Origin: Trypanosoma brucei
Taxonomy: Eukaryota
Assembly: GCA_000002445.1 (NCBI GenBank)
Contig: CP000070.1
Location: 992,001-1,056,000 of the forward strand
DNA length: 64,000 nucleotides
Direction of reading: 5' to 3'
Shown: positions 1 through 64,000 of the stretch, one piece after another
Position numbering within the stretch: the stretch's first letter is position 1
Layout of the letters: each line of letters opens with the position of its first letter
The notes under the pieces: generated by a model
Database searches by the model: none
Seen by the model: the letters and a program-made list of their open reading frames with translations, nothing else
What the model was told of the DNA's origin: nothing
Position numbers and translations under genes: made by a program

Positions 1-889
1 GAGCTCTCCCAGCTGCTTCTGTGGGAGACGCTGTCGTCGCGTAGAGTTCCGGCTCCCCAAAGTTGTTGAGAGCATGCGTTGCAGTTCCTCCTCGCGCAAG
101 CATCGCGTCATGTTGTACCGATACCATATGACGTTGTCTCTCGACATAAAATAAAAGTCAGACGAGACTAAAGACACACCTAGAAGCTCCTCCATTGTCA
201 AGTATGACAAAACTCTAACTAGCAGCGACCACTGCAGCATCTTCAGCTCACCACGACACTTTCGCCGCACCTCACCGTTACGATCACGGCGGGACACAAC
301 AAGCTGTACTTCATAGTGGCAGGCAAAGCAAACGCGGTACGCCGCCACCGTTGTGGGGTTCATAAACTGGACCTGTCCTTGCTGCTGCTGCTGCGAAATG
401 TTGTCTTCACCGTTAGCAATGTCAGTTCCAGAGACTCTACCACTGGGTAACGACGTCTTGTCTACGCCGCCACAAGCCTCAATGGGGTTCGACTGAACCT
501 CCAGAGCTGACTGAACTAACGCATTAACAGTTTCTGAACAGCATGCGGAGCAAAAGACGCGACCACAAACGCGGCAGTGATGCCTTCGGTTAAACATTGA
601 AAAAGCAACATTACATCCGTGAGCCATACAAGTTGAAACTTGTGTGTCCGGCACCCACCGTCGAAGAGGGCATAAACGAATGCACGAGGGGTCCAAAGTA
701 GGCTTTGTAAGCCACATGACACCTGACGTCTGTTTGCTAGCGCACTTGCTAAGAAGCGGTGAGCTGACGTTACTTTTTCTGTCGGAACTATTGGCACTAT
801 AAGGAACGGAAACATTTAAAACCATGATGGGATCACCATTACCCATCTCCCGCTCTTCAGCAAGATCAATATGATCCATGACTTTCGTA
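1..889 (-). CDS. FYVE zinc-finger domain protein, 3'-truncated by the window edge (N-terminus at 889, continues past position 1)
   Basis: Open minus-strand frame from the ATG (reverse complement of 887-889) to position 1 with no stop, at least 296 codons. Translation contains the FYVE signature R-R-H-H-C-R-V-C-G-R-V-F-C-S-A-C-C-S and a downstream R-V-C-F-A-C-H. It is absent from the ORF track only because it has no in-window stop. Same strand as the neighbouring genes. Confidence 0.6.
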
Positions 890-1302
890 TTGGCAACTAA
901 ATTATGCGCTTAGCGTACTATGGCCTTCAGCCGTCGCTGGCGTGTGCCTCTCTAATCCCCCTCTTACCTTGTTGCCGACCGAAGCACCGTGCAGGTTTTC
1001 TCATTTATAGAAGAGACAGCAGAAGAGGTAACCAAAAAGAAGCCAACAAACATTATATATGGTACGTTCATACGGAATCACAAAAAAGGCGCAAATGACA
1101 GTCACGTTCATTGACAGGGAGAAGAACCCCCACACACACACACACACGCGCCATCTTCCAATCCTAGCATTTCCCGTAGAAACACAAAGAGATAAAGCCA
1201 AACTGTGACGCTAAATTATTAACGATATGGTGAAGATAGTGGAATCATGAAAAAGATCATGACAAACACAAAACCGGCGAGGCGCGGGGAATTAGAAAAA
1301 AA

Positions 1303-2043
1303 CTACAACTCCCACCACAGGGAACCGCATATCCCAAAGAAGCGGTGCCGCCGCACAACTGCGCCCAGTGGGTCAGTGAAAATCAGGGCGCCGGTTGCGA
1401 AGAAAAGCCAGTCATCAAATTCTAGTCGAACTGGAAGCAGTTTCTCACCACTTCCAGACGTGTCCGAGGTAACACTAGCATCGTGGCGCTTGGTGTTGTT
1501 TCTTAACTCCCAGAGTTTCTCACTCAACTCGTGTCTTTGTGGCAGGCTCTTCCATCCACACGGCGAGGTCCCCTCGGCACCCCTTGAGGCTGAGGCTCCT
1601 GTAGAAGAAAAAAGTTTTCTCCTGTTTGCTATTCTGATTGCGTCCTCTTCATTAGCATCGGAAGCACCATTCCTTCCACTCGCGCCAGAGTTTAGTGGAA
1701 GCCAACGGACCCACACCGATGCAACACTACCATCCCCTGCTGCGGCATTCGCCACCACTGGTTTGTCTCCGTCATCTGCAGCAACCACGGAATGAATTTC
1801 ATTGAAAAAAGCCTCGTGACGACTGCGGTCCACCAGGTAACGGATGAAGTGCCCCTCGTGCGGACGTGTCACATAAAGACCATAACCCGCAAAAGCGGGG
1901 ACAACAAGCCGCCGTAGGTGCCTGAAGAACATCTCCTGCCGCCGTATACGCTGTGCCCTTTCGGAGTATTGTGTGCCGCTTCCCCCGAGAGCGGCGGTGC
2001 CGTAAAACATTCCATTTTTTGCTTCTTCTTCAGTCGCCTTCAT
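1303..2043 (-). CDS. hypothetical protein (246 aa)
   Basis: Longest ORF in this interval, on the same strand as the surrounding unidirectional cluster, with non-repetitive composition. No domain recognised. An overlapping plus-strand ORF (1247..1795) is judged antisense noise. Confidence 0.4.
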   Translation of the reverse strand: MKATEEEAKNGMFYGTAALGGSGTQYSERAQRIRRQEMFFRHLRRLVVPAFAGYGLYVTRPHEGHFIRYLVDRSRHEAFFNEIHSVVAADDGDKPVVANAAAGDGSVASVWVRWLPLNSGASGRNGASDANEEDAIRIANRRKLFSSTGASASRGAEGTSPCGWKSLPQRHELSEKLWELRNNTKRHDASVTSDTSGSGEKLLPVRLEFDDWLFFATGALIFTDPLGAVVRRHRFFGICGSLWWEL

Positions 2044-2662
2044 CTGATATAGCTATTCTTCTTTTGCTATTTCTACTTCATATCAAAGAGGACAGAAACA
2101 ATGACGATAACAACACTGATAGCCTCGTCAACAGCACCATGCAGCAATGTCAAAAGTAAGCCCCAATATTTACTATTGGTGTTGCTTACGCTGGTGGTAA
2201 ACGCAACGGACCTCCACCCCACCCCCCCCCCGCTCCAACTCACGCCGGTATGTATGGTTGTTTTTGCAACGCAGTGTTATCAGCGTTAGCATTCTTTTTC
2301 TCCTTTCAAATTTATTGTAATTAAGAAGAATGTAGCGGCAGTTGTGGTGGCGAAATTGACGAAAGTAAATGAGCGGTGCATACTTCAGTAATTGCAAAGA
2401 AGAGAAGGTTCACGCCATCAGCCGCAAAGAACAAAAGAGAGGAGAGGAGGAAAAGGGTTTCCCTCCCCCCTTTTACCAACTGAATCGGTAAACGAAACGG
2501 AATGGACTCGGTGTCGACGTCGACCACACTAAAACGCTTCGTCTCTAACGCTACAAACCACCACAGATGCCCTCCCAGAACGTTTTTCCTTTCCCTCTTC
2601 CGCAAGCCCCACTGCCTCCCTTCTGAAATACTTCCCTGTGGTTTCTACGTATTACCACGACC

Positions 2663-3808
2663 TCACTCAAGTAGATTGAATTCATCGTCGTCGTCGTCAT
2701 CAGAAAGATGGTTTGTACCTTTCCCAGAGTTGTGGTTCCGTGACGCCAAAGACGGTTGTGGGGAGCACCTCCTTATTTTTAAGCAGGTGCGCTTGCCCGC
2801 GTGTTTTCCTTGCGATACGCCACGCAAAATAAATGAGACTGTGTCCCCAACCTTGATGCTAGCATTTTGATCGTCTTGATCCACGTTGCTCATATGGAAA
2901 AATATGGATTCACCAGTTTCCTCCAACACAATGAAACCAAAGCGTCCGTCTACTAATTCCCGCACTGTACCGTAATAACGTGCAGCTGCTGGCTTAGAAT
3001 CTGCAGCAAACCCCAAGGCCCTCGATGCACCTTGGGACGAACGCCATTGCTGCAGCGGGGCGTGCCTTTTCCCAGTTGAACGGTCGATAATAACACGCCG
3101 TGCGGCATTGCGATCACCACGCTCGATACAGAACCGCACAAAACAACCTTGATGCAAGTCGCTGATGTTGACAACGTCCAGGTCCTCAAGGCTAAAATTG
3201 AAGCACGGAGCATCATCATGGAGGTTTCCAGCAAGGTCAAGTTCAGCAATGCAACCCGATCCGGTGATTGTGTCCCAACTCTGCACGCAACCGTGCAACA
3301 TCACCGGGGTGACCGGACGTTCCTTTCCGGTATCCAAGTCACACAGTCGAATATGGCGGGCAACTGGTAGTGACTTAGGAGGATCTCCACTGGCCTCTAT
3401 GTCCTCCGTCGCTTCCCTGTGCTCTTTCTCAACCTGTTCATTAACTTGAGGGCTAGGTAGCACGTCGAAAGTTACGGTTTGGCCTTGACTTACGTAAAAT
3501 CCGCCATCCAGTGAGGAGCGTGGGAAGAAAAAGTTTTCCGCATTCTCCCTCACTGCTGCCTCTAGTTCCGCTGAGGCGAGGCACTGCGTGTCTGGTGAGT
3601 CACTGGAGGAAAGTTGTAATGCAGTGATGAACCCGTAACCACGGCGGTGCATGAATGACGTGACGGTCCCTACACGCCGTGGAGCAACTTCCATCGATGC
3701 AGATGCTGCTATGTTCGTTGGGATAGGCTCAGCTGCATTTCCCCTCTTCTTCTCGAGAAGTGTTGCGGTGATCGACACGGCGAGTCGCGAGCCCGCGAGT
3801 CGGAACAT
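2663..3808 (-). CDS. cold-shock-domain (CSD) nucleic-acid-binding protein, 381 aa, with a presequence-like N-terminus and a C-terminal poly-Asp tail
   Basis: Two clear CSD cores: G-T-V-T-S-F-M-H-R-R-G-Y-G-F-I-T-A and G-T-V-R-E-L-V-D-G-R-F-G-F-I-V-L-E-E-T-G-E-S-I-F-F-H-M-S-N-V. A third weaker CSD-like segment (V-Q-S-W-D-T-I-T-G-S-G-C-I-A-E-L-D). N-terminus MFRLAGSRLAVSITATLL resembles a mitochondrial presequence. The protein ends in DDDDDDEFNLLE. Confidence 0.6.
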   Translation of the reverse strand: MFRLAGSRLAVSITATLLEKKRGNAAEPIPTNIAASASMEVAPRRVGTVTSFMHRRGYGFITALQLSSSDSPDTQCLASAELEAAVRENAENFFFPRSSLDGGFYVSQGQTVTFDVLPSPQVNEQVEKEHREATEDIEASGDPPKSLPVARHIRLCDLDTGKERPVTPVMLHGCVQSWDTITGSGCIAELDLAGNLHDDAPCFNFSLEDLDVVNISDLHQGCFVRFCIERGDRNAARRVIIDRSTGKRHAPLQQWRSSQGASRALGFAADSKPAAARYYGTVRELVDGRFGFIVLEETGESIFFHMSNVDQDDQNASIKVGDTVSFILRGVSQGKHAGKRTCLKIRRCSPQPSLASRNHNSGKGTNHLSDDDDDDEFNLLE

Positions 3809-4423
3809 TGAATTCTAGTTTTCCCCTACCAATGGCTACGTAAACGTTTCTCTGACAGTTCACTCTATGCACACAATCAGGCGTGCAAGGGATGTGAGAA
3901 TAACAAAAGTTGGAAAAATTAAAAAAATTATCGCTTAGCACTCTTTACCAGAAAACAATCTTCGCTCTGAACCCCTTTCAACGGTATGCATATGCAGAAG
4001 CAGCGTGAAATTTTAAATGATGGAATGTATACGGTCTACACTAGTCATCTTGGATATGGCGGCGAGAGGGGAAAACCATCACCCCCTCTCATAGATCTGA
4101 CGTCGTCACTGTAAACTCTTTGGCACTTTACATTTACTGATATTGATTTCAACAGTTCCGTATCTTTTGGTTTAAAAAAAAAAACTCAGGTGGTGATCAA
4201 GACATCACATCCATACACGAAATACACCAGTAACAGACGCCACAATGAAGATGTAAGAAGAGGAGGAAGGCCCCCTCCCACACACACAAAAAAAAAAAAC
4301 TGACACTCTTAATGCAGTAGGAACCAAATGGGCGAATAAATACAACACAGTCAACATGACTCATCACGAATCGTGACATTTCCTTCAACAGTTCTCTACT
4401 GCAGATGGCAAGCGATCACCGAT

Positions 4424-6514
4424 CTATACCGAGGCCGGAGGCAACTCCTCTGCAACACAGTCTACCGCAGTGCTGGCATAGGAGTTGCCTCCCCCTTCAG
4501 TTGCCCTCTCACGCGACTGCGCACGTTGTTCCTTTACCAGATCACCCTGCAAGTGAAACACATGCACCTCCCCGTCAGAGGAGCCACACACCACACGTGA
4601 TCCATCCTCGGAGAAGGACAAGGACGAGATTGGTGCATAATTTCGTACAAACGTCCCAGATTTCCTCGCAGAAGTGGTTGTAGAGGGCTTAGACGAAAAA
4701 GAACCACCAGACCCCAGTCTTGCCCCTGTCTGAGGGTATACGCTAGCAACAGGAAAGTTGCTTCTGCCCAGATCCCAGATAGCAACGCGGCCGCTACTTT
4801 CTCCAGCTGCAAACACCGCCGAATGGGTGGGCGACCATTGGAGGCAGTTAACCTGAGACGTGAGTCCCTCGATGGCAGCACAGCGTGAACCTAGCCAAAG
4901 ATAGCAGCTCCCGTCGGCGGCTGCACTAAGTAGAGTAGCGCTTACATGAGGGTCACCGTGAAACGGGTGCGGTGCGACCGCGACAACGGCAGCGCAATGA
5001 GCAGGGGTGTCATAACACTTTTCTTTGGGATGCCGTACGCGACATGAGGGGTTTTCGTGGGTTGATTTATCAACACCAACAGTGGAACCAGATATGGGTT
5101 GCATATCCACAACCCCTGGTCCCTTTGCTCCCCCCTCTAAGATATGACCGTTGAGGCACCCAAAGAATACTTTGTTCATTGCATCCGCCGTGGTACTGAC
5201 GAAAGCCGCACAAGATCCAACACACCCAGGTGCCATTCCCTGCACTAAACTCTCACGGGTTGAAGAGGGTAAGCATAGCTTTGAAGGCTCCCACATACAC
5301 ACTTGACCATGTTCGCTGATGGAAAAGAGGTGGTGAGAGCCAAGATCTCCATGCACTGCCATCGCAAGAACCTGTGTTTGATGGGAGTGAGGCGACGGAA
5401 ACGACTGCACACAGGGATAGACGGGGGCGGACGCAGAAAGAGCCGAAGAAGAGGGCAAACATCCATACGACAGTGAAGATGATTTCCCAAATGTGGTAAG
5501 AACCGGTGGCGAGGCAGCACGTCCACATTGTTGTAGTGCTTGGTCAATGCGCCACGCAACAATGCAACCATTGGCAGCTCCACCGAACAAAAGGTGGGGA
5601 CACCGTTTCGTGTACGTCAGAGTACGAACCTCACTACTAAAACAGAGCGGTACAACTACCGGACCACCACCGTCTGTACCCTGCTGTATACATATGAGTA
5701 GAACGAGTCCCACAGAATCAAAGCCTCTAAAGGTCGAACCTCCCGTTGCTCCTTGCATCATCATGTCGGATAAATTTTCGACGTTGCATGCTTCTGACAG
5801 CGACGCCGCAACAAACAACAAGCCCTTAGAGCACGCATCACCATCCTCCGAAGATGGACAGTTAAGCACTCTCACATCCAGTACACAGCGACTCCCGCTG
5901 CCACAAACCGATCCTAAAAATATTGAGTGCTCTAGAGTCATAAATGCAGCACCCGCAGAACCGACACATGGCGATTTACTTCCTCCGAAAGAAGTGAAAA
6001 CACTACCAACTATATCTCTATCAACAGAGGTCACAGAAGCTTTCCCGACTCCGCATCCACCCTTAGCAGGATCCGAACCAGTATTTTCAACACTCTTAAC
6101 GCTGCTGTGAGAAGCACTGCACAAAGTTTTCGCGCTGACAGAAGGTGCGCTCGTAGTCAGAGTTTTTTGCCTTCTCGCTGCGCTGCAGCCAACACCATCT
6201 TCCGCCACGCTCCTAGAAATGCTACAAGCAGACAATGATGCGGACGACAAATTCCCACAAGCGGGCTTACACTCTTTTGTATCAACGGCACGATCGCCAT
6301 CACCCGGACACTTAGAAACACTAACAGAGCACCGAGTACGCGCACATCCTGTACTGCCGGATATCGAACCACCAACTACCAAACCTTCACTGCCGGTAAT
6401 GCTCTCCCGTTTGGGAGGAACCACATTTTGACGCTGTTGAAGGACACTCCGTTCCTTTGCCTTCCGCGCCTCACGAATCTCCTCCAGTTGCCGTCGCTTC
6501 TCCGATAAATCCAT
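4424..6514 (-). CDS. WD40-repeat protein with an N-terminal coiled-coil (696 aa)
   Basis: N-terminal charged heptad-like segment (MDLSEKRRQLEEIREARKAKER). Several WD-like blades ending in W-D or W-E dipeptides (VAIWDL, IVAWRID, VCMWEP, EVHVFHL). Same strand as neighbours. Confidence 0.55.
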   Translation of the reverse strand: MDLSEKRRQLEEIREARKAKERSVLQQRQNVVPPKRESITGSEGLVVGGSISGSTGCARTRCSVSVSKCPGDGDRAVDTKECKPACGNLSSASLSACSISRSVAEDGVGCSAARRQKTLTTSAPSVSAKTLCSASHSSVKSVENTGSDPAKGGCGVGKASVTSVDRDIVGSVFTSFGGSKSPCVGSAGAAFMTLEHSIFLGSVCGSGSRCVLDVRVLNCPSSEDGDACSKGLLFVAASLSEACNVENLSDMMMQGATGGSTFRGFDSVGLVLLICIQQGTDGGGPVVVPLCFSSEVRTLTYTKRCPHLLFGGAANGCIVAWRIDQALQQCGRAASPPVLTTFGKSSSLSYGCLPSSSALSASAPVYPCVQSFPSPHSHQTQVLAMAVHGDLGSHHLFSISEHGQVCMWEPSKLCLPSSTRESLVQGMAPGCVGSCAAFVSTTADAMNKVFFGCLNGHILEGGAKGPGVVDMQPISGSTVGVDKSTHENPSCRVRHPKEKCYDTPAHCAAVVAVAPHPFHGDPHVSATLLSAAADGSCYLWLGSRCAAIEGLTSQVNCLQWSPTHSAVFAAGESSGRVAIWDLGRSNFPVASVYPQTGARLGSGGSFSSKPSTTTSARKSGTFVRNYAPISSLSFSEDGSRVVCGSSDGEVHVFHLQGDLVKEQRAQSRERATEGGGNSYASTAVDCVAEELPPASV

Positions 6515-6726
6515 CGAACTACAGAAGTAAAAAAAAAGGATATCTGACCCTCTCCCACCAAAAAAAAAAAAGAAATAAAGAAAAAAGAAATAATAATAAA
6601 ACAGTCAACAACAAAAAAAAAAAATAAGAGAAGCAGCTTTTAAAAAAAAAAAAATTACAAAAATATTAAAAACCAAACGGAAGCACAATTTAAAAAGTAC
6701 ATCTTTAAAAACATAAAAACCAAACA

Positions 6727-9700
6727 CTATTTTCCAATATTAATTATCTTTCGCGTTAACTTATAAGGTTCTTCGCCAACGACGAAGCCACTCAACAGTT
6801 TCCTCCTTAAATAACTTAAGCGAATATTCAAAACAGCGCACTCCCTCTCAAAAACATCCAACCTCTGTTGAAGTTCATTCCGTTCAGCCTCCACAGTTTC
6901 CAGATTACGCTCCACAGCAGCTCTCGCATCCTCGGAATTACGAAGTTGCGATTTCAGATCATTGCTTGTAGCGTCCAACCTCTGTTGAAGTTCATTCCGT
7001 TCAGCCTCCACAGTTTCCAGATTACGCTCCACAGCAGCTCTCGCATCTTCGGAATTACGAAGTTGCGATTTCAGATCATTGCTTGTAGCATCCAACCTCT
7101 GTTGAAGTTCATTCCGTTCAGCCTCCACAGTTTCCAGATTACGCTCCACAGCAGCTCTCGCATCCTCGGAATTACGAAGTTGCGATTTCAGATCATTGCT
7201 TGTAGCGTCCAACCTCTGTTGAAGTTCATTCCGTTCAGCCTCCACAGTTTCCAGATTACGCTCCACAGCAGCTCTCGCATCTTCGGAATTACGAAGTTGC
7301 GATTTCAGATCATTGCTTGTAGCGTCCAACCTCTGTTGAAGTTCATTCCGTTCAGCCTCCACAGTTTCCAGATTACGCTCCACAGCAGCTCTCGCATCCT
7401 CGGAATTACGAAGTTGCGATTTCAGATCATTGCTTGTAGCGTCCAACCTCTGTTGAAGTTCATTCCGTTCAGCCTCCACAGTTTCCAGATTACGCTCCAC
7501 AGCAGCTCTCGCATCCTCGGAATTACGAAGTTGCGATTTCAGATCATTGCTTGTAGCGTCCAACCTCTGTTGAAGTTCATTCCGTTCAGCCTCCACAGTT
7601 TCCAGATTACGCTCCACAGCAGCTCTCGCATCTTCGGAATTACGAAGTTGCGATTTCAGATCATTGCTTGTAGCATCCAACCTCTGTTGAAGTTCATTCC
7701 GTTCAGCCTCCACAGTTTCCAGATTACGCTCCACAGCAGCTCTCGCATCCTCGGAATTACGAAGTTGCGATTTCAGATCATTGCTTGTAGCGTCCAACCT
7801 CTGTTGAAGTTCATTCCGTTCAGCCTCCACAGTTTCCAGATTACGCTCCACAGCAGCTCTCGCATCCTCGGAATTACGAAGTTGCGATTTCAGATCATTG
7901 CTTGTAGCATCCAACCTCTGTTGAAGTTCATTCCGTTCAGCCTCCACAGTTTCCAGATTACGCTCCACAGCAGCTCTCGCATCCTCGGAATTACGAAGTT
8001 GCGATTTCAGATCATTGCTTGTAGCGTCCAACCTCTGTTGAAGTTCATTCCGTTCAGCCTCCACAGTTTCCAGATTACGCTCCACAGCAGCTCTCGCATC
8101 CTCGGAATTACGAAGTTGCGATTTCAGATCATTGCTTGTAGCGTCCAACCTCTGTTGAAGTTCATTCCGTTCAGCCTCCACAGTTTCCAGATTACGCTCC
8201 ACAGCAGCTCTCGCATCCTCGGAATTACGAAGTTGCGATTTCAGATCATTGCTTGTAGCGTCCAACCTCTGTTGAAGTTCATTCCGTTCAGCCTCCACAG
8301 TTTCCAGATTACGCTCCACAGCAGCTCTCGCATCCTCGGAATTACGAAGTTGCGATTTCAGATCATTGCTTGTAGCATCCAACCTCTGTTGAAGTTCATT
8401 CCGTTCAGCCTCCACAGTTTCCAGATTACGCTCCACAGCAGCTCTCGCATCCTCGGAATTACGAAGTTGCGATTTCAGATCATTGCTTGTAGCGTCCAAC
8501 CTCTGTTGAAGTTCATTCCGTTCAGCCTCCACAGTTTCCAGATTACGCTCCACAGCAGCTCTCGCATCCTCGGAATTACGAAGTTGCGATTTCAGATCAT
8601 TGCTTGTAGCGTCCAACCTCTGTTGAAGTTCATTCCGTTCAGCCTCCACAGTTTCCAGATTACGCTCCACAGCAGCTCTCGCATCCTCGGAATTACGAAG
8701 TTGCGATTTCAGATCATTGCTTGTAGCGTCCAACCTCTGTTGAAGTTCATTCCGTTCAGCCTCCACAGTTTCCAGATTACGCTCCACAGCAGCTCTCGCA
8801 TCCTCGGAATTACGAAGTTGCGATTTCAGATCATTGCTTGTAGCGTCCAACCTCTGTTGAAGTTCATTCCGTTCAGCCTCCACAGTTTCCAGATTACGCT
8901 CCACAGCAGCTCTCGCATCCTCGGAATTACGAAGTTGCGATTTCAGATCATTGCTTGTAGCATCCAACCTCTGTTGAAGTTCATTCCGTTCAGCCTCCAC
9001 AGTTTCCAGATTACGCTCCACAGCAGCTCTCGCATCCTCGGAATTACGAAGTTGCGATTTCAGATCATTGCTTGTAGCGTCCAACCTCTGTTGAAGTTCA
9101 TTCCGTTCAGCCTCCACAGTTTCCAGATTACGCTCCACAGCAGCTCTCGCATCCTCGGAATTACGAAGTTGCGATTTCAGATCATTGCTTGTAGCGTCCA
9201 ACCTCTGTTGAAGTTCATTCCGTTCAGCCTCCACAGTTTCCAGATTACGCTCCACAGCAGCTCTCGCATCCTCGGAATTACGAAGTTGCGATTTCAGATC
9301 ATTGCTTGTAGCGTCCAACCTCTGTTGAAGTTCATTCCGTTCAGCCTCCACAGTTTCCAGATTACGCTCCACAGCAGCTCTCGCATCTTCGGAATTACGA
9401 AGTTGCGATTTCAGATCATTGCTTGTAGCGTCCAACCTCTGTTGAAGTTCATTCCGTTCAGCCTCCACAGTTTCCAGATTACGCTCCACAGCAGCTCTCG
9501 CATCTTCGGAATTACGAAGTTGCGATTTCAGATCATTGCTTGTAGCATCCAACCTCTGTTGAAGTTCATTCCGTTCAGCCTCCACAGTTTCCAGATTACG
9601 CTCCACAGCAGCTCTCGCATCTTCGGAATTACGAAGTTGCGATTTCAGATCATTGCTCGTAGCATCCAACCTCTGTTGAAGTTCATTCCGTTCAGCCTCC

Positions 9701-12138
9701 ACAGTTTCCAGATTACGCTCCACAGCAGCTCTCGCATCCTCGGAATTACGAAGTTGCGATTTCAGATCATTGCTCGTAGCGTCCAACCTCTGTTGAAGTT
9801 CATCCCGTTCAGCCTCCACAGTTTCCAGATTACGCTCCACAGCAGCTCTCGCATCCTCGGCTTGCCTTGCTTTGTTGGTTATTGCGGCTTCTGATTGTTT
9901 TGTGGTATCAAGTTGTTTTTTTGCTTCTTCTATTTCTTTTTCTAACATTAGAATTTTTTGTTCTAGTTTTTTTGTCATCTGGTGTTGTTCCATCTGAAAT
10001 AATTTATGATTTTTTTCCATTGCGGCTCTTTGGTCGAAATGATGCTGGTTACATTTGGTAAGTTGAGTCTCAACTTCAGTGCCCACCGCCGTTAGTAGCT
10101 CTGCCTGCCAAAGATTGTGCATGCCAATAGTTGTAAGGAGGTGATTTATTGTTTTAATGTGACGATGTTCTGTTTCTTCCAGTTTCAGGTCGAGAAACTG
10201 GGCTATCTCTTCAAGTTCATTTCTTTCAAGTCGGAATACCTCGAGGTCGCTGAGAATTCGTTGTTGTGCCTCACACTCTTCAAGCAGCTTTTGCATGCGG
10301 TGAGAAAGTTCCTCGTTCTGTTGCTGTAATTCTGTATGCTTTTCTGAGGACTGCTGTGAATTACAAAGTGCAGCGCTCAATTGCTCCTGCCTTTCACGAA
10401 GGATGTGTAGTGCTTCCTCTCGTGAATGACGCTCTTGCTCAAGTTCTGACATCACCCTGGACAATTGTTGTTGACTGCTCAACATTTCAGCATCTTTCCT
10501 CTCTCTAATCCCCTCTATCTCTGCTCTGTGTTGCCGCACCTTCTCTAAGAGCTCCTGTTCTCGCTGTGCATACTCATCTTTCAAACGCTGACTCATTTCT
10601 TCATGATATTCAGCGCGGCGTTTCGACTCTTCAACCTGCCGTTCGAGCTCAGTAGCCTTGATCAGGAGTTCCTCACGCTCCACCTCGGTTGCATACAACA
10701 TTTTCTCACGAATTATATTCTTCTCTCGTTCCTTTTCCAGTGCATGAAGGTCAGCAGCACGCTTCTGCGCTTCCGCCTCGAGAAGCACAAGCTTCTCCTC
10801 CAGCTCACGGACGTACGTGGGGTCCTTACCTTTGATGTCTTGCCGCATTTGCTCCATCTGTTCCTCAAGTTCACGAATACGACGCGCGCGGGGGTCCTCA
10901 TTGACTCTGGTCATGTTTACGATATCACGGGCACGTGATGCGTATCGTAGCGTGCTCAGAGTTTCCTCGTAGTTCAGAGCACTCGGGCTCACCGTCGCGA
11001 TCATAAAGGTCTTCGAGTTCCCACCGAGTGAATCTTTCAAAATGTATGTAAGCTTAGACTCCCGATAAGGTGGTGTCGACCATTGTGATGATTTATTCTT
11101 CGCCATATCTGCCAGCATATCGATCACGCGCCCGAGTGTTGTCAATGAGAGATTAATATATCGTGCCTCGTTAAACTGCTGCCCAACAACCTCTGATTGC
11201 GCAACGCGCTCAGATCCAGCAAGGTCCACCAAGTTCATTCGGCTACTCATCCCGGCGGTGGTGATCACTTGCCCAGATGCCGTTTGTGTAGACCGCTCCT
11301 CATGTAGTATCAACATGAAGATAGCATGGCTCCTGCTGCTGCGGTCGTTCATCTTCGTTGAGGCCGTGTGTCGCACACGATTCCCCAACTCGATCAGTTC
11401 CACAACTTCCTCCACAGACGACACCTCTTGCAGTCTCTGTCCTTCGATAAAAACACCCATCGTGGGATGTTCACGCACATCAACGAACACATCCTCCCTC
11501 GATCCCTTCCGCCGCCGAGCCAGGAGGTCAGACACACGCTCGTTATACACTTCAACATACCCAACTGTCACCTTCCACCTTGAGTGGCCCTTTCCTTCGA
11601 TTCGAGCACGCTTCTCGAATATCTCTAGGCAAAGACGCGGTATCACCCCAGCATCCACACCGGACACAGAACCCGGATCTCCTCCCATCATTGTGTACGT
11701 CTTACCACTTCCCGTTTGTCCGTAAGCAAAAAGACATGAGTTGTACCCGTTGAAGGCATGCATCACAAGTGGGCGACCAATCGCTTCATACACTTCCAGC
11801 TGCCCCGCGGGCGGGAGACCACCCTCATCGGTACAACCACAGGAACAAAAAATGTTGTCAAATTGGAATGTTTGCGCCCGTGGGCACTGACTACTTTTTG
11901 AGTGGTGATCAATCAGCGTTATGGTCGAATACGATGTATTGGCTCGGAGTGCGAGTTTGTGCGTTCCCGACATTTCTGAAGTGTTTTGCGGCCGTACTCT
12001 TACAGCTACTTTAATAGACTCATCGCACGCGTTCGTCGTCATTTCGGTTGTTGTTAATGAGTTCCTACTTTCGTCGGTCATCGTTGAGTTATTTTTTCCC
12101 GAGTTTTGTTCCCCTGCCCTCCTTATATTACTTATCAT
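6727..12138 (-). CDS. K39: K39-type kinesin: N-terminal motor domain, coiled-coil stalk, and a C-terminal array of about 26 tandem 39-aa repeats (1803 aa)
   Basis: Motor motifs: P-loop [11 protein letters not shown], switch I SSRSHAIF, switch II LVDLAGSE. Then heptad-rich stalk, then the repeat NDLKSQLRNSEDARAAVERNLETVEAERNELQQRLDATS iterated without amino-acid variation. 39-aa repeats are the defining feature of the Leishmania/Trypanosoma K39 kinesin antigen family. Confidence 0.9.
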   Translation of the reverse strand: MISNIRRAGEQNSGKNNSTMTDESRNSLTTTEMTTNACDESIKVAVRVRPQNTSEMSGTHKLALRANTSYSTITLIDHHSKSSQCPRAQTFQFDNIFCSCGCTDEGGLPPAGQLEVYEAIGRPLVMHAFNGYNSCLFAYGQTGSGKTYTMMGGDPGSVSGVDAGVIPRLCLEIFEKRARIEGKGHSRWKVTVGYVEVYNERVSDLLARRRKGSREDVFVDVREHPTMGVFIEGQRLQEVSSVEEVVELIELGNRVRHTASTKMNDRSSRSHAIFMLILHEERSTQTASGQVITTAGMSSRMNLVDLAGSERVAQSEVVGQQFNEARYINLSLTTLGRVIDMLADMAKNKSSQWSTPPYRESKLTYILKDSLGGNSKTFMIATVSPSALNYEETLSTLRYASRARDIVNMTRVNEDPRARRIRELEEQMEQMRQDIKGKDPTYVRELEEKLVLLEAEAQKRAADLHALEKEREKNIIREKMLYATEVEREELLIKATELERQVEESKRRAEYHEEMSQRLKDEYAQREQELLEKVRQHRAEIEGIRERKDAEMLSSQQQLSRVMSELEQERHSREEALHILRERQEQLSAALCNSQQSSEKHTELQQQNEELSHRMQKLLEECEAQQRILSDLEVFRLERNELEEIAQFLDLKLEETEHRHIKTINHLLTTIGMHNLWQAELLTAVGTEVETQLTKCNQHHFDQRAAMEKNHKLFQMEQHQMTKKLEQKILMLEKEIEEAKKQLDTTKQSEAAITNKARQAEDARAAVERNLETVEAERDELQQRLDATSNDLKSQLRNSEDARAAVERNLETVEAERNELQQRLDATSNDLKSQLRNSEDARAAVERNLETVEAERNELQQRLDATSNDLKSQLRNSEDARAAVERNLETVEAERNELQQRLDATSNDLKSQLRNSEDARAAVERNLETVEAERNELQQRLDATSNDLKSQLRNSEDARAAVERNLETVEAERNELQQRLDATSNDLKSQLRNSEDARAAVERNLETVEAERNELQQRLDATSNDLKSQLRNSEDARAAVERNLETVEAERNELQQRLDATSNDLKSQLRNSEDARAAVERNLETVEAERNELQQRLDATSNDLKSQLRNSEDARAAVERNLETVEAERNELQQRLDATSNDLKSQLRNSEDARAAVERNLETVEAERNELQQRLDATSNDLKSQLRNSEDARAAVERNLETVEAERNELQQRLDATSNDLKSQLRNSEDARAAVERNLETVEAERNELQQRLDATSNDLKSQLRNSEDARAAVERNLETVEAERNELQQRLDATSNDLKSQLRNSEDARAAVERNLETVEAERNELQQRLDATSNDLKSQLRNSEDARAAVERNLETVEAERNELQQRLDATSNDLKSQLRNSEDARAAVERNLETVEAERNELQQRLDATSNDLKSQLRNSEDARAAVERNLETVEAERNELQQRLDATSNDLKSQLRNSEDARAAVERNLETVEAERNELQQRLDATSNDLKSQLRNSEDARAAVERNLETVEAERNELQQRLDATSNDLKSQLRNSEDARAAVERNLETVEAERNELQQRLDATSNDLKSQLRNSEDARAAVERNLETVEAERNELQQRLDATSNDLKSQLRNSEDARAAVERNLETVEAERNELQQRLDATSNDLKSQLRNSEDARAAVERNLETVEAERNELQQRLDATSNDLKSQLRNSEDARAAVERNLETVEAERNELQQRLDATSNDLKSQLRNSEDARAAVERNLETVEAERNELQQRLDVFERECAVLNIRLSYLRRKLLSGFVVGEEPYKLTRKIINIGK
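6858..9868 (-). repeat. tandem array of about 26 copies of a 117-bp unit (encodes the 39-aa kinesin repeats)
   Basis: Unit gtccaacctctgttgaagttcattccgttcagcctccacagtttccagattacgctccacagcagctctcgcatcctcggaattacgaagttgcgatttcagatcattgcttgtagc recurs with period exactly 117. Unit starts at 6858, 6975, 7092 ... 9783. Only 3-4 variable nucleotide positions. Confidence 0.95.
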
Positions 12139-12572
12139 TTATACGATATTGAAGTCTACTTGTGTGATGGGTGTCGCTCGTTGGGAGGAATGTGCCCAAT
12201 CTCCCTTCAAAGGCTGTTTTGTTATTAGACCTTCAACACCTGTCACGGTGTATTGTGGCGACACACGGGGAAGGCAATCTAAAAAAAATAAACTGACGGG
12301 AGGTGAAGAATTTAATGGGGCTACAAAATAATTGTAAAGGCCATCAACAAAGAGGAGAGAGGCACAGCTATGCCCATTTTCCGTCGTTGATATTCGTGAC
12401 GTGTGGCCACGGGCCAACACAGTAGGTAATAAGACACTGACTACAACCCACGTATGACTTGAATTCCTCCCGGACGCCACTTTCGAAGTATATCGGATCT
12501 GGAGGAAGCCTAAAATGTTTTCCAATCTCGCACAAACCTAGCCGTGCCCGCTATTGCGCCAAGATCCAGGTA

Positions 12573-12729
12573 GCGGTATCACCCCAGCATCCACACCGGA
12601 CACAGAACCCGGATCTCCTCCCATCATTGTGTACGTCTTACCACTTCCCGTTTGTCCGTAAGCAAAAAGACATGAGTTGTACCCGTTGAAGGCATGCATC
12701 ACAAGTGGGCGACCAATCGCTTCATACAC
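12573..12729 (-). pseudogene. 157-bp perfect duplicate of the kinesin motor (P-loop) coding segment 11637..11793, lying in the kinesin's 5' intergenic region (gene fragment or relic)
   Basis: 12573..12729 is base-for-base identical to 11637..11793, and both flanks diverge abruptly. The fragment keeps an open frame (ORF 12538..12765 translates to ...[51 protein letters not shown]...) but has no motor context around it. Confidence 0.7.
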
Positions 12730-12928
12730 ACATCCAGCTGGTGATCCCACTTTTTTGAAACACACGCAGGACCATTCGTTAATCTTGCAAATCAGACCTC
12801 TCCAGCAGTAAACAGGAGAAAGGGGGCGAGCTGCGGTTTAAAGTGCATACAAAAACGCTGAGACATGGACATTCGGAAGAAAAGTGATTTCGTAGCTTTT
12901 CTCAAATGGCCGGCCGATTGTATAGACT

Positions 12929-15922
12929 CTACACTCGCCGAGGCGCAGAAGAACCGTCCACCGCCTCAAGAGGGGTAGCCGCGCCGCCATCCCATAAGAA
13001 CCTCAGAGCTCTCTGCACTGAACACATGGTAAGGATGTAGGAGGCTTTGCGTTGAAGACCGCCCTGCGGCTGAAGTCCAGAAACAAGTGAAAGTGGATCG
13101 TGTGATTCACTGGAGCCACAGTGAACCGGGGTACCAGCCACTGTATCGCGTGGATCACGAAGCTCATAATACCATGCCCGTAGCAAAGTGTAGCGTATAC
13201 GCTCAAATAACTCCTCGATGCTCGACTTCAAATTGAGTTTTGGGGGTTTAATGGAGCAGAGGTTGCAGTTGGTGTAGTGAAGAACGTCGGTTTTCAGTTC
13301 CTCTTCCACAGCCAAAAAAAGTTGCTCCTTGCTCTCTCTGCATGGCAAACCCTCAAGGGCAGCAGGACCGAGAGGTAACCGCAGAAATGCAAAACGACAG
13401 TTCTTTGATATTTCTTCACCTGCATGGTCCGACAACCACTTTGTTGCAACCGCCCACGATATGTTGGCGTTTGAGGATAACCAGTGGAGCAGCATCGGTG
13501 GGAAAACGGCGCGCGCACCACACTTTTTGAGTGACCTACTCAGGTTACCGCTTGCCTTCAACACCCCAGCCTTTGTCACACTTTCACTTGTAGCTGTGTG
13601 GCCCCACTCGGTTCTTGCCTCTTCATGTTGTGTCATCGCCTTCATAGTCCAGAAGAGCCAGACAACGAGGACCGGTTCATCAAAGAGGGTGGATGGAATC
13701 TCTGACAACAGCTTTAGCCACTGAAGCGCATCGTCATGGCACCCACTTCGGGGCGCTTTGTCGCATCCTTTAACTAGTCCCAGACTCGCAACAGCCATGG
13801 TAAACGAGTCAACAGCTCCCTCGATGGCAAGGTACGTGCGGGAGTGTTGATGAAGTGCCTCCGGTACCTCCTCACACTTCCCCCTCAGTGGTGTGGACCC
13901 GCCTCCCCTAATTGCATCGATAGTGAGGCGAAACAAAACAGCAGCATCGCCGGGACGCTGACGCTCCGTGATCATGTAACAGATGACGTCGAAAAGCAAG
14001 ACGGGCATTTCCACCACAAGTTCGGGCACGTCCCCCTCCAGTAGTGGCTCCTTACACATGGATAAAAGTAGATCGACAACTTGTGGGTACCGTGGTTCGC
14101 CTACAAACTCCAGAAGCTCAAAAAGGAGGTGTTTCCTGTCGCCGGAGTACAACTTTTGCGAAAAATACTTTCTCATTACCCCGACTGCCTCTTCAGGTCT
14201 ACACCGCTCGTTTTCCTTGCACAAAGCGGCAACCTCAATGCAAGCCTGGCGTACAGAAAATTCTTCAGCTACCCTATGAAATCCACCCCTGCGAAGGGTA
14301 TCCACCACTACCTCTTGCACATGCAAGCCAAGGGCAAAGTTGCACGGCAGCAACCGCTTTTCTACAACCTCTTCTCTGAAAAGAGAAGGTGTTAGTCGGG
14401 CAGCTAGCGCAGCAACAACCTCGGGACAGAGCAAGGCCGCAAACGATGCGCACGACAAGCAAGCAGCAGAGTCACTGCATCCAGCGGACAAAAGGGATGA
14501 CCAGTCATCCAGCATCTTGAGTACGTCTTCTGACGCTGACCCTTTGGCGATTAATCGAGTAAGGAGCAACAATTTTGACGCAATGTGGGGCGACTGCCGC
14601 CCCGCGAGCGGCCGAATCAAATAGGGGTTGGCCCATGTTTGTGCTAATCGGGCACAAAACGCGAAGTCGGCACCACGTGTGGCCACCTCCACTAGTCGGT
14701 GAAAAACTTCTTCTTCCTCCGCCTGCACATCTCCTCTTCCCTCCACGGCAAAAGCCGTGAGGCCGACAAACTGCAGGACCTCAAGACTGCTCTCCTCCAG
14801 CATCAGTTTCATGCGTAAGGGAGTGAGGTCAGATGCACAGTTCCCATACTCTCCCCCAGAGTTCCCATCCGCCGCCATTGTTAACCACGGAATCCTCTCA
14901 TCTCTCTCCACAGTGTCAGTGCCACCAACAGCGCACTCAGGGGGTAAGGGGTAATCGGACGAAGCTGGGGAAAGCATCCTCGCTAACGCACACCTCGGTT
15001 CAGCTTTCCCCTTGAGCATACTCCAGTACGTCTCCCATTCCGTTAACAGCATGCCCATCAACGGCGCCAACGAAGGGGGTTCGATACACTTCCGGTAGTG
15101 CACATCGTGACCCATCTTCGTCAGCACATATTTGACCTCGCAGCGTGTGTACATTTTGTGAAGCTCGATCAGATATGAGTTTAAAAGATTGTAATGATGC
15201 AGGTTGTGAACAGTCCGCAAAACATCCGGCCATCGACCCCTTTGACCGTTATGTTCAAGGGATAAATTGATGATGACACAAGGGGCCGAAAGAACGGACA
15301 GCAGACCTTTCAAGAACACACATCGGTCCTTATCTTCTTCGTGATCCAAAAAGCGCCCACCACTGGCGTCGGCACTCGTTTTTCCATCTGCGCGTGCTTG
15401 CGATGAGTTCCTCAGCTTCCTCACGGCAAATTGCAGTCTATGATACAGTGGTCTAAGTGTCGACTGGTGTTCGGCACATCGAAGCAAAAACAATGTCGCA
15501 AACGGCAGTTCCAAGTCGGAAACATCATTAGCAATGCAGTGGATCGAATTCGACTCCTTCATTGATGCAGGCTTTGGGGGCGCCCCGTCCAGAACAGCGT
15601 CGCCACGAGGAGGAAGAAAAGGAATGGAACAATGCCTGACTGAGTCGCATGACACAGAATCACACGAGTCTCCGGAAGATACACTACGTAGCTGAAGGTA
15701 GAGAAAAAATATGGCTTCGGCAGCGACAGGGAGACGTCGCTTGTGCAAAAAGTCATAACAAGTAAGTGCGGACCTCCAGCAATGCATTCGCGCGCATATG
15801 AGCTCCGTCGTTGACAATGTCCAATGCGGCCGTGAGGTACCTACTTTGGGCAACCCTCTGCCGTGCAACATCAATTTCAAAATACCATGCAGTGGTGTTT
15901 GGGGAAATGGCATAGCAGGCAC
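12929..15922 (-). CDS. hypothetical protein (997 aa), no recognisable domain
   Basis: Long uninterrupted ORF on the cluster strand with complex composition and no convincing motif. Every overlapping ORF is shorter than 135 aa. Confidence 0.6.
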   Translation of the reverse strand: MPAMPFPQTPLHGILKLMLHGRGLPKVGTSRPHWTLSTTELICARMHCWRSALTCYDFLHKRRLPVAAEAIFFLYLQLRSVSSGDSCDSVSCDSVRHCSIPFLPPRGDAVLDGAPPKPASMKESNSIHCIANDVSDLELPFATLFLLRCAEHQSTLRPLYHRLQFAVRKLRNSSQARADGKTSADASGGRFLDHEEDKDRCVFLKGLLSVLSAPCVIINLSLEHNGQRGRWPDVLRTVHNLHHYNLLNSYLIELHKMYTRCEVKYVLTKMGHDVHYRKCIEPPSLAPLMGMLLTEWETYWSMLKGKAEPRCALARMLSPASSDYPLPPECAVGGTDTVERDERIPWLTMAADGNSGGEYGNCASDLTPLRMKLMLEESSLEVLQFVGLTAFAVEGRGDVQAEEEEVFHRLVEVATRGADFAFCARLAQTWANPYLIRPLAGRQSPHIASKLLLLTRLIAKGSASEDVLKMLDDWSSLLSAGCSDSAACLSCASFAALLCPEVVAALAARLTPSLFREEVVEKRLLPCNFALGLHVQEVVVDTLRRGGFHRVAEEFSVRQACIEVAALCKENERCRPEEAVGVMRKYFSQKLYSGDRKHLLFELLEFVGEPRYPQVVDLLLSMCKEPLLEGDVPELVVEMPVLLFDVICYMITERQRPGDAAVLFRLTIDAIRGGGSTPLRGKCEEVPEALHQHSRTYLAIEGAVDSFTMAVASLGLVKGCDKAPRSGCHDDALQWLKLLSEIPSTLFDEPVLVVWLFWTMKAMTQHEEARTEWGHTATSESVTKAGVLKASGNLSRSLKKCGARAVFPPMLLHWLSSNANISWAVATKWLSDHAGEEISKNCRFAFLRLPLGPAALEGLPCRESKEQLFLAVEEELKTDVLHYTNCNLCSIKPPKLNLKSSIEELFERIRYTLLRAWYYELRDPRDTVAGTPVHCGSSESHDPLSLVSGLQPQGGLQRKASYILTMCSVQRALRFLWDGGAATPLEAVDGSSAPRRV

Positions 15923-16425
15923 ATACTAAAGCTTTATGCGCAGCAGTGCCCCGGTTCCTCTTCCTATATTACCTCTAATCCCTTCGTGAGGTGGCCACAA
16001 TGTACCTATGAGACGATAATTGGGTAATTACGGAAACGAGCGCTATTAAAGAGGTCAAACAAGCATTTCTTCGTTAGCGCACACGCTCACATGAACAAGA
16101 AAAAGGTTAGCAGTATCGGCGCGCTAGGCCCCTCAGGGTGAAGCAGTCGAGCGAAATGTGGTGAGAAGGGTTGGCTCGGTAAATTGCAATGTCGTGCCTT
16201 TCTGGATGAAAGTGATGCCAGCAGCACCCCCAGCTGTTGGAGTTTCCGTAAAACTAGCTCTCCGCACGGTGGTGCTCTGCAAAACAGAGGCGGGGCATAA
16301 GGCAGCGCATTCCCGAGGGAACAAAACACGCGTACACACGCATAAGTCAAAGCAACCAGACACAGCCCGCTGATGTAACCTCACATCCGAAAGCCGGAAC
16401 CGCTTGCAATATGCCATCCTCGCGG

Positions 16426-17145
16426 TTAGTTGTTCTTTTTAACGACAGCCTTGGCCTCGGTAGTACCAACTTGCCTCCGATCCGCAGCTTTGTACAAAAT
16501 ACACTGCATTACGATGACAAAATTAAGGAAAACGACAACGCCAAACTGTGTTAGCATGATGTCCCTGCCCTTGTCGGAAGGAATGTTGTGAAATGTTGTT
16601 AACAGACGCGAGATACCCCCAGACATAGCCAGGAAAAAAGTCAAAGCAGACAATTGACCTGTTGATTTGTTCTGATAATTTATCACTATCTGAGGTATGC
16701 GACTACCGAGCGCGAAAAAAATTTGTAGACGCAACATCCCTTCATGGATATTTCGAGGAGCATACCCAGCCGACATAAAAACTAGCAGGAAAACAGCAAC
16801 AATAAATACTAGCACAGTAATGAGTAGTTTTCTCTGCATACACCCAACGATAAGTAGGAGCAAAAACATCTCGATCATTATGAGGGTACTTTCGCCGTAG
16901 TCTTTAAACATTAACGACCGTGCAATACCCCAGCTACTCGATATAACACAAGACATCAGTTCGACAACAAGTGATATAATTGATATACCGTCAGCGCTGT
17001 GATTCCGCAATATCTTTACTATCTGCGGTAGCTTCAGTAGGACAGATCCAAACACAATGCCATATGGGAGAATTGTGGCCAGCATTTGTCTCATAATCAC
17101 TTCGACTCCACCTACCTCATCTCTGCCCAGATATTTTTGTTGCAT
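16426..17145 (-). CDS. MPDU1: mannose-P-dolichol utilisation defect 1 (MPDU1/Lec35) homologue, a PQ-loop repeat membrane protein (239 aa)
   Basis: Two PQ-loop motifs (L-P-Q-I-V-K-I-L-R-N and R-I-P-Q-I-V-I-N-Y-Q-N-K-S-T-G-Q-L-S). Seven hydrophobic segments. Colinear matches to MPDU1 blocks S-S-W-G, T-G-Q-L-S-A-[IL]-T-F-F-L, G-G-[SI]-[LS]-[AR]-R-[IL]-[FL]-T-[ST]. Confidence 0.85.
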   Translation of the reverse strand: MQQKYLGRDEVGGVEVIMRQMLATILPYGIVFGSVLLKLPQIVKILRNHSADGISIISLVVELMSCVISSSWGIARSLMFKDYGESTLIMIEMFLLLLIVGCMQRKLLITVLVFIVAVFLLVFMSAGYAPRNIHEGMLRLQIFFALGSRIPQIVINYQNKSTGQLSALTFFLAMSGGISRLLTTFHNIPSDKGRDIMLTQFGVVVFLNFVIVMQCILYKAADRRQVGTTEAKAVVKKNN

Positions 17146-17515
17146 ACCTCAGGCTCTCAATATCGGAACAGATTCTCTTCCGGTATCAACTGGTGTGATT
17201 TACCTGCTCACGTCCCAACACAGATGCACCTTGAAGACTTTAAGTATAGCAGTTGCCCCTTTTCACAAAAAAGGAAAGTATTAGTAGTAACAATAATGGT
17301 GAAGAGAGAGTAACGATTCACACAAAAACACTTTAAGACAATCAGCGGATAAAACGCGGCGAAACCACGATGGCGTGCAGTATTTTAAAATATATATATA
17401 TATATATATTAAACGCCAAAACAGTTGAAGAAGCCTACTACGAGAGCGGAGTCAAGAGGAAACGAGCCAGGACAATACAAATGATATACCCTCCACCTTT
17501 AGTCACAGTGGTTAA

Positions 17516-18451
17516 TCAAAGCTCATCAAAGTCTACTTTCGCATCCATGATGCGGATTGCCGACATCATGCCCCTCAGCAGGGATTTCGCTCTGCCGTAA
17601 AAATGTATATGAGCACTGTCATGATCTAATCCGTTATTAAACACGGGCATGACACTACCATTGTGTGGAAATAAGAAAAGGACCCTAGGATAGTACTCAC
17701 CCTGTGGTGACATAGCTTTGATCATTTCATCTTCACCTTTACCATTCTGCTTTGTTCTCCGCTTATTGCCACGTAACCGGGGGTGAATTTCACCAAACGC
17801 AGGCCGCGGATAAGGAGAACTACGCAATATTTCATCCACTGTTTCAGCGCTTACCATAGTCATGTACTCGCTCAAAAGCTCAAACTCGGGGCTCACCCCA
17901 AGTTCCTCAATTAACATACGACACGCAGGACAATTTTCCTTGTGGAAAAAAATAAACACAGGCAGGTGACAGAGCGCAATGGGTGACTGAGATCTTGATG
18001 TTGCCAACAGATGTAAGTCACGTTGGCCATCGTATGTATCATTAGCATTTACATCCCCCGAGAAACCATTTGACAACACGGTACAGCGTGCAACAGAAAC
18101 TCGGTGGACCAATTGCGGCCAGTTCACCCACGGTATGTGCCCAGTATGTCTGACTAACGTAGAACTCGTGGAGCTGGTGCCACTCCTCGTGTTTTGGGTT
18201 CCATGACCCCTATAGTTGGGTTCAAGCATTTCTCCGAAGATAGAAGACCCCCACAACATCAAGATTACTAAAAAATTAATGAGCATGTTCTTCAATGTAT
18301 CGGTGAAAGGGGGAAGAAAGCCTAATATACAGGTATTATATTGACGCATACAAAAATATACAACTCCTCTTTCGGTTTCTTTTAAACACAAAATTATGAA
18401 TGCACAAAATGCAAAATTGGGAAATTTCTCGGACTTAGTCAAAAACAGCAA
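17516..18451 (-). CDS. secretory-pathway thioredoxin-like protein with a C-P-A-C active-site motif and a C-terminal -FDEL; likely true start at the internal Met (about 18286) that opens a signal peptide
   Basis: The internal Met opens MLINFLVILMLWGSSIFG, a signal-peptide-like stretch. F-H-K-E-N-C-P-A-C-R-M-L is a CxxC motif in thioredoxin-fold context. The C-terminus KVDFDEL resembles xDEL ER-retrieval signals. Fold assignment is tentative. Confidence 0.4.
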   Translation of the reverse strand: MLFLTKSEKFPNFAFCAFIILCLKETERGVVYFCMRQYNTCILGFLPPFTDTLKNMLINFLVILMLWGSSIFGEMLEPNYRGHGTQNTRSGTSSTSSTLVRHTGHIPWVNWPQLVHRVSVARCTVLSNGFSGDVNANDTYDGQRDLHLLATSRSQSPIALCHLPVFIFFHKENCPACRMLIEELGVSPEFELLSEYMTMVSAETVDEILRSSPYPRPAFGEIHPRLRGNKRRTKQNGKGEDEMIKAMSPQGEYYPRVLFLFPHNGSVMPVFNNGLDHDSAHIHFYGRAKSLLRGMMSAIRIMDAKVDFDEL

Positions 18452-19320
18452 CCAGTAGGACAGAGTTTTTTTTTTATATTTCTGCCGGATAATAACAACA
18501 ATTGCTCTATAACATAGAAGGCAATTTTATATATAATATATATGTGCCACCTTTAATTATGGTGGCACAACGGAAGGACAAATTGATTCCTTCTTCAACG
18601 AGCAGCATCCACATAACTAAGAGTTAAAACACCATCGTTTGGCAATACTTCCCCTTCTTACCCACTGTCTGTCTATGTTATCGGTAGCAATCCGACGTAT
18701 ACCCAAGTCCAAAATACGAAGTTCAGCGGTATCACACTGCTACAAACAAGAAAAGTTCATGATATCATGAAGTATGCACATTACAGCAATCTCTTATTTA
18801 TTCTGTGACAAATAAAAGACGGAATAAAAAAGAAAGCAGGTCGCTAAAAAATGGAACGACTGTGAAACTCCTTCCATCCGGTGGTGAGTGCGACCGCAAA
18901 TCAAAATTGAAGAGAGGGAGGAGCCAAATAAAAGAAAGATGGGGTGGGCGCATTTGTGTCGCCGGATTGAAGGGAAAAAAAACAACCCCGGTAGCGGCTA
19001 AAAGAGATAACGTATCCTTTCCCTTGTGTGTTTCAAGTGTCCGCACTTCGTTTACTTCCACAACAGTCAAATGATATATTGGGGCACAAGCTACTCAACT
19101 GGCTACACATGTGCAGGGAAACAGCTGAAAAAAAAAATGTGTAACTCTTTGTCCCAATGCTTGTATTCCACTGACTTGTGTTCCCTCGGGGGGAGGGGGG
19201 AGGGACCATCCTTCCTAAATATCTTCTTAACCCATTATTCTCCTACACGTCGGACAACCGGGGGCGGAGATCAGTACAATGTAACAATACAAACAAATGC
19301 AATAATCGTTTGTGTGTGCT

Positions 19321-21651
19321 TCAATCAACCTGCGCCAAAAAGGGGTGAGAAAGAAGGTCCTTGCTCCGTGGACGCGCCTTGTGATCAAGAGTTAGACACG
19401 CCTCAACAAATGATATAAAGGCGCTATCAGTGACGTTATGAGCAGCCAATTTTTCCCTAAGAACTCGATACGGGCGCTCTTCAGAGATAAGACTCTCCGT
19501 ATCCCGGGTACCGTTGTTTTCCGCATCTGTACCTTCGGCATCTGGGTTCTTGATGCCCGATGACTGCGGCACTGGCGTGTACAAATAGTAATATGAAGAA
19601 TCTTCTCCGGGATCATCCCCGTCCTTATTACCTTGTTCGTAGATACAGCCAAATTTATTTATAAATTTAGAAGTATGCCGACCTTCCCACAACATCCGTC
19701 TGGGAAACGGGCGGCCGCAGACATAAACAATACGAGCAAGCATTTCCGGCACTGTCTCAGATGTGAACAATACTTCTCCTGTCACAAGCTCCGCCAAAAT
19801 TGCCCCAAGAGACCATACATCGATCCTCCCATCATAATCACATCCCAGGATAACTTCTGGAGCACGGTAACTTCTGCTTTGGATGTAAGAGCTTAAATGA
19901 TCGCTCAAAAAACAACTACTTCCAAAATCAATCACCTTTATTAAGCACCGTCTGTGGGAAACAAATAAAATATTTTCTGGCTTCAGATCCGCATGAATCA
20001 AGCTTAAACTGTGAACGTATGTTAGGGCCTCTGTGATTTGTCGTGCAATGCGGCGCAACCTTGGTATGGTAAAGTAAAATGTTTCCTCTTCCTCGCGATT
20101 ATACTTGGAATATTCGTAAAGGTTATCCGATAGCAATTCCGTCACCAACATCGTATGTTCCTTGTAGTAAAAGCTGTCAATCAACCGAATGACATGGGCT
20201 TTATCAGGATCCTTGTATTTGTTTATTAGCGTCAGCAAGCGTATTTCATCCAGCGACTGATCAAAAAAGTCCTTGGAGTTGTTGATTATTTTGAGGCAAA
20301 CTTCGACATAACCAACAACTTTCCTTTTCTTTGCATCGTTTGAAACACCACCATTCTCGGTATCGACACACCGGTTTTGCGCATCTGTGGTTGCGGTCCT
20401 ATCCTTATCCTCTACTTTGACGTCATCCTCATATATGGGTTGAGAAAGGTCATAGCATCGCACCGCACGGCTAAATGTTGCTTTCCCCAACATCTCCACT
20501 ATCTGGTAACGGTCAGCCACAATTGTACCGCGTTCAATCGGAAATGTCTTCTCCTCTTCAAATCCAGTTTTTATGGGATCCATGATTACACGAAGGTTGA
20601 AACTCCCCATGGTCACAGGTGCCTTGCCTTCCTTAGCCAAACGTCGAAATTCTTGTCTTCTTTCCTCCCTAGCTCGAACAGCATCAAACATCACTCCTCG
20701 CTCCAGTTCCACTACAAACTCAAAGGGTGATACTGGTTTGAAGCGCGAACGTTCAGCATCCGTCGTTGCGCACTCATCGTATTTGTATCCGACAAAGTCT
20801 TTAACGGTGACGTGCGCTGGTCTTTTAGACGATGAAAGTCCACCACGACGAATTGTCTCCGAAAATGTTTTGCTCAAGAAACGAGCCTGACCCTCAGTAA
20901 TTCCGCCACCAAATGGAAATGAAGGAACACGGTATACTTTTTTCGTACCAACAACTGCTGCATCATCCATGTAATCACTTTCTTTGTCCTCATCTTTATC
21001 CTCGCTACTATCCTCAACAGCTTCCCCCGTTTCGGAGTGAAGAAGCAGTGGTTCAGGCTGCCAGGTACAGCCACTTATGTCCTGATAAAGTGCGGGGTCC
21101 ACAGCCTTAAAAACAACTTGAGTTTTGACACCGTCGTAGACATTATCATCAGAATCAGCCGAAAAGTCTGCTCCCATCGTACAAGCGCTGAATAACTGCG
21201 CCTTCGAATTAGGATAGAATCCACCTAAATCATGGCCGTCTTCACCACAGGCTTCCGGAGAACAAGAAGTTACCTCCGCTTCCGTATCATCTAATTCGCT
21301 TTCGCAAAACTCGGCAGCGTCACCTGAAACCTTTTTTGCGTAGCAGTTACCGGGTTTCGCATTGTTTGCAGTAGCCCCACCACTAATTCCACCTCCTCGC
21401 GTTACGGGGAACTCGCAAATTACATCATTGTGGCCCTGAGTCCTTTGTTGCCTCGCAGGGTGTTTGGTCAGTGGCGCTGTTGACTCCAGGACACTTAAAA
21501 GAGCATCATACGACTTACAACTTTCCACGTTACGGGACCTTCGACGGATAGCTTCAGTGGATTCCAACATCGACTTTGCGAGCGCCTTTATTTCTTCAAT
21601 TATGGTGTCGGTTGATGCACCACATCTCTTCAACCCATCAGCGGGTTCCAT
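19321..21651 (-). CDS. DYRK-family (CMGC) protein kinase, 776 aa, with the catalytic domain in the C-terminal half
   Basis: Catalytic loop H-A-D-L-K-P-E-N-I-L-F, DFG as D-F-G-S-S, activation loop S-S-Y-I-Q-S-R-S-Y-R-A-P-E-V-I-L-G (the DYRK-type Y-x-Y and QSRxYRAPE), then D-V-W-S-L-G-A-I-L-A-E-L. ATP-site lysine in V-G-Y-V-E-V-C-L-K-I-I-N. Confidence 0.85.
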   Translation of the reverse strand: MEPADGLKRCGASTDTIIEEIKALAKSMLESTEAIRRRSRNVESCKSYDALLSVLESTAPLTKHPARQQRTQGHNDVICEFPVTRGGGISGGATANNAKPGNCYAKKVSGDAAEFCESELDDTEAEVTSCSPEACGEDGHDLGGFYPNSKAQLFSACTMGADFSADSDDNVYDGVKTQVVFKAVDPALYQDISGCTWQPEPLLLHSETGEAVEDSSEDKDEDKESDYMDDAAVVGTKKVYRVPSFPFGGGITEGQARFLSKTFSETIRRGGLSSSKRPAHVTVKDFVGYKYDECATTDAERSRFKPVSPFEFVVELERGVMFDAVRAREERRQEFRRLAKEGKAPVTMGSFNLRVIMDPIKTGFEEEKTFPIERGTIVADRYQIVEMLGKATFSRAVRCYDLSQPIYEDDVKVEDKDRTATTDAQNRCVDTENGGVSNDAKKRKVVGYVEVCLKIINNSKDFFDQSLDEIRLLTLINKYKDPDKAHVIRLIDSFYYKEHTMLVTELLSDNLYEYSKYNREEEETFYFTIPRLRRIARQITEALTYVHSLSLIHADLKPENILFVSHRRCLIKVIDFGSSCFLSDHLSSYIQSRSYRAPEVILGCDYDGRIDVWSLGAILAELVTGEVLFTSETVPEMLARIVYVCGRPFPRRMLWEGRHTSKFINKFGCIYEQGNKDGDDPGEDSSYYYLYTPVPQSSGIKNPDAEGTDAENNGTRDTESLISEERPYRVLREKLAAHNVTDSAFISFVEACLTLDHKARPRSKDLLSHPFLAQVD

Positions 21652-24600
21652 GGCACTTATATATATACGTCCGAATATATATATATTAGAAATATATACA
21701 GCCCGCTTGTTTGCTTCCTTACTGCTACTACTACCTTTAAAGTATAAATCACTTTAACCACGAGTACCGGCGTGGGGAATTTCAAAAAGGTAAGGGTCAA
21801 TATTTCACGAAACGAACCAAATACGGAGAGGAAAAAGAAAAAAGAAAAAGTTGCTCCCCTTCTTACGTCCCCCTTTTTTTGAGGCACAATCTCCCAGTCA
21901 ACCTATAAAATAGGAAGCCAAGCGGATGACAAAAAGATGCTCCTCAATTCAGAATTTCGTTATATCATACATAATACGACACTTTAAAAAACGGTATCCA
22001 TATGCAGCGAGTCTCAGGCACGCAGAGAAAAAACGGATATAACGATTGTAGTCACCAATAAGACCAACATCAAATATATATATATATATAACTTGCACGG
22101 AACCTTACCGGTAGATTCGCTAGAAGTAGGAAAAACAGAAGTTAGTGTTCATTTTTTAAAAAAGGGCATCCAAGCACATGTACAAGATGTGGTTTAAAAA
22201 ACACATACACACAACTAGGCAAGAAAACGAACAGAAAATCGCGATGAGTGGAGCCATTTACGCTTTGTGGATGTTTACGGGAAGCTGCCCAGCAGTAGCC
22301 GGTAAATAACAATGTCACGTCTATGACTCCTCAGAAGTAGAATTTCAGGGATGAGCACAAGTCAGAAGAATGCGGTGACAGACGAAAACCAGGAGAGTCA
22401 ACAGTAGCCTCGCAAGCCCCATAACCACTCGTAAACCAAATTGACCCCCCCCCCCCCCGAAGACAAGCAACGAGACAGACATAACCCCACAGCACTACAG
22501 GAGACTGGAATACAAGTTGCCGACGCGGAGCCTTACCGGGAGTTACCTTGGGCCGATGTCGACACATTCGGCACCTCCGTGTGCGGACGTGGCGCCACAA
22601 CTGCTCCTTAGTAACACCGAAAAAAAGCGGAGCTTTTGCAGGCTCCCCAAAGTCCAAAACTGTAAACGATTCCTTCATTCCTAGACGTTCTGAAAGATCC
22701 TTTGTGGGCGCCAACGAGCCACTCCTTAGCAAAGCAACGGCAACAACCAAAAGCTGCATAAGCGACACGGGTCCGATCGAACGAAGAAAAACCAAGCCTT
22801 AGTGCACGACGTTCCCAAATTTGCCGCCTGCAGAGAATCGAAGGGCAGCTTTTGTTCGTGTGTCGATGTTTTTGATTTTGTCTTTGTTGAAGCGCAAGCG
22901 CTGAATGGCAGAACAGAATCAACAAAGGAAATGGAAAAGATGCCCCACCAGAGGAAACTCGCCTGACGCGACGGCGCCCACCGGCCACACGCAATTTCAA
23001 CCACAACATCGCCGACGCCAGCTTAGCCGTCCATCGCAGCAGCACCACTAACGCGCACGCAGGTGGATACGACCTCACGTGAATAAAACGGCATCAGTGA
23101 CGTAGCACTTGTGCATCCGTAAAACTACCGCTGGTGCGCGCTATGCGACACAACGTTCTGAAGGAGCAAAAACCCACCCAAAGACACGCATCACCTTCAA
23201 CTGCCAGAATCATACACTCAGCGAACACAATAGTCAACCCCAATCCCCGCGGTTGCTCCACTTCCTCACCGAATGGGGATTATTTTTTCGAACCTCGCTT
23301 GGAGATGACCCATTGGGGAATCAGGGAGATGTTTAACGGTGTCTACCCACCTCTTAATCAAACAGTGAGGCACATCACTGGCAGATCCAACCAACCATAA
23401 GCGTCAGACGGCAAAACACGTCACTTACTGACCGCACACCTTTCTGTAGGTTCCGCGTTTCTGCGCTTTCCAAGCGAATACCGGCCACCAGAAAAGAGAA
23501 GGCGCCCCATCATGATGCATTGCCGCGTCTGAGCCTACGAAACTGATCGTGCAAAGCGCAATCCTCATTAGGTGGAAGGATTGTAGCAGCAGACGATCCC
23601 GTTGTGGACGAAAGCATTCCTCCGGCAAATGAAAACTCCCCAAGGGATACAAAGCGCTTTTGCTGGCACCGACGACTGCAGCCGGCCGCTTCCCACTTTA
23701 TTTTGCAGCGACCTCAGACACTCACTTTCCTGTTCGACTGGAAGAAGTTGGGAGGGCATTGTAATCATGAAGGCGGTTGCACGATACGTTGAAGGGGCTC
23801 CCCACGGTTTCGAATCGTCGGTTGTTTATCATACGCATGGACGCACACTCCCTTAGGCGGCAAACGGAAACCAGAGTGTCCTACGGAAGGGTAGAGTTTC
23901 CTCAAAAAAAAAAAAGAACGCAACATCGGAAGCGTATCTGCTATTCTCGATGCAATAAAATGATTAGCTCGTGCGCATTTTCACTTCGGAAAGAAACATG
24001 CACTACGAGAACCCCACTGCTGCGTCTGCCAGTTCACGTTGAAAACAAATTTACGCCATTTTTCCGCAGGTGGGAGACCTTCTAGGAACCTTTCTTCGCT
24101 TCTGCCTTTCTAACGGTGACCACGCCTTGCATATTAACGCGTCCCTTTTGTTCACTTCCGGTGCCCCCCCCCACGGTGGAACTATTGCTGCTTTCAAAGA
24201 ATTCAATGACACATACAGAATCTTAGTACCCACGGGTTGCTCACGGTGATGACTGTTACGCTGATACTAACCAACACCTACTCACATGGTCCCTTTGTTT
24301 CGGCCTCGTAAGCAGCCGCAGGGCGCGAACGAGCAATTATATACAAAAAAGTAAGGCACCTACGTCTGAACATTTGTTTTACCTAGAGCGGAAAAAAGAT
24401 AGGGTGTGTCCTCCCCGATCTTCTTGAGGGAGAGTTTGGCCAACCTCGTAGGGAAGTTTTCCCCGCCCATGTCGAATGCCCTATCGAGGCGGTAGGATAC
24501 ACCGCCGCCAGGACGAACCCAGACACCCGCACGCGTCCTGGTCTTCGGGGATTGGGAAGGGCTGACAACTTTGTGAAAGGGATAAAAGGTAACTTTATCG

Positions 24601-27310
24601 TTTCCCCGTGTGAAAAAGAGTATTCGTACGCTCATTGGGGGGCTCAAACGCGCCTCCTTTAGTGTATTCAAACTGTTGCTGATTTTGAGTTCGAGGATTC
24701 TTATCACAGCATAGGTCTGATTTTACGTGGAATGCGACTGAATACCGGGTGGCTCCCCCTACCGAATACAAGCACGTTGGCAAAGTGCCTTTGAGAAACG
24801 AAGGGTGAGCTCTGGACTTCGCAGAAAATGGATATGCACAATGAAGGGGCACAACGCATAGTGATTCCTTGACGACATAACACCGGAGTGGCACAACCTT
24901 TTTAGTGTTCACGAGTGTCGACACTGTAAGGGGGTGGTTTTTGCGTAAGGTTCACGAAAAACAGGAGTGTGGAAAGGCATCAGTTGAGCCAACAGTTGAA
25001 TAGATGTTGAAACTCTTACTTATCCCAACACATTTACCATAACCAGCTACGGCCACGACGCCAGCACTGGAAGCAACACGTTCACCCGAAGGCATGCAGG
25101 TACCGGGTGCGCATATGAATTCGCGCTGCCGGCCACGACATCCAACCACACAGCTGGACATTGTACGAGTGAGTATTGTACAGTGGTACTCGGCAGAGAA
25201 CATGAGAATAACTAATGCAGGGGAAGGCGCGAGGAGGTTTTAAGAGCGAAAATGGTTGTCACCTCTGGACATAACAGTCCGCGGTGATTGTGAGTCCTCA
25301 AACTGAAGACCGGAACTGAGGTCAACCAACGATCGTCGCTGGACCACATTCGGGTTCAACACCATTCTTGATGCTGAAAGGGCTCATTTTCTTTTTACTG
25401 TTGTGGGGTATGCTTTCGATGGAAGATAAAGGGGGCGCTAAAAGAGTTTAGCAGCGCACATACGCACAAAGAAACGGAATAGTTAAGTGGAAGTGCCACG
25501 TATCAAACACAAAGTACTTAAAGTGTCTACGCGCGAAGCGCGCGAAACAATGAAAGTTAAGAAAAATTGTGCAGCCAGTATCGCATAGTTGAGATTTAGT
25601 CCTGATTATTGTGTTTTGAATCCGTGTCCCTCCTGGTGGGATCCCTTTCCACCTCCAGATTAAGGTGGTCAACGAGTATCGGTTCGTCGTTCAACATTAC
25701 GCTCGTCCCCCTTTTTTTTCCTTTTATGCTTCCTCACCGGCGTTCCATCCTTATGAGTTGGCAATAAAGTCGCTGCGGGGTTGGGTGGGTTCCCACTCCC
25801 AACAAGTATCTGCGCCACCTCCCGGTTTGGCTAAAACTTTCGATATAACGGCTCCGGCTGACGCAAATATTCGTCTCGTCCTGTTTAGATTCACGTATAC
25901 ATGAGGAGAAGGGTGCAACTTTTCAGCCAAATTTTACATTCTTCAGTTTAAAAAGTTTTGCGTGGAAAGTGCGTTGTCCGCTGCCGAAATGACGGCACCT
26001 TTCAAACAACGTGCTCTACCCCATATTGCCCCCGTGATGCCTTTAGAGGTTGACGGTGCAGTAAATCCAACAAAAAGTCGCCGCACTCTGCCTTTTAGAG
26101 TGTTGCATTCCTTTTCTATTTTGTGTTGTCCCCTGTGCCACATATCTTTGGTTAGAGCGCTTTGTTCCACGCGTTTTGCTTCACAGTGCGGTCGTTGGAG
26201 AGTCCTTTTGAGTCCGCTATATTACCAGGAACGTGCCGTCACTCATATCCCCCTTTATTGCACCTTTCGCCTTTGGGTGTGTATCCCCACTGCATTGAAA
26301 GAGCCATAGCATACCGTCATACTGCACGCCACGCCGTCCGGCCACATGTCGGGCGGAGGCCGCGCCGCTATAGAATGGAGGGAAATATACCTGCACACTG
26401 TCCTTCAACAACCAAGATCGTGTGGCGCAATGTCGTGTCGAACACACCGGGAAGCACAAAAAAAAAACTCCTATAAGTTGGGCGCCGACGCCCCGGCATC
26501 CCCGTTCAATGATAAGTGACCCTTTGCGGCGGTGTTGATAGTTACCTCGCGTCTTTTTTTTTTTTAATTCACGGATAGGGAAAGCCCACAAATAGCGGGG
26601 CACTGTTTTGTACGCGCGTGCAGCCGTACCGCTCTAGGTTGGAGCCATTTCCTTCGCGCTTGGACGCCGGCTTTCACCTTTTCTTTACCCTGCCGCACAT
26701 ACCCAACGTGCCGTTACCAGCGCGGTGCACTGCGACGTGCTGATGAAGATTTTGCTGTTCTCTGCGGTGACACCAGGTGGTCGCACCGGTTTTTTGTGAC
26801 TCATGGCAAAGCAATGTAAAAATATCGAAAAAAAAGGGTAAATACTCCGATTTCCCCTGTGCGCAATTGGTTTCGGCGCTGCTCGCAGCCGACGCCAACA
26901 AACGGTCACCATGCTCAGTGTTCTGCAGTCCCCGCAGTTTTAGCGCAACATGTCCTGCATCAAGTCGTGTTAATCATGCGACGGCCTCGTCCTGTAGGCC
27001 TTGCGCCTCTGCCGGTTGGTCACACTGCGTGGGTTGAAGCTGTGGCTACCTAATCGCTGCGAACTTTAAAATGTCAGAAACCTTCCAGGGAACCTTGTTG
27101 AGTGAGCCGGCCTCGCCGTTTTAAGATTTATTAGTCCCGTGCGCCGGAGTTTGTGCACACCCTAGGGGCTGAATGCGTTTGCTTTTTTTTTTTCTTCATG
27201 TCATTGATGCTTTTATTCAAGGCTCGAGTGAGAACGGTGGGTAACTACTGCATTAGAAGATCATCTAAAGAGTGTTCAGAGTGTTTTGCTTTTGAACAAC
27301 ATGGGTTATC
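21652..27310. promoter_or_regulatory. divergent strand-switch region between the two polycistronic units; probable bidirectional RNA pol II initiation zone; no ORF with coding character
   Basis: Every gene to the left is on the minus strand and every gene to the right is on the plus strand. The 5.6-kb interval has only short overlapping ORFs of non-coding composition. Contains a C14 tract (22445..22458), i.e. G14 on the coding strand of the leftward unit, as described for T. brucei divergent switch regions. Confidence 0.6.
22445..22458 (-). promoter_or_regulatory. G14 homopolymer on the coding strand of the minus-strand unit (C14 on the plus strand)
   Basis: Direct count in the sequence (ttga + 14 c + gaag). 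Guanine runs on the coding strand are a noted feature of trypanosome divergent strand-switch regions. Confidence 0.5.
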
Positions 27311-28231
27311 ATGGCATTTTTACTTTCAGCATGGTTGCCCACTTTTAGGACCTATTTTTCCCTGTTTTCCACGATAGTGTGGCAAGTGATGGAGGGTATG
27401 CTTCTGGATGCTGTTAGTAAAAGTATGGTGGCAGAAGGCGCGAAGTTGGTACCGAAATATGGAGTCCGCAATTCTGCACTCATGTCCTTGTCAGTGAATG
27501 CGTTGAAAGGCAATCCCACATATGACAAGGCGCGGACGCTGGGCAACAGAGAGTTATCTCGTCTGTTTCCGAGGGGATTTTCGATCGCTGTGGTTGAGCA
27601 CATCGTTGCAAGCAGCAACCAAACCGCTCATTTGAGACTTGAGGAGTGCTTTAGTAAATATGCTATTCTCTCCACGGTTGCGAAGAACAGTGATACATAC
27701 CAACTAGGATGCTATAAACCTCCGGGCGTGCGTGAGGTTGTTAGCGAGGCTATGGACTCAAAGTTCAGTGCTCTGCTACCTTATTGCGAACACTGGGCGG
27801 AGGCGGTTGCGCTGGAGTGCTTGCCTTCTAATACTCCGTTTGCCGCCAAGCTGGCTCTGGAATTTATTGATACTACCTGTTACTATGCGGAGCGGATGAG
27901 AAGTTTAGGGTCAGTCGTAGAAGCAGGCAATATACTACTACAGTCTCGTATTTCTGATCCCTTTGCCGCTGAGCCGCATTCGATCGGTGTGTCAGGGGGT
28001 GTAAAAAAAGGTGAAAAGAACGATGCGTTCTGGCAGAAATTTGCCACTACTGTACCTTTGTCCAGTGGACCGCATGCTAGTCACGGTATGCTTGGATATG
28101 AGTGGTATATACTGCGTATGAAGGTTGGTGCGATACTGAGCTTGGGCATGCTCTCTTTTATGGGTGAAAAATCGCGTTCTCGTTTGGAGACTAAGTCGAT
28201 GGTGCGGTCGATAATTTGTGGAATACTGTGA
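27311..28231 (+). CDS. hypothetical protein (306 aa)
   Basis: First ORF of the plus-strand unit. Polypyrimidine tract (27186..27230) followed by AG upstream. No domain recognised. Confidence 0.55.
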   Translation: MAFLLSAWLPTFRTYFSLFSTIVWQVMEGMLLDAVSKSMVAEGAKLVPKYGVRNSALMSLSVNALKGNPTYDKARTLGNRELSRLFPRGFSIAVVEHIVASSNQTAHLRLEECFSKYAILSTVAKNSDTYQLGCYKPPGVREVVSEAMDSKFSALLPYCEHWAEAVALECLPSNTPFAAKLALEFIDTTCYYAERMRSLGSVVEAGNILLQSRISDPFAAEPHSIGVSGGVKKGEKNDAFWQKFATTVPLSSGPHASHGMLGYEWYILRMKVGAILSLGMLSFMGEKSRSRLETKSMVRSIICGIL

Positions 28232-29358
28232 AGGATTAAGAGGGAACAGCACGTTGGCAGGCATTTTTGTTATTTACTAAGTTGTGGATGCGCTAGGAGC
28301 TTGTCGATTGGTTTTACTACTAATGAAAAGATGACTTTCCTGTTGTTCTTTGTTTTGATGCGATGTGGCAATAAATATGGTGCTCCGCGGACATTCGTAT
28401 AGCATCCTGCTGGCACTTTCCCTTCCTATTTCACATACACGTATACATTATTTACGCGTCATGCAGTTGCACATTTCTCTCTATAGGAGACCCAGGTATA
28501 GAGCGTGTCATCCATGGCTTGTGAGGATACGAAAGCTCGTGCAACCGCCGATCATTCGTTTCTATCGCAGAGTATCTCTTACGTACTGCTCGCGAAGTTA
28601 CTCACAGATTAAAGGGACTGTCATCTCAGCAGATTCAGTGGGGAGCCCTGTTATCAGTATTATATTTGTTGGTTTTCTTTTACTAATAAAACCACAGTGT
28701 GTGTACGTATGTTTGGGTGCCCGAAAGGCCAAGGTGGGGGCTTGTTTGTTTGAAGGCTTGTAGGCTTCCCCAATTGGACCCATTTCTCAAATCCGCACTA
28801 CTACTACGATATTGCATTCACTGTTGCGACAGTGTCTTTTGTTAAATGGTTTGCCTTCGCTGGTTGTTGTACTAGAAAAAAATGGACGGACCTACTTAAA
28901 AAACTGTGCACTGTCAGGTAATGTTGTTATATTCGATATTTCGTACCAGGCTTCGTGCTGTATCTACCTCCATCCATATACGGTCCTCGCTTCAAGCCGG
29001 GTTGGTACATATTATCCTATTGAACTGCCACTTCACTCTCCAGTTTTACCTTTCAGACCGGTATTGCTTTATGTGTGTTTTTCTACAGCGAACGCTGTAC
29101 AACCTAGTGTTAATTAGGAGGAATTAGTTATTGCATAGTTGTTTACTGGTTGTGTTTGGAATTTTGTGTTTCATCTGCCCTTTGTTTGTTTGAATTTTAT
29201 TGAAGATTCACATAAATCTATGTATATATGTATTTGTGCGCTTTTTGTCCCCTTTGAGCGACCAACTCACGGTTTCCTGTAATCATCAGTAGCCCTGCAC
29301 TACGTGTATATTCGTTTGCTCTTCATTTTTTCTTTTGCTTTTCTTTAGAAGCACCAAT

Positions 29359-29901
29359 ATGGCAAGCGTAATTGAAAAGGGGCTTGCATCGATATGTTGC
29401 GTTACCACTTCGTCAAAACCATGGGCGGAGGGCGAGGCCGATGGGGATGTGAAGTATGAGGATTTGCGAGGTCCTGGTGGTCGTAACACTTCCGGATCCG
29501 TAAGTGACAAAAGAATATGCGTTCCCCAGAAGATCGATCCGAAAACGTTTTTCGCCAATGAAAGGACCTTTCTCAAGTGGATGTCGATATCAGTGATGAT
29601 AGGAATGATGTCGTTAACACTACTGAATTTTGGCGACACATCGAGCAACGCATCGGAGCTTGCTGGTCTGGTTTTGTTGCCTGTTTCAATATTATTTATG
29701 ATTCATTCGTTATTTGTGTTCAAAGATCGAGCCAACAAGATCTATATGCGGGAGCCTATGCGGTACGATGACACGAAAGGCCCCACGATCCTTGTTCTTG
29801 TACTTGGTGTCTCTCTTGGAATTGCGGCTATTTTTTCCGTTCAGAAGCAATACTACAGGACGGCTTCTTCATCCTTCAATGATGGACCACGATTTTCTTG
29901 A
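29359..29901 (+). CDS. VTC1: vacuolar transporter chaperone 1 (VTC1), a DUF202 three-TM subunit of the acidocalcisome polyphosphate-synthesis complex; ORF opens at 29335 but the Met at 29359 follows the predicted splice-acceptor AG
   Basis: [36 protein letters not shown] aligns almost residue-for-residue with yeast Vtc1 ([35 protein letters not shown]). Downstream Y-D-D-x-x-G-P-T-[IL]-L matches too. Three TM helices. Confidence 0.9.
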   Translation: [180 protein letters not shown]

Positions 29902-30317
29902 GTGATGCTAATATTAAAAAGAAAGTGTAGTAGGCTATTGGAAGGGATCAGTTTTAAACTTCTCAGATGATATCAGTAACATCAGTTGTTGGATGAGCCG
30001 AGTAGGACCGTTGGGAAATAGTAGGTCATTGTTTTAACCTGGTAGGAAGATCCTTAATCTAATTCCAAAGCACCTTCTCCCCATCTGACTGTTTTGTATC
30101 CTCTGCTTTTTTACTTTTCTCAAAAATTTGACCCACGAGAAAGTAGAACAGAGCTGTACGTGACCTCTTCGTTGTTTTCATCGTCACTCGTTTACCAATG
30201 TGTTAAAGCCAGTATAGGCTGGCACAAGTATAGTTTTTTTAATCTTATTGGTTCAGTCGCGCTAAAATATATTGAACGCAGTCGGTCGTCAAGTAGAAAG
30301 AAGAAAGTCGTCAAGAG

Positions 30318-31832
30318 ATGTTTTTAAAGAAGACAATGTCGGGTGTGAGAGACCTGTCGAGGGGAAGACCAATCTCGCGTGTTATCCTGGATCGTTTCGC
30401 AGGTAGTATTTCGTCTGAGTCATTTTCCTTTGAGTCGGTCCTGGAAGATGCTTGCAGGAGAGCAAACGTCGCAGTTTCGGCGGCTCCAAGTTCCATTGCT
30501 GATATCAAATGGTGGCGCAAACTCTGCACCGCCTGTGGCAATAAGACATCTGCGTCACGATGCGGCCTTGCTATGTTGCGGCAGCGACTCGTACGAGCGC
30601 TATCGGAACGTTTAGCTACGGAGGAGGTGTTTCGTTTGAATGGATACGAAATTGGAAAGGAGATAGTGGACGAACCAGTGGTAGTGTTGGGGCTACCCCG
30701 CTGTAATGGACATCAAGCAGCTCATGTGCTTTCTCGCTCAGGGGTTTTTCTTGCCTTTAAGCAGTGTGATACGATATCTCCTTCACTTCTTCTTGATGTA
30801 GAGCGGCACGATGCATTCCAGCGAGAGTTTAGGTGGTTTAAATCCCTCTATCCCGACTTTTGCTGTGTACGGACAGTGAATCCCGGACAGATCGATGATG
30901 ACCTGACCTTGCAGTTAATGTGCCCACAGTCCTACGCTTGGGGACTTTTGCATGGGTTAGACGAATATCTATTGGAGTGTTTGCAGGAGGATCAAACTCC
31001 CGTGTACGAGCATATTAAACGCATGTGTCAGCTTTTTCAGTGGTATAAAAGATGCGGGCATTTTTCAGAATGTGTGTCTCAGGAAGTTAACCCGATTAAT
31101 AATGTTATAGAGGAGCAAAAATATGGCACCAAAAATCCACTGACGCGGACGCGGTGGCTTATCTTTAGCCCTCTTGCACTTTTGAGTATCGAATCGCTCT
31201 GTGAGGTGTTTCCTGATGTTAAAATTATCTGGGTTCACCGGGCACTTTCGCAGTGTATACCGTCGCTGTGCTCAGCTCTAGCTCTCCATAACAGTCTCTA
31301 CACGGGGAAACCCCCTAGTGATACCCAATTGGTGACGATGGGTGACAAGGTTCTGGGAATGTTTGGTTCTGGGACAGAACATGCCATTGACTTTCTTGCT
31401 AGTTTTGAAAAATCCAGGATGGTTCATTGGTCTAATCGTGATCTGAAGAGACACACAACCCGTTTAGCTACAAAAACCCTACAACACTACGGCATTGAAG
31501 TGGACAGATACCGTAAGATGCAAATGATTAACGGACAAACTGAGTACACGGAGGTGTTTCGACCACTCCATGATTCGCAAATGCGATACTTTGGTTTACA
31601 TGACGGCATTATCGGCGAAGTTTTTGAGCGCTATATTTATCAATTCGAGGAGTTTGCGTTCGAGCGTAAATATGGTGTCACTGTTGAAGAGTATCAACCC
31701 CTTGCAGCTGCTTCAGAGCAACAGTCTCTTGGATCGATGCGTGTGAATAGCGGAGAAAACAGTTTGCCATCATTTACTGATGATCAGCCGATGACAGGCC
31801 ACTTTTTGCAGGAGGGAAAGGGGTTTAAGTAA
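30318..31832 (+). CDS. hypothetical protein (504 aa), with a weak P-loop-type sulfotransferase resemblance (G-L-P-R-C-N-G)
   Basis: Long ORF preceded by a polypyrimidine tract. The segment V-V-L-G-L-P-R-C-N-G-H-Q-A-A-H-V-L resembles the 5'-PAPS-binding loop of sulfotransferases (e.g. G-V-P-R-S-G-T-T-L in TPST), but the match is weak. Product assignment is tentative. Confidence 0.5.
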   Translation: MFLKKTMSGVRDLSRGRPISRVILDRFAGSISSESFSFESVLEDACRRANVAVSAAPSSIADIKWWRKLCTACGNKTSASRCGLAMLRQRLVRALSERLATEEVFRLNGYEIGKEIVDEPVVVLGLPRCNGHQAAHVLSRSGVFLAFKQCDTISPSLLLDVERHDAFQREFRWFKSLYPDFCCVRTVNPGQIDDDLTLQLMCPQSYAWGLLHGLDEYLLECLQEDQTPVYEHIKRMCQLFQWYKRCGHFSECVSQEVNPINNVIEEQKYGTKNPLTRTRWLIFSPLALLSIESLCEVFPDVKIIWVHRALSQCIPSLCSALALHNSLYTGKPPSDTQLVTMGDKVLGMFGSGTEHAIDFLASFEKSRMVHWSNRDLKRHTTRLATKTLQHYGIEVDRYRKMQMINGQTEYTEVFRPLHDSQMRYFGLHDGIIGEVFERYIYQFEEFAFERKYGVTVEEYQPLAAASEQQSLGSMRVNSGENSLPSFTDDQPMTGHFLQEGKGFK

Positions 31833-32200
31833 CTAATGGTGCTTTGGAGGTTATGTTATCGGCTCGTAACGTTTTGGCTACTTGACACGTAATCGTTTAT
31901 TGTCATCACCAAGCAAGAACATCACATTTGGTTTAGATGTTTTTCTGTCATTGCCTCTTCTTCACCCACTCTGTGCATGGGTTGCTGCAACCCACAGTCA
32001 CACGCTTTTCTTTCTCTTCCCCTTCCACGTGGCGCACGTTATTGTCTTCACCCCCTAGTCAAGTAGGGCTCAAAACGGGGGGATTTCTGTAGTATATATA
32101 TTTCATCTTGACCACCGGCGAAGACTTGCCTCAACAGCACTGTGGATTAAAAAGAAATTTCTAGAGAAGGAACGCCGTCACATTTTTGCTGTGATAAACG

Positions 32201-33163
32201 ATGACCGAGGGGCGTTTTGAAACTATTCATAATCTCAGACCCAAAAATTGGGACGGCCGCCGTCACTGGACGAATTGGCATCACCTTTATGACTGTGAGA
32301 AGGATCACTTAGCGCGGGAGAGCTGTCCGTTCCACGATCTTCGTTCTGGTGGCCAGTTTCAGTATGAAAATTGGGGAGGGGGTGAATTCAAACCGTTAAT
32401 ACCGCCTAATCACCTAAACAATCGGCCATGTGGCGACCGAATGGACTTCTCGAAGGGACACGGGACACAAATCGGTGGACTTGGGGATATCCCACTTGAT
32501 GTTGAAGGAGGCAAACCGACGCAACACAACAAGCATCCAGGAAAAACTGTAATGTTTACGAGGAAGGACCCTCTTAAACGTGGCTTGTTTAGTAGTTACC
32601 CTTACATACCGGAAGCATCCACGGGGGCAGCGTCTGCTGGTGGACCAGCCGGTCCAAACATCAAGACGGGAAAGGTTAACGTCTTTGGTCAGGCACCGGA
32701 GTGGATAGCAGATCCATATGACGGGAAGACTGACCGTGGTCGCATTTTCCACTTCAAGGCAGGGCCGCTAAATTACAGACCTGACGACAGATTGGCGTGG
32801 ATGCCTGAAGGGGAGCCGGAGAGGCGGAAAAAGCGAATCCACGGCGTTTTCCGTGCTGGAAAACCTTGTGGTATTATCAACGATGTAGAGTGGGTACCGG
32901 ACCCACTGCAAGAGGCGAAAGTGAAGAAGCAAGTGCGACCCTTCCGGACGTGGCACACACGAACGAAATGGTCTATGCCAACACATGCACCGTGGTCAAC
33001 AGGCAAAATAACAGCTGAACCGTTTCGTGGTCCTAACTTGAATATCACACAGTCTGGTTTGCCATGTTTGGATACTTTCAAAAGAGTTAACATGACACAA
33101 ACCATCGGCAAAGAGGCGGCGCTCGCGCCCGTGGAGTTGCCGGGGCCCGCAAGGCTCAAATAA
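32201..33163 (+). CDS. hypothetical protein (320 aa), Gly/Pro/Trp-rich
   Basis: ORF on the cluster strand with non-repetitive composition. No domain recognised. Confidence 0.55.
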   Translation: MTEGRFETIHNLRPKNWDGRRHWTNWHHLYDCEKDHLARESCPFHDLRSGGQFQYENWGGGEFKPLIPPNHLNNRPCGDRMDFSKGHGTQIGGLGDIPLDVEGGKPTQHNKHPGKTVMFTRKDPLKRGLFSSYPYIPEASTGAASAGGPAGPNIKTGKVNVFGQAPEWIADPYDGKTDRGRIFHFKAGPLNYRPDDRLAWMPEGEPERRKKRIHGVFRAGKPCGIINDVEWVPDPLQEAKVKKQVRPFRTWHTRTKWSMPTHAPWSTGKITAEPFRGPNLNITQSGLPCLDTFKRVNMTQTIGKEAALAPVELPGPARLK

Positions 33164-33766
33164 GTTGTAGAGATGTATTAGATTCTTCACTGGCAGCGGT
33201 CACTGACGAAGATTTGTGTCTACTGGCACTCACAAGCATGTAAGTTTGTGCTATCAATAGGCGCTTTGGAAGCTTTGGGCGATTTTAACACCTAGCATGA
33301 TTGTTTTGCCGGGATGCTGAGTTTGCTCATCTGCTCTTCCATGTTGTTTCGTAGCTTTCTGTAATGCAGTGCCAGCTTTATTAACGAGGAAACGCGCGGC
33401 AGGTTATATTGCGGTGTCGAGAAAATTTCTTTAAAATCCTATTGCGCTTTCCTGTTAATATTTCTTCGGCCTCATTTGAGAGTACGTACCGGGGGAAAAA
33501 TACAACATTTGGCTCTTGGTACTTGCTCCGGATGATGCTGTGGACTTCACTCTTTTTCTGGGTTGGTATTTGATGTACAGGCATGCAGCCGCTGCGTTAC
33601 TATCACTTCGAGAAGGTCTGCGTTTTTTTCTGTCATGCCGTTAGTTTGTTGGATCCCATCGTGTACACGAGCAAGCATATGTATCCTTGAGCATAAGTAT
33701 ATACTGATGGTCGTCATCATTTTTGTGTTTTTGCATCCACACGTTTTTTTTAAATAATGACTTCAC

Positions 33767-36700
33767 ATGCCACTGTGGTTTATATGCGGTTTGTTCAGTG
33801 TTGACCTTGTTTTGGAGATGACTTCTCCCCGTCATTTGTTGTTCTGTGCCAAGCAAGGAAACATAAGAAGAACGTGGACCTTTCCCTCACTTTGCGCTCC
33901 CAGGTATGGGTACTCAAGGCCAGTGATGATGTTTTTTTCTCTGTGCCGTAGATGTGCCGGTGTCCTGGGGTTTATGGGAAATGAAAAACCCGTGGAGGGA
34001 CGGAGTGTGGGGGTGGTGGGCTCTGCTATCCCGAACTACGTTGGTGTGGAGCCGCCACCGTTCAAAAGGGGTGTAAGGGCATTATCAGCCGGTCCACTGA
34101 CCATTCACATGCAGAGGCGACCCTATCGGGTGACACCGACACCTGAAGAGCCTTATTCCTTACCTGCTCGGGTGCGCGAACTGACCCGGTCAAATCAATG
34201 GCAGGACGCAATTCATTTAATTTATACCTTAACACACCTGTCATCTTCTGAGCATTGTTCGGAAGCACAGGAGTGTAGTGGAAAAAAGACTGGTGTGTCT
34301 GACGTTTTTGAAATGTTTCTCTTCGAGTTTCTGCGCAGCGGCCACGTAGAGAGCGCGTTTGCCGTTTGGAGGAAATGCTCGACGAATCTTAAATTCGACC
34401 CTGGATCGGAACTTTTGATGAAGTTCGCAACTTTTTCCCTTGTCGTGGATGGAAAAACTCAGGAGTCGTTGGATCTTGCATTGATGGCGCGACAGTCGCA
34501 GAGAGAGGGGGATGCTCCCGGTGAGGACTTCGTGGAATACGGTATGTCATGGATATTGCTTTGCACCAAACTCTCGGGTACAACAAAAATTGGTGCAAGT
34601 GATGTCGCTGAAGTGCAAAATCTAGCGGAGAAGTTGTTCGTGCGCTGTTGGTTCCAACCACAACAATCATCGGGCGAGGGAGTCAATCAATTCAAGACAA
34701 GAAAACTTCGATTTATGTTGCACGGTATGGTGGCACTTGTGTCGCTGGAAGGTGGGTTAGAAGTGCTGCGGAGGCTAAGCACTAGGTACCATGGTGGCGC
34801 CAGTGATTCTGTCTTCCAGGAATTTGTTAGTCTGGCGGAAATTTTTGAGTCAGACAACCACAAGAACAAAGCTGCCCATACGTTAACGGCAGCTCCCCTG
34901 CCTTCCATGTTGATTCACCTGTTCCCTCTGCCGCTGCCGCCATCCGGGTTGGTGGTATTTCGTTATCTCTTCTGCGACGACGACGACGCACCTTCGCGAC
35001 GTGAACCGCCTCAGCCTCGTTTGCTCTCCCACAGAACTGTAGGAACCACCTTTCTGGAACGTTTGGTTGAAAACGGTTCAGTGGATTCATTTCTGCGTTC
35101 TGCAGTGGAGCACGATATTAGTGAGTCATGCCCTTCACTCCTGACGCGTGTAATGCAGTCCCAGCTCGGGGCTAATGCTCGTGTGCTACCTACAGTGTTT
35201 GGACGCCAACTCCTTCCCTCGGTGCAGAGGGCTCTTCGGAGTCGTCCAGCGGCTGGGACACTGCATTTATTGCTGCTACGTTTTCTGTCGCGTGTGCTAG
35301 GGCCTTTTCTAGGAACAAGGGCTGGCAAAGGTTCCCACATGGAATTCCCAGCTGGAGGTGGTAGTATCGCATCTAGCGCAGTTTTTTATATTGAACTTCT
35401 TGGTTGTGTCGCAGCCCTTGTCCCAACCTCCGGAATAAGAGCCTGGCATCGCTTTGTTCAACGCGTAACACGTGCTATTATTAGAGAATGTGGCAGCGTT
35501 TCTGGAGCTGCTATCCCCTCTCTATTGCAAGTGCAACTTCATACGCAATGGTTTTTGCCGGAGTTACTTACGTATGTGGACACGACCCGCGAACGTGATA
35601 TGTACTTCGCCTGTCAGCATCCGTTAATGCAGAGCCGTGAAAGAAACTGGGACCGCATTCTCTGCGCACTTATCTGGGAGTGCCATGGGAAACCGGTTTC
35701 TGCTTATGAAGGCACTGGTTCTGTCAGCTGGCACCGCCACGCTGGTGGTTTGGTGCGGTATGCAGGTGAGGAAGACCGAATACGTGCTTTTGAGGGCGCA
35801 CCTCCATTCTTCGACGTGAAGCGCTCGTTTGTACAGCGGGTTGTACGTTGGCAGTGGTTGCTAGAAAGTCTCTGGCAACTCGTTGGGTATAAAAATGGAG
35901 ACAGAAACCATTGCAGTTGGGAAGAGTTGTTGTGTGCGTGTTCCAGAATTCTGTCGAACTGTCGCAAGTATCACCGTGGTGATATTGTGAGAGATTTCGT
36001 AGACGTGCTTTTTTTACCTGCCGCTTCCTTTGTGTCTCCGCGCGGATCAGAGTGCTGTCGCAGGACCAACGTGCTCACACTGCTTTCAACATGTGCGGAC
36101 AGCGGGTGTGGGACAGCTGAGTCTGTGACCCTTGCACGGTGGTATTTTTTAAATGAGCTTTCGTTGTGGTTCACAACTCTCCATGTATCGGGAAGATTTC
36201 GTGCACTGGGTGACGTTTTGCAACCGGGGCCGGACCGCACGGCGCAGCGCTTTGCGCTGCTGCGCAATTACGTGTCTAGTGTTTCAGCAAACATAAGCAG
36301 ATCCGGCGAGGTTTGTAAGAATAAGCGGCAGCAGCTGCAGGACTTGCTGACCTACTACAACGAAGTATGCAAGAGTGATAATTCGCTTCGGACGCCGCAG
36401 CTGCTCTCTCCACTCGCTTCCGCTCTGAGGCGGGCAGACTTACTGGATTCTCTTGAGGAACTTATTAAAGTCAGCCTGTCGGAGCTGTCCGGTGGCCTTC
36501 GTGGGCGTAGCGGCACCCGAGCGGCACTAAAGAAGCTTCTTTTTTTCCACGATTTTCACCGCGGTTCTGCGGTTTGTGCTGAGTCTGGGTGTACCTCGCA
36601 TGTCACCGATGAGAACTATCATGGCGCTGCAGTGGCAGTTGCAAACATCGCGGAGGTGTACATTCTTATGCTCTTGGAACACGGCCATCTGGAAACAGTT

Positions 36701-38125
36701 GAGAAAATCTTGTTACGACCACCTGCGTCTCACTCCCTGCAGGACCCTGCGACAGAGGTAGCGTCGCCAACGCACGGGGGAGCGGACGGTTTCTTGTCAC
36801 CCCTCCAGTTTGACATAACCCTTCTCATGCCATCGACAAACCGTGAAGCAATGCAGTTGCTTTTTTTCCTGTATCTAGCGCAGGAGAAAAATGTTTCGTG
36901 TTGGCGTGTGCTTGACAAACTACCCAAGTACGGAGCGAGCGCTGCTGGCGTCGTTGCCGTAGTTGGCCGTCTGGTATCGCAGGAGAAACATCTTTTTGGT
37001 CAGTTTAGCCGTACAGCAATTCGGTTGGCGGACGGTTCTTTACACCCTAAAACTGCCGGTACCATTATCTACGGTTCGAACAGAGGGTGCATCCAAAATA
37101 AGCCTCAGATGGTGGCTACCGTTATTGGGGGGGAGAAGCGGGCCTCTAATCTAAAAGACTTAAACCACCTGATCAACAACGGTGATTGGGTACTAGCGCT
37201 GCGCAGCATACCATTTGTTCTTACAGATCCTCTGCACATCACGCGAAAGGCGTTATTGGTTTGTGAGGCAGTACCGCATGGAGCGGCTTGGGAAGGTGCT
37301 GTTAGGGTATTTGTCAGGGCGAACCATATTTGTACTGACATTTCTCACGGTGTGCATTGTATGAAGGAACACACATGTTTGTTCCCAGTTATGGGGATAC
37401 AGGAGATTGGTCGCTTGTTGACTTTACTTGCTAGCGCGAGGCGTTGGCAGGAGTCACTGCAAGTTTTTGAATCTGTTGGTTCCCATGCTGTTGATGGGTA
37501 CATGTTCGCAGAGACCTGTTTTACCCTTCGGTCAAGTGGCCACCCCGGGTTGGCCGTTGATCTCTGGGCCATGTGGCGAGCTGCGGTTGGGGATGCCGTG
37601 GCCCCTACACCACGAATGTGTGGACAGTTTTTAGCCTGCGGTGTTGTGGGTGATGTGGATGTAGCGGATGCAGCTTGTGTGATGGTGAGGGAAGCCACCA
37701 TCCCGAAGTACGGAACCTGGTCGTCAGCAAAACCGGAGCTGCCTGCCTCAGATGAGAAGTGTTCGTCTTCACCATGTGTAGTTACTATCCCAGGGACTGA
37801 ATTAGCTCTGTCTTTCGAAAGGGAGGAAGATACCGTCGCCACTTTGTTACGTGATCGATGGAACGGGAGCTGGCAGGACGCCCTCCAAATGGCCCTCGCC
37901 AGCGGGAGGTCGCGGATTATTCAAGAAGTAGCCAGAAAGTCCCCTCGTAATCACTCTATTTACAAAGCCGTGGTTGGGTGGGCTGCGAAGGAGCAGCGTC
38001 AACTTTCCGTAGCGGAGCGTTGTGCGATTGCGGGGCACTTGATTACCAATCCGGTTTCGGATGGAGGAGAGTACGACCGAGTGGGTCGTGTCCTTGAGGA
38101 GCTACTCGGTAGTGAAGACGATTAG
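33767..38125 (+). CDS. large hypothetical protein (up to 1452 aa), alpha-helical-repeat character and possibly PPR/TPR-like; true start may be an internal Met
   Basis: 4.3-kb ORF. Repeated hydrophobic helix-pair patterns (e.g. W-Q-D-A-I-H-L-I-Y-T-L). Alternative Met MMFFSLCRRCAGVL has a presequence-like composition. Polypyrimidine tract at 33700..33760. Confidence 0.65.
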   Translation: MPLWFICGLFSVDLVLEMTSPRHLLFCAKQGNIRRTWTFPSLCAPRYGYSRPVMMFFSLCRRCAGVLGFMGNEKPVEGRSVGVVGSAIPNYVGVEPPPFKRGVRALSAGPLTIHMQRRPYRVTPTPEEPYSLPARVRELTRSNQWQDAIHLIYTLTHLSSSEHCSEAQECSGKKTGVSDVFEMFLFEFLRSGHVESAFAVWRKCSTNLKFDPGSELLMKFATFSLVVDGKTQESLDLALMARQSQREGDAPGEDFVEYGMSWILLCTKLSGTTKIGASDVAEVQNLAEKLFVRCWFQPQQSSGEGVNQFKTRKLRFMLHGMVALVSLEGGLEVLRRLSTRYHGGASDSVFQEFVSLAEIFESDNHKNKAAHTLTAAPLPSMLIHLFPLPLPPSGLVVFRYLFCDDDDAPSRREPPQPRLLSHRTVGTTFLERLVENGSVDSFLRSAVEHDISESCPSLLTRVMQSQLGANARVLPTVFGRQLLPSVQRALRSRPAAGTLHLLLLRFLSRVLGPFLGTRAGKGSHMEFPAGGGSIASSAVFYIELLGCVAALVPTSGIRAWHRFVQRVTRAIIRECGSVSGAAIPSLLQVQLHTQWFLPELLTYVDTTRERDMYFACQHPLMQSRERNWDRILCALIWECHGKPVSAYEGTGSVSWHRHAGGLVRYAGEEDRIRAFEGAPPFFDVKRSFVQRVVRWQWLLESLWQLVGYKNGDRNHCSWEELLCACSRILSNCRKYHRGDIVRDFVDVLFLPAASFVSPRGSECCRRTNVLTLLSTCADSGCGTAESVTLARWYFLNELSLWFTTLHVSGRFRALGDVLQPGPDRTAQRFALLRNYVSSVSANISRSGEVCKNKRQQLQDLLTYYNEVCKSDNSLRTPQLLSPLASALRRADLLDSLEELIKVSLSELSGGLRGRSGTRAALKKLLFFHDFHRGSAVCAESGCTSHVTDENYHGAAVAVANIAEVYILMLLEHGHLETVEKILLRPPASHSLQDPATEVASPTHGGADGFLSPLQFDITLLMPSTNREAMQLLFFLYLAQEKNVSCWRVLDKLPKYGASAAGVVAVVGRLVSQEKHLFGQFSRTAIRLADGSLHPKTAGTIIYGSNRGCIQNKPQMVATVIGGEKRASNLKDLNHLINNGDWVLALRSIPFVLTDPLHITRKALLVCEAVPHGAAWEGAVRVFVRANHICTDISHGVHCMKEHTCLFPVMGIQEIGRLLTLLASARRWQESLQVFESVGSHAVDGYMFAETCFTLRSSGHPGLAVDLWAMWRAAVGDAVAPTPRMCGQFLACGVVGDVDVADAACVMVREATIPKYGTWSSAKPELPASDEKCSSSPCVVTIPGTELALSFEREEDTVATLLRDRWNGSWQDALQMALASGRSRIIQEVARKSPRNHSIYKAVVGWAAKEQRQLSVAERCAIAGHLITNPVSDGGEYDRVGRVLEELLGSEDD

Positions 38126-40470
38126 AACCTGTGGTGTTTGAGGCATGATGGTCTACCCCCCGCCGTGCTCCTCACCAGCCATTTCTCATTGTTCCATGTG
38201 GCGAGCCCGCTACCTTTTTGCCCCTTTCTAAGTTGTGGCTGGTTTCAATTTCCAATTATTGTAATGCGAGCCTGCTGATAACTGCTCAGGGGAGACAATA
38301 AACGCATCGGGTCATTATGCACTTCACGGATACAAACACACACACGCACACACACCTCGTTTGACTTCTTTTTTTTTCCTTTGTGCTTCAAAGTGGCGCC
38401 GTTGGTTACAACATTTTAATTCAATGTAGAGCAAGGTGTGGTGCACCAGTTGTTGAAAGAAGGACCATATCTTGTCTGTGGTGGTGCGAAGAACCGTGCT
38501 TGCAACCCTGTGATACTGGTCAATTCGCCGTGGCGCCATGGGCTGGCACCTTGCGCAAGTAAAATAACAAAACCGGACGTAATCAGCCAACCTCATCAGA
38601 ATCAGGATGCGGCGGAAGAGTTGCGCCGTCACTCCCACAATGCGGCGTTCAGCAGACTCGTTACAGAGTAGCCAATAGCCCTTATAAGGGTCCCCGTGTG
38701 CGTGCAGTTGCGCTATCGACGGCCACTCGTGCAGCAATGCGATTTTTTAATTATTCCTGCGACGAACTGTAAAGCCTCTCACCACCACGATTACTCTCAC
38801 TTTTTATCTCAACTGACCCACGACCATCTACCAATTGACCTATCACAGTGCGCGAAAAGGGTGCCTGTCCGCGGCGGGCGGAGGGTATCCAATGGAGGTG
38901 TTTTTCTTTTTGCATGCAGCACACCACACAGAGGGGTGTATTGGGTTCATACACAGACCATTTGGAGGGTATACTTCTCGTTCTGTTTGTTGCTCTCGCG
39001 CAAATAATCACAATAGCGGTTGCAACAGTCGTTATGTGTTTTTAACACCCATTATCCTTTAGGGCCCGTTAGTATTGGACGCTTTGGCACCTTGTTTGTC
39101 GCTTCTGATTGCTCTAACTTTGATGGACATTCGAGACAGCAAATCTTTTACTTATACTTCAGAGTATCGGCACAAAGGAACGGTGAGGAGCGACTGCGGC
39201 CGTACGTAGGGGAAACTTACCTTCCCGCCTCTGCATGGCGTGCCGTTTGTGTTGTTTCGAGAGCTTCGGGGTCGTGGATATATATATATATATATATATT
39301 TTCGTTGGGTTGGACATAAGCCTCCTTATGGTGCCTTTGAGGCTCATCATCACGCATTTTGTGGGAGTGGTCATTATGCCTCATTTTAATGACGCTCCTC
39401 GAGTCTGAAGTATGTTTTGGAGGAAAGTCCCCGTTACCATGGCCATAAGCACTACTTTTTATATGTTATTGATCACTGCAGCAGCGGGCTCCAATGTTGT
39501 GGGCTCACACAAAGCAAAACTGCCCTCCTCGTGTGTGTGTGTGTGTGTGTGTGGACGTAACTACAGCGAGATGTTCATTGTTACCGGAAAGGACATCAAT
39601 TATTGTGCGTGGTGGAGGGTTTACGGGACCTTGAACGGGTTAGTATGTGTGGCTGCTGAGTGAAATCGGTTCCCAAAGCACTTCATTTTTCCTGATTTCA
39701 TAATGTCAATAAAGTTGTGGCAGGGATGGCGTGCGTGCACGTATGGCTTGAAGCAACGGGTGGGTAGCGTTACCAACATGGGAATGGGCGAGGCTTTTTT
39801 ATTCTCGCCACTAGTGCTCATTGCATTATTGGATCCACATACATTCACTATGGCTTTTTTTTTGGAAAATATCTCACCTTCCTTCGTGGACTTTTTGGTC
39901 TCGGGGGTAGTGTTTCCGGTTGCTGTCTCCATAGCCAATAAATGATGTTCCATCTATTTTTTGTTTAAGTTTTGTTACGCTTGGCTGCTTGCACCTGCAG
40001 AAGCCCACGGGGCCTGTCTCTTAACTCACCTTTTTTTTCGGTGCGTGTGCCTGCGTGTAGAATTACTCAATTGCCACCCCATTCATTCGTTCATCAAACA
40101 TATGTGTTTGAATACATATGCGTGTGTGCTTGAAGAATCAGGTTTCTCAACCTTGTTGAGCCCGGAACGAGCACCTATCTTTGCTTCCTCTTCCTTGTTT
40201 TGGGTGGAACTCCCCCACCCTTTGGATGCTCGTTCGTCCGTTCGGTTCCACTATTTTTTTTCTTTGCATGTTTGTGCTACCGAGGGTCGAAGGGGTAAGA
40301 TAGGAAAATCTACCTGTTAGGACGGTGCCTGCGGAATATACGTGTGACAGAGAAAAGTAGCGTTGGGTGCGAACACCGAGAGAGTATCTGTCATCAATTC
40401 AGATCTCGGCGAGTAACATTTATCGAATAAGACCTGTCGTACTCGTCACTCACTCTGTGGCAGAATACAA

Positions 40471-41466
40471 ATGGATCACGATCAACTATACGACTCTCCC
40501 CAGTCTGCTAAAGACTCCCTTCTCGACATGACAGCGCTTTTGATCGTAACGTTTGCGCAGCGTGCAGTTATGGCTCCGTCGTATCGTGTAACGTTACTGG
40601 CCACCGTAGAAGGTGAGTTGGTGCGGGAAGGCCGGCTACCACCAAAGGGGTTTGGCGGAGTGTTTGGTTGCATAAAGCGTTTGTATGTCAAGGAAGGCGT
40701 AAGGTCATTTTTCCGTGGTCTTTTAACTGACGCTGTGCTCTCTCTCCCTGCGACCGTTGTTGAGAACATAAGCTCTACGTTGGTGTCTTTCGCGTTGCAG
40801 GTGGCCATCCCTGTCAGGCTCGTCGAGTCGATGAACCCGTGGACTTACTTGACTCTTTCACTCAGCTCCACATCCGCTGCAGTTTTACTCGCAACCCCTG
40901 CCACGGGCCTACACAGCACAATAGTGACGAACTACGTGGCTGACATTGTTGCACCTGTTCCCTCGGAGAAGTCCAAAAATCCTGACAAGGATGACGGTGA
41001 AAACAACAAGGAGATTAAGGAAGGCGAGAAGGGGGGTGAGGAATCGTACCGATATGCTACAGCTACGGAGGCGGTGGCGAGCATATTCCGACGGTGGGGA
41101 TTCAGCGGTTTCTATCGTTGCATCGGTGCCGATGCTATTGCAGTCTTTCTGTACAGGGGAACCTATTATTACGGGTTGCAGCTGTTACCCAGCACCCTGC
41201 ATAATCGCTTCCCTTATGGCATAAGCCGATGCCTCGCCGTCGTTGCTGGTTTCTTAACTCAACCATTTGAAGTTGTTAGTCGCCGCATGCAACTCACTGC
41301 TTCCTCCACAACGGGTCGCCGCTACAAGGGGATGCTCCACTGTGCCCGCACAATTGTTGCGGAGGAGGGATATACGGCTTTGTGGGCGGGGATGCAAGCA
41401 CGGCTACTGGTGACCTGTGTGGGTGTGGCGGTGCTGGAACTGCATCGCCATTTCTGGGCCGTTTAG
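40471..41466 (+). CDS. mitochondrial carrier family (SLC25-like) protein, divergent (331 aa)
   Basis: Three repeats of the carrier signature G-x-x-x-[FWY]-[RKA]-G: G-V-R-S-F-F-R-G-L-L-T-D-A, G-F-S-G-F-Y-R-C-I-G-A-D-A, G-Y-T-A-L-W-A-G-M-Q-A-R-L. Six hydrophobic segments in a tripartite arrangement. Confidence 0.65.
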   Translation: MDHDQLYDSPQSAKDSLLDMTALLIVTFAQRAVMAPSYRVTLLATVEGELVREGRLPPKGFGGVFGCIKRLYVKEGVRSFFRGLLTDAVLSLPATVVENISSTLVSFALQVAIPVRLVESMNPWTYLTLSLSSTSAAVLLATPATGLHSTIVTNYVADIVAPVPSEKSKNPDKDDGENNKEIKEGEKGGEESYRYATATEAVASIFRRWGFSGFYRCIGADAIAVFLYRGTYYYGLQLLPSTLHNRFPYGISRCLAVVAGFLTQPFEVVSRRMQLTASSTTGRRYKGMLHCARTIVAEEGYTALWAGMQARLLVTCVGVAVLELHRHFWAV

Positions 41467-42507
41467 AGGATGTGGTGACGAAGCGTGAAGGTGCGTGGTC
41501 AGTCTCATGGTGTGAATAAGGGGAAGAAAATGTCTTACATAACAATGGAAAGGGTAAATGGTAGGGGGGAGGGAAAGGTGAAGAGAAGGGGGGGGGTGAG
41601 GGCATGAGTTCAAGGGGCGCAACAGCAGGGGTTGAGGGTGAAACTAAGTTTTTTTGAGTGCTTGTGTGTGTGTGTGTGTGCAGCGGGTTGACAGCCGCTC
41701 TGGGCTTGGTCGATTAGTGCGTACAAGTCTTGATGCATCCGGGGGGCACTTACCGTTGTCTTACGCGCCGAAGTGGACCACCATGCATTGTATCGTCTTT
41801 ACCCCTACCCTTCTACTGTTCTGTCTGGAGCCAGGGGTAGTGGCAACACCCTTATTTGACGGAAAGTTAGGGTTGAGAGAAAATGAGTGTTTGGGAGCAA
41901 GGAAAGTGTGGGGTGCGTGCCATGTTGCAGTTGACACTCCACCCGTTGCACCTGCGCAGATCGTTATCTATCTTGGGCTCTTGCCGTTTGTTTGCCTCCT
42001 TTTGCCACTCTTCATACTGAAACAGACATGTTACTCTGCAGTTGACCCCCTCCTTCACCCGAACATAACGGTCCAGCGTGGAGGAAGTCGTGGATTAGGT
42101 TACGTTATGCCCGAGTTCATTTATTCCTTCGTTTTTTTTTCAAATTGTAGTGGCCCACTGTAGCTTCGCGCTGCACATACATCTCTTCCTCCACGGTTCA
42201 TTTCATGCTAAATTACCGACGAACTCTTTTCTTTTCTTCCGTGCCTGAACATCTTGGTCATAGTTTATGTTTGCAAACTTGTGGTCGCGTTCGTGCCTAC
42301 TGTTTTTTCTTTGGAAGTACACGACGCAGCAGAAACGAGTTAACAGACACTGGTAGCAGCAGCAGAAGTGAAGCAGATTGACTGCGGTTAATTAAGTTAA
42401 GGCAGAAACGTACGCACCTGCGGCTGGAACGCCGGAGAGCGTGCTTTTTTTGCGCATTCACAGGGCGGAGAAAGGCACAGAGCAAGGACTGTGTGTAACT
42501 GTGTTGC

Positions 42508-45462
42508 GTGTTTGTGTTTTGTATTCACACAAATATGGTAAGTAAGTACCACCGCTTGCTTCAGCAGGGGCTACGTGAGGAAGAAGGAGTCACTGAACGA
42601 CATATGGTGGCAGGCGGTGAACAGCGGCACGGGCACGTGGATGACGACAATGCGGAAGGGGATGCTGATTTTTATGACCAGAAAGATGAGCGGCGAGCGA
42701 AAATGTCGAATCCTAAACATGAGTCTGCGAATGTTTCCGCGGGCGGGAAGCAAAATAGGTCGGTGAGGGATTGCCTCCCCGGTTCCCTTCCTCCCGTAGC
42801 CAATACGAGCACTGACGCGGCGGTCAGGTTTGATAGGGAACGAAAAAATGCGGGTCACGGGATTGATATTTCGTGTGTCGAAGGCGACGGTGCGCAAATG
42901 GGTACGTACGTCTCCACCGGCCGTAGTGACGCAAAAGCAGGGGGAGGAAGTAGCGCTATAGGCGTCACTGCCGATGATGAGAGTGATGGGAATTTGGACA
43001 CGGACGGTAGCGACGCTTCTGAGGGCGATGAGGTTGAGTCGACAACCGACGCTGATGTGTATGGGGAGGACGATACCACTGAAGGGCCTCGTGGTGGTGT
43101 GCGGTTGTATTCTTGCGATGCCTGTCCGCATGCTGTGTTCACAACTCATGCAGCGTTGCTTGCCCACGCTGAGGAGCACCATGCGGATCTATTACCAGAT
43201 CATGCCCGTTTGCGTCGTATCGCACAAAAACTTAATCCAGTGTGGAACCGCGCTCTAAATGCCCGTCGTAACACCATTACATCGTGGGGGAAGAAAATAT
43301 TCCACGTGGCCGCGCAACGTGATGCGGGGGAGTCGAAGATGCAGGAGGCTCATCGTGCCCGGGCACAACTGGAATGTGTTGTGCGCCGCTGGCATGATAA
43401 AGCACGTGTCTTTATATTTGGAAGCTCTGTGGCGATGGGCGTGTGGGACGGCACAGCGGATATTGATTTTGCCGTCGTTGATGTTGATGCAATGGAGCGT
43501 GGAAGTTGGCCACCGTTGGAGAAGAACGCTGTGCGTTCCATCACAGAGCTACTACGCCGGGTGGGGTTTTCATTTGTAAATTTGGAGCCAATTAGCCACG
43601 CTAGAGTGCCAATTATTAAACATCATGCTTCGTCACCAATCCTTACCGTCGCAAGAAGAGACGCAGAAGACGTTGTAGCTCGAAGCATTCGCTTTATTTT
43701 GAATGGCCCTGCCACGCGCGAGGATCGGTTGCTACTGGAAGGAAGCGTACGCGACGCTGTGGGCCCCACTGGGGTGCAACAGGTGTGGTGGAACCGCACC
43801 TCCGACATGATGTCAGCCACACTCGAAAGTACTACCGCTGCCGTTAGGGCAGCAATGTGCAGCCCGGCACTTGCCTCGGCATCACTGCGCACAAAGGTAC
43901 AGCCGGCGCATGATGAATGCAGGCCAGAGTTGTATAATATTGACTTCGATCTCAGCTTCCGCGCATTTGGCATACGCAATTCAACTCTTCTACGGAAATA
44001 CTTACTTAGTCACCCGTGCGCTCGACCAGGAGCCATTGTACTTAAAGATTGGAGCAAGACAAGTGGTGTGAATAACTCCGTTAACGGTTACTTTACTAGT
44101 TATGCAATCAACATAATGTGGATATATTACCTTGTTCAGAAGGGTTATGTGCCGTACGTGGATCCTCTTGAAATTCCTGAATCACTCGTAAATTATACCG
44201 ATTTTGACCCCAGGTACACCCCGATGATAGACCCAGAGATTACGAACACAGAGCGGGAGGAGCTGTACAAAGCAGCCGGCGACATGCTTGTGGGGTTCTT
44301 CTATTTTTACTCATTTGAATTCGACTGGGGGCATAACGTAATTTCCCTTAACCGGCCGGGAATAACAACGAAGAGGATGCTAGGGTGGCACGTTGAGGAC
44401 GTTGTACCGGTTGCTTCCACCTCAGTGAGCAGTGGTGGTGGAGGTAGCAATGTGAAGCGACACCCTACAAGGTACGAGCTTTGTATCGAGGATCCCTATG
44501 AAGAAAACTTAAATTTGGGCCGACACATCGGAGTAACGAAGTCGTTGCGTGTGCGGACGGAACTCTACCGCGGTCTCTTATCCTTATTGAAAGAGGGGGA
44601 GACAAGGTCGTGCGTCTTCGCCGCAGCGGATTCATCAGGCACGCCGGCGGCTGGGGGTAAGCAGTCGGCCGCTCTACCAGCTCGAGCACTGTTCAAACTG
44701 ATGGCCTTAACAACTCAGGCTATATCAGAATCAAGGCGTCTCCCACAAAGTAATAGTGACAATAGCGGTCGCATTGGTAACGGTGATAATGAATCCCTTA
44801 CGGAGGTCGGCGGTGGCCACAGGGTTGAAGGCGCTGGTGTCGATCCAGCTTCCTGCGCAGGGGCGTCGCTTTCCTCCTTCGGTGAGCCACCGATTGGAGT
44901 TCATGAGAAAACGCTTGAAAGCATATTTGTTGAGAAGGCCCCTATGGAGTTTCAGTTGGTACGAAAGGTATGGAACTGGCACCAACTGATCCATCGGCTC
45001 GGGTACAAAATACACCGAGGTCACGTGATGCCACGGCGTGAAGTTGGGGTACGTTGCACCGCCCGGCGCGATGCGGAAGAAACAACAACAGAACTGGCTT
45101 CGGACGTTGACACAACTAAGAGCCTGAGACCTGGGCGAGGTCTTACAGACACCATGCTGCGAGACCTGAGCCGCGGCTACATGACGCTCACACCGGAATG
45201 GGTTGCTTGGTCAGCGCCATGGGTAAGCCAACACTTGCGCGGATACAGCCGCTTAACGACAGTGCGTTCCGCAGTGGCCGATGAAACCCCACCCGCCCTG
45301 GCGACGGTTCCGTCTGTCGTGAAACCACCGACTGGAGAGGCGGTTATGGGTGCGATGAGGACCACCCGCCGAAATGCTGCACCTGCTCGTAGGGTGGAGC
45401 TGCTGAAGTTATGGCTCTGGCGCGGCATCAGCAAGGTTACTCCATTCAAGAGCCCTCGTTGA
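42508..45462 (+). CDS. KRET1: RET1, the mitochondrial RNA-editing 3' terminal uridylyltransferase: C2H2 zinc finger plus Pol-beta-type nucleotidyltransferase plus PAP-associated domain (ORF 984 aa; likely start at Met 42535, MVSKYHRL)
   Basis: C2H2 finger Y-S-C-D-A-C-P-H-A-V-F-T-T-H-A-A-L-L-A-H-A-E-E-H-H. Nucleotidyltransferase catalytic signature F-I-F-G-S-S-V-A-M-G-V-W-D-G-T-A-D-I-D-F-A-V (G-S ... D-x-D). Size and architecture match kinetoplastid RET1, about 975 aa. Confidence 0.85.
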   Translation: MFVFCIHTNMVSKYHRLLQQGLREEEGVTERHMVAGGEQRHGHVDDDNAEGDADFYDQKDERRAKMSNPKHESANVSAGGKQNRSVRDCLPGSLPPVANTSTDAAVRFDRERKNAGHGIDISCVEGDGAQMGTYVSTGRSDAKAGGGSSAIGVTADDESDGNLDTDGSDASEGDEVESTTDADVYGEDDTTEGPRGGVRLYSCDACPHAVFTTHAALLAHAEEHHADLLPDHARLRRIAQKLNPVWNRALNARRNTITSWGKKIFHVAAQRDAGESKMQEAHRARAQLECVVRRWHDKARVFIFGSSVAMGVWDGTADIDFAVVDVDAMERGSWPPLEKNAVRSITELLRRVGFSFVNLEPISHARVPIIKHHASSPILTVARRDAEDVVARSIRFILNGPATREDRLLLEGSVRDAVGPTGVQQVWWNRTSDMMSATLESTTAAVRAAMCSPALASASLRTKVQPAHDECRPELYNIDFDLSFRAFGIRNSTLLRKYLLSHPCARPGAIVLKDWSKTSGVNNSVNGYFTSYAINIMWIYYLVQKGYVPYVDPLEIPESLVNYTDFDPRYTPMIDPEITNTEREELYKAAGDMLVGFFYFYSFEFDWGHNVISLNRPGITTKRMLGWHVEDVVPVASTSVSSGGGGSNVKRHPTRYELCIEDPYEENLNLGRHIGVTKSLRVRTELYRGLLSLLKEGETRSCVFAAADSSGTPAAGGKQSAALPARALFKLMALTTQAISESRRLPQSNSDNSGRIGNGDNESLTEVGGGHRVEGAGVDPASCAGASLSSFGEPPIGVHEKTLESIFVEKAPMEFQLVRKVWNWHQLIHRLGYKIHRGHVMPRREVGVRCTARRDAEETTTELASDVDTTKSLRPGRGLTDTMLRDLSRGYMTLTPEWVAWSAPWVSQHLRGYSRLTTVRSAVADETPPALATVPSVVKPPTGEAVMGAMRTTRRNAAPARRVELLKLWLWRGISKVTPFKSPR

Positions 45463-45882
45463 TGCTTTCCGTTACCCAGAGCTCCAGACGTGTTTATTTT
45501 ATTACTTAAACGCCATTTCTGCGCATACGGTTGTATGATCATTGACTTGGTTCCACTCATTGTTTGGCTTTGGTTTGTCTTACACCTACCATGTCTTTCT
45601 TTTGACACCGGTATGCCCTTTTGTGTTTTCTTCACGATAAAGTTGTCATATCTCTTTTTTTCACCCTTGTCTCATTACTGGTGATGCGACCACCTCGGTT
45701 GCCGCCTTTCGTCATCACGTATTTGTGTACCTTTGCTCAGGCTTGTAAGTTGTGTGTTAGAAGCTCTGAGAAGGCACTGAGCGTTGAGCGTGTCAGGATA
45801 AGGCTTGGGGGAGGTGAACCGTACGTTCCGCATCTGTTGCTTTACCCAAGTGACTTTATGTAGGTAGGTAGGATAGGAGGAA

Positions 45883-46386
45883 ATGCCGTCACCCTTTCAA
45901 CAAACTTTGTTGGCCCGCGCCTACCACTACGTGCATCCGAAGACTGGTCGACCCATTAGACAGTTTCGTCGCTATGGCGATCCGCGTTATATCAATAACG
46001 AAGCGGCACTGATTCGCGGGCAATGGGGCCTCATAACTGCGGATTTCGGTATGGTCACGCAGTCGCAGATGGAGAATGCACGTCTTGCAATCCTCCGTCG
46101 TCTACCCCGCGGGAGCTTCACACTCACAATGCACACCGATTACGAGGAGTTTCCGGTTGTGAAAAAGAGCCCAGAAAGTCGTATGGGTGCTGGTAAGGCG
46201 AACATTCATCATTTCGCGTTCAAGTTCACGACAGGGGTGCCGCTATTTGAGATCATGCCGATATCCGCCCGCCGTCTCAATCAGGCGGAAGCGGAGGGCA
46301 TATTTTTGGCAGGGAGACCGTTCATACCGCTTCAGACGGTTGTGGTGCCACAAGGTCGCGTTGATGAGTATCATGTCTTCAAGTAA
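45883..46386 (+). CDS. mitochondrial ribosomal protein uL16 (L16/L10e family), 167 aa
   Basis: Bacterial-type L16 core S-R-M-G-A-G-K-A-N-I-H-H-F-A-F-K-F-T-T-G-V-P-L-F-E-I and the upstream R-G-Q-W-G-L block. Length typical of uL16. Confidence 0.8.
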   Translation: MPSPFQQTLLARAYHYVHPKTGRPIRQFRRYGDPRYINNEAALIRGQWGLITADFGMVTQSQMENARLAILRRLPRGSFTLTMHTDYEEFPVVKKSPESRMGAGKANIHHFAFKFTTGVPLFEIMPISARRLNQAEAEGIFLAGRPFIPLQTVVVPQGRVDEYHVFK

Positions 46387-47337
46387 GTGACAATGGAAGG
46401 TGGAGCCTGCCGGAGTGGATGAGTGCAGGGGCATTAACTTTGTATTTTGCCTCATCCGGTTGAGGAACGAAAATAAATAAAGGAAGGGTTACTCACCTCA
46501 TCTGGCGTAAATGAATTGTGTACAGTTGTTTCTTACAGTTTGAGTCTGCGGGAGATGGTTATGGTTATCGCTGCTGCCATCACCACGCTATTTCCCCCCT
46601 CCCCCCACACACACCCAGCGTACCGCCGTTGTTCTTCACTTACTTTTATCAAGTGTTGTAAGTGCTGCCTTTTATCTGTCGTGAGGTTGGCTGTGGGAAA
46701 CGCAGTTCCACTCGTTGATTATCCAGTCATTCATATAGCACCCGTCGATACTCCGCGTTCATTTGTTTAGACTTTTTGAGCGTAGTGGTTGCTACTTTTT
46801 GACTGGTCTGCTTTTTCAAGGCGCTCATTCCTCTTCCTGTATTGTCATCCTTCCTAATGAAATTCCCTATACTTTTATTGTTATTGTGCCTCTCCTACGC
46901 CTCCTCTTTTTCTGTGCGCCACGCCACGGGGTAGAGTCGGCTCGGGATTAAGTTGCTTTGCTCTCCACAGAAAGTTGATTTAGAGTGCAACCTTGAGCTA
47001 GACGGCGGTGTGCAAATCGGGCGAAAGCGAATCCTCGCTAGAAGCTATTTGCACAGACCTCAAGGAACCGAGAAAAAAAACGAATAAGAGGAGAAAACAC
47101 ATTTAACGAATAAAAAGGATCGAGATAATCGAAGGAAATAGAGAAAAGTAACCCTTAGCTTCGTTATTCCCGGAGGAGCCAGAAAGGAAGCCAGTGAAGA
47201 CACTAAGTGGGGAGGAAGCAGCGCAGGGGCGAAGGAAAGGGAAAAGGAGCAAAAAGACGGGGGGGCAGGGAAACACAGCAACAAGGAAAAGACACGGAAG
47301 GCGGAGAGAAGGAAAAGCTGAAAAATAAGAAATTACG

Positions 47338-48300
47338 ATGACGTTGTCGTCCGGGAGCCTCCCCAATTTCTTTCCGAGCCTCGATGGCAGCAACATAAAC
47401 AACTTCCCGGATGAAGCCCCCACACCAATGCTCTCTATGCGCTATGACGACGGTTTCATGAATCTCGAGAACGGATCGCGACATCCTTCTTCGAACTGCA
47501 ATACCCCGAGCGTCCGTTTTCACAATGGCCTCGCCTGGGTGGAGAACTGGCAGCTGTCATCCTCTAACTTGGTACCGCAAACACCTCCGTCAGCGGCCAT
47601 TGGGCCCTCACGTTCCCCATCTTCATTCTCATTGATGAAATACAGCCATGATCCCTACGGTGTGCGTGGTAACAGTCAACCACAAATGCAGCAACGGGCG
47701 GCAGGTTGCATGATGGTGGGCCGTGGGCCTTCTCCGAACGGTTGCTCAAGTCCCGTGATGCGTCTCAGTTGTGTGGAGGATGGGTCATCGCGATTCGCAC
47801 CTGGTCATTCAGCAGTGGTGCCTTCGGCTATTGAACGTCCGCTCTCTCAAACAGGGCAGCGGGAATTCCCTGACGGGCGGCCACGCCGGAAGGGGCGCGC
47901 ACGTGATCGAACTCGTGGCGGGCGTTCTCTAGCTGACGTCCCACCTCCCACGAGTATGCGTTACTTCCCACCGCCACCACCGTGTTTAGAGAGCATGATT
48001 TCTTGTGGCATTTCGCAAGCAACCCTCGTAAAAATCGCGACGAGGTGGTATGAGCGTACCATCGCTTGCGAGCAGTCATATGTTGGCCGCCTGCATGGTG
48101 GTTGCGCTGTTCTCCACGGTGCGGCAGCGTTCCGACGGCAACCCATTCTCGGTAGTTTACAGCCGGTGTTGTGCCCCCGCATGGAACTCACGCTGCAGTT
48201 TACCTTTGATCAGTGGCTAAAAGCAGCGAGCCGATGGTGGGAGACTGTAATCCGCCCAATGACAATGGAATACCGACTGCCACCGCCCTATGTTTTTTAA
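47338..48300 (+). CDS. hypothetical low-complexity (Ser/Pro-rich) protein (320 aa)
   Basis: ORF on the cluster strand. About 400 nt of purine-rich sequence lies between the upstream polypyrimidine tract/AG (about 46760..46930) and the ATG. No domain recognised. Confidence 0.5.
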   Translation: MTLSSGSLPNFFPSLDGSNINNFPDEAPTPMLSMRYDDGFMNLENGSRHPSSNCNTPSVRFHNGLAWVENWQLSSSNLVPQTPPSAAIGPSRSPSSFSLMKYSHDPYGVRGNSQPQMQQRAAGCMMVGRGPSPNGCSSPVMRLSCVEDGSSRFAPGHSAVVPSAIERPLSQTGQREFPDGRPRRKGRARDRTRGGRSLADVPPPTSMRYFPPPPPCLESMISCGISQATLVKIATRWYERTIACEQSYVGRLHGGCAVLHGAAAFRRQPILGSLQPVLCPRMELTLQFTFDQWLKAASRWWETVIRPMTMEYRLPPPYVF

Positions 48301-51300
48301 CCTTTAGAGACACAGAGGGGAAAAGGGAAAAGATTCATTTACATATTTGTTTATTCGTGGGCGTACGAACATTTTCTTTCCGTCTCAGTTGTCAGCAGGT
48401 TTGGTCCACTTTCATTTTTCCTCCGTTCATTCCTGCTTACATCCGCATGGATTAAAACATTCGTAATTTTTTTTATTTGGTTTGTTTCTTCCACAGTCGT
48501 TGTTGTTTCCCCTATACTTACGGCTATCGTGTTTCGCACAGGTAGCTGCAGGCTGTTTGCTACGGGCACCGACATTAGTTTTTTGTTTTCTTTTTCGTTT
48601 GGACGACTTTTTTTTTTTTCCACCTCCCCCTCATTAAGAGTGAGAAATGTTTAACTGTATTGGGAGGTGAACAAATGGGTGTGAATTTAGTGGGGGAATG
48701 AGCGGTAATTTAGGAGAGAGAAGAAAAAAAAAAGGGAGAGAAGGTAAGGTAAAGTAAAGGAAAAGGGAAAAAGAAAAAAAACATTATCGTCAAATGGAGG
48801 TCGTGCACGTATTGGAACGTATACAAATACATTTACTTTTATGATTCATTTGTGTTTAGCACCTCATCTGAGTTACCCGACTACCCTCTTTTTCTCTTTA
48901 GCCACCTTTATTGAAAAAAAAAGGAAAAAAAAAGAAGAAACCCCCAGCGACAAATGTGGTGAAGAAAAGAGGTAAAACGAAAACAAAGCAAAATAACCTC
49001 AAAATAATAGTTATTTAATTATGAAACAGGGGCATAATGTTATACGAAAGGAGGAAAAGAGGTGATGGCGGGGGAACAGGACACACAAGCATACGCACGC
49101 ACACAAGCACACACACGAAAAATGAGAGAGAGAGAGAGAGAAAAAAAAATAAAAGTGAAAGAAATTAATTAAAATAGCCAAATAGAGATGAGGGAAACAA
49201 AGGGAAAGAGAAAAAAATAAAAAAAAAAGAACGAGGAAAGACAAAAATGATAGGAAACTAGCTGAAGTTAGAAACCAACAAGAAGTGAAGGAAACAAACA
49301 TGAATATATATATATATATATTGCAAGTCCAAAAGGGTTTTTTTAAAAAAAGGTTTGTGGGTTGGTGAAGCACCAAGGAAGAGGGGGAAAATGAGACTAG
49401 TTGAGCTGCTAGAAAAGAAAAAAAAATAAAGAAAGCGATTCTTTTCCCCCAAGTTAAATGTACACATACACATACACGCGCATGTAAATTATTACTATTA
49501 TTATTATTATTTTAGTGTGTATAACTTCCACAGTGAAGAAACAAAATTTCCCTGCCGTCATTGCCTGTACCAACTGTTTTTTTTTTTAAAAGAAGAGAAA
49601 TAAATGGGCAAATGAATGAGTAAATGTTTGTTTCGCTAAAGATTGAGAATAGGACGAATGAAAGGAATTTTGTGAAGTGTGTGCGGCTGCGCGCATCCTC
49701 TTCTTTTCTTACTTTAAAAAAAAAACAACACTTTTTTAACTCCTATTTCCCGTCTTCTTTTCCGTTTTTCCGTTTGTTCTCTGTGCTGATGTGCGTGAGG
49801 GGTTATTTTTGTTTTATTTTGTTGCGCATTTTTTGTTTCCTTATTGCTACATGCGCTTGACCCTTTCCTCCCTGTACCCCTTTTTACCAAAAGAAAAAAA
49901 AGAAAAAAAGAAGAAAAATAACAAGTAATGAGAAGGAATGAAAGTGACATGAATAAAATATTGGTTAAATATTTATTTGTGTGCGTGCGTGCGTGCGTGT
50001 GTGTGTGTGTGTGTTTTGACCTAATGAAACTGAAGCGGAGTCGAAAGAAAGAAAAAACAAAAAGAGGAGAAACATGTATTTATTGATATGTTACTAATTG
50101 AAGTTGAAAAGTTTCCCCACTGCTTAAGAAGAAGAAGAAACCTACATTTGTACACTTGTACAATCTCTTTTCCTTGTTTTGTTCTGTTTTATTTTACTTT
50201 AAATTTTTTTTGTTTTCTTGCGGCAATGGATTGGATGTGCGCGCGCATTCGGGAGTCTCCCCCTTCTTTTGTTTATTTATTTTTTTTTTTAGATAAGAAA
50301 AAAGAAATCAAGTCACTGAAACCAGACCAACAAATGAACATTGCCATCATTTTTGTTTTGATGCGAACTGGAAGCAATGAATGGGAATTCAATAAACAAG
50401 ACAAAACACACGTGAGTGTTGTGTGTGCAATAAAAAAAATAATAATAATAAAAGGAGGGGAAAGAAGGGGGAGAGGGAACAGGAGAGGAATTCGGGAGAT
50501 GGGGGGAATTCCCCTTTCTTTTATTTTATTTCCATAAGGAACAGAGTTAAACGGAAATAAAAATAAAAAAAATAAAAAAAATAAAATAGTAATAATAATA
50601 TATGTATCCCTCCAATTCCCTCTCTAACTCTCCTCTGAATGACTCCGTGAATGCGCGCGTTATTTTCCTTATTTCTCCGTGCCATTTATAAATTGCTGCT
50701 TTCTGATTCCCTCCTTTCCCCACTTCTAAAAAAAAGAACAAGAAAACAAAAAGAAGGAAAAAAAAAAGAAGAAACTCCACCGGTGTTTTTGAAAACTAAA
50801 GAAATTCAGCGAACCCATTTTGATTTGTTTAGTGGTGTTCGTTTTCTTTTTTTTTTCAATTATTATTTGCGCAGTTTTTCGTTGTTTCATTCCATTAATA
50901 TTCCCCCCCCTCTTTTCTCCCAGTGGAGGTGGGTGGCATTAGGACATGTTAGTGGTGATAATATTGCCGCTGTTTTTTTTTTCTCTTTTTCTTTTTAGCT
51001 GGCTGCACTTTACTTAATTATGTTATGAGTTTCTTTTTTTCTTCTTTTTTTCTTTTTTTTTTTGTATGTGTGTGGACGTGCGGTGATGAGTGTGACGACG
51101 ATGACGGTATGAGAGGACGGTACGGGAAGCACTTTAGTTCTTTTTTCTTTTTACATTAATAATAGTAATAATATAAATAGTAATTAAATGTAATAATAAT
51201 ATTAGTACAATATCAACGGGATGGGGAATCAAAATAATTAAAATGAAATTACTTGCGGCAGCGGCACCACCGCCGTCAGAACCGGAGGCGCGGCAATAAA

Positions 51301-54300
51301 AATAAAATTAAAGTGAAAAAAAGAGGAGGAGGAGGAAATGTGCACGGATGTTCCTTTCGTTGTTGTTGTTGTTTTTTTTTTTTTGCTAATTTCCTTATTT
51401 TAATCGCTTATATTATTATTATTATTATTATATTATATTATATTATTACAGCTTTTATTATTATTATTATTGTTATTATCTTTTTATCTTTTTGCTTTTG
51501 GGACCCGCACATCCCCTCTTTTTTTTCTTTATTTTTATTTTTCTTTGCTATATTTTATTGTTGTTTTAGCGTTAGTGAAAGTGGCTGCGGTGTGGAAGAC
51601 CTTTCTTCTTTTTTTTTGAAAATGAAAAAAACGAATTGCACCTGCAAATTCACGAAAGGAAACGAGAGAGTTAAAAAAAAAAAAGAAAGGAGAGAGAGAG
51701 AAAAAAAAAAAATTATTTTTAATAATTTTTTTTTTAAAAAATCACAATAATAGAAGGCAGAGACTCCGAGGCGTTGAACCATTGATGAGTTCAAGTACGA
51801 AAAGTGTCAACGATGTGTAGGATATTTGAGATGCCATAATAACACCACCAACAACAACATTTGTCTTTTTTTTTTTTTAAAACTTCATTCACGTTTGTTT
51901 CTTCATTTTTTTTTTCACTGATTACTCCGTGTGAGTAATTAGCGGGAATAAAAGAAGAGGATAAACAAAAAAAAAGCATAAAGAAGGAAATGTGAGAAAT
52001 GGATGGCTTCATGCACACACACACATATATATATATATATGTTGGAGCACTAGCTAGCCGTTACATTTCATTTTTGTTTGGTTGGCTTTGTTTTATTCCG
52101 TTTTTCTTGTTCAAACGTCCTCTTTTTTTTTTAATTATTTTATTTTATTGCTTTTGTTTGGTTTTGTCTAAAAGTTTCTTTTTTTTTTTTTTGCTTCCGC
52201 TACGGTGTGGAGTTCCACTTGTGACATGAGAGAACAAAAAGACATTTACACATATATTTCTTCAAGACCCCACATAACAGGACTTGATGAAAAAGGAACG
52301 AAACTCAACGCAACAGGAACTAGTGATTAAGCGAATACACGCAAAAAATTATATTAAATATATCTATATATTTATATATCTATATTAGATATATAATAAA
52401 TATATAAAAGATAATATATATATATATATATATATATAAATGTAATGTAATACACAAATATATGCACACGGATGTGATACAGAAACTGACGGTGTCAAGT
52501 GATGGCGGAGACAAGCGAATATGAAAAAAAAATAAACGAGAAAACCGAAACGGCTCGAGAGAAGGTGAAGAAGAAGAAGAGAGAGCAAGAGGGATAATTT
52601 AAGGAAAATAAAATAAAGAAAAAAAAGGGGGGGAAAAATCACGAAACGTGCGGAAGGAGGAAAAAAAAAACGGAACAAAAAGTGAATGAAAAATATTTAG
52701 GGATGTATTCTTTCTTTCTTCCTTTTTTTCTTTTTAGAAATCTTTTGCTTTACCGGGGCCAAAGGTCAGTAAGTAGGCGTCTTCTTTTTTTTTTTTTGTT
52801 TTTTTTTAAAAAAGGGAAAGAGAGAGAGTAATCTTTACTTCGGTGGCTGACGATTCTGTTGTTTTGTTTTTCCCTCTACTGTTGGTTTCGATCGACACCC
52901 CATTTTTTATTTCAGTCGCTCTCACCTTTTTCTTTGTTGTTTTTTTTTTCGTTTTGTTCTATTCATTTCGTCAACTTTACTTTCTTGAACAGACAAAAAT
53001 CTTTATGTGTCTGTGGAGGAACTGATGTTGTGCCTAGTCAGTTAATTTTTTTTGTTGTCGTTGCAATTCGCACTATTGTGTCCTTATGTTTTTTTCCTCA
53101 TTTTCCCTTTTTTGTAAAACAAAAAGAAGAAAAATTGTGTTTTACAATTTGATTGATTTAATTACTTGTTTTATTCCACCTTCCACTTGTTTCTTTTCTT
53201 TTTCTTTTTGCCCACCTTTTGAGATATAAATATAAATATAAATATAAATATAAATATAAATATATATATATATATTTATTTGTATATCATGTTTTGCTTT
53301 CAGATGTTTTGTTACTGTTGCTGCCACTTGTGAAAGCGCACATGTTGCCAAAATTCAGGCCTCCCCCCTTTTCCCCTCTTTTTTTTTCTCGTCTGTTTCG
53401 GTTTTTATGTCGTTTTTTTTTTTTAGTCTGTGTTATTTGTGCGTCTTCCTTTTTTTTCTTTTGAAGAAAAAATTTCTCTTCCGTTTTGTTTTTATTTTCA
53501 TTGCGTTGGCTGCAATTATCTTTTTTTTTTGTTTTTTTATTCCCGATATTGATTGTTTTTGTTATTGCCGCTGAGGCCGCCATATCCGCCAACGCACAAA
53601 CAAAAGGACAAAAGGAAGAAGAAGAAAAAGAAAAAAAGATAAACAATAAATAAATGAAGAATTAATTATATTTATATACACTAAATGTAATGATTATTGC
53701 GTACGAAGAAGTAAACGAGAAAATGCATGTTTTTTTTTTAAAGGAAAGAGGAAGAAGAAGAAAATGAAAATGAAAAGGGAAAGAGGAAGAGGAGGAGGAG
53801 GAGGAAGAGGAAGGAGAGGGATAAAAAAGAATTTAACATATGCAAGTGCACGGGAAAACGCACATAATTTGCTACAGTGTTTCACAACTATGCACGTTTT
53901 TTTTTCTTTTTTACACGTCGACTAATTTCCCTTTAAAATTCTTCTTCTTTTCAGAGTTTCTCAATTGCTTCTGCTTATGTTTGCCCACGAGTTATTTCGT
54001 ATGAACCCGTTGGTAATATTTCGATTTGTTATATTTATATTTCACTTTTACACCGCTGCAGTTTTTCATATCTTTGCGATTACTCCTTCTTTTCTTTTCT
54101 ATTTCCATTTCTGCTTTCGTTCTTTTCTTTTTCTCTTTTTTTTTAAAATGCTCTTAGTTAAAGCTACCTTCTACCATCTTTTTAGTGCGTGATTTACTCA
54201 TATAAATAATATATACATATCTGCTTAATCTCATTATTTGAAGGGAATAAAAGGGTCCCTCAGATGAGGAAGGGAATTTACAAGTAAAATAAGTTAAATT

Positions 54301-54990
54301 AAAAAAAATGAAGGGGAAATAAATTAAGGCATTATGACATTTAGGTGGTTGCAACACCGCCCCATAATTTAAAAAAAATTCATTGGTGCGATTGCTGGCC
54401 CTTTTGTTTTTCTTTTTGAGTTATTGCTGCTGCTGTTTTTGCTTGTTTAAATAATGCATGGACTCCCTGGTATATTCCTCCACATTGACCTTGGGAAGAA
54501 AATGTAATTACACTAATTATTGTGGTGATAATGCAGAGGCGGAATGAACGAATTACACGTGGTCACCCATTTTTAAAAAAAATCTCCCATCTCCTTTTTT
54601 TTTTGAAAAATGAGTTTTTACTCCTTTGATCGTCCTTTGTTCTCTCTTTGTTCTTCATTTATTTATTTATTTTTGTGTGCTCACATTGCTTCCCTAATGG
54701 AGGGGTTGGATTACAAGAAGAGGAAAGTCGTGAGAAGAAAGGTTTTAAATCTTAATTTAGTAAAGTGGCGATTGTTTATTTACGCTAGTGAGTATAGGCA
54801 CCGTTGCGCAAAGCGGCTTTCAAAGCAAAAATAGCAGCCGTGACAAGGAGGTGCGAGGAGGGAAAAAGAATATATATATATATATATATATATTTATTTA
54901 CAAAGAAAGGAAAGAAAAACTGGGGGAGGGGGTTTGCATACCCAACGACACACTGGATTCGTTGACGTTGGTTGTTGCGCTTCATAGGGT
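48301..54990. repeat. about 6.7-kb AT-rich low-complexity ORF-free tract with alternating purine/pyrimidine strand skew, dense in microsatellites
   Basis: No ORF over 165 aa, and the ones present are homopolymeric K/F/L noise. Microsatellites: (GA)n 49125..49145, (TA)n 49305..49321, (ATT)n 49490..49510, (GTGC/GT)n 49982..50022, (ATT/TAT)n 51400..51480, (TA)n-rich 52340..52440, (ATAAAT)8(TA)n 53227..53277, (GGA)n 53760..53812, (TA)n 54870..54895. UAUUUAU-type AU-rich elements on the plus strand near 49965, 50088, 50270 and 54658. Confidence 0.85.
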
Positions 54991-54999
54991 TCCACTTAA

Positions 55000-57714
55000 A
55001 TGACCATCACTGTGGATCTATTTGGTGAGGCGGATTGCAATGATGGCGAGGGGCACATGTGGTCCGCCGATGTTGCGAAATTCACTGAAGTGCCTGAAGT
55101 GCCGCGTGTGTTTGCCGATTCTCAGCATTACATTACTTACACCACAAAAAAGGGCAACTCTCTGAGGGTGGTAAAGCGCTTGAACCTTGCCAGAGGCACT
55201 GTGCGTGGCCACACAACACCAATTCATTCCGTTCGCTTTGTAAATTATCGAAGCAACGTCGCAGCGTCTGCCAGCAAGGGGGAGTTTTTCGTTTGGGTTG
55301 TGACAGACAGCGGGGAGGGAGGAACCGGGCGCCCTTCAGCTGATGCAGAGCTTACAATTAACATGTACTTTAGGCTCTCCGACCCCGTCACCATTTCGTG
55401 CTTTTCATTCTTTATTAATGCAGAAAATAAGCGGCCTGACGTATTGGTTCTGCACGACCAGCAGGCGAGCATCCTTGATTCCTCCGCCCTCATTGCGCTA
55501 TACCGTGACACCCCTCTCACTGCGACGCTTAAGCAGAACAGCACGGCTCTGCGGAAGTTGGCTAGTAATGTTACTGCAAATACTCTCTGCTCTGTGGGGT
55601 CAGGTGGCTGGTTTGCCTTCACTACGGATTCAAATATGGTCGCTGCTTGCACTTTGCAGAACCGCAACACACCACCATGGTCCTGCTGTGAGGGAGCTCC
55701 TGTTCACTCACTCCACCTGCTGGATACACCCCACGCTGAGAAGACAACTCTCGTTGCTTCCTGTTCGCGGGTAGTATATCAGTGGTCGCTGAGTGGGGCG
55801 TCAGAGCCGACATTGCTACGAAAGTTTGCTGTTGACGGTACCATCGTGTCGCTGGAGGGCTCGCGCGATTCATTTGCAGTGTTCAATGACAAACGGAAGT
55901 TAGCGGTGGTTCGGATCCAGTCTCCGAAGGAATTTACGTGCACACGGTATACTCTACCGTGGCAGGTGCGCCGGCGTGGGACTTGCTTCAACTGCGTAGG
56001 CGGAGAGTCTTATATAATGGCTGACAATGACGATCGTTTGACAGTCATGCAGCTTAAGGCCAATGCTTCCAGTGGCGCTGGCAAGCGGGAAAGTCCCTTG
56101 AACACACGTAGGAGTCCTGCTGGAGCAGCGAAGCCGGCAAGTAATGTGTTGGCCCCCACCACTGGCACAAAGATAAAGTCGAACTCGTCCACTCAACCGA
56201 CTGGTAGTATTATCGCTAACCTGGTTAATCGCCTTGGGATATGCAGTGTTGGAATGGCACCCCCAGCATCGTCTAACACATCCTCACCAGCAACCGCAAC
56301 GGCAACAGGAAGTGCACCCGATGTAACTTCTGCTTCAGCGAATGCTACGCAGCGTGGAGCTTTGCATGGTTACAGCAACCAACCCGTAACGGCGGGTCTT
56401 GGTAGCGGCAGTAGTGCGGGCGCATCCAAAGTATTCACACCGGCCTTGTCGAAATCGTTAGCGGCTTCTGCCGGCCGCGGTCACGGTAGTTCTTCCATCA
56501 GTCCCGCAAGCGCCCAGCTGTCGGCCGCTGTCAATGCCAATAACCTCACGCACTCTTCACGGCCAGCGCTTCACAACGCCTCTTTGCCACAGGCTCCAAC
56601 TGATGGCGTGCTCGCAACTGTTTTGCAGCAAACTGAAGATGAGGTGCACCAGGAATTGGAGCGACTTGATTCCGTCATGAAAAACACACTGCAAGTACTT
56701 CAGTTGACTCCCGACACCATCCACCGGGCACATGAACAGTTGTTAAGCTTAAGCCTTGAAGCGCAGATGACAGAGCTACAGCAACAGCAAGAACGGCAGA
56801 AAAATGCATCCTTGTCCAACTCTGCAGGGTTTACTCCCTTCGAGACTTGTGTGCTTTTATCTATTCTTGATCCACTTTCACAAAGCATCGCGAACGGATT
56901 AACCCGTGGTGTTGAGGATGCTATGATGGCCAATCTTGAACATGGAGTGCGGCACGCTTTGGTAAACCGTGCGCGGACTACACAGAAGAGTGCAATGAAG
57001 GCACGCCTTGATGAAGTACTGAAGGAGAGTTCCTCACAGTTTCTTGCGCAGGTAGAACAGACTGTGCGTAACGTTGTGGAAAATGAGCTTGCGGAAGTGT
57101 TTGGAGATATTAATGGTTTACTGACGGCGCTAGAGAATGATAACGTTCGACTTCAGCGGGAATTGGAGGCGATTATGGCCTCGGATGTTATCACCGAAAT
57201 GAAGAAAACTCGAGAAGAACTTGAGTCGTTGCGCGAGGCAGTGACGAACCAACAGTTGGCCATTGGAACGGGGTCACAGCTAGTGAGTCGTCCCTCTCCC
57301 GAGACCGTGTTATCAACAACAACTGAATTAATACAACAGCAACAATATCGCCAAGGATTGGAGTACATTATTATGGCGGAACAACCTCAACTGGTTCTTC
57401 AGCTCTTCGTTGCCCTGAAAAAGAAAACTGAGAATGTATATTCGGCACTGATTGAGGATCCCGCAACCCCTAATGACGTATGGCTTCGTGTTATTGTGCA
57501 AATTACCGGCGCGGCGACGTCTGAGAAGGATATTGATGCGGTTGTGGGTGTTCTCATCGACATCCTTTCGGAGAGGGAACAGCTGCTGCAAAAGACGGGC
57601 CCGACCGCAAAACTAACTGAAAGTTTGCATTCGTTCGTAACTGTGGGGAAATCTGGGAGAAAGTGCTCCGCGGGGCTGCGAAACTTCAAGAACTTGGAGA
57701 AGTTACTGCCATAG
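55000..57714 (+). CDS. hypothetical protein (904 aa): N-terminal WD40-like beta-propeller, central Ser/Thr/Ala-rich disordered linker, C-terminal alpha-helical/coiled-coil domain
   Basis: WD-like blades (H-T-T-P-I-H-S-V-R-F ... F-F-V-W-V-V-T-D; V-V-Y-Q-W-S-L). Residues about 370-540 are S/T/A/G-rich. The C-terminal 350 aa is heptad-like (L-E-R-L-D-S-V-M-K-N-T-L-Q-V-L-Q-L ...). Confidence 0.7.
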   Translation: MTITVDLFGEADCNDGEGHMWSADVAKFTEVPEVPRVFADSQHYITYTTKKGNSLRVVKRLNLARGTVRGHTTPIHSVRFVNYRSNVAASASKGEFFVWVVTDSGEGGTGRPSADAELTINMYFRLSDPVTISCFSFFINAENKRPDVLVLHDQQASILDSSALIALYRDTPLTATLKQNSTALRKLASNVTANTLCSVGSGGWFAFTTDSNMVAACTLQNRNTPPWSCCEGAPVHSLHLLDTPHAEKTTLVASCSRVVYQWSLSGASEPTLLRKFAVDGTIVSLEGSRDSFAVFNDKRKLAVVRIQSPKEFTCTRYTLPWQVRRRGTCFNCVGGESYIMADNDDRLTVMQLKANASSGAGKRESPLNTRRSPAGAAKPASNVLAPTTGTKIKSNSSTQPTGSIIANLVNRLGICSVGMAPPASSNTSSPATATATGSAPDVTSASANATQRGALHGYSNQPVTAGLGSGSSAGASKVFTPALSKSLAASAGRGHGSSSISPASAQLSAAVNANNLTHSSRPALHNASLPQAPTDGVLATVLQQTEDEVHQELERLDSVMKNTLQVLQLTPDTIHRAHEQLLSLSLEAQMTELQQQQERQKNASLSNSAGFTPFETCVLLSILDPLSQSIANGLTRGVEDAMMANLEHGVRHALVNRARTTQKSAMKARLDEVLKESSSQFLAQVEQTVRNVVENELAEVFGDINGLLTALENDNVRLQRELEAIMASDVITEMKKTREELESLREAVTNQQLAIGTGSQLVSRPSPETVLSTTTELIQQQQYRQGLEYIIMAEQPQLVLQLFVALKKKTENVYSALIEDPATPNDVWLRVIVQITGAATSEKDIDAVVGVLIDILSEREQLLQKTGPTAKLTESLHSFVTVGKSGRKCSAGLRNFKNLEKLLP

Positions 57715-59528
57715 CGTCGGGTGCTGTTCACATGAAGGAGGGAAAAGAAGGATCAAAACAATATATCCGCGATAACAAATGTGTCTAAAAATGAAAACCA
57801 TAATAAGACAAAAAGAGGGAAATAAATAAACAAAAATAGGTAGTGGTGGTTTGGAAGGTGCAACATGTAGGTGTCGGTGGTTGTGACGATACCGGGATGT
57901 TTGGAAGAGATCAGTGTAATATTTAATCCATGATTGTCTGTTATCAATTTCCGGGATGACGCATAGGCGTGTGAGAGAGCGCATGTGGGCGTTGCTACCC
58001 CCAATATCCTGATTTGAGTGAGGGGACCACACACGATTTTGTTATCTTCATTTTTTTTAAAAACTTTTAATTGAGGGAAGGAAAGGGAGACAGGGAGAAG
58101 AAGCGACGGAAGACGTGGAAGGAAGAGGGGTCGAGCTGGAGGAAAGAAGCAAATGTGGATGTAGTCAACACGGCCGCCAAACACCGGATGTGGAGCCGTT
58201 CTGAGGAGGCCCCGTTTGTTGCGTTGGTGTGGCCTTCAGCTTCTTTTCGTTATTGAAGTGCATGAGGTTTATTATAATAGTTCTTGGGACCAACGAAGGG
58301 AGCGCCAAGAAGGTGGATAAAAGCAAAATAAGGAGGAGGAGGGGGGGGGGACCGGAAAAAGGAAAAAAAAATGAAAGAGGGAGCGCGTGAGGCAGTGGCG
58401 GTGGTGGGGAATTGAGAACTCTCAGGGTTGAAACTCCTCAATACTCTCCGCATTACTGTGCTTCTTTAAACGCGGAGAAGTATGGGCTGCGGTAGGCTAT
58501 CGATGCGTGCGTCCGCATGTACGTGAAACCTGTTCTTCGCTGTATCACTGGTACAGCGTTTTCATTGGAAGAACAAAGCTGTTGCTTTGCACACGTTTTG
58601 TTATTTGTTTTTGCCCTTCTTCGCCGTTGTAATTCCCTGCGTGGTGTCTGCAAAGATATTCTTACCTTCCAGTGCACATATATATATATATATATATGTT
58701 CAACTACCCTCATTTTCATTTCAAACTTTCGTCTAAGTAAAAATAAAAGGGGAACGGTAATATTTGGAGGTCGCACAGGAGGAGACGGCGGCTAGAGTAA
58801 GGTAGGGGGGCAAGAAAGTCCCACTGGGCGCGCAAATATCCGTTCAAGGAAAAAATAATAAGGCAAAGAAGAAGTAGGGAGAGGGGGTGCAAAAAAAAAA
58901 AAGACAGGCGGAGGCATTTAACGAAGTCAGCATACACACATTACAAACACACACGCGAATAAACGTACAAGCGAGCATAGACACAATCCCACAAAGCCCA
59001 ACAACTGTTGGTTGCAACCGCACTGCTGACACTTGAGGCGGGCGAGGGGATAGAGAAAATAACGTTGACCAGTGACTCTGGTTGGTTTTTACACTCACAC
59101 ACACATACACAACCACGATCCATAAATTATCCAATAGACTTATTTTTGCTCTTACCGTTGTTTTAGCAGTTTACGCACCCTGTGCTGCTCAGTTGCCCGT
59201 ATTTTTGAATGCGACGTACTTTCAGTCGCTACGCACGGTTCGCGGTGTGTCAGCAGTCTACTGGTGCAGGGACCATAGAGGGCCCTCTCCGTTTGCGCTC
59301 GGCAGATCAGACAGTAGTGTGGTGTTGCGCCGCAGCTGGGCGGAGGTCCTGGTTTTGCCTGCTTCCCAACTCGGTACGCGCGGGGTTGCATGAGCCACGC
59401 CGGTTCGCGTCAACGAGGGCCACGAATTCGCGCAAACCAGCGAGGGTTGCGCGATCGGGCGCCTCTTCACGAGCGCCACGCAAGGGCCCCAGACATTCAC
59501 AGGGGTTGAAGTCATCGCAGGAAAGTGA

Positions 59529-62500
59529 GGGAGAGTTTATGGCTACTACTTCAGATGATGACTTTGGACCAATGGCAGAGGGAGCAGCGGAAGAGGAGAG
59601 TGCAGGAGATTGTGATGCTGGTGTTGGCAGTAGTTTGACAGGTGGGCGAGAGACAACCGAATCATCCAACGTAGCGGCGGCGCCAGAGGAAGAAGGGGAA
59701 GGAGTTGGCACTACCGAAGGTGTTGAGACGGAGGGAGGTAAGCCTGGTAGGAGTGAGGAGGATCCACTGAATCTCCGAGTAGCCACGCTTATGCAGCAAC
59801 CAGGAAAGGCGTTCCGTGTAATTGCCGTGTCATATTCAGCTAAGCGGGAGTTAAATTTTCCCATTACTTTTGAGGACATTGCCTCTGGTACAACTCTAAA
59901 CTGTCGGTTGGAGGACGTACACACAACTTACATGAATTGGGTTCGTCAGTTTTGTGCGTCATGGGTTATGCTCTTTGTCCCAACCCTCTCAGCAGCCAGC
60001 GCCGTCCTACTGGAGAATGCCGTAGTGTACAGTAGGGTGGAACGTACTGTCTCTAACTCTCACCGTGGCTCTCCTGCACCCAAACAGTGGGAGGAACCGG
60101 ATCATGTGCTGGTTTCGTACAGCAAAATGCGTGAGGTGCTATGCAAAGTAAAGCGGGATGAGCAGGTAGACAAGGAGCTTGTTAGTAACACTGTACTCAG
60201 TGCATTTGCGGAGGACTGGAAGAGCTTTATTCACTCAACAGCATCTTGCTCACCGGCATCAATTGTGACCGCATCGTTTGATTTCCGCCCCAACGGCGGG
60301 CATCTCCAGTTGAACAAGAAATTTTTGCACGCACAGTTGACAACAGCGGCGATGACACTGTTGAGGCATGTTGCACGTAAGGGATCGTCTGCCAGCGGCA
60401 CTCCATGTAGTTCTTCCACTAAGGAGGTTACATCTGGCGCGAACAACTCTGTAGCTGATGATATTCGCAGGAAGGAATCTTGGTTGTTAATTTTTGTTTC
60501 CGCACCTGCGGGGAGCGCAACGAGTTTTCTAGGGCCCAGAGCAGTCAACTTGGGCGTACCACCTATGCAAGATCTTCTTACTGGTGAGTTTGTGGATCCC
60601 CTTCTCCTTGGGGGGAGGAACGTCATTTACATTATCGGTTCCGGAACGGCGGCAGAAGCCTTTTCAAAAATACCATCTGTGCGTAAGGGCAAACGTCAGA
60701 TATCGATACTATTGAAGGATATAGAGAATCAACTGGGGCCGTTTCGGGCGAGTCGCCCGACGTTAACCACCACGCTTATACAGGCGTTAGATACGTTTTC
60801 GCGGCACACGTGGATTGGGTTAATGAAGGAGGAGGATGGCACAGTTCGAGTGCCCCGGGCTCCTCAGAGCTTTGTTCATCTGCACCGGCGAAGCGTTACG
60901 CGTGAGGTGTTGCCTAAGTTTCTTGAGTCGACGTTAGGACATATTTCTCACCACAACTCCGCCTATGGAGTCGCAGAGGTGGGAATGGGCGGTGCGGCTG
61001 GCGCTGCGGGTGCAAACGCGCTCCTGCAGCTGGGAAAGTTAAACCGCAAGGTAGATGAGCATATAAAGGCGATTTTCAACAATGCTGAACGACTCGAGAA
61101 GGAGAAGGCACTCCGCGAGAGTTTGCGTCGTAGCAACTGTTTCTTTGTAGATGTCAAGTCGGCGAACATCTCGGCGGCACGTCGAGCTGACAATCCCTTT
61201 TCTACACGAAATGGTATATTGGAGTTTCACGGCCAACTTTGGGCGACCCTTGGCATGGGGGAGACGGCACGAGCGGGAAAGACAACAGGTTGTCCACCAG
61301 TGAAGACGCTCACAGCGCAGCTCGCTCCCAATGGCGACGTGCAGGCTTTCGTTAGACCCGAGGAATGCATTCCGATGGAATTACCTACTGGCTCTAGTGA
61401 TACAAGCACCATAAGGCATAAGGGGATATCATTAGCTGCATCAGCATCTAGTGCCTCTAGTGGGATAATCATTGCATGGGACGTGAAGCGTGCGCTGCTT
61501 TTTCTTCGCGGCAGCAACAGACTTCGAGAATTTCTCCTTAACGGTGGTAGGATTTGGTGTGCACAGTACGCACAGTACCTACTTAAAGGGTTCAACAACC
61601 ACAACCTCACCACAATGGAGCGGACACTCCTTCAGTACCACACGGTGCAGACCAAGTTGCATCCTCTGGAGAAGCTGAAGATAATTTTTGAGAAACAACT
61701 TGATATTGCGGTGAATACTCGGCAGCTTATATCGATCGTGCATCGTATGGATGGTCTTCTTGCTTGTACTGAAATGGAGTTACGTGGGCTTCAGATAGCT
61801 CCACAAGAAGACATTACAGCCTTTGCCCGTAACCTGAAAAGGACCCGGGAGGAACTGGAGAAGGCAGTTAATGATAAAATCATGGTGTTCACGGAAGGAA
61901 TGGATAATGAAGTGAGACGTAAGATTAACGTTCGCTCTACGCAGGATATCAGCACAATCATCTACGGTGGCGCGTTGTGTCGGCATCTGGGTACGCGATA
62001 CGTGTCACCTCACATTCCCCGCATTCCTGTGACGGCAATCTTTCCACATGCAGTATGCCGCCTAACAACAACCCCTGTCCCTGAGCTGTACACAAACGCC
62101 GAGAACCTCCTTGGGGTCAAAGGAACAGGCAACAGCGGTAACAACAATAATGCTAACAAGATTGCTGAAGCAGCGACCATTACGGCCAACGCAGTGAATA
62201 CAACCCTTAAGATTATTGACAAGTATCTGAAGGACAATACATTGGATAATTTGCTCAACAATACGGCTATTGTGGTAGTGACATGTAAGGTACGGACCAG
62301 TAGCTTTCTGGAGGTGATCACCATCCATTGCCCTTCTAGTGATCCTAATGATGAACTGCGGCACACTGTTGCGATCGATGACGTCTTACCAGTAATGAGC
62401 TCACCCGAGCTGGTTACCATAACTCAACTCAAGGAGAAAATTGCCGCCTACAGGCCTTTACGAGCGCTCCAACCACTCAAGAAGTACGGCAGACGCAGTT

Positions 62501-64000
62501 ATGACCTTCGAAATCTCGTCATTCTCACTCATTGTTCCTTCGACAAGACGGCTGTGTTGGTAGACACGGGCATTATACAGACGATCGCCGAAACTGTTCT
62601 TGGTAAAGAAAATGAAGAACGGTCCCTCCTCGAACGTGTCTGTTTCTGTGACATCAATCGCGCCTTTCCACCTCCCCCAGAGGGAGGTGATTCGTTTGAG
62701 AATGATTTCTTAGGACTTGTGAATGGTGCTGAACAGGCCGGCGTGTCCTCCCGCAGCAACTGGGAGGCTTTCACGCGGAACTTTGCTGCGGTTGGAGGGT
62801 TTGAGGACACACGCAGGGCGTTGGTGCTGCATTGTGCCTCGTTAGTTGGTACGGCAAGAGACCCATTCCGTACGGCCCATCCCTTGCCCTTTGCGTTAGT
62901 GGGGTTTAATGGTCAACAGGCGCTTGGGTTACATGGGCAAGAGCGGGCCTCGACGCGTGGGATGCTGTGGATGGTTACTCCCGAACGGCTACACCCGTTG
63001 CTTCATCGCTCACTGCGTGGCCGCAGTGCGTCATCCGGCGCGGACGCCATTGAGCGGATCAATGTGTTGCTTTCGAATGAAAAACAGGTGGATCTCTCCT
63101 TTTTCAAGGCCCTTCAGCAATTGCGTTTCATGGAAAAGCAAATGCAGCTCTTCGAAGAAGGTGCTCTGTTTCGGGCAGTTTTACCGGAGTGCAAAAATCG
63201 TGTTCACGGTGAGTTCTGCCATGTCGTTACTGCGACGGGTCGACTTTCTTCACAGTCGCCTAACCTGCAGAACATTCCCAAGGAAGATTTGAGGTGCCTA
63301 ATCGTCTCTCGCTTCGGTCGGCGTGCTGGTCGTATGATTGAGGCGGACTATAGTCAGTTGGAAGTTGTGGTGCTCGCTGCTCTCAGTCGGGACGCCCGCA
63401 TGTTGCAGGAACTTAACGACAATGTGGATTTCCATTGCCTACGTGTTTCTCTCATGACAAAAGAGCCCTACGAGGATGTAATACACAAAGTGAAGCAGGT
63501 GAAGGATCCCCACTATATTCAGCTACGGCAGCAGGCGAAAACATTTTCGTTTCAACGTCAATATGGTGCAGGGACATCAACCATAGCCACAACGACGGGG
63601 CTTAGTGAGACGGAGGTTGTGCGGCTGATTGCCGCCGAGGAACAGCATTACAAGGACTTGGGACGCTACTATAGGCTTGTAACGGACTGTGTAGAGGCGG
63701 GTGCCGATCGCTTGTTGCAGTTGCGTACATTAGATGCAACATCTTGGCCCCCCACGATGCGTCGAATGGTGCTTTTGACTGAACCGATGCATTATTTTGT
63801 GGTACCAACGGGAAGCAAATTTGACTTCACGAAGGATAAGAAGGCTGTGCCACGACTGAAAAATTACCCCGTTCAGGGACTGGCTGGGGAAATTGTTCAA
63901 ATTATGTGTGGAAAGATTATTCGTCGCTTCTATGCAAAACGTAACTACAACGATAAGGCGTTTCTTGTTAATACCGTTCACGATTGCGTTTGGATTGATG
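59529..64000 (+). CDS. POLIC: family-A (Pol I-like) DNA polymerase of the kinetoplast POLI group, POLIC-like, with a very long N-terminal extension; 3'-truncated by the window end (at least 1490 aa in window)
   Basis: Hand translation from the ATG at 59529 to position 64000 shows no stop. It is absent from the ORF track because it has no in-window stop. Motif A D-Y-S-Q-L-E-V-V-V-L-A-A-L-S, the S-Q-S-P-N-L-Q-N-I-P-K block, motif B R-Q-Q-A-K-T-F-S-F-Q-R-Q-Y-G-A-G, and motif C V-H-D-C at the last codons. The polymerase domain begins about 1300 residues into the protein, as in POLIC/POLID (about 1.6 kaa). Confidence 0.8.

What the first reader, a model, noticed from the sequence alone, without database searches (positions are those of the whole stretch)
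48301..54990. 6.7-kb AT-rich microsatellite-dense ORF-free tract inside a unidirectional gene cluster
Other intergenic spacers in this window are 0.4-2.3 kb; this one is 6.7 kb and far more AT-rich and low-complexity. It has alternating purine-rich and pyrimidine-rich blocks and at least nine distinct microsatellites, including an (ATAAAT)8 hexamer array. Three interpretations are possible. (a) An exceptionally long 3' UTR of the 320-aa gene at 47338..48300, or a long 5' UTR of the 904-aa gene at 55000. Multi-kb 3' UTRs with UAUUUAU elements (present here at about 49965, 50088, 50270 and 54658) are characteristic of developmentally regulated regulators in T. brucei. (b) An internal Pol II termination and re-initiation (head-to-tail) site. 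(c) A fragile or recombination-prone spacer. A centromere is unlikely, because there is no long uniform satellite array or retroelement debris and the tract is only 6.7 kb.
Basis: partly seen in the sequence, partly recalled or inferred. Interest (0 to 1): 0.55.

Follow-up and report, generated by a model that had tools for sequence, protein, structure and literature searches.

The report
Giant 3' UTR of Tb927.7.3970
The 6.7-kb AT-rich "empty" tract is real, but it is mostly the already-annotated 5.7-kb 3' untranslated region of the Trypanosoma brucei gene Tb927.7.3970, a known kind of oversized regulatory mRNA tail, so it is ordinary for this organism.

Summary
Window 48301-54999 (6,699 nt) has 33% GC against about 50% in the flanks. 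It has no credible ORF, tRNA or Rfam hit, and it holds 68 of the window's 98 tandem-repeat rows.

The window is T. brucei TREU927 chromosome 7, 992001-1056000. The flanking genes are Tb927.7.3970 (320-aa ORF) and Tb927.7.3980 (Tc40-antigen-like).

Published data settle what the tract is:
- The 3' UTR listed for Tb927.7.3970 in a published data table is 1040301-1046043, which is window 48301-54043 (5,743 nt).
- Poly(A) mapping gives a mean 3' UTR of 3,966 nt with very dispersed sites.
- No independent novel transcript was called inside the tract.
- Both genes lie in one Pol II unit (Tb927.7.3890 to Tb927.7.4240) with no internal start site.

The last 956 nt are the inter-mRNA gap plus the 5' UTR of Tb927.7.3980.

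A spacer of 4.2-6.7 kb follows the orthologue in T. vivax, T. cruzi and T. melophagium. Its length is conserved but its sequence is not. The tract is dense in both A-rich purine and U-rich pyrimidine tracts, like the RBP10-type long regulatory 3' UTRs.

The feature is already known, and interest is low.

The parts
47338..48300 (+). Coding sequence of Tb927.7.3970, a conserved hypothetical protein. The ORF is 320 aa. TREU927 annotates only residues 31-320 (290 aa, CDS 873 nt).
   Evidence: ORF list. Exact cluster look-up gives XP_846020 and T. equiperdum/gambiense entries. The 290-aa product is the C-terminal part of the ORF. Gene ID follows from the coordinate match with published tables.
48301..54043 (+). 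3' UTR listed for Tb927.7.3970 in a published data table (5,743 nt). AT-rich, microsatellite-dense, with alternating A-rich purine and U-rich pyrimidine tracts.
   Evidence: Trenaman et al. 2024 Supplementary Data 1: UTR_Start 1040301, UTR_End 1046043, + strand, with window offset 992000 validated on four genes. Purine tracts 5.6/kb and pyrimidine tracts 7.1/kb.
50554..50586 (+). Most-used poly(A) site in the Kolev 2010 procyclic data (chr7 1042554, giving a 2,254-nt UTR), directly followed by a 32-nt genomic A-rich run. It is either a real proximal site or an oligo(dT) internal-priming artefact.
   Evidence: Kolev Table S13, sequence context, TRF A-run at 50555-50586. A polypyrimidine tract at 50707-50727 with an AG at 50735 lies 181 nt downstream.
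54083..54157 (+). Longest polypyrimidine tract of the tract (62 nt, 54083-54144) followed by the first AG (54156-54157). This is the predicted processing signal that sets the distal poly(A) site at 54043 and a trans-splice site for the downstream mRNA.
   Evidence: Polypyrimidine scan. The poly(A)-to-AG distance is 113 nt, against a published median of 142 nt. Use of this AG is inferred, not shown.
54044..54999 (+). Inter-mRNA gap plus the 5' UTR of Tb927.7.3980. Further candidate acceptor signals are polypyrimidine tracts at 54583-54604 and 54633-54674 with AGs at 54613 and 54701. An (AT)14 array lies at 54870-54897.
   Evidence: Remainder after the listed UTR end, polypyrimidine scan, TRF. 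The splice site actually used was not found in the data I could read.
55000..57714 (+). Coding sequence of Tb927.7.3980, an immunodominant Tc40-antigen-like protein (904 aa).
   Evidence: Its listed 3' UTR, 1049715-1050612, corresponds to window 57715-58612.
53224..53275 (.).
   Evidence: TRF: 97% matches, score 90.

Best explanation
The tract is not an empty spacer. Its first 5.7 kb (window 48301-54043) is transcribed as the 3' untranslated region of Tb927.7.3970. The last ~1 kb is the processing gap plus the 5' UTR of Tb927.7.3980.

**Shown.** Pol II reads through the whole region as part of one polycistronic unit.

**Inferred.**
- The distal poly(A) site is set by the strongest polypyrimidine tract of the region (54083-54144), which also directs trans-splicing of the next mRNA.
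- The UTR carries about 33 further sense-strand polypyrimidine tracts with nearby AGs. These are potential cryptic processing sites. Their partial use explains the very dispersed poly(A) sites.
- Their suppression is probably by polypyrimidine-binding proteins such as DRBD18, which would allow the ~7-kb mRNA to be made.
- The UTR acts as a long landing platform for RNA-binding proteins. A-rich purine tracts promote translation, U-rich pyrimidine tracts counteract or mask them, and many redundant elements give robust control.
- This is the RBP10-type design. It is used here for a conserved protein that carries an MKT1-binding H(D/N)PY motif and is therefore probably itself a post-transcriptional regulator.
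For: **Identity of the locus.**
- The flanking proteins are exact matches to Tb927.7.3970 and Tb927.7.3980 entries.
- The window-to-chromosome offset of 992000 reproduces four published CDS ends.

**UTR.**
- Listed 3' UTR 1040301-1046043, + strand. The UTR set of that study was manually revised with nanopore direct RNA reads carrying spliced leader or poly(A).
- Poly(A) mapping: mean UTR 3,966 nt, most-used site at 2,254 nt, dispersion 2,158 nt.
- The genome-wide median is 388 nt and the range reaches about 6,000 nt.

**No separate transcripts or start sites.**
- No novel transcript was called in 1040301-1046999.
- It is a single Pol II unit, Tb927.7.3890 to Tb927.7.4240.

**Processing signals.**
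- The 62-nt polypyrimidine tract and its AG lie 40-113 nt after the listed UTR end.

**Conservation.**
- A gene-free spacer follows the orthologue in T. vivax (5.2 kb), T. cruzi (4.2-5.65 kb) and T. melophagium (6.05 kb). Neighbouring spacers there are about 0.4-1 kb.
- In T. melophagium a mannitol-dehydrogenase-like gene separates the tract from the Tc40-like gene.

**Composition.**
- Purine tracts 5.6/kb and pyrimidine tracts 7.1/kb. This fits the published class of >2-kb UTRs rich in both.
- In a predicted fold, 212 of 351 paired purine-tract bases pair with pyrimidine-tract bases.

**mRNA behaviour.**
- The mRNA is among the 30 mRNAs most enriched with EIF4E3, alongside RNA-binding-protein mRNAs.
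- An MPRA fragment at 52889-54629 was scored 'increased' at FDR 0.052.

**The protein.**
- (K/R)Y(S/C)HDPY is invariant in 8 Trypanosoma species, and Leishmaniinae orthologues have YRHNPY. This matches the MKT1-binding consensus.
Against: - I could not view read coverage. The UTR end comes from a published data table, and I cannot tell whether this particular UTR was among the 4,703 that were manually revised.
- The most-used poly(A) site in the 2010 data is at 2.25 kb, so much of the mRNA may carry a shorter UTR. That site abuts a genomic A-run and may be an artefact.
- There is no nucleotide conservation with T. vivax, T. cruzi or T. melophagium.
- Within T. brucei the tract evolves at least as fast as other spacers: 1.6-1.9% substitutions against 1.2-1.4%. 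No specific element is therefore supported by conservation.
- The single reporter fragment is weak (log2FC 1.48, FDR 0.052).
- RBP10 pull-down enrichment is 2.2-2.4-fold, below that study's cut-off.
- Regulation of this gene and MKT1 binding are untested.
Confidence: 0.88

Rival explanations
1. The tract is largely non-functional. It is a run of expanding low-complexity DNA that happens to be transcribed and is tolerated. Its length and content are not under selection, and mRNA 3' ends form wherever a cryptic signal is used.
For: - No sequence conservation between species.
- The substitution rate equals or exceeds that of other spacers, and the indel rate is 2-3 times higher.
- Poly(A) sites are very dispersed.
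- Only marginal reporter activity.
Against: - A spacer above 4 kb is retained at exactly this position in every Trypanosoma species examined, despite complete sequence turnover. Adjacent spacers stay at 0.4-1 kb.
- The composition matches a class of UTRs with demonstrated regulatory activity.
Confidence: 0.15
2. The tract hosts independent transcripts, either long non-coding RNAs or small-protein genes, rather than or in addition to one long UTR.
For: - The T. b. gambiense annotation calls four ORFs of 105-143 aa inside it.
- There are 36 sense polypyrimidine+AG signals.
- UTR-internal transcripts, and RNAs derived from downstream UTR pieces, are documented for other genes.
Against: - Those ORFs are low-complexity, have no Pfam hit above cut-off and are not conserved in other species.
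- Kolev Table S7 lists no novel transcript in this interval.
- No Rfam or tRNA hit.
Confidence: 0.1
3. The tract is an internal head-to-tail Pol II termination and re-initiation site.
For: - The spacer is unusually long, has GT-rich runs (49978-50014) and lies inside a unidirectional cluster.
- Internal start sites do exist elsewhere in T. brucei.
Against: - Table S14 of Kolev et al., based on 5'-triphosphate RNA and histone marks, lists Tb927.7.3890 to Tb927.7.4240 as one unit. The 'internal' sites on chr7 are elsewhere.
- No tRNA or snRNA gene.
- The listed UTR and mapped poly(A) sites imply continuous transcription.
Confidence: 0.03
4. Most of the tract is a very long 5' UTR of Tb927.7.3980.
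For: The tract ends at that gene's ATG, and 5' UTRs up to about 2.5 kb exist.
Against: - The UTR is assigned to Tb927.7.3970, with poly(A) sites measured from its stop codon.
- In T. melophagium another gene lies between the tract and the Tc40-like gene.
- The strongest polypyrimidine tract lies at 54083-54144.
Confidence: 0.02

Closest known systems
RBP10 (Tb927.8.2780) 7.3-kb 3' UTR and other 'extraordinarily long' 3' UTRs of T. brucei regulator mRNAs (Bishola Tshitenge et al. 2022, PMC8982893)
   Same: A multi-kilobase, low-complexity 3' UTR inside a polycistronic unit. It has many internal polypyrimidine tracts and (AU) repeats. Several poly(A) sites are reported within it (dispersion about 2.2 kb). 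The encoded protein is plausibly a post-transcriptional regulator.
   Different: RBP10's UTR has been dissected experimentally, with six independent stage-specific elements. It belongs to an RRM protein with strong bloodstream-specific expression. For Tb927.7.3970 no regulation, no functional element and no RNA-binding domain is known.
Class of >2-kb 3' UTRs dense in both A-rich poly-purine and U-rich poly-pyrimidine tracts (Trenaman et al. 2024, PMC11405848)
   Same: Length 5.7 kb. High density of both tract types, arranged in alternating blocks. One fragment scored as 'increased' in the positive arm of their reporter screen.
   Different: I used a simple proxy for tract density (uninterrupted runs of 9 nt or more), not their FIMO motif counts. 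Whether this mRNA is up-translated in bloodstream forms was not checked.
DRBD18-dependent suppression of UTR-internal processing sites (Bishola Tshitenge & Clayton 2022, PMC9380746)
   Same: A long UTR full of polypyrimidine tracts followed by AG. Poly(A) sites are dispersed.
   Different: I could not access any evidence that this mRNA is bound by DRBD18 or shortened when DRBD18 is depleted.
Internal Pol II transcription boundaries (head-to-tail sites) and centromeric AT-rich repeats of T. brucei
   Same: Unusually long and AT-rich non-coding DNA inside or between gene clusters.
   Different: It is not listed as a transcription-unit boundary. It has no long-period satellite array and no tRNA gene.

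Membership tests
Long regulatory 3' UTR of a trypanosome mRNA (RBP10 type) | Starts at the stop codon of a sense-strand gene and lies inside one Pol II polycistronic unit | tested here: met
   The tract starts at 48301, right after the stop of Tb927.7.3970. Kolev Table S14 gives a single unit from Tb927.7.3890 to Tb927.7.4240.
Long regulatory 3' UTR of a trypanosome mRNA (RBP10 type) | Mapped poly(A) sites or annotated UTR end several kb downstream of the stop codon | tested here: met
   Listed UTR of 5,743 nt. Poly(A) mapping gives a mean of 3,966 nt and a most-used site at 2,254 nt. These come from published tables; I did not inspect reads.
Long regulatory 3' UTR of a trypanosome mRNA (RBP10 type) | No independent gene or processed transcript within it | tested here: met
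   No novel transcript in Kolev Table S7. No Pfam-supported or conserved ORF. No Rfam or tRNA hit. The transcript data are from the procyclic stage only.
Long regulatory 3' UTR of a trypanosome mRNA (RBP10 type) | [quoted passage not shown] | tested here: met
   5.6 and 7.1 tracts per kb, each covering 10% of the UTR, against 0-5 per kb in other spacers. This is a proxy measure, not the published FIMO count.
Long regulatory 3' UTR of a trypanosome mRNA (RBP10 type) | Segments confer regulation on a reporter | tested here: inconclusive
   Only one MPRA fragment (window 52889-54629): 'increased', log2FC 1.48, FDR 0.052.
Long regulatory 3' UTR of a trypanosome mRNA (RBP10 type) | Developmentally regulated mRNA or protein | not tested
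   Only single-stage values were seen: 15 RNAs per cell in procyclics and about 210 RPM in bloodstream forms.
Internal Pol II termination/initiation site | Called as a transcription-unit boundary from 5'-triphosphate RNA and histone marks | tested here: not met
   Not listed in Kolev Table S14. The chr7 internal sites are at Tb927.7.3470 and Tb927.7.7460.
Internal Pol II termination/initiation site | H2A.Z/H4K10ac or H3.V/base J enrichment | not testable with these tools
   No ChIP data were accessible.
T. brucei centromere | Tens of kb of AT-rich long-period satellite repeats with retroelement remnants | tested here: not met
   The largest repeat period in the tract is 26 nt and no array exceeds 90 nt.
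MKT1-interacting proteins (for the encoded protein Tb927.7.3970) | Conserved (Y/W/T)(R/T/Q)H(N/D)PY motif | tested here: met
   YSHDPY at residues 102-107 is invariant in 8 Trypanosoma species. Leishmaniinae orthologues have YRHNPY. The consensus is from Singh et al. 2014.
MKT1-interacting proteins (for the encoded protein Tb927.7.3970) | Physical interaction with MKT1 (two-hybrid or co-purification) | not testable with these tools
   The gene is not in the main-text Table 4 of Singh et al..

The most novel reading that the evidence does not exclude
Tb927.7.3970 may be an unrecognised MKT1-recruiting post-transcriptional regulator that is conserved across trypanosomatids. Its 4-7-kb 3' UTR has been kept at that size throughout the genus Trypanosoma despite complete sequence turnover. 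In this reading the UTR is a selected multi-input control module, with regulated choice between a ~2.3-kb and a ~5.7-kb form and purine/pyrimidine-tract masking. That would make it a second RBP10-like switch gene.
Probability: 0.25. Interest if true: 0.45.

Novelty: already known. Interest (0 to 1): 0.15.

Why it matters
For genome scanning, the lesson is practical. In trypanosomes a multi-kilobase, AT-rich, microsatellite-dense "desert" inside a gene cluster is usually a giant 3' UTR. It is usually not a centromere, an origin or a transcription boundary.

For trypanosome biology, the locus adds one uncharacterised candidate to the short list of genes with extreme 3' UTRs. The protein has no known domain. 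It does have an invariant MKT1-binding-type motif and an orthologue in the same gene order in Novymonas (Leishmaniinae). The extreme UTR length is conserved across the genus Trypanosoma. That makes it a reasonable target for anyone studying why regulators carry such long UTRs, but nothing here changes current understanding.

Tried and rejected
**Searches inside the tract that found nothing**
- Rfam at gathering score and ARAGORN over the whole window gave no hits. A snoRNA or tRNA cluster is rejected.
- Pfam on the largest tract ORF and on the four ORFs that the gambiense annotation places in the tract gave nothing above cut-off.
- blastn of the tract against the syntenic tracts of T. vivax, T. 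cruzi and T. melophagium, all pairs, gave only low-complexity matches with no collinear blocks. Phylogenetic footprinting therefore failed.

**Motifs**
- UAUUUAU as an ARE signal: enriched over shuffles but equally so on the antisense strand, so rejected as evidence.
- The RBP10 motif UAUUUUUU has only one sense copy.
- RBP10 pull-down enrichment is below threshold.

**Supplement searches that led nowhere**
- Antwi 2016 and the 2026 ARE/GRE paper do not mention the gene.
- The DRBD18 paper has no text supplements held.
- Kolev Tables S4, S5 and S12 were cut before chromosome 7, so individual splice-acceptor and poly(A) positions, and the 5' UTR of Tb927.7.3980, could not be read.
Ribosome-profiling, lncRNA (Guegan 2022) and MKT1 two-hybrid supplementary lists were not checked.

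**Other**
It was repeated with permitted ones.
- T. congolense DNA could not be fetched, because the proteins are known only from UniRef.
- A centromere, a mis-assembly and a long 5' UTR were all considered and rejected, as set out in the observation check, rival explanations and membership tests.
Full report
**1. What is in the sequence**

The interval between the stop codon of the 320-aa ORF (47338-48300) and the ATG of the 904-aa ORF (55000) is 6,699 nt. Its GC content is 0.332, and every 1-kb window within it lies at 0.30-0.345. Coding regions and other spacers in the window are at about 0.40-0.54.

It is the longest spacer in the window. Same-strand spacers are 0.2-2.3 kb, and the only other large one is the divergent strand-switch region.

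TRF places 68 of its 98 rows inside this 10.5% of the window.

The purine fraction in 100-nt windows swings from 0.22 to 0.84, confirming the alternating purine and pyrimidine blocks.

The longest ORF is 165 aa, starts with TTG, is low-complexity and has no Pfam hit. There is no tRNA and no Rfam family at gathering score.

**2. Where the window comes from**

The two flanking proteins are exact matches to database entries of the T. brucei group. The upstream one is a conserved hypothetical protein (XP_846020 in TREU927, annotated there as the C-terminal 290 aa). The downstream one is 'immunodominant antigen, Tc40-antigen-like' (XP_846021). Both lie on a 2.2-Mb chromosome.

Upstream lie a mitochondrial carrier, the RET1-type terminal uridylyltransferase and mitochondrial ribosomal protein L16. 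The literature identifies the Tc40-like gene as Tb927.7.3980, and the hypothetical gene is its upstream neighbour Tb927.7.3970.

A published table gives the UTR of Tb927.7.3970 as Tb927_07_v5.1:1040301-1046043 and that of Tb927.7.3980 as 1049715-1050612. With a 2,715-nt CDS, Tb927.7.3980 starts at 1047000, so the spacer is 1040301-1046999, or 6,699 nt. That is exactly the window tract.

The window is therefore chr7 992001-1056000. This offset also reproduces the CDS ends of three other genes from an independent table: Tb927.7.3940 (window 41466), Tb927.7.3900 (29901) and Tb927.7.3880 (19321).

**3. What the tract is**

- **UTR annotation.** The 3' UTR listed for Tb927.7.3970 is 5,743 nt, window 48301-54043. 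The authors say their UTR set was manually revised on TriTrypDB/Apollo using nanopore direct-RNA reads that carry the spliced leader or poly(A).
- **Poly(A) mapping.** Kolev et al. 2010 Table S13 (procyclic forms) gives for this gene a read-weighted mean 3' UTR of 3,966 nt, a most-used site at 1042554 (2,254 nt, window 50554) and a dispersion of 2,158 nt. The genome-wide median is 388 nt and the range reaches about 6,000 nt. This UTR is therefore at the extreme top of the distribution, and its 3' ends are very heterogeneous.
- **Novel transcripts.** Table S7 of the same study lists novel transcripts at window 26302-27200, 28467-29219 and 38394-40245, but none in the tract.
- **Transcription units.** Its Table S14, built from 5'-triphosphate RNA reads and histone marks, lists one Pol II unit from Tb927.7.3890 to Tb927.7.4240. 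The chr7 'internal' initiation sites are elsewhere.

The bulk of the tract is therefore a 3' UTR and not a transcription boundary.

**4. Anatomy of the processing signals**

Polyadenylation in trypanosomes is positioned by the downstream polypyrimidine tract and AG used for trans-splicing. The published median distance is 142 nt.

The longest polypyrimidine tract in the whole tract is 62 nt (54083-54144). It starts 40 nt after the listed UTR end, and its first AG is at 54156, 113 nt from the poly(A) site. This fits the rule, and I infer that this signal sets the distal end.

The remaining 956 nt (54044-54999) contain two more polypyrimidine+AG candidates, with AGs at 54613 and 54701. They must hold the 5' UTR of Tb927.7.3980. 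I could not find the acceptor site actually used.

Inside the UTR there are about 33 further sense-strand polypyrimidine tracts of at least 20 nt, each with an AG nearby. That is 5.4 per kb, against 0-5.4 per kb in other spacers. These are potential cryptic sites and plausibly explain the dispersion of poly(A) sites.

One caveat applies. The 2010 'major' site at 50554 is immediately followed by a 32-nt genomic A-rich run, so it may be an oligo(dT) artefact. It also has a polypyrimidine tract and AG 153-181 nt downstream, so it could be real.

**5. Comparison across strains and species**

Within the T. brucei group:
- The tract is collinear at about 97% identity in T. b. gambiense DAL972 (6,680 nt) and in assembly GCA_003543875.1 (about 6,740 nt).
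- Substitutions run at 1.6-1.9 per 100 sites, against 1.2-1.4 in the larger neighbouring spacers and 0-0.6 in coding sequence.
- Gap columns run at 2.6-3.5 per 100, against 0-1.2.
- It therefore evolves like, or slightly faster than, other non-coding DNA, with extra microsatellite slippage. It is not a mis-assembly.

Several draft assemblies break inside or next to it. I read this as an assembly problem with low-complexity DNA.

In other species, the orthologue of Tb927.7.3970 is followed by a long gene-free spacer in the same gene order:

| Species | Spacer length |
|---|---|
| T. vivax | 5.2 kb |
| T. cruzi (four assemblies) | 4.2-5.65 kb |
| T. melophagium | 6.05 kb |

Neighbouring spacers in those loci are about 0.4-1 kb. 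ORFs in these spacers are low-complexity and not shared between species. There is no collinear nucleotide similarity between any pair of species.

In T. melophagium a mannitol-dehydrogenase-like gene lies between the long tract and the Tc40-like gene. This shows that the tract belongs to the upstream gene.

In the leishmaniine Novymonas the gene order is the same, but the orthologue is 1,071 aa and the spacer is 2.4 kb. The extreme length is thus a feature of the genus Trypanosoma. It is conserved in size but not in sequence.

**6. How it most likely works**

Shown:
- The region is transcribed as part of one polycistronic unit.
- It is assigned to the Tb927.7.3970 mRNA.
- Poly(A) sites are spread over kilobases.

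Inferred from established work on comparable UTRs:
- Long trypanosome 3' UTRs carry many redundant regulatory elements bound by different proteins. For the 7.3-kb RBP10 UTR this has been proposed as a fail-safe design.
- DRBD18 is associated with long polypyrimidine-rich UTRs. Its loss unmasks internal processing sites, giving shortened mRNAs plus RNAs derived from the downstream UTR.
- A-rich purine tracts raise translation. [quoted passage not shown]

The Tb927.7.3970 UTR fits this class by composition:
- Purine tracts 5.6/kb and pyrimidine tracts 7.1/kb, each covering 10% of the UTR.
- In a minimum-free-energy prediction, 60% of the paired purine-tract bases pair with pyrimidine-tract bases. 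This is weak evidence, because folds of 5.7 kb are unreliable.

Direct functional data are thin:
- One reporter fragment scored 'increased' at FDR 0.052.
- The mRNA is among the 30 mRNAs most enriched with EIF4E3, together with mRNAs for UBP1/2, ZFP1, ZC3H20 and ALPH1.
- It is enriched 2.2-2.4-fold with RBP10, below that study's cut-off.

**7. The encoded protein**

It has no Pfam domain. The sequence (K/R)Y(S/C)HDPY is invariant in eight Trypanosoma species. Orthologues from Leptomonas and Novymonas and an unnamed metagenome relative (1,071-1,267 aa), found by an exhaustive profile search, carry YRHNPY. They also carry the same downstream blocks: a basic run, MRYFPPPPP, RWYER, CPRxE and WW. 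A further 501-aa hit shows the downstream blocks but not that motif.

This matches the MKT1-binding motif (Y/W/T)(R/T/Q)H(N/D)PY defined by Singh et al. 2014. It is a lead that the protein is a post-transcriptional regulator, which would fit the rule that regulators have giant UTRs. The interaction is untested.

**8. Comparison with what is known, and verdict**

The feature is an instance of a well-described kind, the very long regulatory 3' UTR of trypanosome mRNAs, and it is already listed in public data tables. The internal-boundary, centromere, long-5'-UTR and hidden-gene readings each fail a test (see the membership table).

What is not in the literature I could search:
- any study of this particular UTR or protein
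- the genus-wide conservation of the UTR's size
- the conserved MKT1-type motif

These are modest additions. Novelty: already known. Interest: low (0.15).

Noticed in passing
window 47338-47427 (first 30 codons of the 320-aa ORF): TREU927 annotates Tb927.7.3970 as 290 aa, starting at Met31. The 30 upstream codons are conserved in T. congolense and T. vivax (MALSSGSFPNFFPS...), and other T. brucei-group annotations use the 320-aa form. The reference start codon may therefore be mis-set.
   Followed up: partly
window 47641-47658 (residues 102-107 of the 320-aa protein): The YSHDPY motif is invariant in 8 Trypanosoma species and appears as YRHNPY in Leishmaniinae orthologues. It matches the published MKT1-binding consensus. 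The protein is otherwise uncharacterised and has no Pfam domain.
   Followed up: partly
window 6857-9860, inside the minus-strand ORF 6727-12138: There are 25.7 nearly identical (99%) tandem copies of a 117-bp unit, encoding 39-aa coiled-coil repeats. They lie in the tail of a 1,803-aa kinesin (Pfam Kinesin motor, E 7.5e-100).
   Followed up: partly
window 21652-27310: This is the divergent strand-switch region between Tb927.7.3880 (minus strand) and Tb927.7.3890 (plus strand). It is listed as a divergent Pol II start region by Kolev et al. A published novel transcript, Tb7.NT.39, maps to 26302-27200. GC is about 0.50, unlike the tract under study.
   Followed up: partly
window 38126-40470: The second-longest same-strand spacer (2.3 kb) is not empty. 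Kolev et al. list a 1,851-nt novel transcript, Tb7.NT.41, at window 38394-40245. The gambiense annotation calls a 126-aa ORF there.
   Followed up: no
L008 7270-8460 (T. melophagium): A mannitol-dehydrogenase-like gene (Pfam Mannitol_dh plus Mannitol_dh_C) sits between the long tract and the Tc40-like gene. It is absent at this position in T. brucei, T. vivax, T. cruzi and Novymonas, so it may be a lineage-specific insertion or a horizontal transfer.
   Followed up: no
L002 12712-16636 (T. b. gambiense DAL972, syntenic to the tract): The gambiense annotation places four 'genes' of 105-143 aa inside the tract. They are low-complexity, have no Pfam hit above cut-off and are not conserved in other species. 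They are probably spurious gene calls.
   Followed up: yes
L003 end, L014 end, L009 start, L010 start, L007 start: Draft assemblies of T. equiperdum OVI, T. conorhini, Leptomonas seymouri and one T. cruzi strain all have contig ends inside or next to the syntenic spacer. This suggests the low-complexity tract regularly breaks short-read assemblies.
   Followed up: partly
L015 10001-13216 versus window 47338-48300: The orthologue is 1,071-1,267 aa in Leishmaniinae but only 308-435 aa in Trypanosoma, while the downstream spacer shows the opposite trend (2.4 kb against 4.2-6.7 kb). The extra protein sequence is low-complexity and lies mainly between the MKT1-type motif and the conserved C-terminal blocks.
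   Followed up: no
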